In this document: positions 1 to 64,000 of the stretch, one piece after another
How positions within the stretch are numbered: position 1 is the stretch's first letter
Layout of the letters: every line of letters starts with the position of its first letter
NCBI RefSeq assembly: GCF_056746865.1
Contig: NZ_CM163382.1
Length of the DNA: 64,000 nt
Direction: 5' to 3' (one strand)
Program-made: the position numbers and the translations under genes
The notes under the pieces: model-generated
Database searches by the model: none
What the model was told of the DNA's origin: nothing
The model's input: only the letters and a program-made list of their open reading frames with translations

Positions 1-295
1 TACCCCGCCGTTAAATCATCCACCAAGCGCGAGTCGGATGCGCCGTACAACTCACCATCCGACCCAACCATAATGCTTTGCGTGCTGCCCATCGCCTCAT
101 TCAGCGCCACTTTCTGACCTTTTGCTTCCAGCAGCTTGAGCGTATCCGGACTAAACCCTTTTCAACACGCAGCTCGTCCGGCAACCACTGATGGTGGAAA
201 CGAGGCGCATTGGTCGCTTCGGCAACATTCATTCCACAATTGATGCTGTTCACCACCATTTGCGGCACGGTAGTGATGATCCAGCTACCGGTAAC
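1..295 (-). pseudogene. gamma-glutamyltranspeptidase-like gene remnant (3' portion only, runs off window start)
   Basis: Minus-strand translation gives GGT small-subunit motifs (VTGS..IITTV, NAPRFHHQWLPDELRVEKG). The remaining GGT-like C-terminus (FSPDTLKLLEAKGQKV...TAGY) is in another frame, switching at an A-run near 165. Similarity stops at the IS repeat near 300-330. Confidence 0.5.
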
Positions 296-330
296 AAAGT
301 GAGTACATAAAGGCCATACTGTCACGAACA

Positions 331-2072
331 GTGCAAAAGTGGCTCTTCCTCAACCTAGGTGAAGATTTTCATGCCAGTGGACTCATTACCCTCCGCCTAA
401 GTAGTTCAAGTCCGGCTCGACCATACATCTGGCGTATCAGCACCTTCAGGCGATTTACATGACCTTCGACAACACCAGTACTCCAGCGACTGCTGATTGC
501 CTCACATATAGCCGCAGCATCAGCTTCCATCCCCGCAGCTACGCACCGAAGTTCTGCTGAGCCGCTTTCGTGGACCCGAGTGAACCAGCTGCTTAGCTGT
601 GATTTATTTTAGGTTTTCAGAATACGGTAGAACTCGAGTACCAGTTGCTGCGCTATTTTCAACTCCGGTTCTTTTTCACACATCAGACTAATAAATCGGA
701 AAGCATAATTTTCTTCACCCCTGATTATTCTCCAGGGCATCAACCAGCGGCTTACCCGTGACACTGAAGGAAGTCTTGCGGCAGTAGTAACCGGTGGGAT
801 CCAGCCTTTATGCCATTTGGCAACAGCATCCCTGACGATGGTTTCACTGCCTGTAACCCCCCTGGCCACCATTTCCCGCCATATCCGGCCGGAGTTATAA
901 TTACCACATTCTCGTTGCTCTTTTAACCACTCCCTCCATGGGTCCAGAAGCCCTCGCTTTGGAGGCCTGGTTGACATTTCAGGGAATGTTCCTGAACCCA
1001 CCCAGCGACTGACTGTCACTCGCGACAGGCCTGTAATACGGGATATTTCCCTGAAACTACATCCCTTGTTATGCAGGGCCATAACCTCTGTCCAACGCTG
1101 ATGCCGTTTTTTGCGGATGTGCTGTTTAAGGCGTTCCAGACGACGGAGCGATGCTACAGGCACAGATATTTCTGGCTCAGGTGATTTCTTCAGTGATAAC
1201 TCTCTGACAACAAGACGTATCAGAGGCATATGTCTGTACATCATTCGTTCAGGCTCATCACCAATATTTTTTAGCAGGTGCCATCGATCGGCCACCTGTC
1301 TGGCCTGAGGTGCACCTTCACGTGCTGCTGTCGCATAGACTCCACTGCGATCACGCGAGACAACCTGTATTTCCGGATATTTTCTGAACCAGGTCGCCAG
1401 CGTACGCTGATCACGGCCGGGAAGCAGGACGAGGGGACGGTGAGTATCAGGATTGACTATTAACATACCGCAGCAGTGGCCCCGATGCCACGCCCACTCA
1501 TCAATACCGACATGAGGCGCGCCTGACTGTTTCGTCTCCGGGGTATTGATAAGCCTGCGAAGAAGAGTATCAGCACTGCAACGGAGACCCACTGCCGTTG
1601 CAGCCCGTTTTCCAGCCTCACCTCCAGCTATTAATCCCAGTTGACGTTGTTAATTTTGTAACGCCTGTGAAGACTGCTGGTGTGAACTGGCGAAGGGAGC
1701 AAGCGACTCGGCAAAAATTTTACGTGAACAAGCCGGGTTACGGCAGTACCAGTGGCGGACGGAAAATACAAGCCATAGCGTCTGCCCTGAGCAGGGTAGA
1801 TGCTGTATCCGGCGCCGACGACAACTATGAACAGAGTCGCTACGCTTAAAGCATTCAGGACATTGTGCTGTTTTGCGTTTTCCGTGGAGATGGAGGGTTA
1901 TACCGTCAGAGCTAATAATTTGTCGACTGCATCGCCATCCGCAAGGTAACTGTAGAAGTGTCTTAAGAGAGTGCATTGCGTTGCCCATAACTTAAAACAG
2001 CTTAGATCCTTGTTCGCCAGAAAGTTTCATCCATTTTCTTCCACCCAGGTTGCGGAAGAACCACTTTTCATC
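331..2072 (-). mobile_element. ISL3-family-like insertion sequence
   Basis: Imperfect ~31 bp terminal inverted repeats at 331-361 (gtgcaaaagtggctcttcctcaacctaggtg) and 2042-2072 (reverse complement, ~26/31 identical, core GGCTCTTCC) enclose a zf-ISL3/HTH/DDE transposase reading frame. Exact ends uncertain by a few bp. Confidence 0.6.
609..1988 (-). pseudogene. ISL3-family transposase interrupted by a single in-frame TAA stop
   Basis: ORFs 1650..1988 (CxxC zinc-finger N-terminus) and 609..1592 (HTH then DEWAWHRGH...VVSRDRSGVYA...DRWHLLKN DDE region) are in the same frame, separated only by the stop at 1650-1652. Confidence 0.6.
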
Positions 2073-2271
2073 CGTCGTTGACAGATGTGAAGTATGCGGG
2101 AGAAAAAGTGAATATCTAACTGTAATAACTCAGACCGGTACGAGTACTCGGGACGTCTACAATCATTCAGGGCAAAGTGCTAAAATTTCTCTATCCCGGG
2201 ATGCCCCTACCAACGCAGCACTCCCGGAGATATCATTACAGCTCTGCAACTGATTTCCGCGACTGAACCGC

Positions 2272-2679
2272 TCAGTTCCTATCCTTCCAGTTGCCCTCCT
2301 GCCCCCCCTCCCTGCTGTATACCCCGGTACCACAACTCGGGCAGCACTTTTCCCCCTCATAATTTTCGTCACACATCACACAAAACCACTTTCTCACCTT
2401 CACCGTATAATCCGGAACCGTCATACCCTGCAGATGCAAACGACGGGCCTCTTTCTCTGCCGGGTCAAGCCAGGTGCATCGCAGCAGGATTTTCTCAGCG
2501 ACAGTCATCTGGTCATGTTCAAACCACGGTGGTTGTCCGTCATTGCCCCGCTGAAGTGTTAACGGGCATCCACAGGACACACAGCACAAAACGTCCTGGC
2601 GGTTGTGCTTCGCTGCTTCTTTCGCCGTAACAAAATGGCCTTTGCTGTCATTCGCCATATAACAGTTCAGAATTCGCAT
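2272..2679 (-). CDS. hypothetical zinc-ribbon protein (CxxC...PWFEH...CxxC), paralog of upstream gene
   Basis: ORF 2272..2766, likely start at internal Met (MRILNCY...). Shares the Cys-pair/PWFEH pattern with ORF 2667..3074. Confidence 0.4.
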   Translation of the reverse strand: MRILNCYMANDSKGHFVTAKEAAKHNRQDVLCCVSCGCPLTLQRGNDGQPPWFEHDQMTVAEKILLRCTWLDPAEKEARRLHLQGMTVPDYTVKVRKWFCVMCDENYEGEKCCPSCGTGVYSREGGQEGNWKDRN

Positions 2680-3074
2680 ATTTCCTCCTGAGTTGTCCGG
2701 GGAATACTGAATCCTCCGGTCTGGCAGTGTGTGCAGTACCGCTCCCCATAATAATCGTGGTGACATTGTCTGCAGTGCCAGCTGGCTTTACGCACCACGG
2801 GTAAGGCATCCGGTACGAATTGCTGCAGACGTTTAATCAACTGTATTTCTCTGCGCTCCGGCCTGACATAAGGGCACTGTTGACCGTGCTCTGTCAGCCT
2901 GTCGTCAGTGTGTTCAAACCAGGGAAGTTCAGTGTCGTATTGCGGATGGTATCTGAGTGCACTGCCACACAAGTGGCAGGTGTAGTTAGCATAAGGTGCG
3001 GCCTGTGCAGTACGGGCGCCCGTCAGACGTCCGTTGCCATCAAGAGCGATAAAGGATTTTGCGTACATAGTCAT
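2667..3074 (-). CDS. hypothetical zinc-ribbon protein (CxxC...PWFEH...CxxC)
   Basis: 135-aa ORF with GAGGA ribosome-binding site upstream of the ATG. Motifs YTCHLCGS, LPWFEH, CRQCHH, CTHC. Confidence 0.45.
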   Translation of the reverse strand: MTMYAKSFIALDGNGRLTGARTAQAAPYANYTCHLCGSALRYHPQYDTELPWFEHTDDRLTEHGQQCPYVRPERREIQLIKRLQQFVPDALPVVRKASWHCRQCHHDYYGERYCTHCQTGGFSIPRTTQEEICEF

Positions 3075-3327
3075 ATTCCTCAGCCGCCAGACGACACGCA
3101 GGCAACAGCCGTCCCGGTACGGGCAGCGTGGTCAGGGTGTGAATGGCGGTTCAGTTAAAATCTGGACTGGAGTTTGGGTAAAGCAGGCTGGTTGCTGTTA
3201 CAGCACTGTGGTTGTCACACAATGGAACACTGACGTAAAAAACAGTCAGTGGGCGAGTGGATACATCGTTGCCGCCAGACAACAACCCATACTTTTGGTT
3301 TGCCGGGTATTGGCGCGCCAGTCGTGC

Positions 3328-3933
3328 TCAACTCCGGCTACAGCCAAAATTGCGCTCACCGGTGCAGTGAGCTTTGGTATGTTCCTTCGCCAGATAGTCA
3401 GCACGTTCCAGCACCTGCTGAAAGCCAGTGTCATCATCGCGTTCCAGCCACACCGCCGGCCAGGCCGGGAAATGCACCAGCGTGGCATGGCACCCGACAT
3501 CCACTCCCAGGGCACTGCACCACGCCTGTTTAATCATCCCGGCCAGTGATCCCGGAGCACGGTAATCACCGGCACGACACCAGGTATCCCGGTTAACCAG
3601 CAGCATCAGGTGATAGTGTTTTTTACCTTTGCACTCCCCAAACTCCCGGGCCCAGACGTAATGCAGGGTTGTGGGATGCACGCGTTTACCTTCCCGATGC
3701 TTACGTTTCTGGTAAGCGTCGATTCGGGCTTTCAGGGCATTGATGAAGCGGGATATCACAGCTGCGTCCGTTGCTGCCGGTACATCCGGGAAACGCAGGT
3801 CAACCCGCAATGCCGTCAGGCGGGGATGAACATTCAGTGCGTGCCGCACCGTCTCACGAATACGTTGCTGCCAGAAGGGGTTGTATTTGTAGGTCATGGT
3901 TAAATCTCCGTATGGTTCATACGGAATAGCCAC
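3328..3933 (-). CDS. YagK/YfjJ-family protein (inovirus Gp2-like, typical of CP4-6/CP4-57-type islands)
   Basis: 201-aa ORF; recalled family resemblance (KYNPFWQQRIRETV..., HYHLMLLVNRD). Start may be the internal Met at 3897. Confidence 0.55.
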   Translation of the reverse strand: MAIPYEPYGDLTMTYKYNPFWQQRIRETVRHALNVHPRLTALRVDLRFPDVPAATDAAVISRFINALKARIDAYQKRKHREGKRVHPTTLHYVWAREFGECKGKKHYHLMLLVNRDTWCRAGDYRAPGSLAGMIKQAWCSALGVDVGCHATLVHFPAWPAVWLERDDDTGFQQVLERADYLAKEHTKAHCTGERNFGCSRS

Positions 3934-4093
3934 GTCGTAAAAAATGCGCAGAGTCCCTGAAGTGACCTCCGGCAGGACACTGTCTCAGGCACTCTGTGAT
4001 AACCCGAACGGTCGTCTCCGGACTGACGGTTGAATTTTCAGCGTTGTTTTTTTAATGTAAAAAACCGGTTACGGGTAAGGCTGTGAGGAGGGA

Positions 4094-4297
4094 GTGATGG
4101 TGATACGCAAAAAGAAGTGCAGGGACTGTGGAAACGCGATTACTCATAATACAGTGTGTTGCCCGTATTGTGGTTCTGTCGACCCCTTCGGCTATTACCG
4201 GAATACAGACCGTATCGTTACCATACTGCTGGCACTGATTATTGTGGTCCTGCTGACTACTGTCAGCGTCAGTGTGTATATACTGTGTAGCTGGTGA
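4094..4297 (+). CDS. small zinc-ribbon membrane protein (CxxC-x-CCPYCGS followed by one transmembrane helix)
   Basis: 67-aa ORF with strong GAGGAGGGAG ribosome-binding site directly upstream; C-terminal hydrophobic stretch IVTILLALIIVVLLTTVSVSVYIL. Confidence 0.45.
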   Translation: MMVIRKKKCRDCGNAITHNTVCCPYCGSVDPFGYYRNTDRIVTILLALIIVVLLTTVSVSVYILCSW

Positions 4298-5248
4298 GAT
4301 AACGGTTCATGTATCCCCTGAGCTGACAGTGTACCGGGTATATTAAGCGTAACCGACAGGTTCTCCTTCATACCATATTAAATTTTTCCAGGTATTGCCG
4401 CTGCCTTATTTCGTCCCATACAGGAAAACTCGTCTGGGTTTCTGACAAATACGCGAAACTCACAGCCCCTCAATATCAACCACACGCTGTAAGCCGGTAA
4501 TACCTGAAAATCAGCCTATTACCGCCCGCGCCTCCGTTACCGAACGCTCAGGTGACCAGACTGAAGCCCAGCACGCACTCGTAAAATTTGCGGTCAGTTC
4601 CGTCAGTCAGTGGGCAACCGCAGAGTTACGGGCTTCCAGGTCCACAGGAGTGAGTCTATAACGCGTGTGGGAAATCATTTTTTCTGGCGTTGACAGAACG
4701 CCTTACGGGCTGCTACTTACCCGGTGTCCCGCAATACAGCCTTAGTGTTCCGTTATCGGGGATCCGGACGCACCGCAACAACCGGGGAAGTATTTCTGGT
4801 TAGAGCTGTGTCAAGAGGGATTTCTCAGCCCCTCACTCACCGGCTCAGTCTCAGGGCAGAAGCATTAATACACTCAGTTCATGTCTTATACAGGAATGGG
4901 CATAGGGGGAGCTGGCGTGTCACTGCTGATTTTACGCATCAGCGTTCATGTATCTGCACTCTGATACAGAATGCTTCACAGCGCTCTGTTACCGGAGAGA
5001 TTTACTCTCTTAGGTTATTCTGGCAAATCCTTTACGTTACTCTCTGATGACTTCTTATATTTATAATACCAATCAGACAACCTTATCCCATCGGTGATAT
5101 CAGTCTCCTGCTCGCCAGGAACGGGCTGACTCACTGTAACCACCTCCGAAAACAACTCTGCAATTATCAGAACGCCTGCTTCTCTCCCTGTCCTCACGAA
5201 AACTATCCCCTCTTTATCGCGCGTGCGTGCGGAAGCATCTTTTCGCAA

Positions 5249-5259
5249 CCCCCCCCCCC
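5249..5259. repeat. homopolymeric C tract (11 C)
   Basis: Run of 11 C at 5249-5259, about 165 bp upstream of the alpA-like start. Confidence 0.9.
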
Positions 5260-5423
5260 GGGATTCCGCTACGGCTCTGCCATCGCAATCCCCCCGTTTA
5301 TCTCCGGACAGCCACATTCCCGATTATTTTTTACGTTTCTCCCCGGTTGTTATGCCGGTGAAGGTGGCGCGCTGTTTTCATGACCACACCGGCTGGTTTA
5401 ACAACATCCGGAGGAACATTCTC

Positions 5424-5630
5424 ATGGCTACCCCAGTTTCGCTGATGGATGACCAGATGGTCGACATGGCGTTTATCACTCAACTGACCGGCCTTACCGA
5501 TAAGTGGTTTGACAAACTCATCAAAGATGGGGGCTTTCCTGCGCCCATCAAAATGGGGCGCAGCTCCCGCTGGCTGAAAAGTGAAGTGGAAGCCTGGCTG
5601 CAGGCGCGTATTGCACAGTCCCGTCTGTAA
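5424..5630 (+). CDS. alpA: AlpA-family phage/island transcriptional regulator (excisionase-like)
   Basis: MATPVSLMDDQMVDMAFITQLTGLTDKWFDKLIKDGGFPAPIKMGRSSRWLKSEVEAWL matches the AlpA/MerR-like HTH family. ATG at 5424 preceded by GGAGGAA. Confidence 0.7.
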   Translation: MATPVSLMDDQMVDMAFITQLTGLTDKWFDKLIKDGGFPAPIKMGRSSRWLKSEVEAWLQARIAQSRL

Positions 5631-5717
5631 TTTTTAACCACTAACCCTTCGCCCACAGCAGACGCAATCTCCGGCCTGCCGGCGGCGCTCTGCTGCCTGT
5701 TATCCCCCGTGAGGAAT

Positions 5718-6326
5718 ATGAAAATGAAACAACAGTATCAGACCCGTTACGAGCTGCTCCATGAAAACTACCAGAAATGGCTGACCGGCTTCACCCGGCA
5801 CGCCGTATCATGGGGCGTGTGTCATCCGAATATCTACTATTTCCATAATCTGACGCCCGGGTGGGTGTCATTCAATGGCGAAAAACCGGAGATTGCCATC
5901 GTTCCCCAGAGTCTGCACCGGCTGATTTATGGTCCGGACAAACGGAGCTCCCCGTCCCTGGATGATGATCTGGTGGTGAATTTATGCACCAGCGAACACC
6001 TGCTGGTTCATCATCCGATGCTGGAAGGGATCCTGCTGTCTGAATGTGAGCGCCTGAAGCAACATTCTCTGGCAAACAAACTGATCAGCCTCTTCCGTCA
6101 GTTTGGCGGCACGGAGTTACGTCTCAAACTGGTCTGGCTCTGCTGGCTTGACTTAATGACCGGAAACAGCCTTGACGACTGGACGAAAAACCTGAAACAC
6201 AAATCAGAAAAAGATCTGGAGCAATGGATCATTGCACGTCAGGGTCAGAGTGAACCACTGACAAATCTGATGGATCAGTACGTGCTTATGGCATACCGTA
6301 CATCGGTTGATGCCGCTCACAGTTGA
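5718..6326 (+). CDS. hypothetical protein
   Basis: ORF 5709..6326; ATG at 5718 with GAGGA upstream; followed by a perfect 12-bp stem hairpin. Confidence 0.4.
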   Translation: MKMKQQYQTRYELLHENYQKWLTGFTRHAVSWGVCHPNIYYFHNLTPGWVSFNGEKPEIAIVPQSLHRLIYGPDKRSSPSLDDDLVVNLCTSEHLLVHHPMLEGILLSECERLKQHSLANKLISLFRQFGGTELRLKLVWLCWLDLMTGNSLDDWTKNLKHKSEKDLEQWIIARQGQSEPLTNLMDQYVLMAYRTSVDAAHS

Positions 6327-6336
6327 TGTCTGAGAA

Positions 6337-6370
6337 CCACAGGGCTGGCAGCAGAAAACCAGCCCTGTGG
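6337..6370 (+). terminator. stem-loop (ccacagggctgg / ccagccctgtgg) downstream of the 5718..6326 ORF
   Basis: Perfect 12-bp inverted repeat with 10-nt loop; weak U tract, so intrinsic-terminator function is uncertain. Confidence 0.4.
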
Positions 6371-7149
6371 TAAAATACAGTAATAGCGGCGTACATCAGG
6401 CACGCCGCTCACTCGTCCACAGATCATATACGTCATTATACTGCGCGATAACGGAGGGCTTCAGCACCCGGTCATTTCTGAGCGGGTATGAATACCATTG
6501 ATGATGCGAAGCAGCCACGGGCAGAAACGTTCTTCACAACCAGGTGCCTCCATCTTCACTGCAGTCTGAATGTGCCGGCTTGTTATCCACCAGAAATGGT
6601 ATGCTCCGGTACATGCATACCCCGGAGACTATAAACGCACTGAATCATAGCCTCCCACCTCAGCAGGAGGCAGTCAGCTTTCAGGCGGAAAAACGTTGCA
6701 GTTAAAGATCGTGAGAATCGCTGTTTCGTTGCATAGCAACCCGAACAGTTGTAGTGAAACATTTTACCTGCATCAGCACATGGTCAGGCGCCGTCTGTAT
6801 GGCGTGGAATACTGATGTTTCGGCTGATGGCAAGCCTCATTCTCTGTGGAAACAGGGGCGCGCATTAGCTTCTCAACCAAGAGAGTGTCACAAAGACAAA
6901 TATTGCTGAAAATCGCATTCATCGTTCAGGCGTGAATGCCCGGAGACAAAAGCCGCTGTCCACACAGTCCCCCTCTGACCTGAACAAAAAGCATACACAC
7001 AACAGGCTCACCTGACCCCGAAAAACCATAACTTCAGCAATACCAGTGACACCAGCACGTTACCTCAGTGCCACATCTTCAGACCGCGATCAATCTGAAA
7101 TGTGACTATCGGGGCAATATCCCTGCTTTGTGGTACACGATAACCAGAA

Positions 7150-7244
7150 AACATCCCCTGAACCGCCAGCCAGAAAGACTGGCCACAAAAGGGGTAAGCT
7201 GAAATCGTTTATGGATTACATCGACATATGCCTGGCAGAGAATG
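7150..7244 (+). pseudogene. IS21 istA remnant, 5' piece (split by the IS66 insertion)
   Basis: Translates PEPPARKTGHKRGKLKSFMDYIDICLAEN, matching the IS21 IstA N-terminal region; continues in frame at 9683 once the IS66 element is removed. Confidence 0.55.
7237..7244. repeat. 8-bp target-site duplication AGAGAATG (left copy) of IS66-family element
   Basis: Identical 8-mer immediately flanks both GTAAGCG termini (7237-7244 and 9683-9690). Confidence 0.8.
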
Positions 7245-7285
7245 GTAAGCGTGCAGTGAGAACCGTATTGACGAAGTGAAGCTGG

Positions 7286-8822
7286 TCAGGCGGGCAGAGT
7301 AACCCGCCACGGGAGCAGAGCACCCACCCGGTTCACAGGCCAGTCGGCGATGACATCAAGTACATGATGCAGATAGCGTTCCGGATCCACGCCGTTTAAT
7401 TTGCACGTCCCGATAAGACTGTACAGTGACGCACCGCGCTCACCACCATGATCCGAGCCGAAGAACAGCCAGTTTTTTCTCCCCAGACTGACCAGTCGTA
7501 GGGCGTTTTCGGCAATGTTATTATCCACCTCCACCCAGCCATCTTCTGCATAGCGGGTCAGCGCCGGCCACTGGTTCAGCGCATACCCGAACGCCTTCGC
7601 CAGTTCTGAGTGCCTTGAGAGGGTTTTCTGTTTCTCCCGCAGCCACCCCTCCAGTGACGCCAGCAGCGGCAGCACTTTTTGGTGCCGGACTGCCTGCCGT
7701 TCCTCTGCTCTTTTACCTCTGAGCTCCGACTCGATGGCATACAGCTCGCCGATCCGTTTCAGCGCCTCCTCCGTCAGGGCTGACGGGGTACGGACGTGAA
7801 CATCGTGGATTTTTCGGCGGGCATGGGCCCAGCACGCGGCTTCCTTTATATGGCCGTCGCGGTAGAGCTCGTTGAACCCGGCGTAGGCATCAGCCTGCAG
7901 TACGCCACTGAAGCCTGCAAGATGGGTCTGAGGGTGGATACCTTTTCTGTCCGGGCTGTAAGCGAACCACACTGCGGGGGCCAGCGCTGATCCGGCGTTG
8001 CGGTCGTCTCGAACGTACGTCCATAAGCGCCCGGTCTTCGTCTTCTTATTGCCCGGCAACAGCACCGGGACAGGCATATCGTCAGCATGGAGTTTGCCGT
8101 CGGTCAGGACATAGTGCTGAAGGGCTTCATCCAGCGGTGCCAGCAGACGACAACACGCATCCACCCAGCCCGACAGTACAGAACGACTCAACACTACACC
8201 CTGGCGGGCATAGATCTCCGACTGGCGATACAGCGGTATGTGCTCTGCATACTTTGAGGTCAGCACTCGGGCCAGCAGCCCCGGTCCGGCGATCCCCCGT
8301 TCGATGGGGCGCGAAGGAGCCGGGGCCTGAACGATGCGATCGCACCGACGGCAGGCATGCTTTTCACGGACTGTCCGGATAACCCGGAAGGCGCTGCGCA
8401 TCAGCTCCAGCTGTTCGGCGGCATCCTCACCCAGGTAACTCAGCGAACCACCGCACTCCGGGCAACACGGCTCAGTCGGCAGCAGCCGCTTCTCATCCCG
8501 TGGGAGTGACTCAGGGAACGGTTTGCGGGTGCGGGTCTGACGCAGCGGGCGCTGCACTGCCGGGTCATCCACCCGGCCGGTCAGCGTATCGCTTTCCTGC
8601 TGCAGCAGGTTCAGGTCAGCTTCCATTTGCGCGATACGGCGGGATACCTTTTCGGAACGACTGCCGAAGTTCATCCGGCGCAGCTTATCCAGTTGCGCCT
8701 GCAGATGGTCTATTTCGCGTTCCCGGTTGCTCAGCTTTTCCTGCAGGGCGTGGATCAACGCTTCCTGGTTCGGCCAGGCGCTGTTTCAGCAGAAGGATGT
8801 CGTCAGAAGAGGTGTCGTTCAT
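7286..8822 (-). pseudogene. tnpC: IS66 transposase TnpC with a frameshift about 17 codons from the start
   Basis: ORF 7286..8758 is the IS66 TnpC body. The N-terminus MNDTSSDDILLLKQRLAE is encoded from 8822 in another frame, with one extra C near 8770 (gaaccaggaagcg). Confidence 0.65.
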
Positions 8823-8871
8823 AAGCCTGTATTTTACCAGGCTTATTCTGCGACAACCAGGATAAAGAGCG

Positions 8872-9219
8872 CTACAACATGGTCAGGGATGTCAGTAACC
8901 GCTTTGGCTGTCGCCAGTCGATACCTTCCATCAGCATCGCCAGTTGCGCCGGCGTCAGGAACACTTTGCCATCGCGGGCTGAGGGCCAGGCGAAGCGACC
9001 ACGTTCTAGTCGCTTTGTCAGCAGGCACAGACCATCGCCGGTGGACCAGAGCAGTTTTACCTGACTGCCGCTGCGTCCCCGGAAGATGAAGACGTGGCCG
9101 GACATCGGGTCATCTTTCAGCGCGGTCTGCACCTTTGCGGCGAGGCCATTGAAGCCGTTGCGCATATCGGTGATACCGGCAACCAGCCAGATTTTTGTGC
9201 CTGCGGGAAGATTTATCAT
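8872..9219 (-). CDS. tnpB: IS66 family accessory protein TnpB
   Basis: 115-aa ORF MINLPAGTKIWLVAGITDMRNGFNGLAAKVQ..., typical IS66 Orf2. Confidence 0.85.
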   Translation of the reverse strand: MINLPAGTKIWLVAGITDMRNGFNGLAAKVQTALKDDPMSGHVFIFRGRSGSQVKLLWSTGDGLCLLTKRLERGRFAWPSARDGKVFLTPAQLAMLMEGIDWRQPKRLLTSLTML

Positions 9220-9599
9220 ACAGGCCCCCGCATCAGTTCGCGCAGGACAGTGCTCATGAGTTCAGCAGAGGGATGAGTCAGTGTTATTTCTCCTCCCCGA
9301 CATTTTATGTGGCAGGTAGCGGGAGGAGAGCAGGATGGTAGTTCGAAGGTTGGGAGAGAAGAGCCCGCCTGAAGCTGCACGGGTATCAGGGCAGGAAGCG
9401 ACGATGAGTTTTTTCGGGGCCGACAGACCCGCCCTTCACGCTGCCAGAGCCTTATCCATTTAAAGAGCAGGTTATCATTGACGTCATGTTTCCGGGCCAG
9501 TGCGGCAATACTGCCTTCTTCTTCAAGAGCCAGCCTGACCAGTTCCATTTTGAATTCAGGGGAATAGTGTTTCCGGGGAAGTCTTTCTTTAGCGCGCAT
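9216..9599 (-). CDS. tnpA: IS66 family accessory protein TnpA
   Basis: 127-aa ORF with HTH-like N-terminus, overlapping the tnpB start by 4 nt. Confidence 0.75.
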   Translation of the reverse strand: MRAKERLPRKHYSPEFKMELVRLALEEEGSIAALARKHDVNDNLLFKWIRLWQREGRVCRPRKNSSSLPALIPVQLQAGSSLPTFELPSCSPPATCHIKCRGGEITLTHPSAELMSTVLRELMRGPV

Positions 9600-9682
9600 G
9601 AGGTGTCCACCTGCAAAATAAGTGGGTGCTTAAGTTACAGGATCCTGGATTCGGGACCAGACGGTACTCAGACGACGCTTAC

Positions 9683-9690
9683 AGAGAATG
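9683..9690. repeat. 8-bp target-site duplication AGAGAATG (right copy) of IS66-family element
   Basis: See left copy at 7237-7244. Confidence 0.8.
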
Positions 9691-9960
9691 TCCGGAATGA
9701 CGAGGTTATCTTTGCGGAGATTAAGGCAATGGTATACGGGCCGACGTTCCATGCCGCGTTACTACATTCAGCCCGGACGTAAAATGCGCCCGTCAAAAAG
9801 AACGGTTCGCTTCGAAACTCAGCCAGGATACCACCTCTCCGCCACACCCGGGAAGAAGTTGATATGGTGGTTGCCGGACAACAGCGCTCCTGGATTGACT
9901 GCTGCATCACTCAACCACGCTGAATATCAAAGGAGAGCGTTACCGGTTAAAAGAGAAACG
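9683..9960 (+). pseudogene. IS21 istA remnant, 3' piece (frameshifted, truncated)
   Basis: Encodes NVRNDEVIFAEIKAM and, in a second frame, RYYIQPGRKMRPSKRTVRFETQPGY, matching IS21 IstA residues ~85-150. No intact ORF. Confidence 0.6.
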
Positions 9961-11466
9961 TAAAGCTGTGGTGATGACCCAAAACGCAACGCCTGTCAGT
10001 GAGGATGAAATGGTGAAAAGCGGACAGCATCAGTAACGGAAGTATCTTAGCGGGTACGAAAATGGCAGGATCGTGACATTGACAGAATATCTCCTGATCA
10101 TCCTGAATGACTGCAGTTGCTGTAGAAAAGTAAGCTGTCTCCACCCACGGCACCACTTAACAGGCATTCCGTAACTTCCCCCAGACTTACTATGACGCAT
10201 TATCGGTGCACTGAAAACGGGAGAGTGCGCTTAAAACCGCAGACCGCATGCGGGTGTTACTGCATGACAGTCTGGCCGTATTGTGAGATGTCGGCAGGAA
10301 CCGATGTCCGCGCAGGGGGGAACTTCCTGCAGTACCTGACGCTTCAAATGGTATTAACCGTAGGGTGTTGTTGGTTCCGGATCGCGGAAATGGGAGCACA
10401 GGTCTGCTACGGGGTGTACCTCTGACAGTATATCCGGCTCGCTCATCTGACAGCCTCTCTCCCGGAAAAGACCAAAAATGAGATCGTCTCCTCAACAGCA
10501 GAGAAGAGGTCTTGACAGACAGGCTATATTGCATACGATTTATGAAGAAAAAGACAGCAAATATGGAGGTTATAGCGGAGAATACCCTACGAAATTCCTA
10601 TGAAAAACGATTGAAAAAAATATCAAATTCGATTCGTTTTTATATGCTTTTTGGGAGCGTGGCGATGACGAACTGTTGCATGTGCAGAGGAGAATGCACC
10701 CGGAAGCACCAGAATCATCCAGAAAGGCAGAACGATTACGCATCAAACCAGGAGACAGCAATATCAAGGTAATATACTGATTTAAAATGAATTTACAGCA
10801 ATACGTGAAAACATTTTTTACTTAAAGGAGACAGATGCGCTGAAGAGAGTGCAAGTATTTTTATATAAAAATGAGAAGTTTACGGGATGTATATCCGGCA
10901 CACTATGACCGGAGAATATCAGTCAAGCTTAAAAAGACAATAAATACAGTGAGTTAAATACACAGAGAAAACGTAGTATCAGAGGGTACATCTTACAACA
11001 GAGACTGAATTTCCGGTTTTTCATAACCGGCGCATTCCGGAAAGTGCAGGCGGCCCGGAGGTTTTCTGACGCCACTACCTGGTAGATTGTTCTGTACATC
11101 ATGTACGGAGGTTTTTGTTTGCTTTTTTAAAATCTGCAAATGTGAGAAAAGCAGGTGAGGTGTATTGTGGGAAAGGAACTGGATGATATCTGCACCAGCT
11201 GTCCGTATATCGATGCTGTAAAACGGCACAAACAACAGCTCGGTGCCATAGAGGAATATACACAGTGGTTAAAAAAAGAACCACGGGCATCTTATTTTTT
11301 TCTGTTCCAGCTGTATACCCGCATTCACAATACATTTTTCTCCCAAAAGCAACAACTCCCGTTCACTCCCGGTGGCACTCACTGCCCGGAACCTGATGTC
11401 ACCCTTCGGGACTTAACGCTTTCCCCTGGCTACCACAGTGATTATGCCCCTCAACCCATTCCGGAG

Positions 11467-12318
11467 ATGGACAGTTCTGCTGTTGTTCCCCCAACTAATG
11501 AAAACACCTCGCCTCCGGAAGATACTCCCGACAACACTCCGGCCGGAGGCAATACCGGACAAGCGGAAAAGACCAGAAACGCAGGACTCACACCCATTCC
11601 TGAAAAACGTTCAGGAATGCCCCCGGAACATCTGCGGTTTGCCACGGGGTTTCCATCGCAACCGAAGATTGCCGGTCCCAGAGAAAAGCCGATGCGCACC
11701 GTGCATCCGGATAAAATCTACCGTGAAATTATATGGTTCTGCTCCAGTTACCTGCTGAAATCCGGACCAGAGGCTACGAGGACGATTATCAACTCAGTAT
11801 TCTCTGAATGGGCCAGCATAAACAATGATTACCCCTCCCCCTTTTCGTGGGTGGACAGCAGGGACAGTGAACAGTGTGACTGGTTATGGAACGCCATGCA
11901 GGTCCGGTGTGTGGGAACCCCGCTGAATCCCCTTACCCCGGAGCAGAAATACTGGTTTGCCTGCGCCACGTTTGATAACTGGGAGGGCTGGAATGAGCAA
12001 CAGGTACAGTTTTTACTGGAAAGTAATCCCAGACGGAACAGAGCGAAGTTTACGCAGGTCTCCTTCCAGGCCCCCAGGATTCAGCATAAAGCGATTCTTC
12101 TTGATGAGCTGAAAAGTGCCCGGGAGCAACAAAAAAGGCGTGATGAACGTGCTGATGGTTCCGTCCCTCTGAAACTGTCCGGAAAAATCCACAAACAGCT
12201 TGAAAGTATTGCCCGAAGTCGTGGTGTCCTCCCAAAAAAACTGCTGAATGAAATGATTGAGCAGGCGTACCATGATTTGGTGGCAACCAGGCAGAACAGC
12301 CAAATCGATTCCAGATAA
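11467..12318 (+). CDS. hypothetical protein (Pro/Thr-rich N-terminal region; C-terminal region with ribbon-helix-helix-like segment)
   Basis: ORF 11155..12318 with no ATG before 11467. GGAG precedes ATG 11467. No family recognised. Confidence 0.3.
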   Translation: MDSSAVVPPTNENTSPPEDTPDNTPAGGNTGQAEKTRNAGLTPIPEKRSGMPPEHLRFATGFPSQPKIAGPREKPMRTVHPDKIYREIIWFCSSYLLKSGPEATRTIINSVFSEWASINNDYPSPFSWVDSRDSEQCDWLWNAMQVRCVGTPLNPLTPEQKYWFACATFDNWEGWNEQQVQFLLESNPRRNRAKFTQVSFQAPRIQHKAILLDELKSAREQQKRRDERADGSVPLKLSGKIHKQLESIARSRGVLPKKLLNEMIEQAYHDLVATRQNSQIDSR

Positions 12319-12401
12319 TTTCAGACAGATATTATTTCCGTGAATCCCCCGCCACCTTTCCGGTGCGCGGGGTTTTGTCTTTTTTCACCGGGAATACATG
12401 T

Positions 12402-12637
12402 ATGAATCCGTCTGATGCCATTGAGGCAATTGAAAAACCGCTCTCCTCCCTGCCTTACTCACTTTCCCGTCACATCCTGGAACATCTGCGCAAACTCACC
12501 AGTCACGAACCCGTGCCTGGCATTATGGGTAAAAGCGGGGCCGGTAAATCCTCACTCTGTAATGCGCTGTTTCAGGGGGAGGTCACCCCGGTCAGTGATG
12601 TTCACGCCGGCCCCCGGGAAGTGCAGCGCTTCCGTCT
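12402..12637 (+). pseudogene. YeeP/YfjP-like small GTPase gene, N-terminal part (interrupted by IS21-family element)
   Basis: P-loop GKSGAGKSS, then ...REVQRFRL at the insertion junction. Confidence 0.7.
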
Positions 12638-12839
12638 TGCAAAATGGCATCTGAATCGATCGCAGTTTGGCATTCGAATCGATCATGATTTGGCATCCAT
12701 CTCCGATCACAGTTTGGCATCACAATCGATCACGATTTGGCATGCTTCCGATCATTGATTGGCATCCTGCCAGTCACTCCGGGAATTAACTCTTTTCACC
12801 ACAGTCTCCATTGCCGTGTTTAAACCAGTGGAGACGTCA

Positions 12840-14405
12840 ATGTCCAGAAAGAGAAAATCCAGGAGCACTATGGAAACCTGTTTTAAGATTCTTCAGCTCA
12901 AGTTCGACAAGAAGCTGACTAACCGTTGTATCGGACTGACGTTACACATCAGCGCCTCAACCGTTTTTGAGGTTCTTGCCCGCTTCAAAGCCTCTTCTCT
13001 GTCATGGCCATTACCTGCTGATATATCCCATGACACGCTGGAGAAACTCATTTTTCCGCCCAAAGACACCTTTGCATCAGAGCTTGTAATGCCTGACATG
13101 TTGTACCTCGATACGGAAATGAGAAAACCAGGTGTGACGCGGCAACTGTTGTGGATGGAATACAAGGCACAGGCGGGTAACAAAGCGATGGGATACTCGC
13201 ACTTCTGCCGTTGCTACCGGGAGTGGAAAAAAACGCGACGTCTCTCCATGCGCCAGGAGCATCGTGCCGGCGAAAAGCTTTTTATCGACTTCTGTGGTCC
13301 TACGGTTCCTGTTATTAATCCGGACACCGGTGAGATACGCCGCGTGGCAATCTTCGTGGCCGTAATGGGGGCGTCCAACTATACCTACGTTGAAGCGTGC
13401 GAAGGTCAGGACATGATGTCATGGTTAAATGCCCACAGCCGTTGCCTGACCTTCCTGGGCGGCGTACCGAAGCTGCTCATCCCCGATAACCTCAGAAGCG
13501 CAGTGAAAAAGGCCGATCGATATGAGCCTGTCATCAACGACAGTTATCAGGCACTGGCTGAGCACTATGGCACGGTTATCATCCCGGCCCGACCACGCAA
13601 ACCTAAAGATAAACCAAAAGCAGAAAACGGCGTCCTCATCGTCGAACGATGGCTTCTTGCCCGCATCCGTAATGAAACCTTCCACACGCTCAGGGCGCTG
13701 AATGCGCGCCTTAGGGAGTTACTGACAGACATGAATAACCGGCCAATGAAGGGGTACGGCAATCAAACCCGTGCAGAACGCTTCCGCATACTGGATGCGC
13801 CAGCACTCTCTCCGCTGCCTCTGGCACCTTATGAATACACGGAATACAAAGCTGTGAAGGTTGGCCCTGACTACCACGTTGAATATGCCCGTCACTGGTA
13901 CTCCGTTCCACACGAACTGGTCGGTCAGCGTCTGTCACTGAAGGCGGGGCAGTCGGTGGTACAGCTCTGGCACAAGGGGCAGTGTGTGGCGCAACATCCG
14001 CGCAGCACACATGAATATAAACACACAACCAATCCGCTTCACATGCCAGAGCGCCACCGGCAGCACGGGACATGGACACCGGAACGCCTGATCGAGCAGG
14101 GAAAACGTACGGGCCCGTCCACAGGCCGGGTGGTTGAATCCATGCTGAAGGCAAAACCCCATCCGGAACTGGCTTATCGTGCAGTTCTGGGGCTGCTGGC
14201 ACTTCAGAAAAAATACGGCCCGGAACGGCTGGAAAAGGCCTGTTACGTTGCCCTGCACTATAACGCCCCTGACAGACGCTTTATCGACAATCTGCTGCGT
14301 CACCATCGGGAGAACCTGGAGCTTCCATTATCCCGCCAGGGCGAACAACATCCGGCATATGCTTCAGAGCATGAAAACCTGCGTGGTCCGGGCTACTACC
14401 ACTGA
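12840..14405 (+). CDS. istA: IS21-family transposase IstA
   Basis: Long ORF with GGAG ribosome-binding site before ATG 12840; lies between IS21-type ends, directly upstream of an IstB-like gene. Confidence 0.7.
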   Translation: MSRKRKSRSTMETCFKILQLKFDKKLTNRCIGLTLHISASTVFEVLARFKASSLSWPLPADISHDTLEKLIFPPKDTFASELVMPDMLYLDTEMRKPGVTRQLLWMEYKAQAGNKAMGYSHFCRCYREWKKTRRLSMRQEHRAGEKLFIDFCGPTVPVINPDTGEIRRVAIFVAVMGASNYTYVEACEGQDMMSWLNAHSRCLTFLGGVPKLLIPDNLRSAVKKADRYEPVINDSYQALAEHYGTVIIPARPRKPKDKPKAENGVLIVERWLLARIRNETFHTLRALNARLRELLTDMNNRPMKGYGNQTRAERFRILDAPALSPLPLAPYEYTEYKAVKVGPDYHVEYARHWYSVPHELVGQRLSLKAGQSVVQLWHKGQCVAQHPRSTHEYKHTTNPLHMPERHRQHGTWTPERLIEQGKRTGPSTGRVVESMLKAKPHPELAYRAVLGLLALQKKYGPERLEKACYVALHYNAPDRRFIDNLLRHHRENLELPLSRQGEQHPAYASEHENLRGPGYYH

Positions 14406-14421
14406 CAGAAGGAACAACAGT

Positions 14422-15177
14422 ATGAGTGATAACCTGTTAAACAAACTGACCCAACTGAAACTCCCGGCGATGGCCGGGAGCCTGATACGGCAGCGGGAAA
14501 CGCCTCAGACCTACGACGAACTGTCGTTCGAGGAAAGGCTGACGCTGCTGGTTGATGACGAGCTTCTGAGCAGGGAAAACAGCCGTGTGGCACGGTTGAG
14601 AAAAAATGCCGGCCTGAAATACCAGGCAACACCGGAAGGGCTGCGCTATCCGGCCTCAAGAGGTCTGCGGGCTGAACAGATGAGAGAACTGCTGAACGGC
14701 CACTACATAACCCACAGGAAAAACCTGCTGATAACCGGTCCGACAGGATGTGGCAAGAGCTGGATAGCCAATGCGCTGGGCGAACAGGCATGTCGACAGA
14801 AACACAGCGTCCGGTACTGTAGAACCGGGCGATTACTGGAACAACTGGCTCAGGGACGTGTTGATGGCAGCTGGCTGAAATATCTGAAACAGTTGCAAAA
14901 AATACAGGTTCTAATCCTGGACGATCTGGGGCTGGAACAGTTAAGTAACGCCCAGTGTAATGACCTTCTGGAGCTCATAGAGGATCGTTACGGACAAAGC
15001 AGCACGATAGTGGTAAGCCAGTTCCCGGTAGATAAATGGCATGGTCTGATGGAGAACCCAACAACAGCAGATGCCATCCTGGACAGACTGGTACATAACT
15101 CACACCGGGTGGTCCTTCAGGGAGAGTCACTGAGGAAAAATCCCCCGGTAGTGGAAAGCAGCGAAAAAACGCGTTAA
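14422..15177 (+). CDS. istB: IS21-family helper ATPase IstB
   Basis: Walker A LITGPTGCGKS and Walker B VLILDDLG motifs; ATG 14422 with AGGAA upstream. Confidence 0.85.
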   Translation: MSDNLLNKLTQLKLPAMAGSLIRQRETPQTYDELSFEERLTLLVDDELLSRENSRVARLRKNAGLKYQATPEGLRYPASRGLRAEQMRELLNGHYITHRKNLLITGPTGCGKSWIANALGEQACRQKHSVRYCRTGRLLEQLAQGRVDGSWLKYLKQLQKIQVLILDDLGLEQLSNAQCNDLLELIEDRYGQSSTIVVSQFPVDKWHGLMENPTTADAILDRLVHNSHRVVLQGESLRKNPPVVESSEKTR

Positions 15178-15276
15178 AAAGCGGTAGAAAAAGTTAAGTT
15201 CCCGGTTGATCGAATGGATGCGAATCGCTGATCGGACTTCGATGCCAATCCGTGATCGAATAGAGCGGAATACGCA

Positions 15277-15920
15277 TCCGTCTGAATGGCCATGGTCACA
15301 GCATGGTTATCACTGACCTGCCCGGGGTGGGCGAGAGCCGGGACAGGGATGCAGAGTATGAAGCCCTGTACCGTGACATTCTGCTCGAACTGGACCTGGT
15401 ACTGTGGCTGATTAAAGCCGATGACCGTGCCCTGTCTGTGGATGAGTATTTCTGGCGACACATCCTGCACCGGGGACATCAGCGGGTACTGTTTGTGGTG
15501 ATGCAGGCCGATAAAACGGAGCCCTGCCATGAATGGGATATGGCCGGTATTCAGCCTTCTCCCGCACAGGCACAGAACATTCGCGAAAAAACGGAGGCGG
15601 TATTCCGTCTGTTCCGGCCCGTACATCGGGTTGTTGCCGTATCGGCCCGCACCGGCTGGGAACTGGATACGCTGGTCAGTGCGCTCATGACAGCACTTCC
15701 CGACCATGCCGCCAGTCCCCTGATGACCCGCCTGCAGGACGAGCTGCGCACGGAGTCTGTCCGGTCTCAGGCCCGTGAACAGTTTACCGGTGCGGTGGAC
15801 CGGATATTTGACACGGCGGAGAGCGTCTGCATTGCCTCTGTTGCACGCACGGTTCTGCGCGCCGTCCGTGACTCGGTGGTCTCTGTTGCCCGCGCGGTAT
15901 GGAACTGGATTTTCTTCTGA
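15277..15920 (+). pseudogene. YeeP/YfjP-like small GTPase gene, C-terminal part
   Basis: Continues the split GTPase: G3 motif DLPGVGES, then LVLWLIKADDR and VLFVVMQADK. Confidence 0.7.
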
Positions 15921-16040
15921 ACCCGGTGGTGATGTACCAGGCTGTTGTTACAGATTTTTAACTCCATGAAAACACTATGCAAACGCAGCCATACCCGGGT
16001 TGTCCCCTTGCGTTGTGTTTCTCAAGTTAATAGAATACAT

Positions 16041-16077
16041 CGATCGTTACTATCATATCGATCGTTATAAACGATCG
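16041..16077 (+). promoter_or_regulatory. cluster of three GATC (Dam) sites embedded in repeated CGATCGTT motifs, 60 bp upstream of the dynamin-like gene
   Basis: GATC at 16060-16063 and 16073-16076, with a third at about 16042; each inside a cgatcg palindrome (catcgatcgttact...atcgatcgttataaacgatcgttt). Confidence 0.5.
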
Positions 16078-16137
16078 TTTGTAGTAAATGACCTCCTCCG
16101 TGGTTGTCATGAAAATGCGTCTTAGGAAGGTTAAATA

Positions 16138-18534
16138 ATGCACGAAAAGAACATCGCCCTGCTTTGTGATGAAGCCGACCGACTTTTGCAACTGAACATT
16201 AATCTGCTCCGGCAAATGGTTGAGGAGCCAGATGTGTTATCTGACAGTAAGAACGAAAACAGACTGCTTTTTGATAAACAGAAAGCACTGAAAAGAATTG
16301 AGGAGCTGGAGGGCGAACAAATCAAAACCGCCCGCAGGGAGATGGTGCTGGCTGTTGTCGGCACGATGAAAGCAGGCAAATCAACCACCATCAACGCCAT
16401 TGTGGGGCAGGAAATTCTGCCTAACCGTAACCGCCCCATGACCTCTGTACCGACGCTCATCCGCCACGTTCCCGGAAAAACTGAGCCGGTTCTCCATCTG
16501 GAACATATTCAGCCTGTCCGCAATTTATTAATCACACTGCAGGAAAAACTCGCCACCCCGGCAGGACAGCAGGTCGCACAGACCCTGCAGCAAACCGGGG
16601 ATACCCGCGAACTGCTGGATATTCTGACGGATGATGGCTGGCTCAAAAATGAATACCACGGGGAGGAGGAAATCTTTACCGGACTGGCATCGTTAAACGA
16701 TCTGGTTCGTCTTGCTGCGGCAATGGGGACTGAATTTCCTTTTGATGAATACGCAGAAGTGCAGAAACTGCCGGTGATCGACGTGGAATTCAGCCATCTG
16801 GTGGGGATGGATGCATGCCAGGGAACACTCACACTGCTGGATACCCCCGGCCCTAATGAGGCCGGACAACCGCAGATGGAAGTGATGATGCGGGATCAAC
16901 TGCAGAAAGCCTCTGCGGTTCTGGCTGTGATGGATTACACCCAGATGAACTCAAAAGCGGATGAAGACGTCCGTAAAGAGCTTAATGCCATTGCTGACGT
17001 ATCAGCCGGCCGCCTGTTTGTACTGGTCAATAAATTTGATGAGAAAGACCGCAATGGCGATGGGGCAGATGCCGTACGCCAGAAAGTTCCGGCAATGCTG
17101 AACAGCGATGTGCTGCCCGCCTCCCGCGTTTATCCCGGATCCTCACGCCAGGCATACCTGGCTAACCGTGCGCTTCATGAGTTACGGAAAAACGGAACCC
17201 TTCCTGTTGATGAAGCCTGGGTCGATGATTTTATCAGAGGTGCCTTCGGTTGCATGAAAAAAGAATACGTCTGTAAAGACAGTGAACTGGCAACTGAAGG
17301 GGCGACAGACCTGTGGGAAGGCTCACTTATCGATCAACTGATAACGGAAGTCATACAGAGCTCACATTCCAGAGCTGCGGCACTGGCGGTTGACTCTGCC
17401 GCCGCAAAACTGATGCAGAATGCAGAAAATATCAGTGAATACCTGTTGTTACGCCATCAGGGGCTACAGCAAAGCATTCAGTCACTGCAGTCGCATATCA
17501 CCAGCCTGCTTGCGGATATCCGGGAAATCGCGGACTGTCAGGAGCAGATGACCACTGATGTCAGAATGGCCATGGAGGAGATCGATACTAAAACCCGGGA
17601 ATTACTGACGGGGGTCTGCACCTCACTGGAAGAGGAGCTGAATGACTATTTCAGAAGCGGTAAACGCAAAGAACAGCAAATGCTGGAGGAAGAAGACGCA
17701 GAACAACGAAGGTCTCAGTCCGGATTATGGGGGAAAATTTCTCAATGGTCCGGTATCAACAACCAGGGCCGGGAGGATTACAGGAAACGAGATTTTGCCC
17801 CGGACAGCCCCGAAATAAAATTCAGTGATCGCAGGGAAGCCCTTGAACTGATGACGCAAATCGAATCGACCGTGACCAGCCTGCACCGTGAGGCTGAAGC
17901 ACAGTTCCGGCCTGAGCTGGAGAAAATCGTCAGCGGGATTGAAACAGGTTTTCGTGGCACGGCCCTGTACGCCACAGAAAACATTGCCGGTCGCATCAAT
18001 GCCCGCCTGGAGGATGAGGGCTTTACCGTAAAAATCAGTTTTCCGGCAGTCAGCCAGTTACAGACCCGGCTCGCGGTAAAAATAAATCTGAGTGCGCTTA
18101 TGGAGGAAAGAACGGAGACCGTCACCCGTCGCCGTCGGCAGAGTGGCGTATGGGGAACCGTTTGTCGATGGTTTGGCACCAGTGACCTGGGCTGGGAAAA
18201 CTATGACGAGGATGTGAGTCGCAGCGTGATCAATATCAACAAGGTCAGAGAGGAAGTTATGTCACTGACCCGGGCATATTTCGGGGAGCTGCAGGCATCC
18301 ATTGAGCAGGATATTAACCAGCCCGTCCGCCAGGAAATCGATGCCTTTTTCTGCGCATTCAGGGAGAAAGTTGAACAACTGCGTAACACGCTGATTCAGA
18401 GCTCTGAAGATCATAAACGCGATCAGCAGGCGCAGGAACGGCTTACCGGGCGACTTCAGGCATTAAATGAAAGGGTTCCTGAGCTCATTACTGACAGTAA
18501 GGCGCTGAGGGAAGAGCTGGAGACAATGCTGTGA
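16138..18534 (+). CDS. dynamin-like GTPase, CrfC/YjdA-like (798 aa)
   Basis: G1 P-loop GTMKAGKST, G2 Thr in MTSVPT, G3 DTPG, G4 NKFD, in dynamin order, followed by a long helical region. N-terminal block MVLAVVGTMKAGKSTTINAIVGQEILPNRNRPMT closely matches recalled E. coli CrfC. AGGAAGG ribosome-binding site. Confidence 0.85.
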   Translation: MHEKNIALLCDEADRLLQLNINLLRQMVEEPDVLSDSKNENRLLFDKQKALKRIEELEGEQIKTARREMVLAVVGTMKAGKSTTINAIVGQEILPNRNRPMTSVPTLIRHVPGKTEPVLHLEHIQPVRNLLITLQEKLATPAGQQVAQTLQQTGDTRELLDILTDDGWLKNEYHGEEEIFTGLASLNDLVRLAAAMGTEFPFDEYAEVQKLPVIDVEFSHLVGMDACQGTLTLLDTPGPNEAGQPQMEVMMRDQLQKASAVLAVMDYTQMNSKADEDVRKELNAIADVSAGRLFVLVNKFDEKDRNGDGADAVRQKVPAMLNSDVLPASRVYPGSSRQAYLANRALHELRKNGTLPVDEAWVDDFIRGAFGCMKKEYVCKDSELATEGATDLWEGSLIDQLITEVIQSSHSRAAALAVDSAAAKLMQNAENISEYLLLRHQGLQQSIQSLQSHITSLLADIREIADCQEQMTTDVRMAMEEIDTKTRELLTGVCTSLEEELNDYFRSGKRKEQQMLEEEDAEQRRSQSGLWGKISQWSGINNQGREDYRKRDFAPDSPEIKFSDRREALELMTQIESTVTSLHREAEAQFRPELEKIVSGIETGFRGTALYATENIAGRINARLEDEGFTVKISFPAVSQLQTRLAVKINLSALMEERTETVTRRRRQSGVWGTVCRWFGTSDLGWENYDEDVSRSVININKVREEVMSLTRAYFGELQASIEQDINQPVRQEIDAFFCAFREKVEQLRNTLIQSSEDHKRDQQAQERLTGRLQALNERVPELITDSKALREELETML

Positions 18535-19436
18535 CTTCACCATTTATTCAACAAATTGCTGATAACCGGGTATGTCAGGTACTCACCTGTCTTCCTGAAA
18601 AATTTGTGGTTGATTTCGCAAACGGAATCGATGTTGCACAGGAGCATATCCGCACGGCCGGAGAGCGCACGTTCTTCCGGCGTTTAAAAGAGGGGCTGAC
18701 CGGCGAAGGCGCTGCACGGCAGAATGCCATCAATGCGTCGCTTGCACAGGGCGTTGAGGCGTCCCTGCGCTGGCTGACGGAGATGACAACGTCACTTGCC
18801 ACCACAAACTACGCGATTACCCGGGTAAACGACAGGGTCAGTTCACTGGTCAGTGATACAGCCAGGCTGGCGCATTATTCCGCAGATACGCGGGAGCAGT
18901 TACTCACCCTGGCCGATCAGGTTCACCATAAACTGAATCATCTTGAAGAAAAACTCCACCGTGTTGACCAGGTTCAGCGGGCGCAGTTACATCTTGAGCA
19001 GATATTCTCATGGTGGAGCGCCGGGCGATATGCGTCATTTTCCCCTGCCGGACGTTGTTATGTGGCACTTGAAGAGCTTCGCTGGGGCGCGTTTGGTGAT
19101 GTGATACGTCAGAGCGAAACAGGCCAGGTTAACCAGCTACTGGATATTCTCAGACATAAAGCATTAACGCAGATGGCACAGGAGAGTGGCGGTAGTGCAA
19201 CCGTGCGTCTGAACACTCTGGACTGGCTTGGTGGTCAGGGCCGGGAGCAGGCAGATAACGAGTGGCATGACGCGATTAACTGGCTGGGAGACTGGTGCAG
19301 TGAAGAGCAGCATCCGGTGATCTGGTCAACCACGCAGGCTGCAGAACACTTACCGGTTCGCATGCCTCGCCTCTGCTCTGCAGAACGCCTCTCTGAAAGT
19401 ATGGTCGATGAAATATTTCAGAAGGGGGCTGCATGA
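18531..19436 (+). CDS. YjcZ-like partner protein of the dynamin-like GTPase (301 aa)
   Basis: GTG start overlaps the upstream stop (ctGTGA); GGAG 10 bp upstream. Size and position mirror the crfC-yjcZ pair; family assignment not verified. Confidence 0.55.
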   Translation: MTSPFIQQIADNRVCQVLTCLPEKFVVDFANGIDVAQEHIRTAGERTFFRRLKEGLTGEGAARQNAINASLAQGVEASLRWLTEMTTSLATTNYAITRVNDRVSSLVSDTARLAHYSADTREQLLTLADQVHHKLNHLEEKLHRVDQVQRAQLHLEQIFSWWSAGRYASFSPAGRCYVALEELRWGAFGDVIRQSETGQVNQLLDILRHKALTQMAQESGGSATVRLNTLDWLGGQGREQADNEWHDAINWLGDWCSEEQHPVIWSTTQAAEHLPVRMPRLCSAERLSESMVDEIFQKGAA

Positions 19437-20503
19437 GTACAGAAATGAAAACGGGGCTGGTGCTGTCCGGTGGCGGGGCGGTGGGCGCTTATCAGGCGGG
19501 AGTGGTTAAGGCACTGGCAGAGTGTGGTACACAGATCAGCATGGTTTCAGGGGCCAGCATTGGCGCATTCAATGGTGCCATTATCGCGGCCTCTCCCGAT
19601 CTGTCAGAAGCTGCCGTACGCCTGGAGGCGCTCTGGGATCATCTGGGGAATAATCAGGTGCTGTCGGTAAACAGATTGGTTTACTTTTCATTGCTGAAAA
19701 AATTGTTCCAGGCAATGAACCTCTGCCAGATCCCCGGACGTGCAGGAGCACTGCTTACGACGCTTCTTCGCCATATATCGACAATCAACGGGTTTGACAA
19801 TCTGATGGCTCAGCCGTTGTTGTCAGATGAGCCCCTGACAGCGCTGATGGATCATTATCTTGATACTGATGCTCTGGCAGACGGGCTACCGCTGTATGTG
19901 TCGCTGTACCCCACAGAAGGGGGCATGCAGGATATTATTGACTGCATTCGTGCTGAACTGGGTGTCGGAACCACGAAAAACGCCGTTTTTCAGCATATCC
20001 AGAGCCTGCCCCGCGGACAGCAGAAAGAGGCTCTGCTTGCGTCAGCCGCGCTGCCCCTGCTGTTCCGTCCCCGTGAGGTTCAGGGGACAATGTTCGGTGA
20101 TGGTGGTATGGGAGGATGGCGAAATATGCAGGGAAATACCCCTGTGACGCCTCTGGTCGATGCCGGATGCAATATGGTGATTGTGACGCATCTGAGTGAG
20201 GGTTCTTTATGGGATCGCCAGGCTTTTCCGGACACCACAATCCTTGAGATCCGTCCCCGGAAAAGGCTGAAATATGCAGGTGATGGTGGCAACAGCGGCG
20301 GTCTGCTCAGTTTTACATCGGCACATACCGACGCCTGGCGTCAGCAGGGCTATGAAGACACGATGCTGGCGATGGAGCATATCCGGAAACCGCTGGCAGC
20401 ACGTCAGGCACTGACCCGGTCAGAGGCGGTATTGCAGAAAAGCCTGGATATAACGGAAGAGGCAGATTTGGCACTGAGAAACGCGATGGCCCGGATTAAA
20501 TAA
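19433..20503 (+). CDS. patatin-like phospholipase (356 aa)
   Basis: Oxyanion motif LSGGGAVGAYQAG, nucleophile elbow G-A-S-I-G (Ser42, nt 19556-19558), catalytic Asp in FGDGG (Asp223, nt 20099-20101). ATG overlaps the upstream stop (gcATGA). Confidence 0.85.
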   Translation: MSTEMKTGLVLSGGGAVGAYQAGVVKALAECGTQISMVSGASIGAFNGAIIAASPDLSEAAVRLEALWDHLGNNQVLSVNRLVYFSLLKKLFQAMNLCQIPGRAGALLTTLLRHISTINGFDNLMAQPLLSDEPLTALMDHYLDTDALADGLPLYVSLYPTEGGMQDIIDCIRAELGVGTTKNAVFQHIQSLPRGQQKEALLASAALPLLFRPREVQGTMFGDGGMGGWRNMQGNTPVTPLVDAGCNMVIVTHLSEGSLWDRQAFPDTTILEIRPRKRLKYAGDGGNSGGLLSFTSAHTDAWRQQGYEDTMLAMEHIRKPLAARQALTRSEAVLQKSLDITEEADLALRNAMARIK

Positions 20504-20836
20504 AGACGCCCCAAAGAAACGCCACCGCCTGTGGTGGTGTTTTTCCTGTCTGGTGTTATTGAAAATATTTTCATATATATATTACCTGAGAGAAAGTTTT
20601 ACCCCTCACCTGTCAATTCACTCACTGGAAATTTAATTATGAAATTACCTGTAAAGTTATTAATGAGCCTTATATCTCTGGTCAGCGTTATTGCACGTGC
20701 CGGGGAATATAAAAATTACAGCCGGGATGAAATAAAATACTGGCGATATACATCATACAAGGGGGGGAAACTTCCGGAAGGTTTCACTGATGAGAAATTT
20801 TCCAGCGCCATTTACAACGGAAGAATATTTACAATG

Positions 20837-21322
20837 AAACGTTTACATACCCTTATGTTATTTCTGGCGGTTCTGTTCACGGGCTTTAACTTTAACGCAG
20901 AAGCGGCTACCGTAAAACAAGCTCTTAGTTGTAACCCGGAAGCCTGGGCTGAACAACCTGGAGCGTGTCCATCAACGTACGAGTTGTACGAAGGTGACGC
21001 TACCTACAAAGCCGCTATCGACAAAGCATTAAAACCGGTCGGACTGAGCGGCATGTTCGGTAAAGGCGGCTATATGGATGGCCCTGGTGGAGGTATCACG
21101 CCAGTAAACATTAACGGTACAGTCTGGTTCCAGGGCGACGGTTGCAAAGCCAATACCTGCGGCTGGGACTTTATCGTAACACTCTATAACCCAAAAACCC
21201 ATGAAGTTGTTGGCTACCGTTACTTTGGTTTAGATGACCCGGCCTACCTGGTTTGGTTCGGTGAAATTGGCGTGCATGAATTCGCGTATCTGGTGAAAAA
21301 CTACGTAGCTGCGGTTAACTAA
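20837..21322 (+). CDS. secreted Ivy-family-like protein (loop CKANTC in place of Ivy CKPHDC)
   Basis: Signal peptide MKRLHTLMLFLAVLFTGFNFNAEA. Mature protein resembles E. coli Ivy in KAA...KGG and CKxxxCG blocks. ORF extends upstream to 20531/20639 with a second signal-like segment, so start is uncertain. AT-rich DNA. Confidence 0.45.
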   Translation, partial: KRLHTLMLFLAVLFTGFNFNAEAATVKQALSCNPEAWAEQPGACPSTYELYEGDATYKAAIDKALKPVGLSGMFGKGGYMDGPGGGITPVNINGTVWFQGDGCKANTCGWDFIVTLYNPKTHEVVGYRYFGLDDPAYLVWFGEIGVHEFAYLVKNYVAAVN

Positions 21323-21337
21323 TTTAAGGAGTCTATC

Positions 21338-21748
21338 ATGAAAACTTTTATCAAAACTTTACTCGTTGCTGTAACTATTCTGTTCTCTGTCTTCGCTACT
21401 GCGAAACAAGTAAAACTGCCAAATAACATCAAATACGTTAATACTACAGAAGCGTTTTCCTGTACCGAAATTGACGGTATGAATTGCCAGACAAAGAATC
21501 AGTTCAACTATAAAGATAACAGCTATGTTTTCGTGCTTGAACGTGGTGGTGCCTGGTGCTACGACTACACTGTCTCGGTAGTTAACCTGAAAACCGGGAA
21601 AGCACAAATGATTGAATACGGGGACAATCAACTGTGCTCAGGTAGCAACAAACCGTTCTTCGAAATCAAAAATGGCGTACCGACGGTAGGAGTCATCGAC
21701 ACATCCGGAAAACCTGTCGTTGTAGCCCAGGACAAACTTAAAATCTAA
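21338..21748 (+). CDS. small secreted Cys-containing protein, unknown function
   Basis: Signal peptide MKTFIKTLLVAVTILFSVFATA; GGAG before the ATG; 15 bp after the previous gene. Confidence 0.5.
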   Translation: MKTFIKTLLVAVTILFSVFATAKQVKLPNNIKYVNTTEAFSCTEIDGMNCQTKNQFNYKDNSYVFVLERGGAWCYDYTVSVVNLKTGKAQMIEYGDNQLCSGSNKPFFEIKNGVPTVGVIDTSGKPVVVAQDKLKI

Positions 21749-21891
21749 GGAGTAAACCATGCGTTTCTCTGCACATTATTAATATCAAAGGTAAATACAG
21801 CCCCAGCCATTGTTACCGGAAAGCCGCTTAATGCGTGGCTCGCCAGTGAAAGGCCTCTCAGACAATAAACCTTATTCATTTCACCCGTCAG

Positions 21892-21925
21892 GCCGCGTCT
21901 TCTCCGGGAGACGCGGCTTTTTTCA
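21892..21925 (+). terminator. rho-independent terminator after the secreted-protein genes
   Basis: gccgcgtct...agacgcggc stem followed by tttttt. Confidence 0.6.
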
Positions 21926-21968
21926 TTTATTGCACCAGTAAATCTTAACCACCGATAAGGAGCAAAGT

Positions 21969-22790
21969 ATGCGATTAGCAAGTCGTTTTGGTTATGCTGC
22001 AAACCAGATACGCCGTGACCGTCCGCTGACACATGAAGAACTGATACGCCATGTACCCAGTATTTTTGGGGAAGACCGGCACACCTCCCGCAGTGAACGG
22101 TATGCGTACATTCCCACCATTACCGTCCTGGAAAATCTGCAGCGGGAAGGCTTTCAGCCGTTCTTCGCCTGCCAGACCCGTGTGCGCGACCCGGGCCGCC
22201 GGGGATACACAAAACACATGCTGCGTCTGCGGCGGGCCGGAGAGATAAACGGAGAACATGTCCCTGAAATTATTCTGCTCAACTCTCATGACGGTACCTC
22301 CAGCTACCAGATGCTGCCGGGTTACTTCAGGTTCGTCTGCCAGAACGGGTGCGTCTGTGGCCAGTCTCTGGGGGAAGTGCGTGTTCCACACCGGGGAAAT
22401 GTAGTGGAGAAAGTTATCGAAGGGGCTTACGAGGTGGTGGGCGTGTTTGACCGGATAGAGGAGAAGCGTGATGCCATGCAGTCGCTGGTCCTGCCGCCAC
22501 CGGCACGCCAGGCGCTGGCACAGGCGGCACTGACTTACCGTTATGGTGACGAACATCAGCCCGTCACCACCGCCGACATTCTGACGCCGCGACGCCGGGA
22601 GGATTACGGTAAGGACCTGTGGAGCGCATATCAGACCATCCAGGAGAATATGCTGAAAGGCGGGATTTCCGGTCGCAGTGCAAAAGGAAAACGTATCCAT
22701 ACCCGGGCCATTCACAGCATTGATACCGACATTAAGCTCAATCGCGCATTGTGGGTGATGGCAGAAACGATGCTGGAGAGCCTGCGCTGA
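21969..22790 (+). CDS. DUF932-family protein (YfjQ/YafZ-like)
   Basis: 273-aa ORF in the conserved CP4-type order before the antirestriction gene; AAGGAG ribosome-binding site. Confidence 0.65.
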   Translation: MRLASRFGYAANQIRRDRPLTHEELIRHVPSIFGEDRHTSRSERYAYIPTITVLENLQREGFQPFFACQTRVRDPGRRGYTKHMLRLRRAGEINGEHVPEIILLNSHDGTSSYQMLPGYFRFVCQNGCVCGQSLGEVRVPHRGNVVEKVIEGAYEVVGVFDRIEEKRDAMQSLVLPPPARQALAQAALTYRYGDEHQPVTTADILTPRRREDYGKDLWSAYQTIQENMLKGGISGRSAKGKRIHTRAIHSIDTDIKLNRALWVMAETMLESLR

Positions 22791-22871
22791 TGCCGTTTCC
22801 CTGAGTGAGGGAATCATTCAGCTTTCGTTCCTGAAAAACACACATTTATTTGTTATTTAAGGAGTTATCTC

Positions 22872-23351
22872 ATGAAAACCGTTTCTCAGAATACCCCCAC
22901 AATTTATTCAGCTACAACACCAGAGAATAATCCGCCTCAGTTGGTTGCCAGCCTCGTCCCTGATGAACAGCGCATCAGCTTCTGGCCGCAGCATTTTGGC
23001 CTCATTCCACAGTGGGTGACCCTGGAGCCCCGTGTCTTCGGCTGGATGGACCGTCTGTGCGAAGACTACTGCGGTGGTATCTGGAATCTGTACACCCTGA
23101 ACAACGGCGGGGCATTTATGGCACCCGAACCGGATGACGATGATGACGAAACATGGGTACTGTTCAATGCCATGAACGGTAACCGCGCAGAAATGAGCCC
23201 GGAAGCCGCCGGTATTGCCGCCTGTCTGATGACGTACAGTCATCATGCCTGTCGTACGGAGAATTATGCCATGACGGTCCATTATTACCGGTTGCGGGAT
23301 TACGCCCTGCAGCATCCGGAATGCAGCGCCATTATGCGCATCATCGACTGA
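22872..23351 (+). CDS. antirestriction protein, KlcA/ArdB family (YfjX/YeeS-region paralog)
   Basis: 159-aa ORF with acidic stretch PEPDDDDDETW, typical of this family and position. Confidence 0.7.
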   Translation: MKTVSQNTPTIYSATTPENNPPQLVASLVPDEQRISFWPQHFGLIPQWVTLEPRVFGWMDRLCEDYCGGIWNLYTLNNGGAFMAPEPDDDDDETWVLFNAMNGNRAEMSPEAAGIAACLMTYSHHACRTENYAMTVHYYRLRDYALQHPECSAIMRIID

Positions 23352-23843
23352 ATGGAGAGAAGCACAATGCAACAACTTTCCTTTCTGCCCGGAGAGATGA
23401 CGCCCGGCGAGCGCAGCCTCATTCAACGGGCCCTGAAAACCCTGGACCGCCATCTTCATGAACCCGGCGTGGCCTTCACCTCCACCCGTGCAGCACGGGA
23501 ATGGCTGATTCTGAACATGGCGGGACTGGAGCGTGAAGAATTCCGGGTGCTGTATCTGAACAACCAGAATCAGCTGATTGCCGGTGAAACCCTCTTCACC
23601 GGCACCATCAACCGCACGGAAGTCCATCCCCGTGAAGTGATTAAACGCGCCCTGTATCACAATGCCGCTGCTGTGGTGCTGGCACACAATCACCCGTCCG
23701 GTGAAGTCACACCCAGCAAGGCAGACCGCCTTATCACGGAACGTCTGGTACAGGCACTGGGCCTGGTGGATATCCGGGTGCCGGACCATCTGATAGTCGG
23801 TGGCAGCCAGGTTTTCTCCTTTGCCGAACATGGTCTGCTTTAA
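23352..23843 (+). CDS. RadC-like JAB/MPN domain protein
   Basis: JAMM motif HNHPSG and upstream E (REVIKRALYHNAAAVVLAHNHPSGEVTPS). Confidence 0.8.
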   Translation: MERSTMQQLSFLPGEMTPGERSLIQRALKTLDRHLHEPGVAFTSTRAAREWLILNMAGLEREEFRVLYLNNQNQLIAGETLFTGTINRTEVHPREVIKRALYHNAAAVVLAHNHPSGEVTPSKADRLITERLVQALGLVDIRVPDHLIVGGSQVFSFAEHGLL

Positions 23844-23905
23844 CCCGTCACAACCACATCACACCTGTTTTCACTTTTATCTTCTGTCTTCAGAGGTATC
23901 CCACT

Positions 23906-24127
23906 ATGAAAATCATCACCCGTGGCGAAGCCATGCGTATTCACCGTCAGCATCCGGCATCCCGTCTTTTTCCGTTCTGTACCGGTAAATACCGCTGGCA
24001 CGGCAGTGCTGAAGCGTATACCGGTCGTGAAGTGCAGGATATTCCCGGTGTGCTGGCCGTGTTTGCTGAACGCCGTAAGGACAGTTTTGGCCCGTATGTC
24101 CGGCTGATGAGCGTCACTCTGAACTGA
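23906..24127 (+). CDS. yeeT: YeeT-family protein (DUF987)
   Basis: MKIITRGEAMRIHRQHPASRLFPFCTGKYRWHGSAEAYTGREVQDIPGVLAVFAERRKDSFGPYVRLMSVTLN. Confidence 0.8.
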   Translation: MKIITRGEAMRIHRQHPASRLFPFCTGKYRWHGSAEAYTGREVQDIPGVLAVFAERRKDSFGPYVRLMSVTLN

Positions 24128-24206
24128 GTCAGTAAGGGCATTCTGATGAGCAGAATTATCGCCATTACCGGACCGTTCTTAACCGATTTTCTGTAAGGAT
24201 TTTATC

Positions 24207-24575
24207 GTGTCAGACACACTCCCCGGGACAACACTTCCCGACGACAATCACGACCGCCCCTGGTGGGGGCTGCCCTGCACCGTGACGCCCTGTTTCGGGG
24301 CACGTCTGGTGCAGGAGGGTAACCGGTTGCATTACCTTGCCGACCGCGCCGGTATCAGAGGCCTGTTCAGCGATGCAGATGCGTACCACCTGGACCAGGC
24401 CTTTCCGCTGCTGATGAAACAACTGGAACTCATGCTCACCAGCGGTGAACTGAATCCCCGCCATCAGCATACCGTCACGCTGTATGCAAAAGGGCTGACC
24501 TGCAAAGCCGATACCCTCAGCAGTTGTGGTTACGTTTATCTGGCTGTTTATCCGACGCCCGAAATGAAAAATTAA
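24207..24575 (+). CDS. cbeA: CbeA/YeeU-family antitoxin (type IV toxin-antitoxin, cytoskeleton-bundling)
   Basis: 122-aa ORF matching the YeeU family in its conserved position upstream of cbtA. Confidence 0.8.
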   Translation: MSDTLPGTTLPDDNHDRPWWGLPCTVTPCFGARLVQEGNRLHYLADRAGIRGLFSDADAYHLDQAFPLLMKQLELMLTSGELNPRHQHTVTLYAKGLTCKADTLSSCGYVYLAVYPTPEMKN

Positions 24576-24663
24576 CTCTCCAGAATAGCCTTCTGCTACG
24601 GCCTGGTGTTTTCACCACGCCACTTTTCCATTTTTATATCTGCATATCAGGAAAATCTTCAGT

Positions 24664-25037
24664 ATGAAAACATTACCTGTATTACCCGGGCAGGCGGCCA
24701 GTTCTCGCCCGTCTCCTGTTGAAATCTGGCAGATACTGCTGTCCCGACTGCTGGACCAGCACTATGGCCTCACACTGAATGACACACCTTTTGCCGATGA
24801 ACGTGTGATTGAGCAGCATATTGAGGCAGGCATTTCACTGTGTGATGCGGTGAACTTTCTCGTGGAAAAATACGCGCTGGTGCTACCGACCAGCCGGGAT
24901 TCAGCGCCTGTACCCGCTCTCAGTTAATAAACAGCATCGATATCCTCCGGGCTCGCAGGGCGACCGGCCTGATGACCCGCGACAATTACAGAACGGTAAA
25001 TAACATTACCCTGGGTAAGTATCCGGAGGCGAAATGA
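24664..25037 (+). pseudogene. cbtA: CbtA/YeeV-family toxin gene with a 1-bp deletion (frameshift)
   Basis: N-terminal 80 aa match CbtA, then the frame breaks near 24883 (gtgctaccgac where gtgcgtaccgac is expected). The canonical C-terminus INSIDILRARRATGLMTRDNYRTVNNITLGKYPEAK is present in the +1 frame, ending at 25037. Confidence 0.7.
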
Positions 25038-25228
25038 TGACACTGGAAGCCGACAGCGTTAACGTACAGGCGCTGGATATGGGGCACATTGTCGTTGACA
25101 TTGATGGTGTTAATATCACTGAACTGATTAATAAGGCCGCTGAAAACGGTTATTCACTCCGCGTGGTGGATGACCGTGACTCTACCGAAACACCGGCAAC
25201 TTATGCCAGCCCTCACCAGTTGCTGTAA
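25034..25228 (+). CDS. yeeW: YeeW-family protein
   Basis: 64-aa ORF MMTLEADSVNVQALDMGHIVVDIDGVNITELINKAAENGYSLRVVDDRD. Confidence 0.7.
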   Translation: MMTLEADSVNVQALDMGHIVVDIDGVNITELINKAAENGYSLRVVDDRDSTETPATYASPHQLL

Positions 25229-25384
25229 GACAATGCAGTGATGCAGGGTATAGTGCCATTAACCACAGAAACAGCACTGTTGTCCTGTATTAAGCAGGCA
25301 AGAGAAGATGTCCTTACCCTGCGCCATCTGCAGCTTCTGCACCAGAACCGGTGAATCTCACTCAACAGGCTTCATTTCCCCTGA

Positions 25385-25415
25385 CGCCAGCCTGAATACA
25401 GCTGGCGTTTTCATT
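25385..25415 (+). terminator. rho-independent terminator downstream of yeeW
   Basis: cgccagc / gctggcg stem followed by ttttcattt. Confidence 0.55.
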
Positions 25416-25612
25416 TATAAACAGAAAGGAAAACCGATAATAATGGAATGGACGCCCCGACCATGAAGCAACGGTAGGATATTACTGATAAACCTTCCAG
25501 TGGAGGTGCGTTATGGCCGTTTTAACGATTAGCATTGACCTGACAAAAAATGAATTCCAAATCCACGGTCTGGGTAGGAACAGAAAAATCTAAGCTCAGA
25601 AAACGGATTAAA

Positions 25613-25785
25613 GTAAGCGTCAACGGAGCACCGTATTGACGCTTATTTATTGGTGAGAACTACGTTCCATGGCAGGAGTTCGTCAACACGGTTGGAGGGC
25701 CATTCCGGCAGTATGCTCAGAATATGGCGCAGATACGCTTCCGGATCGATACCGTTCAGACGGCAGGTGCCTGCTTTTCCGGCAA
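25613..25785 (-). mobile_element. IS66-family remnant: terminal repeat plus last ~40 codons of a TnpC (yoeD-like)
   Basis: GTAAGCGTCAACGG terminus at 25613. Minus-strand translation of 25653-25780 gives ...GIDPEAYLRHILSILPEWPSNRVDELLPWNVVLTNK, an IS66 TnpC C-terminus distinct from the 7245-9682 copy. Confidence 0.6.
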
Positions 25786-25799
25786 CAAGCAGGAATCTC

Positions 25800-26025
25800 A
25801 GCGCTGAAGCAGGAATTAGAGGTAAAAACGCCCTACCGGGCCATGAATCACCCGGTCATTGGAGTAGTAACCAAAGCAGATTTAGCCAGCATGGAACAAA
25901 TATCTTTGGTGAAAAGTTGGTTACGGGAAGCTGGAGCGCACAACGTGTTAGTAACCAGTGCAGTTAATAACAATGGAGTTACAGAACTTTTTGCCTTGCT
26001 GCATACAGAAGAAGGCTGTTGTTAA
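25800..26025 (+). pseudogene. EutP/PduV-like GTPase fragment (yoeF-like)
   Basis: C-terminal-like segment NHPVIGVVTKADLASMEQISLVKSWLREAGAHNVLVTSAVNNNG with no credible N-terminus. Confidence 0.35.
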
Positions 26026-26125
26026 TTTCGATTGGTTCTCAGATGAGAATGATGACGGTGATACACAGATAAGAATCAATGAGCAATGAGGGTTACCGGG
26101 CAACCCTCATTGAATAAAACGGGAA

Positions 26126-26455
26126 TTACTTCGCTTCGCCGTTTTTCATTTCGCCCATAGCTTTCAGCTTTTTGGAGATATCGCGGCGTTCTTTGGAGAG
26201 CTCGGCATTTTTGATGATGTAATCGTCAACGCGATCTTCATAGTCACCTTTCATGCTGGCGATGATGCCCTGGATTGCTTCAACGCTCATCCCTGGCTTG
26301 ATGTAATCGCTCAGGTTGTCCAGCAACAGGACGCGCTTCTGGTTGTCACGGATCTTTTTCTCAACGTCCTGAATTTCACGTTGCAGTTTGTTCTTACGAC
26401 GGAACAGACGAACAAATTCCAGTACGTCCTGGAATGAAGGCTTGGTAGTTTCCAT
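26126..26455 (-). CDS. yeeX: DUF496 protein YeeX
   Basis: [41 protein letters not shown]...; start codon placed at 26453-26455. Confidence 0.9.
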
Positions 26456-26626
26456 TTTTATACCCCTGATAATGTGAGAGTCGGATTCGTTTAAGCAACC
26501 GCTATTCGTTAGGGCCAACATTACTCATAGCTGCCGCAGATGACAATGCTTTTATCCCTTTTCACTATCATACCCTTTATCCTTGCTGAATCGAAGCAGC
26601 AGCAAGATGATTCTGAAGTTCAGGAA

Positions 26627-27685
26627 TTATTTGCGCAAGGCCCGGCAAATCAGATTCGATAGCAACTCAAGCTGATGTGCCGTTTCCATGTTCAGCCACA
26701 CATAACCATAGATTGGTGTTTCCACAACCTTCAGGTCATGGTGGTTATCGAGCAACTGACGCAGCTCTTCCACAGCATCGTTCAATTTTTCCGTATTGGC
26801 AAAAACCGGCTGCGGATTACCTTCGTACAGCGCATGAACAAGGCTCAGCAGTATTTGCTGCATCATGTGCTGGGTATCACGAAGTTTTTGCGCGTTCAAT
26901 AACACGAAATGGCTGGGGCGCGTGGCCCAGTACGCATTGATTTGCAACTCCAGCATACAAACCAGATTGCGGTTAATGGTCTGGATACCTTCATATATCG
27001 ATTTGGGAATACGGGTTTCTTTGCTGGCGGGCGCAATCAGCCCACGCATTTTCACGGCATCGGTCAGCAGTTTTTGTAGATGGCTTTCCAGACGTGGGCG
27101 TTCGAGTAAGTTCGGTGAGAATGCAGATTGATAGACCCGATTATACTCGGTCAGACTTTTCGCCAGTTGAATGCGCCAGTGGATGAACGCCCGTTGTGGC
27201 CAGATACCGGTAAACAACATTGCCAGTAAAGAGCCGAGGATCACATCGCCGCTTCGCCATAACGCCGTATCAATTTCACCTGTCGGGGAACCCACAACAA
27301 TTGCCAGCGTCACCCCAATCAATAATCCTTGATACGGTTTCTTGCCCAGCGCCAGCCAACCGCAAAGAAACATCGCCGCCGCGCACCAGACTAACATCAG
27401 CGGTAACGAAATTAACTCCAGTTGCAGAGCGATAAGACCTAAAATCGACCCCAACACCGTACCGCCAATACGTTCGAAGGCACGAGGGACAACGTTCCCC
27501 CAGAACGAGATTGGCCCCATAATCACCACCATGGTGACCAGCGGCCAGGTGCTTTCCGGGATAGTAAACAGGCGGATAATGAGAAAAGTGAGCAGGAATG
27601 CCAGCGCGACCCGAGTACCATGCACAATGCGGTAATGGCGGTATACCCGGATTTCAAACGGGCTTAATGACTTATCGGCACGCAC
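26627..27685 (-). CDS. yeeA: inner membrane protein YeeA
   Basis: 352-aa multi-transmembrane ORF in conserved backbone position. Confidence 0.85.
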   Translation of the reverse strand: MRADKSLSPFEIRVYRHYRIVHGTRVALAFLLTFLIIRLFTIPESTWPLVTMVVIMGPISFWGNVVPRAFERIGGTVLGSILGLIALQLELISLPLMLVWCAAAMFLCGWLALGKKPYQGLLIGVTLAIVVGSPTGEIDTALWRSGDVILGSLLAMLFTGIWPQRAFIHWRIQLAKSLTEYNRVYQSAFSPNLLERPRLESHLQKLLTDAVKMRGLIAPASKETRIPKSIYEGIQTINRNLVCMLELQINAYWATRPSHFVLLNAQKLRDTQHMMQQILLSLVHALYEGNPQPVFANTEKLNDAVEELRQLLDNHHDLKVVETPIYGYVWLNMETAHQLELLSNLICRALRK

Positions 27686-27882
27686 TCAGAAACTCCGTAA
27701 TGAAGATGAAAAGCGCTCATAACACATCTGTCGGCCAGAAGGCGCGCCTCTGAGTTATCCGACGGACATACCGGGAACAGTGTAATTTCCCGGCAGGAGC
27801 GAAAAATTTGAAAGGCGCATCTTACTCTTTTCGCTTTCAAAAAAAGAGTGGTCTTCGCGTTAACACACCGCCCTGAGATGAA

Positions 27883-28356
27883 TTAGTGATGTTTTGGCTG
27901 CACCGCAACATACATTTCGATATCCCAGTACCCATCTTCCGCGCCATTGTTCAAGTAAACCTCGAAGCAGGGCTTTGGTAACATTTCATAAGCACTGTCC
28001 TGCAAGAGGCTATTAAAGAACTGATACCAGGGTTTAGCAAAATCATCACCGACTACACGAGCCACCGCCACCGCATATTGACCACCTGAAATTTCTGTCA
28101 GAATGACGCCCTCACTGTTTTCGGGGAGCGTAAAGTTATTCGGTACCGTCACGACGGTGTCGCAGCGTAATTTTTCGGCGGGTGTTTCATCCGGATTGTC
28201 GTAATAGACAGCAACCCACTCCTTCGGCACAATATTTTTGCTATCTACCCACATCATCAACTGCTCAAAACCTTTCTTTACCGTCTGTTCCCACGGGCCA
28301 ACGAGATGGAAACCTGCAACGGTACGTTTCTCTTCCTGCTTAATCTCGTAGTTCAT
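27883..28356 (-). CDS. sbmC: DNA gyrase inhibitor SbmC (GyrI)
   Basis: 157-aa [39 protein letters not shown]... Confidence 0.92.
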
Positions 28357-28474
28357 GACGCCTCCATTGATGCTGTTTTTATATACAGTATAGTTGCAAA
28401 ATTAAAACCACAAGGAATGAGTGTTGATTATGCGAGCAGACTCGCACTCCTGCCAGTCTGCTGCAAAAGAAAGG

Positions 28475-29647
28475 TCAGGCCTTATGGTGGAAATAATCAC
28501 TCAGGCGAGAAAACATGCTGCCTTCCCCGACAGATTCCAGGGTAACCAGCGGCCAGTGCGCCACCTGTTTATCACGGTCGTAAAGTTCAATTTCCCCTAC
28601 CCGCTGATGGGCGCTAATTGGCGCGGTGAGCTCTTTACCATCAAGGGTATATTTGGCTTTGATATGTGGAATTTCGGCTTTCGGTAGCACCATCCAGAAC
28701 TCTTGTTCCGTTCCCAGGTCGATATTTTCTTTATCGCCATACCAGATGCGTTCCGTTCCGACCTTTTTCCCACGGTGCAAAATTTGCACCGTAGTAAAGT
28801 TTTGTTGCCCCCAACGCAGTAATTTTCTTGCCTCTTCCTCACGACCTTTTGCACTGTCAGCCCCCATTACCACTGCAATGAGACGACGCTGCCCATCTAC
28901 AGCCGAAGCAATGAGATTAAACCCGGCACCAGAAGTATGACCCGTTTTCAGGCCGTCAACATTCATGGTTTTATCCCACAACAACCCGTTACGGTTTTGC
29001 TGGGTGATACCGTTCCAGGTGAGACTTTTCTCACTGTACATATGATAAAACTCGGGCTCGCCGTGGATGATAGCGCGAGAAAGCACAGCTAAATCATAAG
29101 CCGAGCTATGCTGGCCAGGTGCATCCAGACCATGCACTGTTTCAAAATGCGTATCCTTGAGATGCAACTTCTCGGCATAGTTGTTCATCATTTCAACAAA
29201 CTGCCGTTGCCCACCGGCAATATAGTCAGCCAATGCAACACAAGCGTCATTTCCGGAATCCACAATTAAACCACGGCTTAAATCACGTACCGATACGCGA
29301 TCGCCCTCTTTCAAAAACATCAGTGAAGAACCGACAAACACCGGATTATCTTTCGCCCACGCATCGCGCCCCACGGTGACAATATCGTCTGGCGTAATGC
29401 GATGACTATCGATAGCGCGATCCACGACATAGCCCGTCATCAGCTTTGTCAGGCTGGCGGGATTGCGCTGTTGATGCTCATTACCCGCGGTGAGGATCTG
29501 TCCGGTGGTGTAATCCATCAGTACCCAGGACCCGGCATGAATCTCTGGAGGCTGAGGTGAAAAAGGAATGTTTTCCGCCGCAAAACCAGACGATAAGTTA
29601 AAAACGAACAAAGAAGCAGCAATAATAAGACGGCGTTTCAACAGCAA
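28475..29647 (-). CDS. dacD: D-alanyl-D-alanine carboxypeptidase DacD (PBP6b)
   Basis: Signal peptide plus SxxK-type penicillin-binding protein fold sequence; conserved neighbour of sbcB. Confidence 0.92.
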   Translation of the reverse strand: MLLKRRLIIAASLFVFNLSSGFAAENIPFSPQPPEIHAGSWVLMDYTTGQILTAGNEHQQRNPASLTKLMTGYVVDRAIDSHRITPDDIVTVGRDAWAKDNPVFVGSSLMFLKEGDRVSVRDLSRGLIVDSGNDACVALADYIAGGQRQFVEMMNNYAEKLHLKDTHFETVHGLDAPGQHSSAYDLAVLSRAIIHGEPEFYHMYSEKSLTWNGITQQNRNGLLWDKTMNVDGLKTGHTSGAGFNLIASAVDGQRRLIAVVMGADSAKGREEEARKLLRWGQQNFTTVQILHRGKKVGTERIWYGDKENIDLGTEQEFWMVLPKAEIPHIKAKYTLDGKELTAPISAHQRVGEIELYDRDKQVAHWPLVTLESVGEGSMFSRLSDYFHHKA

Positions 29648-29849
29648 ACCCTCAGGAGTTTCAAATAGCTGTTCTTTTTACGGAAATACTTATGAACTGG
29701 CTGGAATAAAGTGCAAGAAAATGTGACTACCCTCTCATTTTCATCTGACATGATCTGTTGCTACTCGCTGTCAAATTGTCGCGCTAAAGCTGATTAGCAC
29801 GGTGATATTTGATACTCTGGCAGACAGCAGAAATAACGGATTTAACCTA

Positions 29850-31277
29850 ATGATGAATGACGGTAAGCAACAATCTACCTTTTTGTTTCACGATTACGAA
29901 ACCTTTGGCACGCACCCCGCGTTAGATCGCCCTGCACAGTTCGCAGCCATTCGCACCGATAGCGAATTCAATGTCATCGGCGAACCCGAAGTCTTTTACT
30001 GCAAGCCCGCGGATGACTATTTACCCCAGCCTGGAGCCGTATTAATTACAGGTATTACCCCGCAGGAAGCACGGGCGAAAGGAGAAAACGAAGCCGCGTT
30101 TGCCGCCCGTATTCACTCGCTTTTTACCGTACCGAAGACCTGTATTCTGGGCTACAACAATGTGCGTTTCGACGACGAAGTCACACGCAACGTTTTTTAT
30201 CGTAATTTCTACGATCCTTACGCCTGGAGCTGGCAGCATGATAACTCGCGCTGGGATTTACTGGATGTTATGCGTGCCTGTTATGCCCTGCGCCCGGAAG
30301 GAATAAACTGGCCTGAAAATGATGACGGTCTACCGAGCTTTCGCCTTGAGCATTTAACCAAAGCGAATGGAATTGAACATAGCAACGCCCACGATGCGAT
30401 GGCTGATGTGTACGCCACTATTGCGATGGCGAAACTGGTAAAAACGCGTCAGCCACGTCTGTTTGAATATCTCTTTACCCATCGTAATAAACACAAACTG
30501 ATGGCGTTGATTGATGTTCCGCAGATGAAACCCCTGGTTCACGTTTCCGGAATGTTTGGGGCATGGCGCGGCAATACCAGCTGGGTGGCACCGCTGGCGT
30601 GGCATCCTGAAAATCGCAATGCCGTAATTATGGTGGATTTGGCAGGAGACATTTCGCCATTACTGGAGCTGGATAGCGACACATTGCGCGAGCGTTTATA
30701 TACCGCAAAAGCCGATCTTGGCGATAACGCCGCCGTTCCGATTAAGCTGGTGCACATCAATAAATGTCCGGTACTGGCCCAGGCGAATACGCTACGCCCG
30801 GAAGATGCCGACCGACTGGGAATTAATCGTCAGCATTGCCTCGATAACCTAAAAATTCTGCGTGAAAATCCGCAAGTGCGTGAAAAAGTGGTGGCGATAT
30901 TCGCGGAAGCCGAACCGTTTACGCCTTCAGATAACGTGGATGCACAGCTTTATAACGGCTTTTTCAGTGACGCCGATCGTGCAGCAATGAAAATTGTGCT
31001 GGAAACCGAGCCGCGTAATTTACCGGCACTGGATATCACTTTTGTTGATAAACGAATTGAAAAACTGTTGTTCAATTATCGGGCGCGCAACTTCCCGGGG
31101 ACGCTGGATTATGCCGAGCAGCAACGCTGGCTTGAGCACCGCCGCCAGGTCTTCACGCCAGAGTTTTTGCAGGGCTACGCTGATGAATTGCAGATGCTGG
31201 CACAACAGTATGCCGATGACAAAGAGAAAGTGGCGCTGTTAAAAGCGCTTTGGCAGTACGCGGAAGAGATCGTCTAA
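29850..31277 (+). CDS. sbcB: exodeoxyribonuclease I
   Basis: MMNDGKQQSTFLFHDYETFGTHPALDRPAQFAAIRTD...; ATG at 29850. Confidence 0.95.
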   Translation: MMNDGKQQSTFLFHDYETFGTHPALDRPAQFAAIRTDSEFNVIGEPEVFYCKPADDYLPQPGAVLITGITPQEARAKGENEAAFAARIHSLFTVPKTCILGYNNVRFDDEVTRNVFYRNFYDPYAWSWQHDNSRWDLLDVMRACYALRPEGINWPENDDGLPSFRLEHLTKANGIEHSNAHDAMADVYATIAMAKLVKTRQPRLFEYLFTHRNKHKLMALIDVPQMKPLVHVSGMFGAWRGNTSWVAPLAWHPENRNAVIMVDLAGDISPLLELDSDTLRERLYTAKADLGDNAAVPIKLVHINKCPVLAQANTLRPEDADRLGINRQHCLDNLKILRENPQVREKVVAIFAEAEPFTPSDNVDAQLYNGFFSDADRAAMKIVLETEPRNLPALDITFVDKRIEKLLFNYRARNFPGTLDYAEQQRWLEHRRQVFTPEFLQGYADELQMLAQQYADDKEKVALLKALWQYAEEIV

Positions 31278-31319
31278 TTTGAAGCCTCCGCCGCTGGTAC
31301 GGCGGAGGACAATGTTGAG

Positions 31320-31547
31320 TCAGGCTTTTTGAACGGTGATGCTCCACGCTGCATCGCCAATCTGCTGATAATCGGTGATGGCATGTCCTTCTTCTGCCGC
31401 CCACTGTGGGATTGCTTCAGTTGCCTGGGTGCAATCAAACTCAATTACCAACTCATCGCCGCTGGCCATTTCTGCCAGTGCTGCTTTTGCTTCTATGAGT
31501 GGAAACGGACAGACCTGCGTCACCACATCCAGCTTTTTAATCGCCAT
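31320..31547 (-). CDS. yeeD: TusA-like sulfur carrier protein YeeD
   Basis: CPFP motif (VCPFPLIEAKAAL), 75 aa. Confidence 0.9.
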   Translation of the reverse strand: MAIKKLDVVTQVCPFPLIEAKAALAEMASGDELVIEFDCTQATEAIPQWAAEEGHAITDYQQIGDAAWSITVQKA

Positions 31548-31560
31548 CTTTACACCTTAC

Positions 31561-32619
31561 TTAATTTGCCGCAGCAGTTGCCAGTCGCGCCTTACGCTGC
31601 GGTCGAACATACACAAGCCAGGACGCAGTCCAGACTCCGAGAATCATAAATACAAGGCCAATCCAGCCCTGCCAGGTCATCATTGCAGTCATGACCAGTC
31701 CATTACCGATAGAGCAACCACCTGCAATGCTGGCACCGAAGCCCATCAGTACACCACCTAACCCGCTACGTAATGTTGTTTGTGCATCAGCAGCGCGAAC
31801 GCGGAACTCACGGCTCGCTTTGGCGGCAATAAATGACCCCACGAAGATCCCTAACACCAGGAAAACGCCCCAGTTAATGTATTTCACGTCACCCGCGACC
31901 AGAAATTGCAGAATATTGGCCGTTGGGGAAGTGATGCCTAACCCAAACATACGTCCGGTTGCTTCACTCAGGGGCCAGGCTAAAAGCGCAATCAAACCGA
32001 TGAGTACAGCTGTGACAAAGGGATGCCAGCGTTTTTCAAACAGAATATGAGCGATCCCGGCTCGGCGCGGCGGTAAGGTCGCGACTTTGAGTTTTGGCTT
32101 CTTCAACTCTTTCATCACCACCCAGAGCGTTATCACCAGCAAAACGGCAACCAACGGCCACACAGACAAATTAAAAGTATCAGCAATAGAGTTATGTTCA
32201 GTAGTGTAGTGCTGCAAGGTTTGATTTAAACCACTGGCGTGTGGAGAACGCATCACCGCACTCATCACCATATAAGTGAAAAGCGCGATCCAACTGCCGA
32301 TCAATCCCTCACCCGCGCGATACCAGGTCCCGGTGGCACATCCACCCGCCAGAACAATTCCCAGCCCGAAAAGATACCCACCTATAACAGTACCAAGCCA
32401 CGGGAACGCCCCGGCTTCGTAAGTCAGTAGGCCCGCCTGAATTAACGCAAAAACCCCCACGCTTTGTACCGAAATTGCAATCAGCAAGGCGTAAAACATG
32501 CGATTATTTTTCGCGATATACATATCGCGAAAACCACCTGTCAGGCAAAAACGCCCACGCTGCATGACAAATCCCAGCAGAGCACCACAAATTAGCCCGC
32601 TTAATATCATTGAAAACAT
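31561..32619 (-). CDS. yeeE: thiosulfate transporter YeeE (TsuA)
   Basis: 352-aa membrane protein directly upstream of yeeD on the same strand. Confidence 0.9.
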   Translation of the reverse strand: MFSMILSGLICGALLGFVMQRGRFCLTGGFRDMYIAKNNRMFYALLIAISVQSVGVFALIQAGLLTYEAGAFPWLGTVIGGYLFGLGIVLAGGCATGTWYRAGEGLIGSWIALFTYMVMSAVMRSPHASGLNQTLQHYTTEHNSIADTFNLSVWPLVAVLLVITLWVVMKELKKPKLKVATLPPRRAGIAHILFEKRWHPFVTAVLIGLIALLAWPLSEATGRMFGLGITSPTANILQFLVAGDVKYINWGVFLVLGIFVGSFIAAKASREFRVRAADAQTTLRSGLGGVLMGFGASIAGGCSIGNGLVMTAMMTWQGWIGLVFMILGVWTASWLVYVRPQRKARLATAAAN

Positions 32620-32797
32620 AAATTAATTAACCAGATGAATGTTAATGAGGAAATTATTCATGACTGGTGGAATGCAGACCAATAACCAAATTCTCTAAAT
32701 TAGAACAAATGGTTATTAATGAGGATTTCGATAAAAAAGAATAAAAAAACCGGAGCCAAATATTCATTCGACTCCGGTTGATTATTAGAAAAGATGA

Positions 32798-34156
32798 TTA
32801 TGCTACGTCTTCGTACTGCGGAACCGGGTTACGGAAGCTCTTGGTGACGCAAGCCAGGTAAATCAGACCGATAGCAGCCCAGATCAGACCCAGAACCATT
32901 GAGCTTTCTTCCAGGTTAACCCACAGCGCACCAACGGTCAGCGCACCACACATCGGCAGGAACAGATACTGGAAGTGATCTTTCAGCGTCTTGTTACGCT
33001 TCTCACGGATCCAGAACTGCGAGATGACCGACAGGTTAACGAAGGTGAACGCCACCAACGCACCAAAGTTGATCAGCGCCGTAGCCATTACCAGGTCGAA
33101 GTTGATTGCCAGCAGGGCAATCGCGCCAACCAGGATGATGTTCATTGCCGGAGTACGCCATTTCGGGTGAACATAACCGAAGAAGCTTTTCGGGAATACG
33201 CCGTCACGACCCATTACGTACATCAGTCGCGCAACGCCTGCGTGCGCCGCCATACCAGACGCCAGTACGGTAATGGTGGAGAAGATCAGCGCACCAACCT
33301 GGAATGCTTTACCTGCAACATACAGCATGATTTCAGGCTGTGACGCATCCGGATCTTTAAAGCGAGAGATATCCGGGAAGTACAGCTGCAGGAAGTAAGT
33401 TGCAAAGATGAAGATCATGCCGCCAATCAGCGCGGTCAGGAAAATCGCACGCGGGATCACGCGCTCTGCATCTTTGGTTTCTTCCGACAGGTTGCTGATG
33501 CCGTCAAAGCCGGTAAAGGAGAAGCACAGGATTGTCGCCCCGGTAATCATCGGGATAACATGCGCATCGCCAGACCAGAACGGACGAGTGCTCGCCAGCG
33601 TACCAGCGCCTTCACCTTCAAATACGCCATAAACAACCATGCCCAGAATCACCGCGATCAGCACTACCTGCAACACGACGATTACAGTGTTGAAGTTCGC
33701 TACGGATTTCAGACTACGCAGGTTAAAGGCGGTCATAAAGGCCACCAGCGCCACCACAAACATCCACGATGGGATGGAAGGCACCAGAGCTTCAAAATAG
33801 ATTTTCGCCAGCAGAATGTTGATCATCGGCGCGAACAGATAGTCGAGCAGAGAAGACCAACCCACCATAAAGCCGACAGTCGGGCTAATGGATTTCTGGG
33901 CGTAAGTGTATGCAGAGCCAGCAGAAGGATAGCGGCGAACCAGTTTCCCGTAGCTCAGAGCCGTAAACAGGATCGCAATCAATGCGAACGCATAGGCTGT
34001 CGGCACATGACCATCCGTGAGGCCTGAAACGATACCAAAAGTATCAAACAGCGTCATCGGCTGCATATAGGCAAGACCCATCATTACAACCGGAACTAAC
34101 GTAAGCGTTTTACGCAATTCCACGCGAGAGGTGTTTGGAGTAACGTTATGCGACAT
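32798..34156 (-). CDS. plaP: putrescine importer PlaP (YeeF), APC family
   Basis: [31 protein letters not shown]...; start codon at 34154-34156. Confidence 0.92.
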
Positions 34157-34422
34157 GGTCATTCTCCTTTACGGTGATAACCGTCGCGTAAGCAAAAAAT
34201 TGCCCCATTTTTTTGGATTCCTCAGCGACAACAACTGTCGATTTTTAGTAAATATCTATCCGGTACGAAGCCCGGCCTCTTGGTATGAATGATTGGTTTG
34301 AAGCAAAAAATAACCGACGCTGATGAAACGTCGGTTTTTAGTCATTTTTTGACAGCGGCGCATTGTGCCTAAATGGGGGGGAAATGACAAGAGAATGAGA
34401 GGCTTGTCATAATAATTTTTCT

Positions 34423-35352
34423 TTAAATGGCTGATTTTCCGTCATCAGATTTTGCATAAACACCGGCGATCGCACTATTTGCTAAAATTTCATCCCGCCA
34501 CCAGCCGCTGGCAAGCCCTGCGGTCTGTTCGTTCCAGCCAATCCAGACGGGTTCAAAGAGAGTTTGGGCGACCACTTTCTTCTCGATTAACGCGCCACTA
34601 TCGAGAAAACGTTGTGCCAGATAACGGGGTAAATAGCCGCAGCCGAGGCCGCTAATTTGCAGCTCCAGCTTGGTTTTAAAATCGAAAACGGTAATGGCTT
34701 CTTGTTCGTCGAGAAGTTGTGAGGCCGTAGAAGCGCCTGCCTGCGCAGTATCCCCCACCACAATCGCCCGATATCGCTTAATAATACGACGGTTTAACGG
34801 CTCTTCTTCCAGGGCTAACGGATGATGAGGCGCGACCGCAAAGACTTGTTCCAGATCGCCCAACCGTGAAAAACCAAACTCACTGGAAGATGGTGGCTCA
34901 TGCATCGCGCCAACAATAATATCCGCTCGCCCCTGAGTCAGGGCATCCCAGGAACCACCGAGTACGCCATTGATAAACTTCAGGCGCGTCACGCTATGAT
35001 GTTGATAAAAAGCTTCAATCAGTGGCGCAAGCAGAGAAAAAGGAAACGTGTCGTCCACGCCAATCACCAGCTCGTTTTCCCAGCCTTCATGCAGTTTGAT
35101 CGCCTGCTTTTCCAGTTCTCGCACGGTATGCAGAACTTCCCGCCCTTTCTCTAATAACATTTTTCCGGTACGGGTGAATTTAGCGCGGTGACCGCTACGA
35201 TCAAGCAATTGAATATTAAGGTCGCTTTCCAGCTTGTGAACGGTGTAACTCAGAGCGGACGGCGTCTTATAGAGTTTGGCCGACGCCGCCGCAAAACTGC
35301 CTTCTTTTTCTAAGGCATCGAGGATCATCAACACATCCAGCAGTGGTTTCAT
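34423..35352 (-). CDS. yeeY: LysR-type transcriptional regulator YeeY
   Basis: N-terminal HTH (FAAASAKLYKTPSALSYTVHKLE) and LysR substrate-binding domain. Confidence 0.9.
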   Translation of the reverse strand: MKPLLDVLMILDALEKEGSFAAASAKLYKTPSALSYTVHKLESDLNIQLLDRSGHRAKFTRTGKMLLEKGREVLHTVRELEKQAIKLHEGWENELVIGVDDTFPFSLLAPLIEAFYQHHSVTRLKFINGVLGGSWDALTQGRADIIVGAMHEPPSSSEFGFSRLGDLEQVFAVAPHHPLALEEEPLNRRIIKRYRAIVVGDTAQAGASTASQLLDEQEAITVFDFKTKLELQISGLGCGYLPRYLAQRFLDSGALIEKKVVAQTLFEPVWIGWNEQTAGLASGWWRDEILANSAIAGVYAKSDDGKSAI

Positions 35353-35397
35353 ACACGCCCCCTTGCAGTGCATGCGGCGTCCTGCTGGCGTGATCGT

Positions 35398-36222
35398 TTA
35401 CTCCAGCGGCATTACCAGCGGATCGGGATACTGGTATTCAAATCCCAGTTCATTACAAATCCGACTGCCATCAATAATCTTACCTTTGCCGCTGTCCAGA
35501 CTATTTCTGAACTGCGGAGGCTCCAGCCCCAGTAAACGGGCCATCTGCGGATAGAAAACATTACGCGCAGGGTGAGCTGGCGCACATATATTATAGATGT
35601 GTCCGCCTTTAGGTGCCTGTAACAACAGAGTGATAGCGCCAATAACATCTTCTAAATGGACTAAATTAACACCATGTTCACCATCAGGCGCGGTTTTTCC
35701 GGCAAAGAAGCGTCCGGGATGACGTCCCGGTCCGACCAGCCCCGCAAGACGCAGAATATCGACCGAAGTACCGGGTAAATTGTGCAGCCAGTCTTCGAGT
35801 TCTTCTAATACTCGTCCACTGTTGGTTACCGGATTACGCGGGGTAGTTTCTTTCACCGTGCCTTGCGCGTCGCCATAGACAGATGTTGAGCTGGTAAAAA
35901 TAATGCGGGGAATACGATGGGCCAGCGCGCTATCCACTAACTCTTGTACCGCTTGTAAATAGAACTCATCGCCGGGGCCGCTACGACGTGCCGGAAGCGT
36001 AATGACCAGCGCATCGACATCCATCAGGGCATCCAGATCGTCAGAATCGCAAACTAACTCAGGCTCCATGCGAAGCAGATAGCTATCAATGCCACTCATT
36101 CGGGCCGCTTCGACACCATCTTGTGTGGTTTTACTCCCGGTGACTTGCCAGCCTCGCGCTGAAAGTGACATCGCCAGCGGCATGCCTAACCACCCTAACC
36201 CGACAATTGCGACCTTTTTCAT
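35398..36222 (-). CDS. yeeZ: NAD-dependent epimerase/dehydratase-family protein YeeZ
   Basis: Rossmann motif VAIVGLGWLG; 274 aa. Confidence 0.9.
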   Translation of the reverse strand: MKKVAIVGLGWLGMPLAMSLSARGWQVTGSKTTQDGVEAARMSGIDSYLLRMEPELVCDSDDLDALMDVDALVITLPARRSGPGDEFYLQAVQELVDSALAHRIPRIIFTSSTSVYGDAQGTVKETTPRNPVTNSGRVLEELEDWLHNLPGTSVDILRLAGLVGPGRHPGRFFAGKTAPDGEHGVNLVHLEDVIGAITLLLQAPKGGHIYNICAPAHPARNVFYPQMARLLGLEPPQFRNSLDSGKGKIIDGSRICNELGFEYQYPDPLVMPLE

Positions 36223-36304
36223 CCGTTATCTCCTGATACACCTTAGATCTATAAGGCTACGCTAGCGTATCAAAACTGACAATTCATTCTATGAATGAAT
36301 CTGT

Positions 36305-36559
36305 TCAATAATGATAACGACATGCTGCAATGAGCAGTGAATCGTCGGTAACCGCGTATACCAGACGGTGCTCCTCTGTAATGCGTCGGGACCAGAAACC
36401 TGACAAATTATGTTTCAGGGGTTCTGGCTTCCCCTTACATTCAAATGGCGTTCTGCGGGTATCTTTGATAAGTTCATTGATCTTTTTAACAATTCGCTTA
36501 TCTGTTTCCTGCCAGTACAGATAATCATCCCATGATTCCTCAGACCAGATTAGTTTCAC
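36305..36559 (-). CDS. yoeB: YoeB toxin (RelE-fold ribosome-dependent mRNA interferase)
   Basis: [40 protein letters not shown]... Confidence 0.95.
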
Positions 36560-36807
36560 TCAATAATGTCCTTTTCTGTTCCTTTGCCTGATTTCAGGCT
36601 ATCGATTGAGTCCATCAATCTCCGGGCGTTAGCGGGGGAGCGCAGTAGATAAGCCGTCTCTTCCAGCGAGTTGTATTCTTCGAGTGACATCAGAACACAA
36701 GCCTCTCCATTCTGACGAGTAATAAGGATCGGGGCATGATCTTCAACGGCTTTCATCATTGTTGCCGACAAATTCTGACGCGCTTCGCTGTAGCTAATTG
36801 TACGCAT
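36556..36807 (-). CDS. yefM: YefM antitoxin
   Basis: [45 protein letters not shown]...; overlaps yoeB by 4 nt. Confidence 0.95.
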
Positions 36808-37089
36808 GTCAATCTCCTCTTTTGTACAGTTCATTGTACAATGATGGGCGTTAATTAACTATTTATTAATTAGTTTGTAGATCAAGGTATTGTCAGTGAG
36901 ACGAAAATCCAGGCTTCGCTATTTTTGGTGCCGTCAGCTTAGAGGACAGTCCTCTTAGCCCCCTCCTTTCCCCGCTCATTCATTAAACAAATCCATTGCC
37001 ATAAAATATATAAAAAAGCCCTTGCTTTCTAACGTGAAAGTGGTTTAGGTTAAAAGACATCAGTTGAATAAAAATTCACAGAGACTTTT

Positions 37090-37140
37090 ATGACACGCGT
37101 TCAATTTAAACACCACCATCATCACCATCATCCTGACTAG
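37090..37140 (+). CDS. hisL: his operon leader peptide (MTRVQFKHHHHHHHPD)
   Basis: 16-codon ORF with seven consecutive His codons, read directly from the sequence. Confidence 0.95.
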   Translation: MTRVQFKHHHHHHHPD

Positions 37141-37205
37141 TCTTTCAGGCGATGTGTGCTGGAAGACATTCAGATCTTCCAGTGGTACATGAACGCATGA
37201 GAAAG

Positions 37206-37240
37206 CCCCCGGAAGATCACCTTCCGGGGGCTTTTTTATT
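37206..37240 (+). terminator. his attenuator terminator
   Basis: cccccggaag / cttccggggg stem followed by cttttttatt. Confidence 0.9.
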
Positions 37241-37285
37241 GCGCGGTTGATAACGGTTCAGACAGGTTTAAAGAGGAATAAGAAA

Positions 37286-38185
37286 ATGACAGACAACACT
37301 CGTTTACGCATAGCTATGCAGAAATCCGGCCGTTTAAGTGATGACTCACGTGAATTGCTGGCGCGCTGTGGCATTAAAATCAATCTTCACACCCAGCGCC
37401 TGATCGCGATGGCAGAAAACATGCCGATTGATATTCTGCGCGTGCGTGACGACGACATTCCCGGTCTGGTAATGGACGGCGTGGTAGACCTTGGGATTAT
37501 CGGCGAAAACGTGCTGGAAGAAGAGCTGCTTAACCGCCGAGCCCAGGGTGAAGATCCGCGCTACTTTACCCTGCGTCGTCTGGATTTCGGCGGCTGCCGA
37601 CTTTCACTGGCAACGCCGGTTGATGAAGCCTGGGATGGCCCACTCTCCTTAAACGGTAAACGTATCGCCACCTCTTATCCTCACCTGCTCAAGCGTTATC
37701 TCGACCAGAAAGGCATCTCTTTTAAATCCTGCTTACTGAACGGTTCTGTTGAAGTCGCCCCGCGTGCCGGACTGGCGGATGCGATTTGCGATCTGGTTTC
37801 CACCGGTGCCACGCTGGAAGCAAACGGCCTGCGCGAAGTCGAAGTTATCTACCGCTCGAAAGCTTGCCTGATCCAACGCGATGGCGAAATGGAAGAATCC
37901 AAACAGCAACTGATCGACAAACTGCTGACCCGTATTCAGGGCGTGATCCAGGCGCGCGAATCAAAATACATCATGATGCACGCACCGACCGAACGTCTGG
38001 ATGAAGTCATCGCCCTGCTGCCAGGTGCCGAACGCCCAACCATTCTGCCGCTGGCGGGTGACCAACAACGCGTAGCGATGCACATGGTCAGTAGCGAAAC
38101 CCTGTTCTGGGAAACGATGGAAAAACTGAAAGCGCTGGGTGCCAGTTCAATCCTGGTCCTGCCGATTGAGAAGATGATGGAGTGA
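37286..38185 (+). CDS. hisG: ATP phosphoribosyltransferase
   Basis: [34 protein letters not shown]... Confidence 0.97.
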
Positions 38186-38190
38186 TCGCC

Positions 38191-40561
<2,371 letters not shown>

Positions 40562-40562
<1 letters not shown>

Positions 40563-41628
40563 TGAGTCAGAAGTATCTTTTTATCGATCGCGATGGAACC
40601 CTGATTAGCGAACCGCCGAGTGATTTTCAGGTGGACCGTTTTGACAAACTCGCCTTTGAACCAGACGTGATCCCGGAACTGCTGAAGCTGCAAAAAGCGG
40701 GCTATAAACTGGTGATGATCACCAACCAGGATGGTCTGGGGACGCAAAGTTTCCCGCAGGCGAATTTCGATGGCCCGCACAACCTGATGATGCAGATCTT
40801 CACCTCGCAAGGCGTGCAGTTTGATGAAGTGCTGATTTGTCCGCACCTGCCCGCAGATGAGTGCGACTGCCGTAAACCGAAAGTAAAACTGGTGGAGCGT
40901 TATCTGGCTGAGCAAGCGATGGATCGTGCCAATAGTTATGTGATTGGCGATCGCGCGACCGACATTCAACTGGCGGAAAACATGGGCATTAATGGTTTAC
41001 GCTACAACCGCGAAACCCTGAACTGGCCGATGATTGGCGAGCAACTCACTAAACGAGACCGTTACGCCCATGTAGTGCGCAACACCAAAGAGACGCAAAT
41101 TGACGTTCAGGTGTGGCTGGATCGCGAAGGTGGCAGCAAGATTAACACCGGCGTTGGCTTCTTTGATCACATGCTGGATCAGATCGCCACCCACGGCGGT
41201 TTCCGTATGGAAATCAACGTCAAAGGCGATCTCTATATCGACGATCACCACACCGTCGAAGATACCGGCCTGGCGCTGGGCGAAGCGTTAAAAATTGCCC
41301 TCGGCGACAAACGCGGTATTTGCCGCTTTGGTTTTGTGCTGCCGATGGACGAATGCCTTGCCCGCTGCGCGCTGGATATCTCTGGTCGCCCGCACCTGGA
41401 ATATAAAGCTGAGTTTACCTACCAGCGCGTGGGCGATCTCAGCACCGAGATGATCGAGCACTTCTTCCGTTCGCTCTCTTACACCATGGGCGTGACGTTG
41501 CACCTGAAAACCAAAGGTAAAAACGATCATCACCGTGTAGAGAGCCTGTTCAAAGCCTTTGGTCGCACCCTGCGCCAGGCCATCCGCGTGGAAGGCGATA
41601 CCCTGCCCTCGTCGAAAGGAGTGCTGTA

Positions 41629-41629
<1 letters not shown>
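40562..41629 (+). CDS. hisB: bifunctional imidazoleglycerol-phosphate dehydratase / histidinol-phosphatase
   Basis: [25 protein letters not shown]... Confidence 0.97.
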
Positions 41630-43707
<2,078 letters not shown>

Positions 43708-43714
<7 letters not shown>

Positions 43715-44319
43715 CAGAACAACAACGTCGCGAACTGGACTGGGAAAAAACCGACGGACTTATGCCGGTGATTGTGCAACACGCGGTATCTGGCGAAGTG
43801 TTAATGCTGGGCTATATGAACCCGGAAGCCTTAGACAAAACCATCGAAAGCGGCAAAGTCACCTTCTTCTCGCGCACTAAACAGCGACTATGGACCAAAG
43901 GCGAAACGTCGGGCAATTTCCTCAACGTAGTAAATATTGCGCCGGACTGCGACAACGACACGCTACTGGTACTGGCGAATCCTATCGGACCAACCTGCCA
44001 CAAAGGCACCAGCAGCTGCTTCGGCGACACCGCTCACCAATGGCTGTTCCTGTATCAACTGGAACAACTGCTCGCCGAACGCAAATCTGCCGACCCGGAA
44101 ACCTCCTATACCGCCAAACTGTATGCCAGCGGCACCAAACGCATTGCGCAGAAAGTGGGCGAAGAAGGCGTAGAAACCGCACTGGCAGCGACGGTACATG
44201 ACCGCTTTGAGCTGACCAACGAGGCATCTGACTTGATGTATCACCTGCTGGTGTTGTTGCAGGATCAGGATCTGGATTTAACAACGGTGATTGAGAACCT
44301 GCGTAAACGTCATCAGTGA
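43708..44319 (+). CDS. hisI: bifunctional phosphoribosyl-AMP cyclohydrolase / phosphoribosyl-ATP pyrophosphatase
   Basis: 203-aa ORF ending the his operon. Confidence 0.97.
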
Positions 44320-44360
44320 GTTGCGGGGTAAGCGGATGCGATGTTGTCGTCGCATCCGGC

Positions 44361-44400
44361 AAAAAAAACGGGCAAGGTGTCACCACCCTGCCCATTTTCT
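44361..44400. terminator. bidirectional intrinsic terminator between hisI and wzzB
   Basis: gggcaaggtg / caccctgccc hairpin flanked by an A8 tract on one side and a T-rich tract on the other. Confidence 0.75.
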
Positions 44401-44415
44401 TTAAAACCGAAAAGA

Positions 44416-56550: not shown

Positions 56551-57670
56551 ACATAATCTCAATTATCTTTTTTGCCCAATTGTCCCAATGCAATATTTTA
56601 TTATATCTAACTCTTGCGTTTTGGGAGTAGTTTTGATAAGTCTCTACGGAGCTAATTATTTTATGAATTGCATTTCCAAAGTGCTTATAGTCTGACGAGT
56701 CTTTAATTAATATCCCCGTCCTTTCGTTGATAACTATAGAACTAATTCCACCTGTATCTGTGGCGACAACTGGCAATCCATAAGCTGCAGCTTCACAAAA
56801 TACCATTCCGTAACATTCAGCAATGGTTGGTAAAAGAAGTATATCAGCGTTAGATAACACATCGATGAATTTCTGATATTCTTCAACGTTATTTTTATTT
56901 ATTTTATCAATTAATTCAACCCAAGCAGGTAAAATCTCTTGATTCGGAGTACATCCACAAATTTTTAGTCTAACATCGATCCCATATAACTCTCTTACAT
57001 ATTCAATTGCTTTCAATGCTGTTTTACCACCTTTTCTTTCCCAATCGACCCCCAAGAAAAGACAAGTATAACTAATCTTTTGAATTATAGTTTTATTAGC
57101 AAAATGAATATCTTCAAATAAATTAGCCCCCCATGGTATTTCAACTAATTTATCAGAATCCAATCTGTAATAGTCCTTGCAAAAATCCATTGCCCATTTA
57201 GATGGGAAAGATACGACTGTTGCTTTTTCAATAGCCTTGCGTTCGATTAAACTTGCATCCTCATCATTTATAATTGTTTTTTTATTTAAATTCGGATAAT
57301 AGTTTTTTAATTGATCATATGTTGTATCCGATAGATATATTATTGGTATATTTGTTTCTAAAAAAGCAATTTGTGAAGAACCTGCAGGTGCAATAATAAA
57401 ATCCAAACCATCAATTTTTTTTAATTTTCTCTCAAATATTCTACCGTAATACTTGGAAAGCAACTTCGAACGACTATAATCATATTCCTTTCCGAAACAC
57501 CTTAATATTAATTTATATGCTTTTAACATGTATACCATATAGCTATTTACCGGTCCTAATATTTCAATGGAAATATTTCTCTTCGATAATGCCTTTAGCA
57601 TATAATAAGGTGTGCCAGACCAACTGGATGTAGATAGTGGATCATAAGCAGATAAAAAAGCCACTTTCAT
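56522..57670 (-). CDS. GT4-family glycosyltransferase
   Basis: 382-aa ORF with the C-terminal region typical of retaining GT4 enzymes. Confidence 0.7.
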   Translation of the reverse strand: MKVAFLSAYDPLSTSSWSGTPYYMLKALSKRNISIEILGPVNSYMVYMLKAYKLILRCFGKEYDYSRSKLLSKYYGRIFERKLKKIDGLDFIIAPAGSSQIAFLETNIPIIYLSDTTYDQLKNYYPNLNKKTIINDEDASLIERKAIEKATVVSFPSKWAMDFCKDYYRLDSDKLVEIPWGANLFEDIHFANKTIIQKISYTCLFLGVDWERKGGKTALKAIEYVRELYGIDVRLKICGCTPNQEILPAWVELIDKINKNNVEEYQKFIDVLSNADILLLPTIAECYGMVFCEAAAYGLPVVATDTGGISSIVINERTGILIKDSSDYKHFGNAIHKIISSVETYQNYSQNARVRYNKILHWDNWAKKIIEIMYEHKNRRTK

Positions 57671-57736
57671 TAAATACCCTTTAATAACATATCAAACTAT
57701 ACATTTATTTAATAACACCATCATTAAATGCATATT

Positions 57737-58702
57737 CTAATGGCATTTGCTACCTTTATTTCGTTTGAAGTTAAACATAACATTCAAACATCTTTTCATC
57801 TTATTAAACTCACCTCTTCTAGCACGGTTAAATGCTACAACAAAGAGTGACAACCATACCGTCCAATAATATTGTGGATAAAACTTTTCTGTAATGACCA
57901 GCCTATTTTTTATTGAACAAAGGTCAGCTATCATACTCTTTCCCCCATCAGTACTTGCACCTATCTTATGATAAACCAAACTATCTGAGCAAATACCTAA
58001 TTTAAAGTTCTTTGCTTTTGCTCTGAGGCAAATATCTAACTCTTCATAGTATAAAAAATATTCTTCATTCATCAATCCAACTGTTTCCAAACATTCTCTA
58101 GAGAAAAACATTGATGCGCCAATTATATAATCTATATTATTGCTAATGACTTCATCATCATATTTTTTGGAAACTAATCTTCCCATCTCATAATTTTTTG
58201 TAGTGCATAACCATCTGTAATGTACCCCACCCAGTCCTTGCTGCATCTCTCTATCGGTAAAATAGACTAAACGAGAACCGCAAATCCCTATATTTTTATC
58301 TGAATCACATTTACTAATTAAATGAGTTAAAGCCTCTTTATCCACTTCAGTATCATTATTCAGAACCCAGACGTATTTCATATCCTCCTGATTAAGTGCG
58401 AGCTCTATTCCAATGTTATTACCACTTGCGTACCCATTATTTTTCGGAGATTGTATTAATATGATTTTATCGTTTTCTAATGTTTGATATTTACTTCTAT
58501 CCTCATACTTCACCTCAATGAAACTTTTACCAGTAATATATAATGCATTAAGATTTTCTTTTATAGAATCATATGAGTTATCCGTAGAACAGTTATCAAC
58601 AACGATAATTTTATAATCATCATAATTTAAATTCATTAAACTTTTAACACAATTAATGGTATCTATAGCCCCATTCCAATTTAACACTACAATATATATC
58701 AT
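57737..58702 (-). CDS. GT2-family glycosyltransferase
   Basis: MIYIVVLNWNGAIDTINCVKSL...VDNCSTDNS, the GT2 N-terminal signature. Confidence 0.8.
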   Translation of the reverse strand: MIYIVVLNWNGAIDTINCVKSLMNLNYDDYKIIVVDNCSTDNSYDSIKENLNALYITGKSFIEVKYEDRSKYQTLENDKIILIQSPKNNGYASGNNIGIELALNQEDMKYVWVLNNDTEVDKEALTHLISKCDSDKNIGICGSRLVYFTDREMQQGLGGVHYRWLCTTKNYEMGRLVSKKYDDEVISNNIDYIIGASMFFSRECLETVGLMNEEYFLYYEELDICLRAKAKNFKLGICSDSLVYHKIGASTDGGKSMIADLCSIKNRLVITEKFYPQYYWTVWLSLFVVAFNRARRGEFNKMKRCLNVMFNFKRNKGSKCH

Positions 58703-59979
58703 CAGGCTACCCTTTTTTTCATAAGATTATTACAACGATAACTCATATAAAAAAGCATCAAAAAATCAATTATCACTCGAATTGTCCATAACCACGCCAC
58801 ACCAATAACCCCACATTCCTTTGAAATTATATATAACATTATCAAATAAGGAATAAATTCCATCATATGGATGTATGCAGTGTATTTTGCTTTTCCAAAT
58901 GCCTGTATATTGGCAAAAGAGATTTGTGAATAACAGTTAAAGATATACCCTATAAGCATAATCCGTAATATTTCGACTGAAATCCCTGCATACTCAGCCC
59001 CCATCCACAATGTTAAAATAAACTTTGCGTAGTAATATATAAATAAAACCAAAGGCAATACAATGACAGTCATTAATATATACGCTTTTTTTTGTTCTGC
59101 ATATGACGCTGTAAAACTACTTGCATGGCTTAATTTTGGAAAAACAGCTTTCCCAAGAGAGCCTGGAACTATTCCAAGCCTAGTTACCAGCTCATTAGGG
59201 ACTGTATAGAATGATATTTTTGATGCTCCCTGGATATGAGATAGAATAAATCTATCCATACTCGCTAATATAGGAGATATTATGTTACTTATAGTTACCC
59301 ACCCGCCATATCTAAATAACCGTTTTAAAACAGTTATTGAAAAAAATGAAATATCGATAGTTATTCTTTTCCTGCTCATAATGTAGCTTAACCACAAGCA
59401 TATAACTCTTGCAATAGCTACACCAATAATTGCAGAAAAAAGTGTTTGATTAATTAAAACAAATAATGCAGGCAACCCTGCAATTAAAGAATTCCCTAAA
59501 CTTTTTTGTATATTTAGGATTCCAAAATATTCCCGCCCCTCAAGCTCTGCTAATAGTATTTGCGTGACTAAGAATACAGGTATCAGAGATGATAATAATA
59601 TTAGAGACTTTATCGCATCGACGTAGTATATTGGTGACATATTTAACAGTTCAATAATATGGTCTTTAAGCAGAAACACTCCCCCGCCTCCGATACCCCC
59701 TAAAAATACCACAGCAATAATAGAAGTTACTATTATCGTATTACAATCGTCCAGTCTGTTTTTTAGTAATGCTATTTCGCGTACTACAGCTCTTGTTAAC
59801 CCAGCATCAAATATACTAGCATACCCTATAAAAATCATTGATAAAGTATACAAACCAAATAGTTCTACACCAATTTCCCTTGCAATTAATCCAAACGCTG
59901 GGATTGCAATTAATGTTGGTATAAAGTAGCCCGCAACATTCCATATACTATGTTTTAAGAGAGACATTTCAATACTCAC
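58702..59979 (-). CDS. wzx: O-antigen flippase Wzx
   Basis: 425-aa, 12-transmembrane-type protein immediately after rmlC. Confidence 0.8.
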   Translation of the reverse strand: MSIEMSLLKHSIWNVAGYFIPTLIAIPAFGLIAREIGVELFGLYTLSMIFIGYASIFDAGLTRAVVREIALLKNRLDDCNTIIVTSIIAVVFLGGIGGGGVFLLKDHIIELLNMSPIYYVDAIKSLILLSSLIPVFLVTQILLAELEGREYFGILNIQKSLGNSLIAGLPALFVLINQTLFSAIIGVAIARVICLWLSYIMSRKRITIDISFFSITVLKRLFRYGGWVTISNIISPILASMDRFILSHIQGASKISFYTVPNELVTRLGIVPGSLGKAVFPKLSHASSFTASYAEQKKAYILMTVIVLPLVLFIYYYAKFILTLWMGAEYAGISVEILRIMLIGYIFNCYSQISFANIQAFGKAKYTAYIHMMEFIPYLIMLYIISKECGVIGVAWLWTIRVIIDFLMLFYMSYRCNNLMKKRVA

Positions 59980-60511
59980 TTAGTTCTAATTTTTCCCCAT
60001 TTGCATCCTTATCAGACAGAGTAATCAGTGCTGTCCTTGGCCATTTAATATTAAGCAAGGGGTCATTCCAGATAATATTTCGTTCATGTGATGGAGCATA
60101 ATATTGATTCGTTTTATATAAAACTTCTGCTAAATCACTAAGTACCAAAAATCCATGAGCAAATCCTTCAGGTATCCACAACTGACGCTTGTTCTCAGCA
60201 GACAAATTCACCCCAACCCATTTCCCAAATGTACCTGACGATTTACGAATATCAACTGCTACATCAAAAACCTCACCGACCACACAACGAACTAATTTAC
60301 CTTGAGCATAAGGTTCCAGCTGATAGTGCAATCCGCGTAATACACCCTTAATTGATTTAGAATGGTTATCCTGAACAAATTCAACCTTACGCCCTACAGC
60401 CTCTTCGAAAACTTTCTGATTAAAGCTTTCCATAAAAAAACCGCGCTCATCACCAAAAACTTCCGGTTCCAAAATTAATACATCAGGAATTTCAGTTTTA
60501 ATTACATTCAT
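59969..60511 (-). CDS. rmlC: dTDP-4-dehydrorhamnose 3,5-epimerase
   Basis: MNVIKTEIPDVLILEPEVFGDERGFFMESF... Confidence 0.95.
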   Translation of the reverse strand: MNVIKTEIPDVLILEPEVFGDERGFFMESFNQKVFEEAVGRKVEFVQDNHSKSIKGVLRGLHYQLEPYAQGKLVRCVVGEVFDVAVDIRKSSGTFGKWVGVNLSAENKRQLWIPEGFAHGFLVLSDLAEVLYKTNQYYAPSHERNIIWNDPLLNIKWPRTALITLSDKDANGEKLELSEY

Positions 60512-60513
60512 TT

Positions 60514-61392
60514 TTAGTAACCTTTAATCATTTTTAGCAGATACTGACCATAAGCATTTTTCTTTAGTGGTTCTGCTAATACATTAACCTGCTCAGCGTC
60601 AATAAAGCCTTTACGATAAGCAATTTCTTCCGGGCAAGATACCTTTAAACCTTGTCGCTCTTCAATTGTTGCAATGAAGTTACTTGCTTCAATCAGACTT
60701 TGATGTGTCCCCGTGTCTAACCATGCATAACCACGGCCCATCATGGCAACAGATAAACGCCCCTGTTCCATATAGACACGGTTAATATCGGTAATTTCCA
60801 GTTCACCACGGGCAGAAGGCTTAAGGTTTTTCGCCATTTCCACAACGTCGTTATCATAGAAATAAAGCCCGGTTACCGCATAATTACTTTTTGGTTGTAA
60901 CGGTTTTTCTTCCAAGCTGATTGCAGTACCGTTTTTATCAAACTCAACGACACCATAGCGTTCAGGATCATTTACGTGATAGGCAAATACCGTTGCACCA
61001 CTTTCTTTGTTAACAGCGGCATCCATTAACCTCGGCAGATCGTGACCGTAAAAGATATTATCACCAAGAATCAAAGCACAATCATCACCACCAATAAACT
61101 CTTCACCGATAATAAATGCCTGCGCAAGCCCATCTGGAGTCAGTTGCACTTTGTACTGAAGATTTAGCCCCCACTGGCTACCGTCACCCAGCAGTTGTTG
61201 AAAACGAGGAGTATCCTGTGGCGTACTAATAATCAAAATATCGCGAATACCCGCCAACATCAGTGTAGAGAGCGGGTAATAGATCATCGGTTTATCATAA
61301 ATCGGTAATAGCTGTTTACTGACTGCCATAGTCACAGGATAAAGACGAGTACCAGAACCACCCGCTAAAATAATACCCTTACGCGTTTTCAT
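60514..61392 (-). CDS. rmlA: glucose-1-phosphate thymidylyltransferase
   Basis: [60 protein letters not shown]... Confidence 0.97.
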
Positions 61393-61449
61393 TTCATCAT
61401 TCCTTTTAATTCATCTTGCTCCATCATCACGAACAAGATGCAAAAACTA

Positions 61450-62349
61450 TTAAATTGCTGTAGTCGTAAATAATTCGTTGAGCATGCGTTTCACACCAAC
61501 CTGCCAGTCAGGCAAGACAAGCGCAAAATTCTGCCGAAATTTTTCTGTATTAAGTCGAGAGTTATGTGGACGACAAGCTGGTGTAGGATAGGCTGTCGTT
61601 GGTACCGCATTGAGTTTGTTGAGTGCGAGGGGAATATCTGCTTTGCGCGCCTCTTCAAAAACCAGCGCAGCATAATCGTACCAGGTCGTGGTACCACTGG
61701 CTACCAGATGGTACAAGCCTGCGACATCCGGTTTATTCAGTGCGACACGAATGGCATGTGCTGTACAATCGGCCAGAAGCTCAGCACCCGTTGGTGCGCC
61801 AAATTGATCGTTTATCACAGCCAACTCTTCGCGTTCTTTTGCCAGACGCAACATCGTTTTGGCAAAATTATTTCCTTTACCAGCGTATACCCAGCTGGTA
61901 CGGAAAATAAGATGCTTTGCGCAATGTTCTTGTAACGCTTTTTCCCCAGCTAGCTTAGTTTCACCGTAAACATTTAGCGGCGCTGTTGCATCCGTTTCCA
62001 GCCATGGCCTGTCACCACTGCCAGGGAAAACATAATCGGTGGAGTAGTGTATAACCCAAGCTCCAACTTCATTTGCTGCTTTCGCAATCGCTTCGACACT
62101 TGTTGCGTTAAGTAATTGTGCAAACTCCGGTTCTGATTCTGCTTTGTCTACTGCGGTGTGAGCGGCTGCGTTGACAATAATATCAGGCCGAATGCTTCTT
62201 ACGGTTTCAGCTACACCTTCAGGATTACTAAAATCACCACAGTAATCAGTGGAGTGAACATCAAGAGCAATCAAATTACCCAAAGGTGCCAGAGCACGCT
62301 GTAGTTCCCAACCTACCTGCCCTGTTTTGCCGAATAGGAGGATATTCAT
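61450..62349 (-). CDS. rmlD: dTDP-4-dehydrorhamnose reductase
   Basis: [33 protein letters not shown]... Confidence 0.95.
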   Translation of the reverse strand: MNILLFGKTGQVGWELQRALAPLGNLIALDVHSTDYCGDFSNPEGVAETVRSIRPDIIVNAAAHTAVDKAESEPEFAQLLNATSVEAIAKAANEVGAWVIHYSTDYVFPGSGDRPWLETDATAPLNVYGETKLAGEKALQEHCAKHLIFRTSWVYAGKGNNFAKTMLRLAKEREELAVINDQFGAPTGAELLADCTAHAIRVALNKPDVAGLYHLVASGTTTWYDYAALVFEEARKADIPLALNKLNAVPTTAYPTPACRPHNSRLNTEKFRQNFALVLPDWQVGVKRMLNELFTTTAI

Positions 62350-63434
62350 TACTGGCGGCCCTCATAGTTCTGTTCAATCCACGATTGATAGGCGCCACTT
62401 TTCACATTATCAACCCATTTTGTATTGGACAGGTACCATTCCACCGTCTTTCGAATCCCGCTCTCAAACGTTTCTTGCGGTTTCCAGCCCAATTCACGGC
62501 TAATTTTATCGGCATCGATCGCATAACGGCGATCATGCCCTGGGCGATCAGCAACATAAGTAATTTGCTCACGATAAGATTTCTCTTTCGGTACAATCTC
62601 ATCCAGCAAATTACAAATAGTGAGCACTACATCAATGTTTTTCTTTTCGTTGTGCCCACCAATGTTATAAGTTTCACCCGCTTTACCTTCGGTTACGACG
62701 GTATATAATGCACGCGCATGATCTTCAACATACAGCCAATCACGAATTTGATCCCCTTTGCCATAAATAGGTAATGCCTTACCTTCCAGAGCATTAAGAA
62801 TTACTAGTGGAATCAATTTTTCCGGAAAGTGATAAGGACCGTAGTTATTCGAACAGTTAGTCACAATGGTCGGTAAACCATAGGTACGTTTCCACGCGCG
62901 GACTAAATGATCGCTGGATGCTTTGGATGCGGAATAAGGGCTGCTTGGTGCGTAAGCTGTTGTCTCAATAAATAAGGGTAATTTTTCTTTATTATTTACT
63001 TCGTCAGGATGAGGCAAATCACCATAGACTTCGTCAGTAGAAATATGATGAAAACGGAAGCTATTTTTCTTGTCGCTATCAAGAGCAGACCAGTAATTGC
63101 GAGCAGCTTCCAAAAGGACATAAGTACCAACAATATTGGTTTCAATAAATGCCGCAGGGCCTGTAATTGAACGGTCAACATGGCTTTCAGCAGCCAGGTG
63201 CATCACTGCATCCGGCTGATGCTGAGAAAAAATTCGCGCCATTGCAGCAGCATCGCAAATATCCGCATGTTCAAAAACATAGCGTTCAGAATCAGAAACA
63301 TCAGCAAGTGATTCCAGGTTTCCGGCGTACGTTAATTTATCGACATTAACAACACTATCCTGCGTATTATTTATAATGTGACGAACTATAGCAGAACCAA
63401 TAAATCCTGCGCCACCAGTAACAAGTATCTTCAC
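62349..63434 (-). CDS. rmlB: dTDP-glucose 4,6-dehydratase
   Basis: [43 protein letters not shown]... Confidence 0.97.
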
Positions 63435-63508
63435 TTATTTATTCCATATAACTTCAGAGCATGCTGTGAAATAAGCGGCTCTTAGGTTGATTAATAGAGG
63501 TGTTAATG

Positions 63509-63520
63509 CACGCTACCGCC
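63509..63520 (-). promoter_or_regulatory. ops element (GGCGGTAGCGTG on the minus strand) within the JUMPstart region upstream of rmlB
   Basis: Plus strand reads cacgctaccgcc at 63509-63520, the reverse complement of the RfaH-dependent ops consensus, in the galF-rmlB intergenic leader. Confidence 0.85.
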
Positions 63521-63806
63521 CCTGGCTTTACAGCTACCAGAGCACTACATGCATGTCTACGATGTGACGAGCGTTACCCACTCGCGCTAAACCCGAAAAA
63601 TTCAAACGCTAATTGTCTTACCAATCCGCTCTGGAAACAAGGAAAATCCTGGAAAACTTTGACTAAAATCCTATTGCTAAGTCGTTGTTATTCTGATTGT
63701 TTATATAAAACAACGGCAGGAAAATTCGCAACAAATTACTTTCGCCGCTAATCTTCACTGCCGTTATAATTTTCTTATCAACCGTTACATCCGGTCAGAT
63801 TTTCAT

Positions 63807-64000
63807 TATTCGCTTAACAGCTTCTCAATCCCTTTACGGAACTTCGCCCCTTCTTTGAGGTTGCGTAGTCCATACTTCACGAACGCTTGCATATAACCCA
63901 TTTTTTTACCGCAGTCGTAGCTGTCGCCGGTCATCAGCATGGCATCAACGGACTGTTTTTTCGCCAGTTCGGCAATGGCATCAGTCAGCTGAATACGTCC
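63807..64000 (-). CDS. galF: UTP-glucose-1-phosphate uridylyltransferase subunit GalF, 3' end (gene runs off window)
   Basis: Minus-strand translation ...[44 protein letters not shown], stop at 63807-63809. Confidence 0.85.

Follow-up and report, generated by a model that had tools for sequence, protein, structure and literature searches.

A probable fossil junction of a ggt remnant and an ISEc38-like relic in the cobU–yeeX island of Escherichia coli

Positions 1–2083 of the window, i.e., the analyzed stretch of 64,000 nt from contig NZ_CM163382.1, very probably represent a non-functional fossil junction within the cobU–yeeX genomic island of E. coli, built by relocation of a chromosomal segment, arrival of an insertion sequence, and inactivation. 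The junction comprises the 3' end of a gamma-glutamyltransferase gene (ggt), a short spacer, and an ISL3-family insertion sequence with two nonsense codons in its transposase frame (Table 1). By prediction, no part of the junction is expressed or able to move. We found no promoter-like site in positions 1–2400, no Rfam family or tRNA in positions 1–4000, and no other copy or fragment of the ISL3 element in the window. By itself, the relic is of little weight; the relocated segment and the ends of the insertion sequence are considered below.

Table 1. Features of the junction (window coordinates).
Feature	Position	Strand	Evidence
3'-terminal gamma-glutamyltransferase remnant, last 97 codons	1–290	-	ggt alignments, PF01019, NF007187, PGAP
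1-nt deletion frameshifting the ggt remnant (CCC/TTTT run)	156–162	-	alignment with K-12 and Salmonella ggt
Spacer between ggt breakpoint and insertion-sequence tip	291–319	.	no ggt homology; locus-specific
21-nt IS100-type (IS21 family) left-end tip, TGTCACGAACAGTGCAAAAGT	320–340	+	19/21 vs. IS100 first 21 nt
ISEc38-like ISL3-family insertion sequence proper, dead copy, 1722 bp, GGCTCTTCC...GGAAGAACC	341–2062	-	identity, collinearity, end alignments
Transposase pseudogene, 539 codon positions, two nonsense codons	369–1988	-	frame, domains, PGAP
Older in-frame stop TAA, Q460* (CAA in intact ISEc38)	609–611	-	window, IHE3034, 12690, O104:H4
Younger in-frame stop TAA, L113*	1650–1652	-	window's lineage only
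21-nt IS100-type right-end tip, ACTTTTCATCCGTCGTTGACA	2063–2083	+	21/21 vs. IS100 last 21 nt

Many complete E. coli chromosomes match positions 1–2400 with 100% identity, and of 5426 complete E. coli genomes, 2582 contain the 2.4-kb arrangement with at least 80% of the query covered. The left end of the window belongs to the E. coli cobU–yeeX (CP4-44-type) genomic island. In strain BE2-5 (locus L001, where window position p corresponds to p + 12000), the stretch is located between cobU and tmaR/yeeX, which is the site of the CP4-44 island in K-12. Its left neighbors encode a PfkB-family kinase, a glutamine-amidotransferase-like protein, a DMT transporter, and a phosphotriesterase-related protein, and its right neighbors encode two zinc-ribbon proteins and an inovirus-Gp2-family protein. 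The island is rich in insertion-sequence debris, including an IS66 fragment to the left of the putatively transplanted segment and the ISEc38/IS100 relic to its right. Both parts of the junction are labeled as pseudogenes by PGAP in every genome opened, the ggt piece as "gamma-glutamyltransferase, frameshifted, missing N-terminus" and the transposase as "ISL3 family transposase, internal stop". The initial annotation, made from the sequence alone, had correctly recognized a pseudogenized element of the ISL3 family and, also within an island, a ggt-like gene that is truncated and frameshifted. It had also considered the arrangement unusual, which does not hold in view of its frequency and the PGAP calls; the ggt remnant and the ISL3 relic are an ordinary, already known, RefSeq-annotated pseudogene pair in about half of the complete E. 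coli genomes. The closest known counterpart of the island is CP4-44 of E. coli K-12, which occupies the same chromosomal site between cobU and yeeX/tmaR and shares common cargo, e.g., a TonB-receptor pseudogene, yeeS, yeeT, and cbeA. In contrast to the window, however, K-12-type strains (hits H44–H47) matched the ggt part of the query alone, so that the K-12 island appears to be without the four-gene module to the left of the junction, the ggt remnant, and the ISL3 relic.

The ggt remnant retains 97 of 580 codons, i.e., about 17% or a sixth of the gene, where the 3' third had been assumed initially. Its stop codon is located immediately to the left of window position 1. Positions 1–290 share 91–93% identity with the 3' end of the housekeeping ggt in essentially every E. 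coli (92.6% with K-12 ggt), and 82–86% with Salmonella ggt. The alignment with K-12 ggt reaches and includes the stop codon, beyond which the flanks are wholly divergent, the E. coli ggt locus continuing with another sequence. At the protein level, the remnant matched PF01019 with 74.5 bits (cut-off 27) and positions 485–581 of the 581 positions of NF007187 (E 3e-56), the score for the latter (190.8 bits) being below the cut-off of 990. A full-length, single-frame GGT precursor is thus not present, given the 97 of 580 codons and the 1-nt deletion. The latter is common to all four aligned island lineages. A frameshifted ggt fragment with the peptide VTGSWIITTV had been proposed before; it is on the minus strand, and we could trace the frameshift to this deletion at approximately 158–162. 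Compared to the housekeeping ggt of K-12, the remnant has lost some 83% of the gene, with it the large subunit and what is generally assigned in GGT as the catalytic residue, the N-terminal threonine of the small subunit, is frameshifted, and is sited in the cobU–yeeX island rather than at the ggt locus. A protein search with the fragment returned other fragments only and no closer full-length donor.

Homology to the ggt genes of E. coli and Salmonella ends at position 290. An alternative alignment, which assumes a 12-nt deletion between GGTAGC repeats, adds about 6 nt and extends homology to about position 297. The comparison of the peptide VTGSWIITTV with VTGSPGGSRIITTV fits this alternative, and the break may correspond to either alignment. 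The spacer therefore measures 29 nt, or 23 nt under the alternative alignment; it is homologous to ggt of neither E. coli nor Salmonella and occurs at one locus alone among the window and all fetched loci searched. Contrary to the earlier view that ggt lies directly outside the left repeat, 23–29 nt separate the end of ggt homology from the tip of the element at position 320.

To the left of the breakpoint, the homology continues far beyond ggt. A single blastn alignment of 4475 nt and about 76% identity joins L001 7817–12290 (window −4183 to 290) with a region of the Salmonella core chromosome in which gntR–yhhW–yhhX is followed by genes for PfkB, GATase1-like, DMT, and PTE proteins, and then by the convergent ggt–yhhA–ugpQ. 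This alignment spans intergenic space and stops exactly at the ggt break. The corresponding 4.47-kb segment of the island contains genes for the kinase (PfkB/DeoR), the amidotransferase-like protein, the transporter, and the phosphotriesterase, and the 3' end of ggt. For the phosphotriesterase-related gene, close homologues were found in Salmonella bongori (88%) and S. enterica (86%). Among the matches listed, the four-gene module occurs in E. coli in the island only and never beside the housekeeping ggt. A search with the 5' 1430 nt of ggt revealed no second copy in any of the 5426 E. coli genomes (5433 places in 5425 genomes), and the island copy thus appears as this stub alone. The initial annotation had interpreted the fragment as a second, island-borne ggt copy in decay. 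In the simplest reading of the sequence data, the "second ggt" would instead mark where a chromosomal segment of 4.47 kb was cut on its way into the island, by a putative mechanism and from a putative donor. A leftward extension of the window, which had been suggested in order to look for an intact gene, cannot apply as a test, since the stop codon is located just left of the window and the missing part is 5', on the side of the insertion sequence.

As this collinearity shows, the four genes were convergent with the housekeeping ggt on an ancestral Escherichia-type chromosome, as they are in present Salmonella. A 4.47-kb piece ending 290 bp inside ggt would then have been relocated to the island, bringing only the last 97 ggt codons along, and the remnant would have lost one base thereafter. 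Between the remnant and K-12 ggt, 13 synonymous and 9 non-synonymous codon differences were counted, which indicates that much of the divergence arose under selection, before truncation; the remnant, which is closest to E. coli ggt, thus accumulated most of its differences while still part of a functional gene in an Escherichia-type lineage. The four-gene module could also have been acquired horizontally with the island from a sister Escherichia species instead of having been moved within the E. coli lineage. A donor genome with more than 93% identity was not found. We also searched for an IS-free right flank and found no pre-insertion "empty" site; paralogous islands match from window position 2295 onward only, and the pre-insertion site is hence not recoverable. 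Salmonella keeps the module beside ggt, whereas the E. coli genomes searched have it in the island only, and the segment would neatly illustrate how a metabolic module can persist because it was relocated.

The right part of the junction is, by its sequence, an ISEc38-like ISL3 element between two IS100-type tips, from which the interior of IS100 is absent. A repeat finder revealed an inverted repeat of 43 nt with 77% complementarity (arms 319–361 and 2042–2084), and the true tips of the palindromic unit are located at positions 320 and 2083 (1764 bp), with TG at 320 and CA at 2083. The repeat consists of two layers, i.e., the 21-nt IS100-type tips outside and ISL3-type repeats inside (341 to about 364, and about 2039 to 2062). 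The inner repeats start with GGCTCTTCC, as is typical of ISL3 termini, and they are preserved among ISEc38 copies as well as in relatives that belong to more than 15 genera of Enterobacterales. The inverted repeats of 31 bp reported in the initial annotation do exist; their arms, however, are an inner subset of the 43 nt and mix IS100-type tips with the ISL3 repeat. As a reference for the tips we used a complete IS100 at L011:2527–4480, which comprises 1954 bp with annotated istA/istB, begins with TGTCACGAACGGTGCAATAGT followed by GATCCAC, ends with GTGGATC followed by ACTTTTCATCCGTCGTTGACA, and is flanked by the 5-bp duplication GCTGT. The tips in the window match the termini of this IS21-family element at 19 of 21 positions on the left and at all 21 on the right, so that IS100 terminal sequences are present at both ends, but neither istA and istB nor any other part of the IS100 interior is found between them. 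We had also considered that all 1764 bp might constitute one ISL3 element, its repeats measuring 43 bp and its target duplication 5 bp, an interpretation that was superseded by the nested reading with IS100-type tips.

In other copies of the composite, among them L002, L005, and L007, the tips are flanked by duplications of 5 bp; the sequences observed were GTACT, CATGG, and GGAGC, and GGTGC in a Serratia relative. The copy in the window differs from these ISEc38 copies and from IS100 in L011 by having no target duplication at 320/2083, where the pentamers are CATAC (315–319) and GATGT (2084–2088). There is also no direct repeat at 341/2062, the flanks there being the inverted IS100-type tips. 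The ISL3 family norm is a target-site duplication of 8 bp, and no such duplication accompanies the element in the window. The missing duplication suggests that at least one flank was changed by recombination or deletion. An ISEc38-type element between IS100-type tips lies 29 bp from the ggt breakpoint, and a recombination or deletion would have altered at least one side of it.

Compared to copies labeled as ISEc38 family by PGAP, the element is 94.5–95.0% identical at the DNA level over its whole length and 91.3% at the amino-acid level; by ISfinder convention, isoforms share more than 90% DNA identity with the type sequence, and the element may be such an isoform of ISEc38. Its inner repeats and flanking 21-nt tips are the same as those of ISEc38. 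Unlike ISEc38, it is fixed at a single chromosomal locus. The transposase frame runs on the minus strand from 1988 to 369 over 540 codons without indels and is collinear with the intact 539-aa ISEc38 family transposase WP_001375513.1 (L003), from which it differs by 45 substitutions and the nonsense codons L113* and Q460*. With the stops masked and read as X, the frame matched NF033550 (NCBIfam "ISL3 family transposase") with 344.9 bits (cut-off 180), and the Pfam domains DDE_Tnp_ISL3 and Zn_ribbon_ISL3 were recovered (PF01610, 93.7 bits vs. 23; PF14690, 28.9 bits vs. 25.5). The initial annotation had placed zinc-finger, HTH, and DDE parts in one frame. Frame and domains were confirmed, but the HTH is not the usual N-terminal HTH of ISL3 transposases; it is formed by a domain that interrupts the DDE region and is similar to the N-terminal part of IS100 IstA. 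The frame was also said to be interrupted by a single stop. The TAA at 1650–1652 is indeed present, but a second and older TAA at 609–611 had been missed, and the uninterrupted transposase of an active ISL3 member is consequently lacking.

The two stops differ in age and thereby mark lineages of the island. The TAA at 609–611 is present in all four lineages, i.e., in the window, IHE3034 (phylogroup B2), strain 12690, and O104:H4. Codon 1650–1652 is TTA (Leu) in IHE3034, 12690, O104:H4, and intact ISEc38. Q460* hence inactivated the transposase before the carrier lineages split, and L113* was added later in the lineage of the window. Ratios of pN/pS were 0.6–0.94 among the relic lineages, compared to 0.3–0.4 against active ISEc38, which is consistent with a copy that drifts neutrally, as expected for a pseudogene.

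Three other explanations for the junction were weighed. An intact island-borne second ggt might have been destroyed by the insertion sequence itself, through insertion or an adjacent deletion. The break at 290 is close to the tip at 320, and the missing target duplication would be compatible with an IS-mediated rearrangement. A direct event, however, would let break and tip abut, whereas 29 nt of unrelated, locus-specific sequence lie between them; no E. coli genome retains more of a second ggt; and the ggt piece is collinear with the relocated core segment, the capture boundary of which needs no full island copy. We therefore consider a truncation by the insertion sequence unlikely, and favor the cut edge of a relocated segment.

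The remaining two explanations concern the insertion sequence and would grant it a function. If the TAA at 1650–1652 were a sequencing error, as the initial annotation had proposed to check, or were read through, the element might still be an active transposon, and its frame without indels and its recognizable domains would fit. However, at least 20 independent complete assemblies share this sequence with 100% identity, the second stop at 609–611 is found in every lineage checked, the copy evolves neutrally, and it occurs only once, at a fixed locus and without a target duplication, by which an active element is effectively refuted. It is also highly improbable that the relic was domesticated, i.e., that a 112-aa zinc-ribbon N-terminal peptide or the repeat DNA regulates neighboring island genes. 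The relic is kept at one locus in about half of the complete E. coli genomes, and the N-terminal ORF (1988–1650) is open in the lineage of the window; linkage within a vertically inherited island, though, explains this retention equally well, pN/pS is near 1, and no promoter-like site was found in positions 1–2400. Since L113* is lineage-specific, the short N-terminal peptide is not conserved either. A non-functional relic is thus the explanation that we retain for the insertion sequence.

Apart from the relic, the ends of ISEc38-group elements caught our attention. Most of the approximately 70 distinct ISEc38-group ends that we collected continue into a 21-nt tip of IS21-family type ending in ...ACA, and in E. 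coli all but a few ISEc38 ends are capped by such a tip. Tip-capped relatives with 72–87% protein identity were found in Serratia, Hafnia, Trabulsiella, Salmonella arizonae, Kosakonia, Rouxiella, and others; the relatives examined cover more than 15 Enterobacterales genera, and a few of them have no recognizable tips. In E. coli, the ISEc38 tips agree with the left and right ends of IS100 at 21 of 21 positions. Three junction types are located directly beside the GATCCA of the IS100 end, and in one case the junction is at a second GATCCA, 46 nt in.

Within the transposase, residues 301–389 are homologous to residues 9–101 of IS100 IstA (32% identity, E 2e-10), and the NCBIfam IS21 model matches over its positions 2–100 (E 8.6e-13). 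We tentatively propose, with somewhat less than even confidence, that the ISEc38 group may be an undescribed chimera of two IS families, which either targets IS100-type ends or hitch-hikes inside mini-IS100 shells. The elements could target IS100-type ends via the captured IstA-like DNA-binding domain, or they could ride in mini-IS100 shells that are moved by IS100. That IS100 is involved is favored by the duplications of 5 bp and by tips that match those of IS100 exactly. Regarding previous descriptions, ISEc38 appeared in the literature searched only in output lists of MobileElementFinder, and no paper was found on ISL3 elements at IS100 ends. If undescribed, the association with IS100 termini and the IstA-like domain would be a concrete instance in which an insertion sequence targets another one or hitch-hikes on it. 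Exact-pattern scans gave 0 matches, both with the initial pattern on genome contigs and on viral contigs, and a candidate circle-junction promoter across the abutted ends in L011 was rejected, as the scan found none.

The tips of ISEc38 occur in swapped arrangements. The IS100-left type is located at the stop-codon side in 47 genomes, and the IS100-right type is located there in 710. One plasmid carries both arrangements, with 1728-bp interiors that are 100% identical. An invertible interior was considered for ISEc38 and was dropped after a metagenome census revealed copies whose two ends are of one type and the end types turned out to be the left and right tips of IS100. Given these same-type ends and the identity to the IS100 tips, recombination between copies suffices to account for the end arrangements.

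Tips of 21 nt, identical to the left or right termini of IS100 (reference, the complete copy at L011:2527-4480), cap nearly all ends of ISEc38 elements in E. coli. Most ends of ISEc38 relatives in other genera likewise carry 21-nt tips; the comparison covered the window, L002, L003, L005, L007, L054, and L067-L096. In E. coli, we could identify left/right, right/left, and right/right arrangements; the left/left arrangement was found in the relatives only. Plasmid NZ_CP019954 harbors two ISEc38 copies with 100% identical interiors and swapped tips, and several copies are flanked by 5-bp duplications.

A further relation to IS100 concerns the ISL3 transposase of the ISEc38 type, whose residues 301-389 show homology to the HTH part at the N-terminus of IS100 IstA (32% identity, E 2e-10) and sit as an insert inside the DDE domain. 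A comparison of this region with ISSso4-type IstA revealed no similarity.

Features in and around the window
Feature	Location	Strand	Remark
Tips of the relic	320-340 and 2063-2083
IstA-like region	about 820-1090 (transposase residues 301-389)	minus	homology to IS100 IstA
ISEc38-type transposase with IstA-like region, second locus	L003:1537-3153
Two overlapping zinc-ribbon protein genes and an inovirus-Gp2-family gene	2272-3933		right side of relic
Four-gene module (DeoR-HTH/PfkB kinase, GATase1-like, DMT/YdcZ transporter, phosphotriesterase-related)	L001:7817-11957; L058, L060, L061		left of window (L001, strain BE2-5)

IS100 pieces were also observed elsewhere. A 47-nt mini-IS100 (L010:2503-2549), in which nt 1-22 of the left end are fused to the terminal 25 nt on the right, lies in an IS3-family orfA pseudogene and is flanked by the 5-bp duplication CTGTC. 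Its joined tips are matched over the full length in 521 complete E. coli genomes, and nearly all of the matches listed share the IS3-family orfA context. In strain L16-131 (L011:2490-4490), the ISEc38-like relic seen in the window has a complete IS100 inserted directly beside its right tip, with the duplication GCTGT, thereby creating a right-tip/5 nt/left-tip junction.

For the 2272-3933 region, on the right side of the relic, the match to paralogs from other E. coli islands begins only at position 2295; 2084-2294 is therefore specific to the relic's junction. Compared to strain BE2-5, the window's island carries ~16 kb of extra cargo (5434-18817 and 22458-25245), including IS66 genes, a GTPase, RdcB, a patatin-like phospholipase, and a dynamin-family gene that is broken by an IS21-family element. 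Comparison with L066 places yeeS, yeeT, and cbeA close to this cargo.

The four-gene module to the left of the window has an island location in E. coli, where the IHE3034 copy (phylogroup B2) contains a frameshifted kinase; in Salmonella, it belongs to the core chromosome, with yhhX and ggt on either side. Regarding the housekeeping ggt of E. coli, L004 and a genome survey revealed unusually high polymorphism: across the 5' 1430 nt, 1899 of 5425 records share just 90-95% identity with the K-12 allele.

Follow-up and report, generated by a model that had tools for sequence, protein, structure and literature searches.

The locus at positions 2272-4297 of the window, by which we mean the whole analyzed stretch of 64,000 nucleotides (contig NZ_CM163382.1 of assembly GCF_056746865.1), is best explained as the core of an integrative Enterobacterales island of the CP4 type, regulated by AlpA, in which an HUH gene is combined with zinc-finger genes. 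Its four genes are catalogued, widely conserved and functionally uncharacterized members of a genomic island that is very common in E. coli. As all of them are already catalogued, and as nothing about this copy is unusual, they are ordinary as sequences, yet they may provide a lead to how such islands process their DNA. We tentatively suggest that the two zinc proteins, termed ZnA and ZnB, could act as non-catalytic nucleic-acid-binding partners of the HUH nickase of the island.

All four open reading frames were present where the original prediction had placed them. Three are encoded on the minus strand: ZnB (2272-2679; 135 aa from the PGAP start, WP_001221623, a 'type 1' allele whose longest open reading frame extends to 2766), ZnA (2667-3068; 133 aa, the constant paralog) and a YagK/YfjJ-family gene annotated as 'inovirus Gp2 family' (3328-3897; 189 aa). 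The fourth, a small gene for a zinc ribbon with a transmembrane segment (4097-4297; 66 aa, WP_001297900), lies on the plus strand and is transcribed divergently from the other three. As had been read from the letters, ZnA and ZnB are tandem paralogs (BLASTP, 31% identity over 118 aa, E 2e-15) and are coupled end to start, with an overlap of 13 nt (2667-2679) and an AGGAGG Shine-Dalgarno of ZnB's own within the 3' end of ZnA. Identical copies of each of the four proteins are found on at least 1000 public contigs which, together with Pfam matches of about 1e-30 for both paralogs, places the genes far beyond chance.

The two paralogs had been thought to belong to no nameable family, but both are members of Pfam DUF7828 (PF25165), a domain of unknown function, combined with Zn_ribbon_11 (PF11682), and differ in nothing from this family. 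ZnA matches DUF7828 at 2.8e-31 (107.5 bits) and Zn_ribbon_11 at 1.3e-09 (38.0 bits), and ZnB matches them at 1.3e-30 (105.3 bits) and 9.9e-18 (63.9 bits), all above the gathering scores of 25.7 and 24, respectively. The same two-domain architecture was matched by 31 of 31 aligned relatives, and PGAP lists the families as 'putative zinc ribbon protein' and 'zinc-ribbon domain-containing protein'. Ten positions are invariant among these 31 members (C31, C34, H53, C65, C99, C102, Y106, G108, C112 and C115 in ZnA numbering), eight of which are zinc ligands forming a CCHC and a CCCC set, so that the previously noted CxxC...PWFEH...C...CxxC...CxxC pattern is real. We propose from these alignments that each protein is non-catalytic and carries a DUF7828 CCHC zinc finger followed by a Zn_ribbon_11 C4 ribbon. 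Reading 'PWFEH' as an HNH/His-Me nuclease motif was rejected: E52 varies among the 31 sequences, H53 has to serve as the fourth ligand of the zinc, and the invariant set contains no further polar residue. An AlphaFold2 model of ZnA is confident (pLDDT 86.8) and comprises two domains. Searching 1.84 billion representatives returned 319 relatives, almost all of them short stand-alone proteins (about 300 clusters). The zinc proteins had no NCBIfam match and hit only families of unknown function in PHROGs, and PDB profile searches with both families of the locus returned nothing meaningful. No functional study was found in the literature on DUF7828, DUF3279, YfjJ, YagK, the WP accessions or CP4 together with HUH.

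A remote resemblance to a described protein is that to CoiA, a Bacillota-only transformation protein with an N-terminal putative zinc finger attached to its D-loop nuclease (bioRxiv 10.1101/2024.02.06.579203). Like ZnA and ZnB, the CoiA_N domain (PF25164) consists of a beta-hairpin, a CxxC, a hairpin ending in aromatic-x-His and a further cysteine. Sub-threshold matches to CoiA_N and DUF7830 were obtained for 4 of the 31 members (best E 5e-4), and ZnB scored 12.9 bits against a CoiA_N gathering score of 26.3, a resemblance only and not membership. Unlike in CoiA, no PD-(D/E)XK nuclease domain follows the zinc finger of ZnA or ZnB.

The YagK/YfjJ-family protein scores 162.5 bits against PF11726 (YagK_YfjJ_C, E 1.1e-47; gathering score 25.8). 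In eight divergent active members the HUH motif H94-Y-H96, two histidines with a hydrophobic residue between them, is invariant, as are Y168 and K171 of the Y168-xx-K171 motif. The fold shows a beta-sheet bearing the HUH motif and flanking helices. With all sequence and fold hallmarks present, the protein is predicted to be a single-domain HUH (Rep-class) DNA nicking-joining enzyme. It differs from the HUH endonucleases parvovirus NS1, AAV Rep, SIRV1 ORF119, RepB of pMV158 and inovirus gpII in being island-borne and in consisting of the nuclease domain of about 190 aa alone, without a helicase. Membership in the inovirus gpII family is not supported: the match to REP_ORF2-G2P (PF23343) reaches 23.8 bits, below the cut-off of 27.8, and the setting is a chromosomal island and not a filamentous phage. 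Identity to K-12 YfjJ and YagK amounts to 36-40%.

That the zinc pair belongs with this gene, as originally suggested, was borne out in other islands, where the pair co-occurs with an HUH gene. As a new observation, an intact HUH Rep-like gene lies on the same strand within 2.5 kb upstream of ZnA in 16 of the 17 species-level loci with an intact ZnA. This upstream Rep is either of the YfjJ type or of a second type, 'Rep193b', and both keep HxH and YxxK. At the single locus with a frameshifted Rep gene, ZnA is frameshifted too. Citrobacter islands harbor two Rep and two DUF7828 genes, which are interleaved, and in many loci ZnB is followed by an additional, third gene, a YfjJ paralog in which YxxK and the histidines of the HUH motif have been lost. 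In a protein encoded on one contig, a DUF7828/zinc-ribbon region forms the N-terminus and is fused to a YfjJ-like domain (hhalign E 6e-4, with the motifs aligned in register); this contig measures only 4.8 kb, and the fusion, the single one of its kind, could be a frameshift artifact. The overlap of ZnA and ZnB is conserved across loci at 13 nt or 4 nt. Pairwise identities correlate at 0.69 for ZnA and Rep versus 0.39 for ZnA and ZnB, values that are uncorrected for linkage. ZnA remains 60-70% identical whether it stands behind a YfjJ-type Rep or the very different Rep193b, which argues against a tight co-evolving interface between Rep and ZnA.

Directly upstream of ZnA, on the minus strand, lies a conserved non-coding element (3069-3165; alignments A6-A8) with the core CTGCCCGTACCGGGACGGCTGTTGCCTGCGTGT at 3094-3126. 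There is one copy per locus and it always precedes ZnA; in E. coli the relation is one-to-one, with 7485 places for the element and 7480 for ZnA. That this single-copy element is more conserved than ZnA itself is likewise a new observation: identity is 0.75 in the core, compared to 0.61 in the ZnA coding sequence and 0.42 at third codon positions. Several identities for this leader were rejected or found no support. It is not coding, as the reading frame varies between species. A structured RNA finds no backing in the RNAalifold covariation term (-0.28) or the RNA fold (z = +0.18); a hand-specified RNA structure scored slightly above controls but is biased, having been derived from the window itself. 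Rfam covariance models gave no match at E <= 0.1 within positions 1-9000, the sole match in 3040-3340 being a chance lncRNA (E 0.99). A sigma-70 promoter is not apparent, with no consensus match in E. coli, Salmonella or Tenebrionibacter, and a by-eye sigma-54-like reading, GGGACGG-N4-TTGC, fails because its -12 element is not conserved. Folding as single-stranded DNA gave z = -2.0, which is suggestive only. A search for local and inverted repeats in 2000-5800 revealed nothing above chance-sized matches.

Of 5426 complete E. coli genomes, 3818 (~70%) carry the ZnA/ZnB pair, and 19 further loci come from other species-level genomes; this is clear conservation beyond this strain, the lack of which would have spoken against the original prediction. 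All named sources, of these loci and of the DUF7828 plus Zn_ribbon_11 family as a whole, are Enterobacterales, apart from three labels. These outlying labels (Collinsella and Bacillota MAG contigs and one Chryseobacterium assembly) look like contamination. All four genes are under purifying selection: across alleles, dN/dS ranges over 0.15-0.24 in ZnA, 0.14-0.31 in the YfjJ-like gene, 0.3-0.6 in ZnB (compared within one allelic type) and 0.25-0.72 in the small gene. The first supposition, that the genes are functional and not noise, thus holds. We further observed that two allelic types of ZnB, not previously described, occur behind one constant ZnA. Type 1 accounts for 5020 places, spread over 3423 E. 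coli genomes, and type 2 for 2690 places, spread over 1966. The two are only ~32-35% identical, whereas the ZnA in front of them is 82-90% identical, and the recombination break between the types is located in the C-terminal tail of ZnA.

The island of this window is degenerate and occupies the CP4-44 site between cobU and yeeA. Its backbone includes a gene for an AlpA-family excision regulator (5424-5630, plus strand; Pfam Phage_AlpA), followed by a 205-aa backbone gene (5709-6326, plus strand) with distant relatives in other loci on a tblastn map, one of which (L008, 11561-12163) matches Pfam DUF2913. In other genera, alpA is flanked by the HUH gene and ZnA. Of the K-12 islands, CP4-57 (intA-alpA-yfjI-yfjJ) and CP4-6 (yagK) are of the same type and share the AlpA and YfjJ/YagK families with the window, but they lack the DUF7828 genes, the conserved leader and the small zinc-ribbon/transmembrane gene, and defence cargo directly follows yfjJ. 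As YagK and YfjJ of K-12 do without a DUF7828 partner, the HUH enzyme needs none. SEN1998 of ROD21-like islands was dismissed as a relative, being an AlpA-type RDF. A phage-satellite origin has little support: ZnA matched none of 50,697 phage records, and scanning 2.9 million IMG/VR contigs for the leader motif yielded six stretches, three of them with ZnA.

In the partnership that we tentatively suggest, translational coupling would provide ZnA and ZnB in fixed proportion, and the two may form a hetero-oligomer that binds nucleic acid. Upon AlpA-controlled excision they would act with the HUH enzyme on island DNA, recognizing or presenting the nick site or controlling its use in rolling-circle replication or mobilization. 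ZnB would be the subunit that can be exchanged and gives specificity, with ZnA as its constant partner, and the element before ZnA is the best candidate for a site of ZnA/ZnB or the HUH enzyme, or for their own operator. This reading draws on the synteny in 16 of 17 loci, the co-frameshifted locus, the interleaved Citrobacter genes, the Rep paralog without active-site residues and the fusion contig. It further draws on the HUH motifs, the zinc-ligand set, the two-domain model, the likeness to CoiA_N, the gene overlap and the identity correlation, as well as on the conserved element and its single-stranded DNA fold. The last point in its favor is an anecdote from E. coli Nissle in mice, where the copy number of an integrase and a Gp2-family gene went up (bioRxiv 10.1101/364505). 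Against it stand the charge of the proteins, as neither ZnA (pI 7.06) nor ZnB (pI 6.86) is basic, the similar ZnA behind two very different Rep types, the K-12 enzymes that have no DUF7828 partner, and the lack of an annotated integrase in the island of this window.

HUH enzymes with a fused zinc-binding DNA-recognition module are known from IS91-family transposases and the Helitron Rep. The window locus shares with them the combination of zinc finger and HUH nuclease, including the one contig in which DUF7828/ribbon and YfjJ are fused. Here, however, the zinc modules are encoded apart from the nuclease, as two paralogs, and the comparison is one of architecture, not of zinc-domain sequence or fold.

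Alternatively, and in our view rather unlikely, ZnA and ZnB might be small zinc-finger transcription factors, functionally analogous to Ogr of P2 and Delta of P4, that activate genes of the island, its cargo or a helper element; the conserved element before ZnA would then serve them as promoter or operator. Ogr and Delta are zinc-finger late-gene activators, Delta being a tandem duplication, and they too are small CxxC...CxxC proteins of P4-like elements. Such a role would suit proteins of this size that stand alone, have CxxC pairs and lack catalytic residues; their genes always neighbor the regulator alpA or the backbone, with variable cargo (Dpd, T6SS, two-partner secretion, sugar genes) downstream. 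The invariant block sits immediately 5' of the ZnA Shine-Dalgarno, where an operator is expected, and its weak RNA-structure support favors a sequence-specific protein site. However, ZnA and ZnB gave no Pfam Ogr_Delta match at E <= 0.1-1, have two zinc sites per protein instead of one, are not basic and, with the family absent from the phage records, lack a phage context; nor did the scan of three species reveal a sigma-70-like promoter in the element. The strict pairing with HUH genes and the inactive Rep paralog after ZnB would also be left unexplained.

An extended form of the nickase partnership, which we consider unlikely, is that HUH nickase, ZnA, ZnB and the upstream element constitute an unrecognized origin-plus-initiator or oriT-plus-relaxosome. 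CP4-type islands, which about 70% of E. coli carry, would then replicate or mobilize as single-stranded DNA after AlpA-triggered excision, and the ZnB alleles and inactive Rep paralog would set specificity or incompatibility groups.

The defence cargo right after K-12 yfjJ (AbpAB and RnlAB in CP4-57) raises the alternative that ZnA and ZnB belong to the cargo and open the variable region of the island as a pair of genes for defence, anti-defence or exclusion, in which ZnB would be diversifying in an arms race. We judge this distinctly unlikely. The divergent ZnB alleles behind a constant ZnA, with the break in the ZnA tail, and a downstream region that varies from island to island would fit; yet PADLOC-DB v2 defence-system models had no match at E <= 0.01 for any of five proteins searched, the zinc proteins carry no enzymatic or effector domain, and their relatives are almost all short and stand-alone. 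ZnA and its leader moreover stay beside Rep or alpA throughout 17 species-level genomes that carry wholly different cargo, which is backbone behavior.

Very unlikely, finally, is that the module is an inert relic in this strain, its genes intact only through recent inheritance from mobile copies. In near-identical strains the stretch from cobU to yeeA has no annotated integrase, so that the zinc/HUH module may be idle here; the island is full of pseudogenes and of insertion sequences (ISL3, IS66, IS21, IS1), positions 4553-4693 contain a remnant resembling Hha, and the small gene is an annotated pseudogene in the near-identical strain KMi025. Yet all four open reading frames are intact and identical to proteins on so many contigs, dN/dS is well below 1, and the idea is limited to activity in this strain and silent on the function of the family.

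CP4-type islands carry adhesins, toxin-antitoxin pairs, defence and secretion systems and metabolic cargo through Enterobacterales, and to our knowledge their replication or transfer after excision is poorly understood. The combination of HUH hallmarks, a dedicated zinc-finger pair and a conserved single-copy element makes the locus a candidate, open to testing, for the machinery with which these islands process their DNA. Should the guess of a nickase partner be wrong, it would still be a very abundant unstudied gene set, neglected probably because K-12 does not carry it.

The small gene is the weakest member of the locus, a lineage-specific and more weakly constrained accessory. Its predicted CxxC...CPYC ribbon, single transmembrane helix and strong ribosome-binding site were all recovered, but the protein has 66 aa; the 67 aa given originally count a GTG at 4094. 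It comprises a basic N-terminus with the C4 zinc ribbon and a C-terminal hydrophobic helix at residues 40-58 (Kyte-Doolittle 2.99). Relatives form 75 clusters, mostly from E. coli or Shigella, and in E. coli and Salmonella the gene is always divergent from the YfjJ-like gene. One allele loses the second CxxC and another has a 5-aa deletion. The divergent intergenic region (3898-4096) contains the GAGGAGG Shine-Dalgarno of the small gene, kept in five alleles, and, by consensus scan only, a sigma-70-like match (TTTACA, 16 nt spacer, GAAAAT; 4061-4034) directed toward the YfjJ-ZnA-ZnB operon.

The window DNA is E. coli chromosome, and its positions 1-37000 match an island found in many strains between cobU and yeeA (CP4-44 site, near tRNA-Asn). 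Four intact open reading frames make up the locus. The YagK/YfjJ-family gene (YfjJ-like; 3328-3897, 189 aa), ZnA (2667-3068, 133 aa) and ZnB (2272-2679, 135 aa) follow one another on the minus strand, and a small zinc-ribbon/transmembrane gene (4097-4297, 66 aa) is encoded divergently on the plus strand. In identical strains, PGAP annotates them as 'inovirus Gp2 family protein', 'putative zinc ribbon protein', 'zinc-ribbon domain-containing protein' and 'hypothetical protein', respectively. ZnA and ZnB overlap by 13 nt, with the AGGAGG Shine-Dalgarno sequence of ZnB located within the end of ZnA, and their products are paralogs of 31% identity (E 2e-15). The genes and layout of the original prediction were thus confirmed in every detail, and its modest interpretation, i.e., that the duplicated zinc genes are functional, was upheld.

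Both zinc proteins belong to Pfam DUF7828 plus Zn_ribbon_11 at E values of about 1e-30. Each of the four proteins has identical copies on 1000 or more public contigs. Of 5426 complete E. coli genomes, 3818 carry the ZnA-ZnB pair, usually in two copies, and 8335 of its 8342 places are chromosomal. In a word-indexed search, ZnA gave 292 clusters and divergent relatives gave 137; wherever a source organism was named, it was essentially always one of the Enterobacterales. When 1.84 billion representatives were searched exhaustively with HMMER, no more than 319 proteins reached E <= 0.001, nearly all of them shorter than 240 aa. ZnA had no match among 50,697 phage records, and of 72,556 plasmid records only 33 contain it, including several mislabelled chromosomes. 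The DUF7828 family has no member in K-12, which probably explains why our literature search found no functional paper on ZnA or ZnB. As sequences and families, all four genes are already known; the families are catalogued but uncharacterised, and the type of island that carries them is well known.

An alignment of 31 relatives, reaching down to about 21% identity, revealed ten invariant positions (C31, C34, H53 and C65, together with C99, C102, Y106, G108, C112 and C115), which provide one CCHC and one C4 site. In a confident AlphaFold2 model (pLDDT 86.8), the N-terminal domain comprises a hairpin, a helix and a CxxC knuckle, along with another hairpin, which ends in WFEH, and further helices; the C-terminal one folds as a classical zinc ribbon. 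Structure comparison found no solved structure resembling the whole protein, and no catalytic motif survived inspection. Matches to Pfam CoiA_N and DUF7830 were sub-threshold in four family members. The N-terminus of CoiA has been described as a putative zinc finger joined to a D-loop nuclease (bioRxiv 10.1101/2024.02.06.579203); the zinc proteins resemble the CoiA_N finger without belonging to that family. A dN/dS of 0.15-0.24 indicates clear purifying selection on ZnA.

Among eight divergent active relatives of the YfjJ-like protein, R31, D33, W82, E85, H94, H96, G110, W126, Y168, K171 and G185 are invariant, including the HxH and YxxK motifs. Its assignment as an HUH nuclease that works like a Rep is well supported, and the protein consists of the nuclease domain only. 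Its score against the inovirus-specific Pfam model is under the cut-off, and the designation 'inovirus gpII' is unsupported.

Mapping the window proteins onto 19 loci from a scan of one genome per species, we found intact ZnA just downstream of an HUH Rep-like gene, on the same strand, in 16 of 17 loci; in the sole exception both Rep and ZnA are frameshifted. The upstream gene is of either the YfjJ type or the very different Rep193b type, in some loci with alpA between it and ZnA. The ZnA-ZnB order is kept, with an overlap of 13 or 4 nt. Many genera have a third gene next in line: it encodes a YfjJ paralog from which the HUH histidines and YxxK have been lost (loci L008 10906-11454, L007 10836-11471, L019 10746-11450 and L029 1127-1693) that may be an inactive, DNA-binding-only Rep domain. 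The window has no such gene downstream of ZnB, where ISL3 starts. The E. coli and Salmonella order (divergent small gene, YfjJ, ZnA, ZnB) persists at 60-78% identity of the small protein. The gap separating the stop codon of the YfjJ-like gene from the ZnA leader (window ~3240-3327, minus strand) aligns with the 3' coding end of Rep193b from other genera (…LYGCNEVP…), so the E. coli layout seems to derive from a Rep193b-ZnA ancestor that lost this Rep.

The Rep/DUF7828 module sits at the border of a cargo hot spot. Citrobacter islands carry two Rep and two DUF7828 genes, interleaved and followed by Dpd cargo, and in Tenebrionibacter (L008) the module lies between a GTPase/antirestriction backbone and T6SS cargo. 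At L022 10651-20390 the Citrobacter module adjoins the Dpd cluster, for 7-deazaguanine DNA modification; in Salmonella (L031) the neighbour is a ShlB-type two-partner secretion gene.

Immediately upstream of ZnA in every case lies a single-copy, conserved non-coding element (window 3069-3165, core 3094-3126, minus strand). Across 17 loci the mean pairwise identity of the core is 0.75; the ZnA coding sequence reaches 0.61 and third codon positions 0.42. The element is conserved among genera irrespective of the upstream gene. Element and ZnA occur one-to-one in E. coli genomes; it is missing both ahead of the second zinc genes and from the K-12 islands. Neither an Rfam match nor an obvious sigma-70 promoter was found, and support for a hairpin is weak. 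A coding sequence was ruled out.

The partner that varies is ZnB. Among E. coli and Salmonella alleles, ZnA and the HUH gene are about 82-92% identical; two types of ZnB exist, sharing about 32-35% identity, and the ZnA in front of both remains 82-90% identical, with the recombination breakpoint in its C-terminal tail, within the last ~15 codons. In complete E. coli genomes, the 7480 ZnA places are accounted for by type 1 (5020 places) plus type 2 (2690). With the ZnB of other genera, E. coli type 1 shares 50-53% identity, more than it shares with type 2. The window allele (2272-2679) was compared with those at L029 2167-2592, L031 2173-2586 and L033 1331-1744.

Most economically, though tentatively, ZnA and ZnB can be read as non-catalytic subunits that bind nucleic acid and act together with the HUH nickase of the island. 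In this reading ZnA would be the constant subunit, specificity would come from ZnB, and the conserved element would be their candidate target or operator. However, both proteins have a neutral pI and lack a fold match to any DNA binder, ZnA does not follow the type of the upstream Rep, and YfjJ and YagK of K-12 do without such partners. In a 454-aa protein (P0438, L043 2797-4161), a DUF7828/ribbon N-terminus is fused to a YfjJ-like domain whose HUH motif is degenerate (YFLHALFFF) and which keeps the motif register in alignment (hhalign E 6e-4); alpA and a YagK/YfjJ gene of 350 aa lie upstream. As a Rosetta-stone hint the fusion is weak and, coming from one 4.8-kb contig, it may be a frameshift artefact. 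A role as Ogr/Delta-like regulators appears unlikely. A cargo or defence role, suggested by the allelic diversity of ZnB and by the defence hot spot that follows yfjJ in K-12, is less probable still. That the module is inert in the window's integrase-less copy is the least plausible. The module of HUH nickase, zinc pair and conserved element offers a testable lead to DNA processing by these abundant islands, and the interest of the locus is therefore moderate.

The small zinc-ribbon/transmembrane gene is real, although the constraint on it is weak: its dN/dS is 0.25-0.72, part of the motif is missing from some alleles, and the copy in strain KMi025 is annotated as a pseudogene. Beyond it, window 4553-4693 (minus strand) holds a degenerate Hha/YmoA-family remnant that shares 56% identity with the intact L029 copy over 48 aa; other E. 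coli islands keep the gene whole at this position. The run of 11 C at 5249-5259, ~165 nt upstream of alpA, is shorter and interrupted in the near-identical KMi025 (CAACAACCCCCCC) and may be slippage-prone. Directly downstream of ZnB lies an ISL3-family transposase with an internal stop (609-1988, minus strand). An IS66 element (tnpA/B/C; 7286-9219, minus strand) follows a 205-aa backbone gene and probably occupies the place of the DUF3987 gene of intact islands (L029, L033). The 205-aa gene itself (5709-6326, plus strand, after alpA) gave no match in a Pfam search and has relatives in most loci, of which a distant one (L008 11561-12163) matches Pfam DUF2913.

Follow-up and report, generated by a model that had tools for sequence, protein, structure and literature searches.

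We conclude that the run of 11 cytosines upstream of alpA is probably a young, self-expanding slippage hotspot, neutral and without a dedicated function, which sits in an unconstrained spacer of a decaying control region. The window (the whole stretch of 64,000 nucleotides analysed here) is part of an Escherichia coli chromosome upstream of the his operon, with the His leader at 37116, and harbours a decayed CP4-44-like island that in this lineage has lost hha. The island comprises, in order, a YagK/YfjJ gene on the minus strand, a zinc-ribbon ORF, 1126 bp without a gene, alpA, a 200-aa ORF, IS elements, genes for a GTPase and a dynamin-like protein, and yeeS-yeeT-cbeA-cbtA; IS elements, pseudogenes and the absence of an integrase nearby attest to its heavy decay. 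By the Rfam landmarks (STnc240 sRNA, His leader and JUMPstart; Table 1), the window falls between the island and the O-antigen cluster.

Table 1. Coordinates of the features discussed in the text (window positions unless a locus is given).
Feature	Coordinates	Strand	Remarks
C11 mononucleotide run	5249..5259	none	Length varies among E. coli genomes from C4 to C27, with interrupted forms besides
Least conserved, length-variable spacer holding the run	5243..5282	none	Run and next 20 nt; invariant columns 25-40% versus 75-100% in neighbouring blocks
Distal conserved module	5064..5174	none	Invariant blocks TAATACCAATCAGACA (5064-5079), CCTTATCCCATCG (5081-5093) and CTCTGCAATTATCAGAACG (5156-5174)
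Conserved block	5056-5093		Invariant columns 80-90%
Conserved block	5154-5173		Invariant columns 100%
alpA-proximal conserved module	5326..5417	+	Nearly invariant block 5326-5356; invariant 5398-5417
Conserved block	5330-5359		Invariant columns 90-95%
Conserved block	5398-5427		Invariant columns 90-100%
AlpA-family (Phage_AlpA / HTH_17) regulator, 68 aa	5424..5630	+	GGAGG ribosome-binding site; RefSeq AlpA family transcriptional regulator
Mechanical 100-aa ORF	5317..5015	-	Run read as Gly codons; annotated in some genomes with varying ends
Relic of a Hha/YmoA-family gene (hha2/hha3 type)	~4556..4681	-	Found by tblastn; pseudogene annotations in L009 and L093
67-aa zinc-ribbon-like small ORF	4094..4297	+	Annotated as hypothetical protein WP_001297900.1
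YagK/YfjJ (inovirus Gp2 family) gene	3328..3933	-	Nearest minus-strand gene
ISEc20 inside the alpA-upstream run	L093 2989-4448 (E. coli 4/0)		Equivalent to window 5249-5259; other ISEc20 loci L106, L107 and L108
C8-C9 runs near alpA in other genera	L073 1887; L014 3498; L039 4164; L041 3922; L018 4706		
Rfam landmark, STnc240 sRNA	34303-34377		
Rfam landmark, His leader	37116-37239		
Rfam landmark, JUMPstart	63509-63547		

The window reads TTTTCGCAA-C11-GGGATT at the site, the C run filling positions 5249-5259 exactly, and 165 bp separate its end from the ATG at 5424; both the poly-C(11) tract and its distance of about 165 bp from the alpA-like start had been given correctly in the first-pass annotation. 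Its description of the surroundings as roughly 1.1 kb without convincing ORFs was equally accurate: the 1126 bp from 4298 to 5423 contain no convincing gene, their ORFs have no Pfam matches and the longest minus-strand ORF lacks a coding signature, although the stretch does hold the hha relic. Base composition predicts 0.01 C runs of at least 11 per 64 kb, in line with the view that such homopolymers are rare, and the window contains a single other C run of at least 9, namely C12 at 56007. For K-12, a G:C run of as few as 8 has been described as an outlier and an indel hot spot (PMC8510543).

The second run (56007-56018) lies in frame within the O25-family O-antigen polymerase gene wzy (minus-strand ORF 56562..55333), where the G12 of the coding strand accounts for part of the peptide TRGGGV. 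At this site, strain 510016 has C11 and its wzy is annotated as frameshifted, the ST131 O25b strain H105 has the interrupted form GC9TC, and matches in a few genomes are 1-5 nt shorter. The wzy run may be considered a candidate on/off switch of O-antigen polymerisation, or else a candidate source of sequencing errors.

The alpA ORF scores 25.2 bits against Pfam Phage_AlpA (PF05930; cut-off, 21), which places it in the AlpA family, and 80 relatives were collected across Enterobacterales. Among these 80 loci, those of other genera can be aligned upstream only in the part that adjoins alpA (~130 nt, or a 38-nt block), and in none of them does a run occupy the equivalent place; the 38-nt match, to the alpA-proximal module, was found in Enterobacter, Hafnia and Cedecea loci. 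Shorter runs, of C8-C9, occur elsewhere at 0.6-2.2 kb from alpA: C9 about 600 bp upstream in Serratia marcescens and C8 downstream in Enterobacter, Klebsiella oxytoca, Cedecea and Providencia. The CP4-57 alpA of K-12 was set aside as a comparison, there being only 44 bp between yfjH and alpA in another layout. Also rejected was an N-terminally extended AlpA in which the run would be read as Pro codons, given that the upstream frame is not kept in the E. coli paralog L009 and that alpA has a GGAGG site of its own.

The expectation that the run would be slippage-prone is amply supported by its polymorphism on identical backgrounds. Genomes with 0 mismatches across 1330 nt of flanking sequence nonetheless carry C11, C13 or C15, and pure-run alleles range from C10 to C16, with a single C27 in addition. 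When identical 35-nt flanks were required, C11 was found in 17 genomes, C12 in 39, C14 in 13 and C27 in 1, whereas the counts for C13 (about 19 genomes), C15 (about 19) and C16 (at least 2) were inferred from match lengths. The 17 complete genomes with the C11 allele share the same 81-nt stretch, come from unrelated projects and include APEC O1, while two other O1:K1:H7 APEC strains have C14. Read directly from fetched loci, the alleles are CAC4 (L007), CAACAAC6 (L008), CAACAAC7 (L005), CAC6TCC (L006 and L011), C8TCC (L098), CAC10 (L002), CAC12 (L003), C10 (L099), C11 (the window, L001 and L101), C12 (L095, L096 and L097), C13 (L100), C15 (L004) and C27 (L094). Across this set of genomes, run length evidently changes much faster than the flanks mutate.

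How the run arose can be traced through relatives of the island. An intact 70-aa Hha gene, divergent from alpA and ~725 bp away from it, is present in Edwardsiella tarda (L102), an Escherichia clade (L105) and two E. coli loci (L112 and L113). Relatives with an intact divergent hha have AGCCACCGGGTAT in place of the run, and the site reads AGCCACCG(G/T)GTAT in the two E. coli loci, in the Escherichia clades L103 and L105 and in E. tarda alike. The run is thus absent from 5 out of 5 hha-intact loci, as well as from the paralog L009, where the site is AACCACCCGGTAT; across the intact loci and L009, the position has the form CAACA(A/G)CCACC(C/G)G(G/T)GTAT or (G/A)TAGCCACCGGGTAT. In what is a small sample, the run is seen only in lineages with a degraded hha. 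Close E. coli relatives carry the interrupted forms CAC6TCC and C8TCC. The window allele is exactly as long as CAC6TCC, from which A>C and T>C set it apart, with C8TCC as the intermediate. The absence from intact relatives, taken together with the interrupted intermediates, shows that the run is young, having been made by substitutions that removed interruptions, with changes in length afterwards. As a separate observation, the two interruption sites (5' A/C and 3' T/C) occur in 4 out of 4 combinations (CA..T, C..T, CA..C and C..C) among the window, L006, L011, L098, L002 and L003, which points to either recurrent mutation towards C or recombination.

Comparison of the loci gives the following course of events. 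The ancestral CAACA(A/G)CCACC(C/G)G(G/T)GTAT gained short C runs, giving CAACAAC6 and CAC6TCC, after which A>C and T>C at the interruptions fused the short runs into C8TCC and C11. Mononucleotide runs change length by replication slippage, and we infer from this established knowledge that the pure run, once formed, would expand and change its length in the same manner. An origin of C11 by excision of ISEc20, whose copy in this run is flanked by C5 and C6, was considered and rejected: the IS-bearing lineage differs at ~39 positions of the left flank and is without the second A of CGCAA, and the C6TCC alleles share the flanks of the window.

ISEc20, an IS110-like element of 1.45 kb, lies inside the alpA-upstream run in 826 complete genomes, including strain 536, and the alpA ORF is still annotated as intact in them. 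Upstream of alpA, in focB and in the iraM-ymgK spacer, the element has C5-C8 on both sides, with junctions of the form ...C5-6/GTTACTTT...GGGGCA/C6-8... (slashes mark the junctions), and the empty focB site is CCCCTCCCCCC. A further copy lies in a prophage Rz gene; its left junction, the only one read, shows C4. Because the same element adjoins the same short sequence at four unrelated sites, this IS110-family element appears to target C runs, among which the alpA-upstream run appears to be a heavily used site; the run doubles as an ISEc20 insertion target. IS621, likewise of the IS110 family, performs sequence-specific insertion guided by a bridge RNA (PMC11208160, PMC11208158). ISEc20 is akin to IS621-type elements in being IS110-like, in having a non-coding left end (~230 nt before the recombinase gene) and in its similar target sequence at the four unrelated sites, but its target is a homopolymer-like C run and not a REP-type sequence, and an Rfam search identified no bridge RNA in it, no family being matched. 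A literature search retrieved nothing specific on a C run upstream of alpA or on the targets of ISEc20.

The run is set in the one unconstrained spacer of a divergent control region, with alpA on one side and an hha2/hha3-type gene on the other, within the CP4-44-like island. The alpA-hha region as such, ~725 bp in intact loci, is kept as non-coding DNA from E. coli to Edwardsiella (window 5040-5430; L102, L103, L105, L112 and L113). In an alignment of nine loci from five lineages, conservation peaks in a distal module and in a module next to alpA and is lowest around the run (Table 1), where the spacer between the conserved anchors GAAGCATC (5232-5239) and GTTTATCTCC (5296-5305) varies from 36 to 67 nt. 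Changes at the run alter the spacing between the distal and the alpA-proximal module, and the locus evidently tolerates them. Downstream of the run, the alpA-proximal module may fold into a hairpin over the ribosome-binding site of alpA: GTTTCTCC (5335-5342) could pair with GGAGGAAC (5410-5417, the ribosome-binding site) and GTTGTTA (5346-5352) with TAACAAC (5399-5405), all pairs being invariant, so that no covariation test is possible.

Among the alternatives, the one that fares best treats the run as a contingency locus, the length of which sets how far apart, or in what helical phase, the distal module (5064-5174) and the alpA-proximal module or promoter (5296-5417) stand, making alpA or the divergent minus-strand transcript, and thus the behaviour of the island, stochastically variable. 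We consider this unlikely. The run does vary between close strains far more than its flanks, as SSR contingency loci do, it is hypervariable among near-identical genomes and, upstream of a regulator gene, has a conserved non-coding module on either side, weak promoter-like hexamers (TTTATC at 5297-5302 and GATTAT at 5322-5327) are found 38-70 nt downstream, and there is a minus-strand promoter candidate at 5353-5323. However, a promoter scan of 4300-5424 yielded no sigma-70 site, a relaxed consensus scan of both strands yielded no sigma-70 -35/-10 pair with the run in its spacer, and the run does not lie inside a frame with a coding signature. Nor does the run occur at any locus where the hha-alpA module is intact. 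Being neither in a promoter spacer or a real frame nor maintained at homologous loci, the run was not filed as a contingency locus. In addition, the spacer holding it already varies in length and accommodates a 1.45 kb IS in hundreds of genomes with alpA intact, short or interrupted alleles are in the majority in a 60-record sample, and the island around it is heavily decayed. The earlier proposal that the run modulates a promoter through its length finds no support: a -35/-10 pair across the run is missing on either strand, intact alpA-hha relatives lack the run, and it is placed where the region is least conserved and variable in length; a distal tuning effect on alpA expression is likewise unsupported, and we infer that the run has no regulatory effect. 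A more far-reaching version, in which the run would be a true SSR contingency locus that sets the expression of AlpA or of the divergent transcript and renders the CP4-44-like island heritably variable, while also being the landing pad of a C-run-specific, bridge-RNA-guided IS, strikes us as quite improbable.

Several observations nevertheless count against neutrality. The pure run is kept uninterrupted in more than 100 genomes from many sources, even though G:C runs of at least 10 are very rare in E. coli; the earliest plausible start of alpA transcription lies ~75-85 nt downstream of the run, and a change of spacing there could affect how bound regulators are phased; and the C-rich plus strand could mean that the run matters in an RNA.

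The last of these possibilities leads to a reading at the RNA level, according to which alpA transcription begins far upstream (e.g., close to the TATAAT at 5062-5067) and the run belongs to a Rho-loading, rut-like leader, C-rich and G-poor, with run length tuning premature termination. The plus strand is indeed strongly C-rich and G-poor over 5000-5350 (GC skew, -0.35 to -0.42), the block containing the TATAAT is conserved (5056-5079), and the run is unpaired in the predicted fold. Yet the TATAAT has no acceptable -35, the same skew is expected if the stretch is the antisense of a former minus-strand sequence, and the run is absent in intact relatives, all of which makes this reading very improbable. 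Folding of the plus-strand RNA over 5070-5440 gave no improvement on shuffled sequence (z = 0.16), RNAalifold gave no covariation support (covariation term, +0.19), and Rfam at permissive thresholds returned no match for the region or for ISEc20. An anti-Shine-Dalgarno role of the interrupted allele (its CCTCCGG against the CCGGAGG of alpA) was also discarded: relatives do not conserve the complementarity, the pure run weakens it, and a conserved, closer partner exists in GTTTCTCC.

We also considered whether the run might act through the minus-strand ORF that overlaps it, but we judge from several features that this ORF is not a gene. Its homologues are essentially restricted to Escherichia and Shigella, with one match in Edwardsiella tarda, and their N- and C-termini vary; differences between lineages are spread evenly over the codon positions (9:10:14, 3:7:6 and 5:4:4); a 1-nt deletion in the E. 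coli lineage, next to GAAGCATC, puts the ATG of the small ORF of relatives out of frame; and the ORF has no Pfam match and is unannotated in the hha-intact E. coli loci. Nonsynonymous codon changes outnumber synonymous ones (14 versus 7, 12 versus 4 and 9 versus 0). The codon-position and codon-change counts, the variable termini and the lack of a family match also led us to reject this ORF as a TomB-like partner of hha. Given this judgement, we take the conserved blocks that the ORF contains to be elements of DNA or RNA, and the distal module is best regarded as conserved at the DNA or RNA level and not at the protein level.

A translational on/off switch, whereby G11 would shift the frame or tune the ribosome-binding site of this minus-strand ORF (5317/5248..5015), is accordingly a reading to which we give hardly any credence. 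The run does correspond to Gly codons in this ORF, which some genomes annotate, and the interrupted allele appears on the minus strand as GGAGGGGGGTG-TTG, resembling a ribosome-binding site 6 nt before a TTG; nevertheless, the reading is largely refuted by the evidence just given against the ORF, and by run lengths, which show no 3-nt periodicity. Finally, it is exceedingly improbable that the run is an artefact of sequencing or assembly hiding a short or interrupted C run, as the first-pass annotation had allowed: several platforms are prone to errors in homopolymer length, the window allele and the interrupted CAC6TCC are exactly equal in length and C27 is known from one assembly only, but 17 independently assembled complete genomes share the identical C11 allele, C12 and C14 recur in dozens more and the intermediate C8TCC exists, although single length calls could be wrong by 1-2 bases.

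A neutral, self-expanding slippage hotspot of recent origin, the reading we prefer, is of interest in several respects. Long G:C homopolymers are nearly absent from E. coli, and a locus that extends from C4 to C27 across the species offers a natural view of the birth and expansion of a repeat. In practical terms, the run gives rise to spurious frameshift and 'hypothetical protein' annotations and makes assemblies differ from genome to genome, and it may serve as a fine-scale strain marker. To our knowledge, SSR contingency loci are very rare in E. coli; if the length of the run did affect alpA, it would be one of these rare switches, but the evidence argues against this. The apparent targeting of C runs by ISEc20 and the in-frame G12 run of wzy may matter more than the alpA-upstream run itself.

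Poly-C and poly-G tracts in promoters underlie phase variation in Bordetella (the C-stretch of the fim promoter), Neisseria and Haemophilus. The run described here is similar to these tracts in being a G:C mononucleotide run upstream of a gene that slips between close strains. In the known systems, however, the tract lies between or next to the -35 and -10 elements or in frame, is conserved at its locus and has a demonstrated on/off phenotype, whereas no promoter spans the alpA-upstream run and intact homologous loci lack it. Homopolymeric tracts of B. pertussis have been covered in the literature (PMC1891110). The island, for its part, is of the same kind as the flu-yeeR (CP4-44-like) islands of pathogenic E. 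coli, to which the literature links the hha2/hha3 paralogues (PMC6480617, PMC4864382), and intact relatives carry a 70-aa Hha-family gene divergent from alpA; unlike in the islands with hha2/hha3, the hha of the window is a relic, and neither the alpA-hha intergenic region nor a repeat in it is described in the searched text of these papers. A further parallel is provided by mutation-accumulation experiments in E. coli, in which mononucleotide runs are hot spots for 1-bp insertions and deletions (PMC8510543). The mutational process is presumably the same, but the run studied here is longer (10 to 27) than those singled out in K-12 and represents standing natural polymorphism instead of change in laboratory lines. 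The alpA-upstream run is, in this comparison, a hypermutable mononucleotide run, unusual mainly for a G:C length that is rare in E. coli.

Follow-up and report, generated by a model that had tools for sequence, protein, structure and literature searches.

What fills the roughly 0.8 kb of apparently empty DNA in a genomic island of Escherichia coli is the question raised by this locus. The analysed stretch of 64,000 nt (the window) is E. coli chromosome and carries dacD, hisG, hisD and gnd, and its first ~25 kb are a genomic island adjoining dacD-his-gnd, the site of CP4-44 on the K-12 map. The gene order annotated by RefSeq in near-identical genomes starts with an ISL3 transposase pseudogene, two zinc-ribbon genes and an inovirus-Gp2/YfjJ-like gene on the minus strand, continues with an AlpA-type HTH gene (5424–5630) and a 200-aa hypothetical gene, then shows no annotation until IS-related features, and ends with a 387-aa hypothetical gene (11155–12318), a GTPase-family gene and a dynamin-family gene. 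For the unannotated 6371–7149, a preliminary description had reported no credible ORF, suggested that degraded genes, small RNAs or att-site remnants could lie there, and expected the original left end of an IS21 element together with whatever it had interrupted.

The gap follows the 200-aa gene (5724–6326, plus strand; WP_000813432.1 in RefSeq genomes), which has the AlpA-type gene upstream. No Pfam or NCBIfam model matched the 200-aa protein. Its homologues, with 57–66% identity, are spread across Enterobacterales (Yersinia, Klebsiella, Salmonella, Enterobacter, Cronobacter, Serratia, Hafnia, Pantoea and Citrobacter), and in the loci whose surroundings were examined the gene stands directly 3′ of the AlpA gene, with one small gene between them in Yersinia. 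The island has its gene backbone (AlpA, YfjJ/Gp2-like, YeeP-like GTPase) in common with the CP4-44 / CP4-57-type cryptic-prophage-like islands and, like the intergenic and decayed DNA of those islands, bears many insertion-sequence scars, whereas the gap 6371–7152 matches no named element of them, e.g., a known island small RNA (Rfam scan negative).

Several related copies of the island were also recorded. In UTI89 (L003), ISEc20 (IS110 family) is inserted upstream of alpA at point 5253/5254, and a Hha/YmoA-family pseudogene that is missing from the window is present. The conjugative IncF plasmid pARG01 (L008, NZ_CP049937.1) carries a segment of the island with 99.7% identity, comprising Gp2, alpA, the 200-aa gene, an uninterrupted IS21 remnant and the 387-aa gene, with an IS100 copy just downstream, which suggests that chromosomal island DNA was captured via an IS. 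Another record, L010 (NZ_CP079635.1, a 1.04-Mb 'Klebsiella pneumoniae plasmid'), contains, at 99.9% identity, the E. coli island including the IS66-family insertion seen in the window, and has only 5 annotated features; this record looks mis-assigned or contaminated.

The coding potential of the gap was evaluated from its reading frames, and its right edge was set at 7152 because IS21 nucleotide homology begins at 7153. The longest ORF with a start codon encodes 59 aa (6583–6762, minus strand), and the longest stop-free runs span 66 codons (6505–6702 on the plus strand and 6586–6783 on the minus strand); thus the earlier statement that no frame stays open for 60 codons is slightly too strong. 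In shuffles of the gap bases the longest stop-free run was 95 ± 23 codons, and 6% of the shuffles were as short or shorter. As its stop-free runs are no longer than those in shuffles of the same composition, the gap looks non-coding. Consistently, a Shine-Dalgarno-like motif was found upstream of none of the 13 gap ORFs of 36–59 aa, as expected from the earlier remark that ribosome-binding-site-linked starts are lacking, and 7 of 12 comparable gap ORFs, including those of 59, 51, 49 and 48 aa, were interrupted in one or more copies of 97–99.9% identity, either by 1–2-nt indels or by stops.

Among 5,426 complete E. coli genomes, about 1,900 contain the gap with 97–100% identity, and PGAP annotates its copies with nothing or with small, inconsistent 'hypothetical proteins'. 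The copies of UTI89, 536 and Nissle 1917 show 98.9% identity. Two of these calls, a 71-aa 'hypothetical protein' (about 6799–7015) and a 50-aa protein on the minus strand, were rejected as genes, being frame-inconsistent between near-identical genomes and devoid of a ribosome-binding site. The window also carries one extra base within 6750–6925 in comparison with L006, L003 and L007, so that different small ORFs appear, including the 71-aa PGAP call.

Further, the gap was compared with protein and nucleotide collections. Pfam, queried with X-masked six-frame translations of both gene-free regions (this gap and a second one at 9961–11466), returned nothing. In an exhaustive HMMER search, 22 stop-free gap fragments (≥30 aa) were compared with 1.84 billion representative proteins; the 22 proteins found were all gene-caller ORFs of 30–107 aa. 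Most of these matches are 72–100% identical to the query and two about 50%; they lie on both strands in overlapping or incompatible frames, and several read into IS ends. They are gene-caller artefacts of the same DNA and constitute no protein family. A word-indexed protein search with the six-frame X-masked gap query yielded no matches, a weak negative since the exhaustive HMMER search later recovered the short ORF entries. By blastn, a distant search of the gap against phages gave no match, while that against plasmids gave 6 records, all island copies or a weak match to 6431–6633; a repeat search over 5600–11600 found only short matches, probably by chance. These results bear out the reported lack of a credible ORF in 6371–7149, with a maximum of 59 aa and no protein-family match in six frames.

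RNA features of the gap were then assayed. Two adjacent strong hairpins are located at 6336–6410, just 3′ of the stop codon of the 200-aa gene, one with a 13-bp stem (6336–6371) and the other with an 8–10-bp stem (6385–6410), and the latter falls within the gap. On the plus strand, neither is followed by a U-tract. The folding energies of the hairpin region are −41.4 kcal/mol (plus strand, z −6.8) and −49.8 kcal/mol (minus strand, z −7.3), and within 6300–7160 the only zone with windows of z < −3 is 6300–6460, which holds the two hairpins. In the variants L011 and L012 the hairpins are replaced by other sequence. Scanning 4000–13000 on either strand with Rfam 15 at E ≤ 1 gave no covariance-model match, so the Rfam check proposed earlier turned up no ncRNA family. 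RNAalifold, applied to the plus strand of 5 sequences in 2 divergence classes, gave a covariation term of +1.96 with many pairs broken; the term being positive, a conserved fold is not supported. No sigma-70-like promoter was found in 5600–7300, where 1.5 would be expected by chance, and ARAGORN detected no tRNA in the whole window. A degraded gene, small RNA or att-site remnant in 6371–7149 was thus demonstrable by none of Pfam, HMMER, Rfam, RNAalifold and ARAGORN.

Comparison with island variants divided the gap into two parts. The first, 6371–6633, is a weakly conserved, non-coding 3′ flank which accompanies the alpA/200-aa module. Its segment 6431–6633 is 70–73% identical to L011 and L012 with 9–15 gap positions, while in the same variants alpA is 91–97% and the 200-aa gene 90–91% identical; the indels in this segment between variants are of 1, 2, 3 and 8 nt and do not come as multiples of three. 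Homology to L011 ends at 6633. The second part, 6634–7152, is lineage-specific non-coding DNA and the landing site of several ISs in other strains; it is absent from L011 and is found only as patches (6743–6912 and 7095–7152) in L012, L015 and L016. As judged from the alignments, this divergence pattern appears to be one of weak or absent constraint, the available relatives being either >97% or, in aligned patches only, ≤ about 76% identical, a distribution with little power for a short constrained element. Against neutrality counts that 6431–6633 is still alignable across variants, which the neutral model attributes to recent common ancestry and does not predict.

The IS21 remnant to the right of the gap was mapped against the IS21 of an E. 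albertii plasmid (L009, 2129 bp), the ends of which are TGTCAGCGCC... and ...GGCGTTGACA. The left piece of the remnant (7153–7244, plus strand) corresponds to IS21 nt 217–308, i.e., istA codons about 39–70, with 90% nucleotide identity to L009; it is 5′-truncated, and the translated IstA match begins at residue 41. IstA-like coding is therefore recognisable from about 7150 as described, with nucleotide homology from 7153 at istA codon 39. The IS21 signal resumes only at 9691, because an IS66-family element interrupts the remnant. The right piece (9691–10084, plus strand; 86–89% by blastn, 76% for IstB by tblastn) contains istA up to IS21 nt 500, a deletion junction at about 9879–9882, and then IS21 from nt 1913, including the istB C-terminus (residues 212–265, with its stop codon at 10035) and, lastly, the right terminal repeat, which, aligned by eye to the L009 terminus GGCGTTGACA, ends TGACA at 10084.

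Overall, the remnant consists of IS21 nt 217–500 fused to nt 1913–2129. Its 86–90% nucleotide identity, the 76% amino-acid identity of the IstB C-terminus and the right terminus ...TGACA assign it to IS21, and it keeps the istA-then-istB order and the right terminal repeat. In contrast to IS21, it keeps only 500 of about 2129 nt and is without the left inverted repeat, istA codons 1–38, the catalytic part of istA and most of istB, and the gap 6371–7152 itself shares nothing with IS21. The missing nt 1–216, which comprise the left inverted repeat (TGTCAGCGCC...) and istA codons 1–38, where the HTH is encoded, had no blastn or tblastn match in 6371–7152. The expectation that the proper IS21 left end lies in the gap was thus refuted, homology beginning only at nt 217; and, the left end being missing from the gap and the remnant 5′-truncated, the interrupted target cannot be read here either. 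The variant L012 has the identical left truncation (IS21 nt 217) with a different internal deletion (258 to 1690), and the remnants of L015 and L016 start at IS21 nt 353 and nt 429, respectively. The diverged variants depict an old IS21 insertion that was eroded stepwise.

The element that splits the remnant is a complete IS66-family element of 2438 bp (7245–9682, minus strand) with inverted repeats and, by Pfam and NCBIfam, the genes for TnpA (tnpA, 9216–9599), TnpB (tnpB, 8872–9219) and TnpC (tnpC, 7286 to about 8821), all on the minus strand. Sequence read directly at its borders shows an 8-bp target-site duplication, AGAGAATG, with the left copy at 7237–7244 and the right copy at 9683–9690. 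Inverted repeats starting with GTAAGCG and 8-bp direct repeats are hallmarks of the IS66 family (PMC11946415). The inverted repeats of this element begin GTAAGCGT (GTAAGCG), and together with tnpA/tnpB/tnpC and the 8-bp target duplication they place it in that family, from which it differs in that tnpC has suffered a frameshift, owing to a single additional G near 8766 in comparison with an intact copy at the same site in L002. In 5426 complete E. coli genomes, the occupied junction, counted as full matches of a 140-nt probe across the site, was present in 273 and the reconstructed empty junction in 1086, with L006 as an example of the uninterrupted site. The element lies outside 6371–7149 and accounts for the interruption of the IS21 remnant, not for the gap.

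Insertions at this locus in other strains were collected from sampled rows of the match tables. In these sampled matches, IS150 was located at 6838–6843 in SMS-3-5, an IS3-family element at 7079 in strain N32, where everything to its left is deleted, ISEc22 at 7072–7080 in strain T2, and IS100 at 7185–7189 in 20Ec-P-124 and T2 and at about 9732 in UTI89. Including the IS66-family element at 7237–7244, at least six independent insertions were counted among the sampled matches in about 0.9 kb of uninterrupted sequence, a record that fits DNA tolerant of insertions. It is unlikely that these about 0.9 kb (6634–7152 plus the IS21 remnant) are a true insertion hot spot, an 'IS trap' for transposases of at least three IS families (IS3, IS21/IS100 and IS66), which could be drawn by the old IS21 ends or by local DNA structure; if true, insertions would be attracted here, beyond being merely tolerated.

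The preliminary description had also called a second region, 9961–11466, gene-free. This applies only to 10085–11154, since 9961–10035 is the in-frame C-terminal tail of istB, with the IS21 right terminus at 10084, and 11155–11466 is the start of the 387-aa ORF (11155–12318, plus strand), a RefSeq hypothetical protein in many genomes, for which PGAP uses an in-frame ATG lying about 12 nt further on and so arrives at about 383 aa. The stretch 10085–11154 is AT-rich (37–40% GC across 10500–11250) and probably constitutes the region upstream of the 387-aa gene. No annotated gene was found in it among the 45 listed of 2094 matching RefSeq records. A 114-aa minus-strand ORF lies in it within a stop-free run of 135 codons, and 87%-identical variants carry stops and frameshifts in this ORF; a plus-strand frame of 76–96 codons (10482–10772) was rejected as a gene, since a 2-nt insertion disrupts it in L016. 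Compared with L015 and L016, 10450–11050 has 90–100% identity per 50-nt window and 10000–10450 has 74–98% (median about 84%). A promoter-like TTGACA-16-TACGAT at 10512–10539 is found ahead of the 76–96-codon frame, and terminator-like hairpins are found at 10836–10853 and 11090–11110. The segment 10450–11050 could be a regulatory region or a small transcript upstream of the 387-aa gene, or it could mark a recombination-block boundary.

To place the gaps in the wider architecture, the island was set beside related islands. In Klebsiella, Yersinia and some E. coli (type A), the GTPase gene and a hypothetical gene of 292–368 aa are on one strand, and alpA, the 200-aa gene and the Gp2-like gene, in the E. 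coli example also a zinc-ribbon gene, are on the other; the intergenic gaps beside the alpA/200-aa pair are 0.2–0.5 kb, with about 1.3 kb upstream of alpA in Yersinia. The alpA/200-aa pair of the window is inverted relative to the type A order (3328–12318 compared with L017, L019 and L020). This inversion is common to the island here and every E. coli variant of ≥80% identity, and in the inverted type gaps of 1.2–1.9 kb flank the pair to the left and right. As a possible mediator of the inversion, another IS21 remnant in inverted orientation was sought at the 3898–5423 junction, and none was found. Two weak nucleotide matches (E 0.003–0.007) tie ancestral intergenic regions to the window. The long gaps are probably scars of the alpA/200-aa inversion and of later insertions.

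The anatomy described above, the missing signals of coding or RNA, the accelerated divergence and the separate insertion events are observations, from which we infer neutrality and an order of events; it is very probable that 6371–7152 is neutral, decaying intergenic island DNA with no or nearly no function beside nested IS relics. The gap would be made up of the first 40 nt with the second hairpin, ~220 nt of poorly conserved 3′ flank and ~520 nt of lineage-specific sequence. IS21 would once have inserted at its boundary, on the right of the gap, and afterwards have lost its left end (nt 1–216) and its middle (nt 501–1912); more recently, the IS66-family element would have split the IS21 remnant, giving rise to the 8-bp duplication. 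With no selection acting on it, the gap would drift, shrink by deletion and tolerate insertion sequences.

Other readings of the gap were weighed against this one. It is unlikely that the gap is an ancient pseudogene, left by one or several island genes now decayed beyond recognition, e.g., by a gene that ran towards the 200-aa gene and had its end near 6396. A minus-strand frame ...LRNDRVLKPSVIAQYNDVYDLWTSERRA does stop at 6396–6398 beside the hairpins, and the island gaps of 1.2–1.9 kb are unusually long for E. coli, compared with just 0.2–0.5 kb between these genes in the type A islands found in Klebsiella, Yersinia and other E. coli. However, none of the frames matched anything among the 1.84 billion representatives except short ORF calls on the same DNA, Pfam was empty, and the indels between variants follow no reading frame. 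A decayed type A island gene, Gp2-like or other, was also rejected directly, as tblastn with the type A Gp2-like, 175-aa, 342-aa, hyp292 and hyp304 genes found nothing in the gap.

Distinctly unlikely, too, is that part of the gap, most plausibly 6371–6633, acts as a small RNA, a 3′-UTR-derived RNA or a cis-regulatory element, with the hairpins terminating transcription in both directions at the alpA/200-aa module or insulating it. This part is kept 3′ of the 200-aa gene in all E. coli variants examined, the two hairpins are very stable, and on the minus strand the second of them is followed by a moderately U-rich tail as read from the sequence; yet its rate of divergence is about three times that of the genes beside it, its hairpins are replaced in L011 and L012, Rfam and the promoter search gave nothing, and the five plus-strand sequences show no net covariation and many broken predicted pairs. 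Highly improbable is that the gap holds the original IS21 left end with the disrupted target or an att site: although IS21 coding starts directly rightward at 7153, the truncation point is sharp, IS21 nt 1–216 and IstA residues 1–38 have no blastn or tblastn match in 6371–7152, the left-end sequence TGTCAGCGCC... is absent, and ARAGORN detected no tRNA across the window that could point to an att site.

Read as neutral, decaying DNA, the gap is ordinary, being unconstrained filler that was repeatedly struck by other ISs in other strains, and there is nothing new in kind at this locus. Its biological importance is small, and its value lies in annotation: no genes should be sought in the gap, the IS21 fragment is to be annotated as a 5′-truncated, internally deleted relic nested with a polymorphic IS66-family insertion, and the second gene-free stretch is shorter than had been reported. 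The strain-specific IS insertion points are possible lineage markers, and the locus offers a small natural example of unconstrained island DNA that accumulates and erodes insertion sequences.

Follow-up and report, generated by a model that had tools for sequence, protein, structure and literature searches.

What sequence of events produced the nested insertion sequences found in a CP4-44-like, IS-rich genomic island of the E. coli chromosome, and does such a nest mark a hotspot for insertion? An earlier note on the 64-kb stretch of DNA analysed here (the window) had described, at positions 7150-9960, an IS66-family element nested inside a degraded IS21 istA gene, and had taken the arrangement as a marker of an insertion hotspot. 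The nest, a frameshift in the inner element and the IS21 remnant around it are already annotated in RefSeq. We set out below the evidence for one ancestral insertion into sequence that had already decayed.

A full-length IS66-family insertion sequence

Positions 7245-9682 of the window comprise a full-length IS66-family insertion sequence of 2438 bp, with its genes arranged in the order tnpA, tnpB, tnpC on the minus strand. Its features are as follows.

7245..9682, minus strand: IS66-family insertion sequence, 2438 bp (intact allele 2437 bp)
7245..7266, minus strand: terminal inverted repeat at the tnpC-proximal end, GTAAGCGTGCAGTGAGAACCGT, 17/22 complementary
7286..8822, minus strand: tnpC, DDE transposase with a +1 frameshift, ATG at 8822
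8767..8768, minus strand: extra C in tnpC following codon 18 (CC, against a single C in intact copies)
8872..9219, minus strand: tnpB, IS66 accessory protein, intact, 115 aa, WP_000609174.1
9216..9599, minus strand: tnpA, HTH accessory protein, intact, 127 aa, WP_001201739.1
9661..9682, minus strand: terminal inverted repeat at the tnpA-proximal end, read on the minus strand as GTAAGCGTCGTCTGAGTACCGT

The element begins with GTAAGCG at 7245 and finishes with the complement, CGCTTAC, at 9682. Its inverted repeats are imperfect, matching at 17 of 22 nt, and the tnpC-proximal terminus at 7245 is identical in three copies of the same IS at other loci. Inverted repeats that begin with GTAAGCG are a defining motif of the IS66 family, and the family assignment made in the earlier note was borne out by every signature found: a DDE-type TnpC, the accessory genes tnpA and tnpB (which overlap by 4 nt), the GTAAGCG repeats and an 8-bp target-site duplication. 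The Pfam domains recognised across the element were HTH_Tnp_1, TnpB_IS66, LZ_Tnp_IS66, zf-IS66, DDE_Tnp_IS66 and DDE_Tnp_IS66_C, and the NCBIfam models transpos_IS66, IS66_TnpB and IS66 TnpA each scored above their cut-offs. Individually, tnpA matched PF01527 (E = 2.9e-13) and NF047595 (75.7 bits, cut-off 74), tnpB matched PF05717 (E = 1.7e-38) and NF033819 (119 bits, cut-off 50), and the tnpC reading frame downstream of the frameshift matched PF03050 (DDE_Tnp_IS66, E = 7.5e-104) together with PF13005, PF13007 and PF13817. The intact TnpC allele at the same locus scored 462 bits against NF033517 (cut-off 180).

The interrupted sequence is a remnant of an IS21 relative

The sequence on both sides of the element is homologous to IS21, for which the copy on plasmid NZ_CP054233 served as the reference.

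7153..7244, plus strand: left part of the istA remnant, from approximately nt 117 of IS21 istA, blastn identity 87%
7237..7244, unstranded: target-site duplication, first copy, AGAGAATG, native IS21 sequence
9683..9690, unstranded: target-site duplication, second copy, AGAGAATG, a perfect 8-bp match to the first
9691..9882, plus strand: right part of the istA remnant by blastn homology, reaching approximately IS21 coordinate 501
9879..10084, plus strand: istB tail and right terminus, ending ...ATCGTGACATTGACA, blastn identity 90%

Homology to IS21 sets in abruptly at about 7153, with the left inverted repeat (IRL) and IstA residues 1-38 missing, and the alignment showed no IS21 similarity upstream of this point. 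The right part of istA has a -1 frameshift of its own, following ...AEIKAM, and stops at the junction of an internal deletion of approximately 1.4 kb, beyond which lie the last 45 or so codons of istB (stop at 10036; positions 226-252 of the 253-position IstB profile NF006616) and, just inside the right end, a 12-nt deletion. The istA fragment scored only 29.8 bits against NF033546, for which the whole-protein cut-off is 160, because approximately 75% of the gene is missing; PGAP annotates this fragment as 'IS21 family transposase, frameshifted, incomplete' and the istB tail as 'AAA family ATPase, incomplete'. Of the two terminal repeats (5'-TG...CA-3') the right one is present at 10084 and the left one is absent, thus this is a remnant and not an element.

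Joining position 7244 to 9691 gives ...KLKSFMDYIDICLAENVRNDEVIFAEIKAM..., and the joined frame is 84% identical to residues 44-119 of IS21 IstA when the remnant's downstream frameshift is bridged. The flanks therefore do restore an IstA-like reading frame, as had been proposed, and blastn, protein identity and the PGAP call agree on a degraded istA as the host sequence; the span first given to the nest was slightly short, since IS21 homology extends from about 7153 to 10084. IS21 itself is a 2131-bp element encoding istA and istB, with 87% DNA identity to the flanks over istA nt 117-400 and 90% over the istB tail and end, and its right terminus, ...TTGACA, is conserved in the remnant, but the remnant retains only about 490 bp of that length, having lost the left end, the first 38 IstA codons and the internal 1.4 kb, besides carrying one frameshift and the 12-nt deletion. 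The remnant's 87-90% identity marks it as a relative of IS21 rather than as a copy of that element, and with the more distant ISEc62 the identity falls to 77%. A plasmid sequence (H67) that at first resembled a similarly deleted 722-bp IS21 derivative was rejected: its pieces had been joined across two IS21 copies in tandem, an (IS21)2 dimer.

Relationship to known IS66-family elements

ISEc8 of E. coli O157:H7 is an IS66-family element, for which the annotation of Stx2 phage 1717 (FJ188381) gives 2442 bp. It matches the present element in the arrangement of its three genes and in its GTAAGCGT termini, and it too is flanked by an 8-bp duplication, which in phage 1717 reads GGTTATCG. Its TnpB is 96.5% and its TnpC 87.7% identical to the proteins of the present element, with 83% DNA identity from position 482 to the end (482-2438). 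In contrast, identity in TnpA is just 36.9%, and no DNA similarity could be detected across positions 1-481, which hold the IRL and tnpA, so the tnpA module differs from that of ISEc8. Isoforms in the ISfinder convention share approximately 95% or more of their DNA sequence, and by these figures the element is not an ISEc8 isoform. ISEc8, ISEc22 and ISKpn24, the relatives named in phage and plasmid records, were all rejected as its identity (approximately 82-84% DNA identity, different tnpA), and PGAP places its TnpC outside the groups named for these three elements, as 'IS66 family transposase'.

IS66 and IS679 are the prototype and the best-studied members of the family. IS679 reportedly has a tnpA-tnpB-tnpC organisation, a DDE-type TnpC, imperfect inverted repeats of 20-30 bp and an 8-bp duplication. 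The present copy resembles both in its gene organisation, its DDE-type TnpC, its imperfect terminal repeats and its 8-bp target duplication, but differs in the disabling +1 frameshift in tnpC. The target duplication of IS66 is 8 bp (PMC6778807).

We also noted that, relative to ISEc8, the tnpA/IRL module is unrelated (37%) although tnpB is near-identical and tnpC similar. If true, this contrast would document that IS66 lineages have exchanged modules by recombination, a reading of the sequences that we hold to be distinctly improbable.

The frameshifted copy is likely to be immobile

Strain 64.1 holds an intact copy of the element at this locus (the 2437-bp intact allele is found at NZ_CP059917.1 2876440-2878876). 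That copy is 2437 bp long with an unbroken tnpC and differs from the copy in the window only by the single C and one synonymous change, reading CTGGCCGAACAGGAAGCG where the window reads CTGGCCGAACCAGGAAGCG. The extra base, placed about 17 codons into tnpC by the earlier note, follows codon 18, and PGAP flags the gene as a frameshifted pseudogene. Programmed frameshifting was excluded by the unbroken reading frame in strain 64.1 and by the lack of the extra C in 477 of the 503 records that hold the same IS isoform.

The frameshifted copy is likely to be unable to make full-length TnpC, and so to be immobile unless complemented in trans. A 490-aa reading frame nevertheless persists on the minus strand (8758-7286), starting from a TTG codon at 8758 that is immediately preceded by AGGAAGCG, and it holds all four recognised TnpC domains (LZ_Tnp_IS66, zf-IS66, DDE_Tnp_IS66 and DDE_Tnp_IS66_C). 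The copy might therefore still be active, either by restarting at this TTG with the loss of 21 N-terminal residues or through TnpC supplied in trans, and the intact tnpA, tnpB and inverted repeats, together with the occurrence of the same IS at up to nine places in some genomes, would agree with this. We consider it rather improbable. The extra-C allele was found at no other locus among 5426 complete E. coli genomes, which together with the frameshift suggests inactivity, and no second copy of the IS lies within the 64-kb window. A spacing of only 4 nt separates the Shine-Dalgarno-like motif from the TTG, and intact copies share the motif equally, thus it is not an adaptation of this allele. 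Disruption of any of the three ORFs of IS679 is also said to abolish transposition. That the copy is not dead, its truncated TnpC either serving as transposase or inhibiting intact copies in trans, is a conjecture from the sequence to which we give a small chance. The suggestion that the element may be inactive thus stands as a likelihood, qualified by the four-domain reading frame.

One ancestral insertion rather than a hotspot

An identical junction between the element and the remnant was found in 296 of the 5426 complete E. coli genomes, O104:H4 included, in every case in the same orientation and in the same island. Identity across 296 genomes points to one ancestral insertion event, and a single event means that the nest alone is no proof of a hotspot. 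That the IS21 octamer AGAGAATG is a sequence-specific hotspot struck repeatedly by IS66-family elements we think very unlikely; no consensus emerges among the four observed target octamers of the same IS, the three independent plasmid copies being flanked by CTTCAACG, TGAGAAAC and GAAAAAAT. Many other IS elements have nevertheless gathered in the neighbourhood: the surrounding 15 kb of the window contains four IS-derived segments, and in other strains IS150, ISEc10 or IS1 is present nearby or inside. These elements sit, however, at different positions, and their accumulation is what one would expect of a non-essential region that tolerates insertions, not of a site-specific hotspot. The IS21-family element at 12638-15276 showed no similarity to the ISEc10 copy of L004, an uninterrupted locus described below, and Rfam and tRNA scans of the whole window returned nothing in or near the nest.

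The extra C is a real allele

A 61-mer containing the extra C matched exactly in 25 records and, in 477, only with a gap and without the extra base. All 25 records span the junction between the IS and the IS21 remnant (980 nt, compared with 979 nt), and approximately 270 further genomes have this insertion but lack the extra C. Assemblies often contain artefactual single-base indels, and with an intact allele at the same locus and the extra C lacking from most insertion-bearing genomes, a sequencing or assembly error in an element that is really intact has to be considered. It is highly unlikely. Twenty-five complete, independent assemblies from differing laboratories, hosts (poultry, dog, horse, pigeon and human) and countries share the identical base, always at the same locus, and the site is CC versus C with no long homopolymer. 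The extra C is a real, rare allele, present in 25 complete genomes and confined to this locus.

The empty site and the order of events

The joined 800-nt flank is unbroken in 409 genomes at 99.9-100% identity. Two such empty sites, L004 and L005, read GCCTGGC-AGAGAATG-TCCGGAATG, with a single octamer, and no empty site with zero or two copies of AGAGAATG was seen in the other E. coli genomes checked. IS21 itself reads GCCTGGCAGAGAATG at the position of the first copy. The octamer occurs three times on the plus strand of the 64-kb window, two of these being the copies that flank the element; with the termini fixed independently, the chance of an 8/8 match is 4^-8 (p of approximately 1.5e-5). 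The three plasmid copies have identical GTAAGCG...CGCTTAC termini, and termini are identical across the four independent copies of the IS and ISEc8, whereas AGAGAATG adjoins none of the three other copies checked. The octamers as extended element termini, an idea favoured only by their adjoining the ends, can be set aside with near certainty, the single AGAGAATG lying at the exact position in uninterrupted remnants and IS21 and the adjoining 8-mers differing at the three other copies. The perfect 8-bp target duplication first noticed beside both GTAAGCG termini is thus confirmed.

The PGAP pseudogene of the empty-site genomes corresponds to 7157-7244 plus 9691-9884 of the window, and the truncation, deletion and frameshift are already present in the empty-site sequence, which matches the joined flanks at 100% identity. 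Since the empty site shares these defects, the decay of the IS21 relative preceded the IS66 insertion.

Proposed history and significance

DDE transposition proceeds by staggered cleavage of the target and gap repair, and the product of that step, a duplication, is what is observed at this locus. Very probably, a single transposition in an ancestor placed the IS66-family element in an IS21-like remnant of the CP4-44-like island that was by then already defunct; the target would have been cut with an 8-bp stagger and gap repair would have duplicated AGAGAATG. The insertion was thereafter inherited by the descendants of that ancestor (the 296 genomes), a minority lineage (the 25 genomes, the source of the window or one like it among them) later gaining the single C after codon 18 of tnpC. 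That gain breaks the transposase frame and most likely leaves the copy without full-length TnpC.

The importance of the locus beyond annotation is small: no mechanism, gene or system found in it is new, and the insertion is an ordinary one, common to hundreds of strains. The nest does provide a clean, datable series, from IS21 decay through IS66 insertion to the tnpC frameshift, in which each of the three steps could act as a marker of E. coli lineages, and the locus exemplifies the build-up of IS debris in cryptic-prophage-like islands.

Structure and target duplication of the IS66-family element

The IS66-family element at 7245-9682 is 2438 bp long and carries three genes between its terminal repeats, all on the minus strand.

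Genes of the IS66-family element
9599-9216, minus strand: tnpA, 127 aa; HTH_Tnp_1
9219-8872, minus strand: tnpB, 115 aa; TnpB_IS66 (E = 1.7e-38)
ATG 8822 to stop 7286, minus strand: tnpC; LZ_Tnp_IS66, zf-IS66, DDE_Tnp_IS66 (E = 7.5e-104) and DDE_Tnp_IS66_C in the long frame

TnpA, TnpB and TnpC all exceed the curated cut-offs of the NCBIfam IS66 models. The size, gene order and GTAAGCG termini of IS66-family elements are known from ISfinder, Han et al. 2001 and Gourbeyre et al. 2010. The element conforms to the family in its 2438-bp size, the order of its genes, its GTAAGCG termini and its 8-bp duplication, and with the profile matches these features bear out the assignment made in the earlier note.

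Reading 6900-10200 of the window placed AGAGAATG at 7237-7244, followed by GTAAGCG from 7245, and the last base of CGCTTAC at 9682, followed by a second AGAGAATG at 9683-9690. Just three occurrences of the octamer were counted on the plus strand of the whole 64-kb window, and given that the element ends are fixed independently, the flanks would match at 8/8 positions by chance with p ~1.5e-5. The ends pair as a 22-nt imperfect inverted repeat (17/22 matches). A search with an 800-nt empty-site query, comprising both flanks fused with one octamer copy, showed that 409 complete E. coli genomes contain it without interruption (99.9-100% identity). Two of these, strains Z1323CEC0012 and SMS-3-5, read GCCTGGC-AGAGAATG-TCCGGAATG at this site, with the octamer present once, and Z1323CEC0012 is identical to the query across the full 800 nt. 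Three independent copies of the element on E. coli and Citrobacter plasmids (99.5-99.9% identical) share the GTAAGCG...CGCTTAC ends exactly and are flanked by CTTCAACG, TGAGAAAC and GAAAAAAT, respectively. The single octamer at empty sites and the different octamers around the plasmid copies show that the octamers derive from the target and do not belong to the element, and thus that the proposed duplication is genuine. An 8-bp duplication has been described for IS66 (PMC6778807).

The closest named relative that we reached was ISEc8 in the annotation of Stx2 phage 1717, where it measures 2442 bp and has the duplication GGTTATCG. The two are 83% identical in DNA from position 482 onward, with TnpB and TnpC 96.5% and 87.7% identical; for TnpA, in contrast, identity drops to 36.9%, and over the first ~480 nt the DNA shows no similarity. 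ISEc22 and ISKpn24 are ~82-83% identical over the same part as ISEc8. This combination marks the element as a distinct IS66-family IS with a different tnpA/left-end module, and the swapped module (9216-9682, compared with 414-900 of the ISEc8 sequence) suggests that IS66 lineages recombined at the tnpA/tnpB boundary.

The IS21-like remnant

Similarity to IS21 identifies the flanks as leftovers of an IS21-like element. Joined, 7153-7244 and 9691-9882 are 87% identical to nt 117-400 of IS21 istA, and IstA residues 44-119 share 84% identity with the bridged peptide, which supports the degraded istA proposed as host of the nested element. Further on, 9879-10067 matches the istB end and 3′ non-coding end of IS21 at 90% identity, and the alignment continues past a 12-nt deletion to the conserved right terminus ...ATCGTGACATTGACA at 10084. 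Alignment to IS21 found no similarity upstream of ~7153. The remnant has no left end or first 38 IstA codons, has a ~1.4-kb internal deletion and is frameshifted after ...AEIKAM; PGAP labels its two pieces "IS21 family transposase, frameshifted, incomplete" and "AAA family ATPase, incomplete". The target position in IS21 itself reads GCCTGGCAGAGAATG. The empty-site genomes share all of these defects, which places the death of the IS21 copy before the insertion of the IS66-family element.

Non-coding sequence upstream of the remnant reads CAACCAGAG in most empty-site genomes and CAACCAAGAG, with one extra A at 6879, in the window, strain Santai and Z1323CEC0012. Separately, we observed plasmids that carry IS21 and ISEc62 as head-to-tail tandem dimers (L006 1088-5355; L007), which repeat every 2134 bp (2131 plus a 3-bp junction). 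Such dimers are known in IS21 biology as the reactive (IS21)2 junction.

The tnpC frameshift

In strain 64.1 this locus holds the insertion too, as a 2437-bp element with an intact tnpC of 511 codons (WP_001000401.1). Relative to that copy, the window has one synonymous change at 7292 and one added C, CTGGCCGAA-C-CAGGAAGCG, at 8767/8768 after tnpC codon 18, which substantiates the extra C noted early in the gene. A 61-nt probe spanning this site detected the IS isoform in 457 of 5426 genomes, with 25 records carrying the extra C and 477 giving only a gapped match that lacked it; the IS/IS21 junction is present in 296 genomes. With a probe of 980 nt that reached from the frameshift into the IS21 flank, exactly 25 records spanned 980 nt and the further matches listed spanned 979 nt, so every extra-C copy lies at this locus. 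The allele is real, because it recurs in 25 independent assemblies at a site outside any homopolymer run. It is also derived and rare. No movement of it was seen with either probe across the 5426 genomes, and this pattern is what an inactivating mutation would be predicted to show. PGAP flags tnpC as a frameshifted pseudogene. A 490-aa ORF from TTG 8758, with AGGAAGCG directly upstream, keeps all recognised tnpC domains, and the copy might accordingly retain residual activity or be complemented in trans.

Island context and the hotspot question

The window starts in a CP4-44-like island encoding an AlpA-type regulator, an Inovirus Gp2-family protein, a YeeP-like GTPase, a dynamin-family protein and yeeS/yeeT/cbeA/cbtA, beyond which lie yeeA, sbmC, dacD, sbcB, the his leader and the O-antigen JUMPstart. 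Four IS-derived segments fall within 15 kb.

IS-derived segments
369-1988: ISL3 pseudogene
7153-7244 and 9691-10084: IS21 remnant
7245-9682, minus strand: nested IS66-family element
12638-15276: second IS21-family element, full-length; duplication TCCGTCT; splits GTPase gene

The ISL3-family transposase pseudogene has an internal stop and adjoins a truncated gamma-glutamyltransferase gene at the window start; part of its ORF gives a weak IS21-type HTH match. The second IS21-family element (2639 bp, apparently intact; istA ORF 12759-14405, istB end 15177) interrupts the YeeP-like GTPase gene between 7-bp TCCGTCT copies at 12631-12637 and 15277-15283; in strain Santai the gene is uninterrupted and TCCGTCT occurs once. 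We found no DNA relatedness of this element to the IS21 remnant or to the ISEc10 of Z1323CEC0012. Downstream of the GTPase gene, 15300-20600 (L008 13492-17857) encodes dynamin-family, RdcB-family and patatin-like phospholipase proteins, where K-12 CP4-44 has flu (Ag43); this set may be a defence or membrane-remodelling cassette.

Other genomes carry further insertions: IS150 directly upstream of the remnant in SMS-3-5 (L005 1579-2948), ISEc10 a few hundred bases off in Z1323CEC0012 (L004 1-1075), and IS1A within the IS66 copy of strain 50EVA (NZ_CP138412.1), forming a three-deep nest. The island region tolerates IS insertions. A site-specific hotspot is not supported: the nest is a single inherited event, because all 296 genomes share its junction and orientation, and the four octamers that this IS is known to have targeted have no motif in common. 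The region is better described as a permissive, non-essential "junkyard".

The IS-in-IS nest was correctly observed and interpreted overall. It is an ordinary one, already annotated by RefSeq in hundreds of genomes, and can serve only to mark lineages and to illustrate, neatly, how IS elements decay step by step.

Follow-up and report, generated by a model that had tools for sequence, protein, structure and literature searches.

A predicted ribbon-helix-helix protein family at a conserved position in tRNA-inserted enterobacterial islands

Introduction

Genomic islands that combine an integrase, AlpA, an HUH endonuclease, RadC and CbtA are very common and ferry defence systems and Ag43-type adhesins, and one of their genes, although present in roughly one in three complete E. 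coli genomes, is without a name, a Pfam family or any literature. The 64-kb window considered here, that is, the whole stretch of DNA that was analysed, contains this gene as a long open frame without an early ATG upstream of a YeeP-type GTPase gene. An earlier, sequence-only reading of the locus left the frame unclassified, while pointing to a C-terminal segment resembling a ribbon-helix-helix (RHH) motif. This raises the questions of whether the frame is a gene at all, what kind of protein it would encode, and what such a protein might do at the head of a conserved island module.

Results

The open frame is almost certainly a gene

The frame at 11155..12318 (+) contains 387 open codons from GTG 11155, and its first in-frame ATG lies at 11467, both as described by the sequence-only reading. 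With the local base composition, the chance of 387 stop-free codons is ~1.5e-8, and ~0.002 open runs of this kind would be expected across the six frames of the whole window. The RefSeq product, WP_000514100.1, is annotated "hypothetical protein" and begins slightly downstream of the first open codon:

11167..12318, + strand: coding sequence of the family protein, 383 aa and a stop codon, with a GTG start per RefSeq/PGAP
11158..11161, + strand: Shine-Dalgarno GAGG, read from the sequence, 5 nt before GTG 11167

The GAGG block is kept among E. coli alleles, and in diverged E. coli alleles, such as L006, ATG replaces GTG 11167 at the homologous codon. Because of this GTG with its GAGG, and of the ATG at the homologous codon, the lack of an early ATG is no obstacle, and GTG 11167 is the likely start codon of the 383-aa product.

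The reading frame is retained in E. coli alleles at 72-79% identity. Among diverged E. coli alleles the dN/dS of the gene was 0.37-0.75, only moderately below 1, with values of 0.14-0.34 for the N-terminal 60 codons in the deeper E. coli comparisons and 0.53-0.79 for a Pro/Thr-rich linker; for the core region, very low dS within E. coli (0.05-0.13) made the ratio noisy (0.3-1.35). We regard it as almost certain that 11155..12318 is a real gene. The possibility, raised by the sequence-only reading, that the frame has neither homologs nor transcription falls away, since the gene appears to be real and homologues exist.

The gene is widespread in E. coli and belongs to an unnamed family

Among 5,426 complete E. 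coli genomes, 1,963 carry the gene, as an accessory island gene in one to three copies; Nissle 1917 and O104:H4 are two of the carriers. In the sampled rows of these carriers every copy was intact and labelled 'hypothetical protein', and none was called a pseudogene. Truncated or frameshifted variants of the protein are numerous in databases. No trace of the gene was found in K-12 by tblastn and blastn, and a K-12 counterpart such as yoeG or yoeH was rejected for this reason. A phage origin was likewise rejected, as none of 50,697 phage records gave a match.

As a single query, the window protein matched nothing in Pfam, NCBIfam, PHROG, PADLOC or PDB, and literature searches on yeeP, the island module and the WP accession turned up no mention of it. 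An exhaustive HMM search revealed a small family, with identity down to ~20% and members in Salmonella, Klebsiella, Citrobacter, Yersinia, Kosakonia, Pectobacterium and Vibrio; a word-indexed search for homologues, run with the family profile, enlarged it hardly at all. Homologues in other genera (20-35% identity) retain the length, the domain order and the invariant Trp residues of the protein; a Pectobacterium subfamily entirely lacks the RHH. Judged by these sequence comparisons, the protein belongs to an unnamed family without a Pfam entry.

The family is part of the conserved island backbone

Comparison of loci revealed that the family is a conserved backbone component of tRNA-inserted enterobacterial islands of the integrase/AlpA/HUH-endonuclease/RadC/CbtA type. 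The gene lies inside such an island in all 11 lineages examined and, in all ten Enterobacterales lineages, between the AlpA/HUH arm, which it faces, and the GTPase-DUF932 array. At the Enterobacterales loci examined it is the first gene of a rightward array that continues with a YeeP-type GTPase, DUF932, a WYL/DeoR regulator, antirestriction, RadC and CbeA/CbtA. The GTPase, which is of the TRAFAC/MMR_HSR1 type, is downstream of the gene in 10/10 Enterobacterales lineages and directly adjacent in nine; the Vibrio homologue has no GTPase neighbour. An HUH-like gene (YagK/YfjJ) is found 5-6 kb away in E. coli, and is divergent from the family gene across 400-1100 bp in four lineages (Vibrio L009, L095, L097 and L098).

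The sequence-only reading held that the slot upstream of the GTPase is usually occupied by island-specific regulators, a generalization that K-12 does not bear out: there, what precedes the three GTPase paralogues is yoeA/IS2, rnlB and perR. The comparison with yeeP, yfjP and ykfA that it proposed was thus negative for K-12, which retains YfjP and YkfA without the family gene and whose CP4-57 island has alpA and yfjJ without the family gene or its upstream repeats. A narrower regularity did emerge outside K-12, where in islands of the ten Enterobacterales lineages the same family is always upstream of the GTPase.

The island in the window is itself degraded, with an IS21-type element splitting the GTPase gene and an IS66 element upstream. 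Rfam reported nothing in the gap upstream of the gene and an IsrC/IS102 match downstream of the GTPase.

The C-terminal half is predicted to end in an RHH domain

Alignment of 28 family members and structure prediction suggest five regions in the protein:

11167..11355, + strand: N-terminal region, aa 1-63, with a conserved W34...R40 motif (WLKxxPRAxxFxxF)
11356..11691, + strand: variable linker rich in Pro (20%) and Thr (11%), aa 64-175
11692..12066, + strand: predicted Trp-rich helical bundle, aa 176-300, matching no known family
12067..12165, + strand: predicted long basic helix, aa 301-333, with a KAWxQKxxR motif, leading into the RHH
12166..12315, + strand: predicted RHH domain, aa 334-383, with strand PLKLS, helix GKIHKQLESIARSR, a turn and helix PKKLLNEMIEQAY...

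The N-terminal region is short and helical, W34 and R40 are near-invariant in the 28 members, and a weak hint from hhalign (probability 31%) suggests that the region may duplicate the opening helices of the Trp domain. The linker is unalignable and length-variable across the 28 members and is probably disordered, with a pLDDT of 21-27 in AlphaFold on five near-identical sequences. The Pro and Thr richness ascribed to it by the sequence-only reading is apparent, but the Asn richness is not, Asn being outside its eight commonest residues. The Trp-rich domain noted in the same reading is evident from the location of eight of the nine Trp residues of the protein within residues 176-300, including the invariant W215, W228 and W239. 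In the basic helix, which occupies positions 128-156 of the AlphaFold2 model and aligns with MatP helix 4, 'MKQTIRARRKRH', residues K308, A318, Q321 and R325 are near-invariant. The segment that had originally suggested an RHH, LKLSGKIHKQLESIARSRGVLPKKLLNEMIEQAY, is found at residues 335-368, and the protein terminates ~15 residues past the RHH core.

A first AlphaFold run with five near-identical sequences gave a pLDDT of 37. The AlphaFold2 model of residues 176-383, computed as a monomer only from the 28-sequence alignment, reached a pLDDT of 89.4 and a pTM of 0.71. From this model, the C-terminal half is predicted with high confidence to consist of a Trp-rich helical bundle, a long basic helix and a C-terminal RHH, the latter having the three-dimensional fold of this ~45-residue strand/helix/tight turn/helix module. 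DSSP assigned no strand to model residues 158-163, the position of the RHH ribbon in the monomer; a missing strand is what an unpaired RHH would show, but the beta-strand there is thereby an inference.

Profile and structure searches pointed to the same fold. When the family profile was compared with the PDB, the best match was MatP (E 0.0019), and the weaker matches, among them CopG, HP0222 and 56B (E 0.6-1.1), were mostly annotated RHH proteins. Pfam searches with the 28 members yielded four matches to RepB-RCR_reg and single ones to RHH_1, RHH_7 and HicB, none of which reached the curated cut-offs. In Foldseek, good local matches were confined to small RHH proteins, for example Mnt and HicB-type, and a viral fold library returned only small local RHH matches. 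The RHH resemblance proposed by the sequence-only reading is therefore upheld by the confident AlphaFold2 model and by the PDB profile matches to MatP, CopG and 56B, and the protein is very probably an RHH DNA-binding protein.

Phased repeats upstream of the gene are a candidate operator

The intergenic region upstream of the gene contains several potential cis elements:

10359..10366, - strand: another copy of ACCCTACG, in inverted orientation, 225 bp before the first
10512..10539, + strand: sigma-70-like promoter match TTGACA-16-TACGAT, 10/12 consensus, 45 bp upstream of the repeat
10584..10602, + strand: phased direct repeat ACCCTACG-aaattc-CTATG, two CTAYG cores 11 bp apart, a candidate operator
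11090..11120, + strand: terminator-like structure, a hairpin with a U-run, 57 nt before the start codon

The repeat at 10584-10602 is the sole 11-bp-phased YTAYG/TTACTA pair on either strand of the window. A phased CTAYG/TTACTA pair occurs upstream of the gene, always on the + strand, in nine of ten lineages, with P values of 0.000-0.018 per lineage against dinucleotide shuffles for a pattern that was defined post hoc from these very loci. The background was three phased pairs in ~560 kb scanned, and no pair was found in the K-12 islands that lack the gene, including CP4-57 (alpA, yfjJ). Across four genera, ACCCTACG-N6-YTAYG is the sole invariant block in an otherwise diverged intergenic alignment. 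In six lineages 121-175 bp separate the repeats from the start codon; the main E. coli type has them ~575 bp upstream of the gene rather than beside the start, and the terminator-like hairpin, which is retained in three of four E. coli alleles (best z = -2.9), sits between repeats and gene. The Pectobacterium subfamily without an RHH still has upstream TTACTA repeats, implying that there another part of the protein, or another protein, reads them.

A small conserved gene as the source of the ACCCTACG motif was considered and rejected, as the ORF that overlaps it ranges in length from 44 to 97 codons in different E. coli alleles and its product is not conserved in other genera. The relevance of the inverted ACCCTACG copy is uncertain because the window and strain 7/2 have it and the other alleles do not. 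The sigma-70-like block is kept in allele L005, and in sigma-70 promoter scans upstream of the gene the number of matches was not above chance.

Discussion

As our main explanation, to which we assign about an even chance, we propose that the protein is an island autoregulator or gatekeeper acting at the phased repeats; that it binds these repeats and autoregulates we put somewhat below even. As the first gene of a conserved island module, the gene is an obvious candidate for encoding the module switch or a protein that marks island DNA. The RHH would mediate dimerisation, the paired beta-strands would enter the major groove at the phased repeats, and the basic helix and helical bundle could supply extra DNA contacts, as in MatP, so that the protein would govern both the rightward operon and the promoter of its own gene. 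Carried on the probably disordered Pro/Thr linker, the N-terminal region may serve as a protein-interaction module. The confident C-terminal fold, the defined RHH and the conserved candidate binding site make this 'hypothetical protein' testable, and a regulatory role is plausible.

RHH centromere-binding and autoregulatory proteins bind helically phased tandem repeats upstream of their own operons. The RHH fold is common to the island protein and to ParR, ParG, omega, CopG and Arc/Mnt, but these are proteins of 45-120 aa, compared with 383 aa for the island protein. ParR and ParG also have an NTPase gene in the same operon, although their partner is of the ParA or ParM type whereas the island neighbour is a TRAFAC GTPase, and centromeres usually have more repeats than the two to four seen at the island loci.

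The closest known protein in our searches was the macrodomain Ter protein MatP (PDB 4D8J, 3VEA/3VEB, 7NYW), which was both the best PDB profile match and the top, non-significant, Foldseek match. This raises the possibility, which we consider improbable, that the protein is a true MatP paralogue, with helical bundle and RHH, that marks island DNA and, on its own or together with the neighbouring YeeP-type GTPase, positions, segregates or shields the island or the circle formed on excision. The profile match spans MatP residues 9-129, covering bundle and RHH (E 0.037 in another search), Foldseek ranks 1, 3, 4 and 22 were MatP chains, and hhalign produced a colinear global alignment (P 1.5e-4). 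Both proteins have a Trp-containing first helix (GWKWxYL vs QCxWxWxYM) followed by more helices, a basic helix and the RHH. The range of MatP, Enterobacterales and Vibrio, is also that of the family, phased repeats sit upstream of the family gene, and an NTPase gene neighbours it in the Enterobacterales loci, an order of repeats, adaptor gene and GTPase gene that recalls tubC-tubR-tubZ. However, most of the HMM score came from the basic helix and RHH (14.5 bits for E. coli MatP, vs 0.5 bits for helix 1), and none of the 28 members matched the MatP Pfam models (PF06303 / PF17414) at E <= 1, whereas true MatP proteins match both. The Foldseek matches to MatP were not significant (E-values 1.3-9.8, TM 0.25-0.35), and the hhalign probability was just 25-28%, in a profile-profile test that is weak because the MatP alignment is not diverse: the relatives listed in a homologue search were at least 97% identical to E. 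coli MatP, bar one partly duplicated sequence, and those taken from a genome scan were the best 80 of its matches, from Enterobacteriaceae. Relative to MatP, the island protein has two extra bundle helices and a 175-residue N-terminal extension and lacks the C-terminal coiled coil, which in MatP serves tetramerisation and ZapB binding, the alignment ending at MatP residue 129-142. MatP is a core gene with ~23 palindromic matS sites; in contrast, the island protein is encoded by an accessory gene in one to three copies, and its candidate sites, direct repeats with an 11-bp spacing, are confined to a single locus, each island having just one or two repeat sites. The matS consensus GTGACRNYGTCAC had no exact match in the window, and the best match near the gene, at 10073, carried two mismatches. 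Further, a TRAFAC/MMR_HSR1 GTPase is no known partition motor and is missing beside the Vibrio homologue. Homology to MatP outside the RHH is unproven; if the kinship were real, a chromosome-organising protein so far seen just as a core gene would gain its first relative on a mobile element. More speculative still, and in our view highly improbable, is that the repeats, the MatP-like RHH protein and the YeeP-type TRAFAC GTPase form an unrecognised positioning or partition cassette, with the gene order of tubC-tubR-tubZ built from unrelated parts, that would stabilise or position the excised, rolling-circle-replicating island, or that a mobile MatP paralogue would allow the island to engage or escape MukBEF or the divisome.

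An unlikely alternative to autoregulation is that the protein binds the phased repeats as part of an ori or oriT and aids the HUH endonuclease (YagK/YfjJ, inovirus Gp2-like), which would nick and then replicate or mobilise the excised island, comparable to TraM, TraY, NikA and MbeC in relaxosomes. Rolling-circle HUH endonucleases have been described for this island class (PMC12458937), the HUH-like gene is divergently paired with the family gene in the four lineages named above, and the downstream antirestriction, RadC and DUF932 genes look to us like early-entry genes of transferred DNA. Yet CP4-57 of K-12 has yfjJ while lacking both family gene and repeats, the two genes are kilobases apart in E. 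coli, and no hairpin or nick-site signature was identified beside the repeats. TraM of F-like plasmids (PDB 3ON0, the TraM-sbmA complex) is, like the island protein, encoded by a mobile element, but it is a 127-aa protein with an N-terminal RHH and a C-terminal tetramerisation and TraD-binding domain, whereas the 383-aa island protein has its RHH at the C terminus, an unrelated Trp-rich domain and no conjugation genes nearby. TraM reportedly reads short pentamer motifs in helical phase near its own promoter and oriT and autoregulates.

The constant position ahead of the GTPase gene in all ten Enterobacterales loci would also be consistent with an antitoxin-like partner or dedicated regulator of the GTPase, in which the RHH represses the promoter of the pair and another part of the protein neutralises the GTPase. 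We consider this very unlikely, because YfjP and YkfA persist in K-12 without the family gene, the Vibrio homologue has no such neighbour and PADLOC gave no match. RHH antitoxins (ParD/PrpA, MazE4, TacA, FitA and DinJ) are small, with an N-terminal RHH and a recognised toxin gene adjacent, none of which applies to the island protein; the type II plan, an N-terminal RHH followed by a C-terminal toxin-binding tail, likewise differs from that of the 383-aa protein with its C-terminal RHH.

Finally, the gene might be a decaying or functionless passenger whose conservation reflects recent spread and gene conversion between island copies. The dN/dS values within E. coli, with their noisy core ratio, the degraded island in the window, with its split GTPase gene and its IS66 element, and the many truncated or frameshifted database variants would fit such a history, to which we nevertheless give only a slim chance: cross-genus homologues at 20-35% identity retain length, domain order and invariant Trp residues, their alignment yields a high-confidence fold, and some 2,000 genomes, judging by the sampled rows of the 1,963 E. 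coli carriers, have an intact frame.

The open frame and its family

The sequence-only reading had described a 387-codon open frame at 11155-12318 with no ATG before 11467, and both observations held: the frame, on the + strand, is open from a GTG, and its first in-frame ATG is at 11467. At the local base composition, the probability of 387 codons without a stop is ~1.5e-8, with ~0.002 such frames expected per whole window. The missing ATG presents no problem, because in strain 7/2 the RefSeq CDS of identical sequence begins at the GTG equivalent to window 11167 (383 aa, WP_000514100.1, "hypothetical protein"), a GAGG occupies the Shine-Dalgarno position 5 nt upstream of this GTG, and two diverged E. 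coli alleles have an ATG start, one of these at the codon homologous to GTG 11167.

The ORF was found in 1,963 of 5,426 complete E. coli genomes (identity of at least 90%, coverage of at least 80%), including Nissle 1917 and O104:H4, in 1-3 copies each and nearly always on the chromosome; all sampled rows covering most of the gene annotate it as a hypothetical protein, never as a pseudogene. The frame is kept in all four E. coli alleles of 72-79% protein identity, with an overall dN/dS of 0.37-0.75, values of 0.14-0.34 in the first 60 codons in the deeper comparisons, and 0.53-0.79 in the linker. For the codons of the Trp-rich domain (window 11692-12066, residues 176-300), dS was 0.05-0.13 among alleles differing by 20-28% overall, leaving a noisy dN/dS ratio, compared with a linker dS of 0.33-0.67 in the same five of six allele pairs. 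The low dS suggests mosaicism between island copies through recombination or gene conversion, or constraint at the DNA level.

Distant relatives provide a stronger argument for a real gene than the E. coli alleles. Searched exhaustively with HMMER, 1.84 billion representative proteins yielded 60 matches only, including full-length proteins of 288-388 aa and 20-38% identity, every one named "hypothetical". Homologues occur across genera, namely Salmonella, Klebsiella, Citrobacter, Yersinia, Kosakonia, Pectobacterium and Vibrio, with genus assigned for distant homologues from cluster look-ups and one source name. Across the family alignment W215, W228 and W239 are invariant, W34, R40, F226, D270 and W272 are nearly so, and a "KAWxQKxxR" helix is conserved. 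No family member was recognised by Pfam, NCBIfam, PHROGs or PADLOC, none was present in 50,697 phage genomes, and the gene occurred on 3 plasmids only. The ORF represents a real protein family, small and so far without a name.

Predicted architecture and relation to MatP

Of the proposed Pro/Thr/Asn-rich region, enrichment in Pro (20%) and Thr (11%) stood for residues 64-175 but that in Asn did not, and the Trp-rich domain was confirmed, with eight of the nine Trp of the protein falling in residues 176-300. AlphaFold gave a pLDDT of 37 on five close sequences, and a pLDDT of 89.4 and pTM of 0.71 for residues 176-383 with a 28-sequence alignment.

Predicted helices of residues 176-383 (model numbering)
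6-24, 26-46, 59-71, 83-96 and 102-111: helices
128-156: long helix, followed by a short extended segment
164-177 and 181-207: last helices

Assignment of the C-terminal segment to the ribbon-helix-helix (RHH) DNA-binding fold was supported. The linker between the N-terminal region and the Trp domain is unalignable and variable in length, with very low pLDDT. Residues 1-63 aligned weakly to the first three helices of the Trp domain (aa 186-248; hhalign probability 31%, P 5e-4), matching an N-terminal f-W-l-K-x3-RA-x-yF motif to the "PFSWxD-x3-QCxWxW" helix and the two helices preceding the latter, which hints at a possible internal duplication of one helical module. In a Pectobacterium subfamily (proteins P0078 and P0067; locus L099 6001-7089), the protein stops right after the basic helix, lacking the RHH, and tblastn found no RHH coding sequence downstream of the gene; this subfamily retains the GTPase neighbor and upstream TTACTA repeats. 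The protein combines domains in a new way around a known DNA-binding fold, and its family has gone unannotated although a third of E. coli genomes carry it.

The top PDB match of the family profile was the macrodomain Ter protein MatP (E 0.037, full-length alignment against all PDB sequences). With a profile from the C-terminal alignment, Photorhabdus MatP scored E 0.0019 over residues 9-129, which comprise the MatP four-helix bundle and RHH, and E. coli MatP E 0.073. Foldseek placed MatP chains 1st, 3rd, 4th and 22nd, at non-significant values (E 1.3-9.8, TM 0.25-0.35). Profile-profile alignment was colinear across the whole MatP DNA-binding region (probability 25-28%, P 1.5e-4 to 6e-4), a test limited by the low diversity of the MatP alignment. 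MatP is accordingly the closest solved relative, and its plan of helical bundle, basic helix and RHH the best available analogy, with MatP-family membership of the island protein not established. Matches to the MatP site matS (GTGACRNYGTCAC, at most 2 mismatches) numbered 15 in the window versus 6.3 +/- 2.4 in shuffles, a count reached in 0 of 100 shuffles; the best, at 18783, has one mismatch, and the sole match beside the family gene, at 10073, has 2.

Organization of the island

The window lies at the CP4-44 position, with the island followed by yeeX/tmaR, yeeA, the his operon and the O-antigen region. This island copy is damaged by two insertion elements.

Insertion elements and the divided GTPase gene
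7286-9599 (-): complete IS66-family element (Pfam HTH_Tnp_1 orf1, TnpB_IS66 orf2, DDE_Tnp_IS66 transposase)
12759-15177: IS21-type element with an IstA-like transposase (rve and Mu-transposase C domains) and IstB (PF01695, E 2e-60) (Pfam)
12402-12758 and 15303-15920: parts of a YeeP-type GTPase gene, separated by the IS21-type element

In strain 7/2 the GTPase is unbroken (290 aa), and an IS100 (IS21-like) sits in roughly the place of the IS66 element, which lies upstream of the island control region; this upstream region appears to be an insertion hotspot.

The layout of intact related islands is constant. A leftward arm carries a HUH-like YagK/YfjJ ("inovirus Gp2") gene, zinc-ribbon genes, AlpA and variable cargo, including type I R-M systems, a retron-like RT, SNF2 helicases and copper resistance. 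Across a gap of 400-1600 bp, the rightward arm begins with the family gene, the YeeP-type GTPase, DUF932, a WYL/DeoR regulator and Ag43 or other cargo, and continues with DUF905, antirestriction, RadC, DUF987 and CbeA/CbtA. The GTPase lies directly downstream of the family gene in nine of ten Enterobacterales lineages, and 3.9 kb away, beyond an insertion, in the tenth. The Vibrio homologue has a P4-type integrase on one side and YagK/YfjJ on the other; RadC and AlpA are close by, and a GTPase is absent. In a 2025 preprint on this island class, the components named are an integrase, an excisionase, an HUH endonuclease of the rolling-circle type and a distal "moron" module containing RadC/ArdB and CbtA/CbeA; the family protein is not among them (PMC12458937).

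The suggestion that the position ahead of the GTPase usually holds an island regulator was not upheld in K-12, where yoeA/IS2 precede yeeP, rnlB precedes yfjP and perR precedes ykfA; tblastn and blastn revealed no trace of the family gene in these three regions.

Phased repeats upstream of the gene

In the otherwise diverged upstream alignment of E. coli, Salmonella, Klebsiella and Citrobacter, the sole invariant block is ACCCTACG-N6-YTAYG. The generalized element has 2-4 cores, CTAYG or TTACTA, spaced by exactly 11 bp.

Upstream elements (distance to the start codon of the family gene)
E. coli main alleles: -571 to -599 bp (window 10584-10602)
Salmonella: -150 bp
Klebsiella: -175 bp
Citrobacter: -131 bp
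E. coli/Citrobacter 355-aa type: -130 bp, TTACTACG twice
Kosakonia: -143 bp, three cores
Yersinia: -121 bp, ATTACTA three times
Pectobacterium: -41 bp
Vibrio: -19 bp, perfect palindrome ACTACGTAGT replacing the phased pair

Compared with dinucleotide shuffles of the region in which it lies, each phased array had P 0.000-0.018. A scan of every locus on both strands (~560 kb in total) found three background pairs only; the pair at 10584-10602 is unique within the 64-kb window, and that of most other loci is unique too, always on the same strand as the family gene. This consistent position and orientation is hard to explain without selection, though the pattern was defined post hoc. K-12 islands without the family gene had no phased pair, including CP4-57, whose possession of alpA and yfjJ argues against AlpA or YfjJ as readers of the repeats.

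Cooperative RHH proteins (ParR, omega, MetJ, TraM) recognize phased short repeats of this kind, as the TraM-sbmA structure reportedly illustrates. The link between repeats and RHH is tempered by the RHH-less Pectobacterium protein with its upstream repeats, and by the ~575 bp that separate repeats from gene in the main E. coli type, with a terminator-like hairpin in between.

11090-11120 (+): hairpin TCTGTACAT-C-ATGTACGGA with a U-run, 57 nt upstream of the start codon

Three of the four E. coli alleles preserve the hairpin, which may terminate transcription arriving from upstream or serve as an attenuator within a long leader. Some 440 bp seem to have been added between repeats and gene in the main E. 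coli type, compared with other genera.

Proposed role of the island protein

The best-supported reading, from fold, context and repeats, is that the family encodes the island's own site-specific DNA-binding protein; binding and regulation are what we infer. The protein would dimerize through its RHH and attach to the phased repeats where the two arms meet, with the basic helix and Trp bundle supplying additional contacts. Its own promoter and the rightward operon would be under its control, and the flexibly tethered N-terminal region would engage a partner. A role as regulator is plausible.

A role at an origin or relaxosome, as accessory to the HUH endonuclease encoded in the opposite arm and, like TraM, as a reader of phased repeats, is possible but unlikely. 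A MatP-like or partition-like positioning factor acting with the GTPase would suit the MatP matches and the shared neighborhood, and is quite improbable, the Vibrio homologue having no GTPase nearby. An antitoxin-like partner of the GTPase, which faces the same Vibrio arrangement, is a shade less probable still. A functionless passenger, in a family with invariant Trp residues, is about as improbable as the positioning factor. For the DNA-binding protein favored here, demonstration of MatP homology or of functional coupling to the GTPase would sharply raise its importance.

Other features of the island

Between the family gene and the preceding ~200-aa hypothetical gene or IS lie 1.5 kb (9600-11166; 4400-6000 in the related locus L002) with no convincing ORF, in which PGAP marks fragments of a hypothetical protein and of an AAA ATPase.

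10482-10772 (+): short ORF over the ACCCTACG repeat (…NMEVIAENTLRNSYEKRLKK…)
16138-20503 (+): three overlapping or abutting genes after the GTPase, for a dynamin-family GTPase (798 aa), a YjcZ/RdcB-family protein (301 aa) and a patatin-like phospholipase (356 aa)
L001 7313-7915, L002 3797-4399, L007 6608-7201 and L094 6585-7178 (related island loci): ~200-aa gene accompanying AlpA, no Pfam match

The short ORF keeps its first ~35 residues among E. coli alleles, at lengths of 44 to 97 codons, and is probably not a gene, showing no protein conservation in other genera and no PGAP call in strain 7/2. The three-gene cluster, with weak PADLOC matches only (LeoBC, phospholipase effector), could be an uncharacterized membrane-remodelling or defence cassette; other islands have Ag43 in its place. 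The ~200-aa gene accompanies AlpA in E. coli, Salmonella and Klebsiella loci and may represent another backbone gene that lacks a name. In Citrobacter, Kosakonia and Pectobacterium loci, the same arm contains a gene of 176-177 aa without a Pfam match.

Follow-up and report, generated by a model that had tools for sequence, protein, structure and literature searches.

The closest described relatives of the locus analyzed here are the "flu module" and the "yee module" of the GI-pheV-type islands (PMC11537424, PMC6480617), and the island CP4-44 of Escherichia coli K-12. The gene order of CP4-44, as annotated in K-12 and correctly given in a sequence-only reading of the present DNA, is yoeA'-yeeP'-isrC-flu-yeeR-yeeS-yeeT-cbeA-cbtA-yeeW-yoeD'-yoeF-tmaR; the island has neither an integrase nor a tRNA attachment site. 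The cah islands of EHEC and EPEC, represented by the serX island of E110019 and by O157:H7 genomes that carry the same block at 99.9% identity, are inserted at a tRNA-Ser gene, with the right arm complete; the gene for the Cah autotransporter, with its leader, lies between a promoter switch and a dynamin gene. RdcA/RdcB (CrfC/YjdA-YjcZ), a dynamin-like GTPase with its partner protein, both encoded in the core genome, activate the diguanylate cyclase DgcE (PMC6510439); the dynamin and YjcZ proteins encoded on islands are distant paralogues of RdcA/RdcB, with approximately 30% identity (PMC12922286).

The window, the whole stretch of 64,000 nucleotides that was analyzed (contig NZ_CM163382.1), represents the cobU–yeeX (CP4-44) locus; its right flank, beginning at yeeS and including the backbone, matches K-12 at 98.6% identity, and the right junction within the window at approximately 99%. 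Strain 50EVA is 100% identical to the window except for an IS21 element, and contains the entire island flanked by cobU and tmaR, so that the left junction, at cobU, is visible there; neither an integrase nor flu occurs between these two genes in 50EVA, and no tRNA gene was found within the window. The window island thus does not have the P4-type integrase beside a tRNA attachment site, and since K-12 CP4-44 lacks both as well, it is a decayed member of its type, like that of K-12. The features of the locus are as follows:

1..4536, unstranded: left island arm, 99.4% identical to L007 (a flu-type island at yeeX)
4537..12303, unstranded: left portion of the central block that was exchanged, with 75-89% identity to L007 or no homology
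12402-12637 and 15277-15920, plus strand: YeeP/YfjP-family GTPase gene, IS-interrupted, approximately 96% identical to K-12 yeeP'
12638..15276, plus strand: IS21-family element (istA/istB) of 2,639 bp with a 7-bp target duplication, TCCGTCT
16008..16076, plus strand: agn43/cah-type promoter with putative Dam/OxyR phase switch, conserved across flu, cah and dynamin types
16138..18534, plus strand: dynamin-like GTPase of 798 aa, CrfC/YjdA/RdcA paralogue (NCBIfam NF007368)
18531..19436, plus strand: YjcZ/RdcB-family partner (Pfam PF13990, 4.7e-70, residues 26-296)
19433..20503, plus strand: patatin-like phospholipase with oxyanion GGGAVG, nucleophile GASIG and catalytic DGG motifs
20639..21322, plus strand: secreted protein 1, with Sec signal peptide and a possible Ivy-like fold
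21338..21748, plus strand: secreted protein 2, an all-beta orphan of 136 aa with signal peptide
21816..21968, plus strand: 3' remnant of a DUF905 gene, where the scaffold resumes; homology to flu- and cah-type islands restarts at 21816
21969..25228, plus strand: right-arm scaffold genes from DUF932 to YeeW, near-identical to the same-locus flu-type island from approximately 22566
21969-22790, plus strand: DUF932 gene (right arm)
22872-23351, plus strand: ArdB/KlcA-type antirestriction protein (right arm)
23352-23843, plus strand: YeeS, RadC/JAB (right arm)
after YeeS, to the end of YeeW at 25228, plus strand: YeeT (DUF987), CbeA, CbtA and YeeW (right arm)
25229..26455, unstranded: DUF957, yoeD/yoeF remnants and tmaR, the right junction and backbone, approximately 99.7% identical to K-12
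26126-26455, minus strand: tmaR (yeeX), by annotation

Beyond tmaR (yeeX) follow yeeA, sbmC and dacD. The gene order that had been read from the sequence between 12402 and 25228 was confirmed. The scaffold gene set of the CP4-44/CP4-57-type "yee module" is present in the expected order, i.e., YeeP/YfjP GTPase, DUF932, ArdB/KlcA antirestriction protein, RadC/JAB (YeeS), DUF987 (YeeT), CbeA-CbtA, and YeeW, with 89-99% nucleotide identity between the window and K-12 CP4-44 or complete islands. The window resembles K-12 CP4-44 in its locus, GTPase gene (96%), promoter/GATC switch architecture, integrase-less decay, and orthologous right arm (approximately 99.7% identical from cbeA to yoeF), but where K-12 has the flu leader, flu and yeeR, the window has a dynamin-YjcZ-patatin operon and two secreted-protein genes; moreover, the DUF932 and antirestriction genes were kept in the window, whereas they are deleted in K-12. 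As the sequence-only reading had stated, the window contains no autotransporter gene: K-12 flu-yeeR gave no blastn match, and no open reading frame of at least 550 aa occurs in the window besides the 798-aa dynamin gene (Ag43 has 1,039 aa). Thus, unlike in the Ag43 (flu) module, no Ag43/Cah-family autotransporter follows the switch in the window.

The left arm (gene names follow the annotation of islands L001 and L008) consists of a gamma-glutamyltransferase (GGT) fragment, an ISL3 pseudogene, two zinc-ribbon genes and an inovirus-Gp2-family gene. The adjoining part of the central block contains an hha-paralogue remnant (4537-4690; no intact hha reading frame was found in this region), an HTH regulator, a hypothetical gene, IS66 remnants (7286-9599) and an AAA-ATPase fragment; a 387-aa orphan reading frame (11155-12318) has no match in Pfam, NCBIfam or PADLOC. 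The window GTPase gene is approximately 96% identical to intact 873-bp GTPase genes, and removal of the IS and one copy of the target duplication restores an intact 290-aa reading frame; the IS21-family element is 99.9% identical to an IS within the dynamin gene of strain KMi025. In the right arm, the loss of 1 nt at 24883 shifts the CbtA reading frame.

The operon itself is shared with the cah islands, which have the dynamin, YjcZ and patatin genes at 95% identity together with switch and scaffold, but lack the two secreted-protein genes. The dynamin protein contains the P-loop GTMKAGKST and aligns over its full length with NF007368, but its 556 bits are below the equivalog cut-off of 1146; it is therefore regarded as a paralogue and not as a CrfC equivalog. 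As in RdcA/RdcB, the dynamin-like GTPase is followed by an adjacent YjcZ-family protein with overlapping reading frames (the start of the latter, named "RdcB family" by PGAP, overlaps the dynamin stop codon); unlike RdcA/RdcB, the island pair forms an operon with a patatin phospholipase, is island-borne, lies behind an agn43-type switch, and has no known link to DgcE. Two assignments of the cargo to defense systems were rejected: the PADLOC match to Eleos/Dynamins LeoA-LeoBC is limited to the P-loop level (LeoBC 8.6e-5, residues 29-89), and CBASS with a CapV patatin effector is represented by N-terminal patatin matches only (PADLOC, 1e-4), with no cyclase gene.

The secreted proteins follow a terminator-like hairpin (20523-20539) located 3' of the patatin gene, which may uncouple both genes from the promoter. 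Secreted protein 1 probably starts at 20834, resulting in 162 aa with a Sec signal peptide; its homologues, found only in E. coli and Shigella, mostly have 160 aa. The Ivy family comprises periplasmic proteins with a disulfide-bonded CKPHDC-type loop; secreted protein 1 has a conserved C-K-x-x-x-C-G loop but not the Ivy histidine, and Pfam yielded no Ivy match. The top eight Foldseek PDB matches of its AF2 model (pLDDT 63) were all Ivy, with probabilities of 0.75-1.0, E-values of 0.015-0.5, and TM-scores of 0.4-0.5. Secreted protein 2 has no Pfam or PDB-sequence match, and its fold search was uninformative.

The sequence-only reading had proposed that cargo was exchanged within a conserved CP4-44 scaffold, with breakpoints at 15921 and 21950. 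Homology with K-12 breaks at 15923 and 23391, and with complete flu modules at 15923 and 21816; the first coordinate was therefore accurate to within 3 nt, and the second was displaced by approximately 135 nt for complete flu islands and is wrong for K-12. K-12 has its own deletion, which begins in the 3' part of yeeR and reaches the 5' end of yeeS, and corresponds to the L007 type minus 3.36 kb; the literature agrees on this deletion (PMC6480617). L007, the island of VTB96959v, carries flu-yeeR-irmA-DUF905 at the same locus in place of the dynamin operon; window positions 1-4536 are 99.4% identical to it, and from approximately 22566 both islands are near-identical and share the same cbtA frameshift, while in between the sequences are unrelated or share 75-96% identity. 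The divergent block extends from approximately 4537 to approximately 22500, with crossovers within homologous arm genes. L007 from 10.9 to 23.4 kb differs from an island near cadC in another strain by only 0-5 positions per 500 nt, except inside agn43, and both encode proteins with identical WP accessions. At one locus, and between the same arms, the central block differs between strains, and its flu-type version at yeeX has an almost identical counterpart in an island at another locus; the comparison shows that a block of approximately 13–18 kb was exchanged between dynamin- and flu-type islands, with crossovers in conserved arm genes. The proposed cargo exchange holds in this form, but not as a neat swap between 15921 and 21950.

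We consider it probable that the window represents a common dynamin-type allele of a decayed, integrase-less cobU–tmaR island whose slot alleles are exchanged by homologous recombination. The island family shares two arms, the left one extending from the zinc-ribbon/Gp2 genes to the YeeP GTPase and the right one comprising DUF932-antirestriction-RadC-YeeT-CbeA/CbtA-YeeW, with one slot the size of a transcription unit between them, from just after the three-GATC agn43-type promoter to the terminator before DUF932, where a terminator scan found a strong hairpin-like candidate at 21890-21919. The contents of this slot are combinatorial: empty (K-12 CP4-57), agn43-DUF905, agn43-yeeR-irmA-DUF905, cah-dynamin-YjcZ-patatin, or, in the window, dynamin-YjcZ-patatin with two secreted proteins. 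With a median of 4-5 scaffold sites per genome, such paralogous copies would allow alleles of one locus to be exchanged by homologous recombination, through double crossover or gene conversion in the conserved arms; a site-specific cassette mechanism would be unnecessary.

Alternatively, an ancestor could have carried both the autotransporter and the dynamin operon, with the window losing cah and K-12 losing the dynamin operon. We regard this as improbable, even though composite cah-dynamin-YjcZ-patatin slots exist (609 genomes) and a deletion is demonstrable in K-12; also, the window and the cah type share the 164 nt after the GTPase stop codon, switch included, beyond which the window lacks exactly the 3.16 kb of cah leader and gene. 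However, the HTH regulator, the GTPase and the 5' part of DUF932 differ by 4-11% between the window and the yeeX flu type, while the arms are at least 99.4% identical, a pattern that is impossible by deletion; the flu block almost exactly matches a paralogous island; no island was seen with yeeR-irmA plus the dynamin operon; and the window contains 48 nt (16086-16133) and 1.2 kb (20589-21815) that are absent from the cah type. Loss or gain of cah may still account for how the window type and the cah type are related.

That two different islands inserted independently at one site in separate lineages, with no exchange of cargo in situ, appears very unlikely. The family is horizontally mobile and occupies many loci, such as serX, a site near cadC, a tRNA-Met(CAT) gene in E. 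albertii, and aspV (PMC12922286); yet the arms of flu-type and dynamin-type islands at yeeX are 99.4-99.7% identical, compared to 89-95% between different loci. Both types share the same decay, i.e., the GGT fragment, the ISL3 pseudogene, a truncated DUF957, the yoeD/yoeF remnants and the 1-nt cbtA frameshift, both lack integrase and tRNA attachment site, and divergence changes abruptly within homologous genes. A dedicated integron- or shufflon-like cassette exchange, with fixed boundaries beside the GTPase and DUF905/DUF932 genes, is scarcely credible: breakpoints do recur across island types (left 15923 or 16085, right 21816), but the boundaries carry neither direct nor inverted repeats, no recombinase is encoded at the locus, and alleles of the same locus actually cross over in arm genes, kilobases from these positions; the recurring boundaries are promoter and terminator edges, as expected of old module junctions inherited by descent.

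Within the preferred reading of allele exchange by homologous recombination, the direction of replacement can be addressed. The dynamin type joined to tmaR/yeeA was found in 2,049 of 5,426 genomes (approximately 38% of sequenced E. coli), and flu in this position in 717, many of them laboratory K-12; the counts hinge on an 80%-coverage threshold in a redundant collection rich in laboratory strains, and when four rows of 80% coverage or more were taken at even intervals from the flu matches at yeeX, two proved to be laboratory K-12 derivatives. The dynamin type, which occurs in Nissle, ST131-labeled strains, O55:H7 and O157:H7, is a common allele at the yeeX locus and constitutes an island polymorphism, not a rarity; assemblies labeled Nissle/EcN include both island types. 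With the dynamin type in the majority, the likely direction is opposite to the replacement of flu by other cargo that had been implied earlier: the dynamin type would be the older state at yeeX, and flu of K-12 a later import, followed by loss of the region from the yeeR 3' part to the yeeS 5' end. The arguments for this direction are the prevalence of the types and a flu block that is nearly identical to its paralogue. Nor are autotransporter and dynamin operon mutually exclusive, since cah, an Ag43-family autotransporter gene, stands beside the operon in the 609 composite slots, which goes some way toward a result that the sequence-only reading had named as contrary to its proposal; the dynamin operon is thus an alternative to yeeR-irmA and not to the autotransporter.

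While such mosaic-island polymorphism is ordinary, one testable regulatory prediction is novel, the presence of a switch before the dynamin operon. The left cargo boundary had been placed at the GTPase stop codon; it is actually located at approximately 16085, downstream of a promoter with -35 TTGCGT, a 17-nt spacer, and -10 TAGAAT (16031-16036), followed by three GATC sites (16042, 16060, and 16073) in an OxyR-like site (16039-16075) that matches 13 of 16 consensus positions and is the best match across the 64-kb window. At the sequence level, this is the three-GATC promoter overlapping an OxyR site of the Ag43 module. As in agn43 and cah, an OxyR-like dyad with three GATC comes after the -10 box TAGAAT, and its placement with respect to the GTPase gene upstream is the same; each island has a single copy of the motif, invariably at this position, as the sole conserved block in an otherwise diverged GTPase-to-cargo intergenic region of flu, cah and dynamin types. 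The spacing between the first and second GATC is 18 nt in the window vs. 19 nt in flu and cah; in K-12, the annotated start of isrC coincides with the G of the first GATC and follows the TAGAAT box by 6 nt. Whereas the agn43 switch precedes an autotransporter with the isrC leader, the window switch would precede a cytoplasmic or membrane dynamin-phospholipase operon with a predicted 96-nt leader.

Retention of an agn43-type switch directly upstream of the dynamin gene suggests phase-variable expression; a functional Dam/OxyR-type switch would render the dynamin-YjcZ-patatin(-sec1-sec2) unit phase-variable. The switch could also have survived, without function, from a cah gene since lost; and although it is conserved in both E. 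coli and E. albertii (approximately 95% identity overall), their divergence is too recent for this to prove constraint. In an RNA-seq comparison of an MP1 lysogen with the cured strain, no unit was up-regulated more strongly in the lysogen than a five-gene dynamin cluster, in both media and independent of the lytic/lysogenic decision (PMC12922286); other causes are possible, and this up-regulation is compatible with a heritable ON/OFF state.

The gene order proposed from the sequence alone was borne out by an ORF listing and by annotated near-identical genomes, and comprises the following features.

Features of the island in the window
12402 to 15920, YeeP/YfjP-type GTPase gene, split by an IS21-family element
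12638-15276, IS21-family element of 2,639 bp, with a 7-bp target duplication (TCCGTCT)
16138-18534, dynamin-like GTPase, 798 aa, full-length match to the CrfC model NF007368
18531-19436, YjcZ/RdcB-family protein (PF13990, 4.7e-70)
19433-20503, patatin-like phospholipase, with GGGxxG, GxSxG and DGG motifs all intact
20639-21322, secreted protein 1, with signal peptide; probable true start 20834
ending at 21748, secreted protein 2, small, with signal peptide
3' of the cargo and ending at 25228, scaffold genes for DUF932, antirestriction protein, YeeS, YeeT, CbeA, CbtA and YeeW
3' of YeeW, DUF957/yoeD/yoeF remnants, then tmaR (yeeX), yeeA, sbmC, dacD and sbcB

Removal of the IS element and one TCCGTCT copy makes the GTPase ORF intact again (290 aa, end at 15920); the element is 99.9% identical to the IS that interrupts the dynamin gene of strain KMi025 (L001 15020-17658). 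Despite its full-length match, the dynamin-like protein scored 556 bits against NF007368, below the 1146-bit cut-off. The absence of an autotransporter gene, also claimed from the sequence, was confirmed: flu had no blastn match, and the largest ORF other than the dynamin gene was shorter than 550 aa, compared to 1,039 aa for Ag43. No tRNA gene was found in the 64-kb window. Just 5' of the GTPase gene, a 387-aa ORF (11155-12318) recurs in the dynamin-type islands of Nissle, KMi025 and the near-identical strain 50EVA, and found no match in Pfam, NCBIfam or PADLOC; in flu-type blocks its place is taken by a YfjI-family gene.

The K-12 gene order given in the sequence-only reading agreed with the MG1655 record (yoeA'(IS2)-yeeP'-isrC-flu-yeeR-yeeS-yeeT-cbeA-cbtA-yeeW-yoeD'-yoeF-tmaR). 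In a blastn comparison with a K-12 derivative, only two segments of the window matched: 15368-15923 with the yeeP' remnant (96.2%), and 23391-35405 with yeeS through the backbone (98.6%); against K-12, homology is thus broken on the left at 15923 (3 nt past the GTPase stop codon) and on the right at 23391 (5' end of yeeS). Complete flu modules have the order GTPase-agn43-yeeR(full length)-irmA-DUF905-DUF932-antirestriction-YeeS; K-12 corresponds to a complete flu island that has lost 3.3–3.4 kb, a deletion that begins in the middle of yeeR and takes the first 24 nt of yeeS with it, in agreement with PMC6480617. The homology breakpoints had been anticipated at 15921 and 21950; because of this K-12-specific deletion the right-hand position does not hold for K-12, while both come close for complete flu modules, where homology ends at 15923 and restarts within the 3' end of DUF905 (21816).

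Strain VTB96959v (L007) carries flu-yeeR-irmA-DUF905 at the same yeeX locus. Relative to this strain, window positions 1-4536 are 99.4% identical, 4537-6310 are 75-89% identical, and 6311-12303 have no counterpart; the GTPase gene is ~96% identical, 15924-21815 are replaced, 21816 to ~22565 diverge by 4-12%, and the sequence from ~22566 on is almost identical, including a 1-nt frameshift in cbtA. The strain 50EVA matches the window at 100% identity, the IS21 element aside; its island lies entire between cobU and tmaR (~30 kb, without integrase and without flu), and the left end of L007 is 99.7% identical to it. The central part of L007 (~10.9-23.4 kb) closely resembles an island that an unrelated strain (L006) carries near cadC, with 0-5 nt differences in every 500 nt; this near-identity is broken only inside the mosaic agn43 gene, and many proteins common to both blocks have the same accession numbers. 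This identity pattern is what a double crossover or gene conversion between paralogous islands leaves behind, with one crossover near 4536 and the other inside DUF932, near 22500. A swap at fixed cassette ends would leave a different signature, and repeats at the cargo boundaries, sought as a sign of site-specific exchange, were not found; independent insertion does not match the pattern of near-identical arms around a different block.

The cbtA gene (24664-25038) has a 1-nt deletion at 24883, one G fewer than in K-12; the frameshifted ORF stops at 24927 (87 aa vs. 124 aa), beside an intact antitoxin gene, cbeA. The identical frameshift is annotated in 50EVA and VTB96959v; since both strains share it, it is older than their difference in cargo.

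The exchanged block includes an hha paralogue, intact in the flu-type block and a remnant in the window (hha/ymoA paralogue, 4537-4690, 75% identity, no ORF, at the left edge of the block). Extra hha copies (hha2/hha3) have been associated with yeeR/irmA (PMC6480617); the view of the slot as an exchanged unit explains this reported linkage, since an hha paralogue within the block travels together with yeeR/irmA.

The slot between GTPase and DUF932 is filled in several further ways. The serX island of E110019 has the order GTPase-cah-dynamin-YjcZ-patatin-DUF932, and this cah-dynamin-YjcZ-patatin composite was at least 80% covered in 609 genomes; O157:H7 genomes hold it at 99.9% identity. The window differs from this cah type by the absence of the cah leader and gene (3.16 kb) and by two extra segments, 48 nt (16086-16133) and 1.2 kb with both secreted-protein genes. 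Other islands show GTPase-agn43-DUF905-DUF932 without yeeR or irmA, or DUF932 directly after the GTPase (K-12 CP4-57); an E. albertii island at tRNA-Met(CAT) has GTPase-dynamin-YjcZ-patatin, followed by ~330 nt with no assigned identity (L013 12858-13191) and a nearly complete DUF905. The co-occurrence of cah and the dynamin operon in one slot in these 609 genomes partly contradicts the supposed mutual exclusivity of the cargoes; the dynamin operon is therefore an alternative to yeeR-irmA, rather than to an autotransporter.

Within a mosaic island family that is already known, the dynamin type is a frequent allele. A query from the dynamin gene to yeeA, covered at least 80% in one place, found the dynamin type at this locus in 2,049 of 5,426 complete E. 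coli genomes (~38%), among them Nissle, ST131-labelled strains, O55:H7 and O157:H7; an earlier query found 897 genomes, an underestimate of the dynamin type, since both the IS21 element, which is strain-specific, and variable sequence on the left were part of that query. The equivalent flu-to-yeeA query found the flu type at the locus in 717 genomes; two of four evenly spaced matches above 80% coverage were laboratory K-12 derivatives. Although K-12 is used as the reference here, its CP4-44 with flu represents a minority state that has also undergone deletions; most island-bearing natural E. coli have an uncharacterised dynamin/phospholipase module here. With a median of 4-5 scaffold-bearing places per genome, and with both flu-type and dynamin-type islands in Nissle/EcN-labelled assemblies, the substrates for ectopic recombination are present. 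On balance, we favor the dynamin type as the older resident of the locus, with flu imported in some lineages including that of K-12. Modular cargo exchange, as proposed by the sequence-only reading, was thus right in spirit, and is refined here with regard to boundaries, mechanism, mutual exclusivity and direction of replacement. When the dynamin protein was searched against species-representative genomes, E. albertii alone was returned, a result that says little about wider distribution. In many other genomes the dynamin gene carries IS21/ISEc12 or IS66 insertions, or 5' deletions; ST131-labelled and O157:H7 strains are among those with a disrupted gene. These insertions and deletions suggest that the dynamin operon has been inactivated repeatedly.

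Earlier work has described the flu and yee modules (PMC11537424) as well as the dynamin operon (PMC12922286); new here is the putative agn43-type switch kept upstream of that operon. The intergenic regions between GTPase and cargo were aligned for the window, E. albertii, the cah type and K-12 flu; they were unalignable or only weakly alike (31-50%), apart from one 57-column block at 72-74%, which includes TAATAGAAT followed by three GATC sites. The pattern TAGAAT-N6-GATC-N14/15-GATC-N9-GATC occurs exactly once, at a constant position, in each island examined, with the exception of KMi025, whose third GATC has become GATA by mutation (L001 ~13430, corresponding to window 16073-16076) and whose dynamin gene is IS-interrupted. 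In K-12 the conserved block is the agn43 regulatory region, and the annotated isrC/flu transcript begins 6 nt past TAGAAT, with the G of the first GATC; the three GATC sites of agn43 overlap the OxyR site through which Dam/OxyR phase variation is exerted (PMC13337833). The window keeps the -35 box TTGCGT, a 17-nt spacer and the -10 box, and the stretch 16039-16075 agrees with the OxyR consensus ATAG-N7-CTAT-N7-ATAG-N7-CTAT in 13 of 16 positions, the best match on both strands of the 64-kb window; the K-12 site matches at 11 of 16. The dynamin start codon lies 96 nt past the predicted transcription start, which places the true left boundary of the cargo at ~16085. A strong terminator-like hairpin at 21890-21919 is part of the conserved scaffold; the swapped unit extends from just past the switch to just before this hairpin. 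Viewing the slot as a single promoter-to-terminator unit, combinatorially filled and recombined between paralogous islands, provides a simple rule for reading such islands.

From these sequence features we infer that the dynamin unit could be phase-variable. In RNA-seq of E. coli MP1, a five-gene dynamin/RdcB/phospholipase cluster was the most strongly up-regulated unit in a lysogen relative to its cured derivative, independently of medium and without tracking the lytic/lysogenic decision (PMC12922286); such a pattern would be expected if two clonal lines were fixed in opposite ON and OFF states. No link between the dynamin operon and phase variation was found in the searchable literature. Tentatively, and with somewhat more doubt than confidence, the Dam/OxyR switch known from antigen 43 may serve this island family as a generic expression socket; in the dynamin-type allele it might turn an envelope module of five genes ON or OFF in a bistable, heritable manner; this module would comprise the dynamin-like GTPase, its YjcZ partner, the patatin phospholipase, an Ivy-like periplasmic protein and a small secreted protein. 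If so, the "induction" in the MP1 lysogen would reflect a phase state rather than a reaction to the prophage. An active agn43-type switch would make a widespread membrane-remodelling operon phase-variable, which would matter for the interpretation of transcriptomes and for testing whether it acts in defence of the envelope or against phage, as suspected.

The dynamin and YjcZ proteins are distant paralogues of RdcA/RdcB (~30% identity; PMC12922286), and the patatin protein looks catalytically competent from its sequence. PADLOC recognised no defence system in the cargo; PADLOC, NCBIfam and Pfam assigned it no system or family beyond dynamin/CrfC-like, YjcZ and patatin, and neither secreted protein had a family match in these resources or a PDB match by sequence search. 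Literature searches found no tested defence function of the dynamin operon. For secreted protein 2, a fold search gave nothing informative, and it remains an orphan. The annotated 227-aa ORF of secreted protein 1 contains two signal-peptide-like segments, and its homologues, found in E. coli and Shigella only, start at the second Met; since they are typically 160 aa long, the true start is probably at 20834. The top eight PDB matches to a modest AlphaFold model of this protein (pLDDT 63) were all Ivy lysozyme-inhibitor structures, and a C-K-x-x-x-C-G loop kept across the family resembles the CKPHDC loop of Ivy; as a lead from this model, secreted protein 1 may be a periplasmic inhibitor of peptidoglycan hydrolases. 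A role of the cargo in envelope protection or defence is plausible but speculative.

The K-12 TonB-receptor fragment yoeA was considered as a remnant of the TonB/ABC cluster of Nissle, and rejected for lack of nucleotide homology. In B2-type strains (Nissle, L004 13820-19137; L009), this cluster of an intact TonB-dependent receptor and ABC transporter is flanked by the 387-aa ORF and by a GTPase gene with an internal deletion, and it precedes the switch and the dynamin operon. Downstream of the his operon, the window has a long stretch of very low G+C content (~49000-60000, 30-40%) where an O-antigen gene cluster would be expected; hisIE of 50EVA is immediately followed by wbdC, a mannosyltransferase gene.
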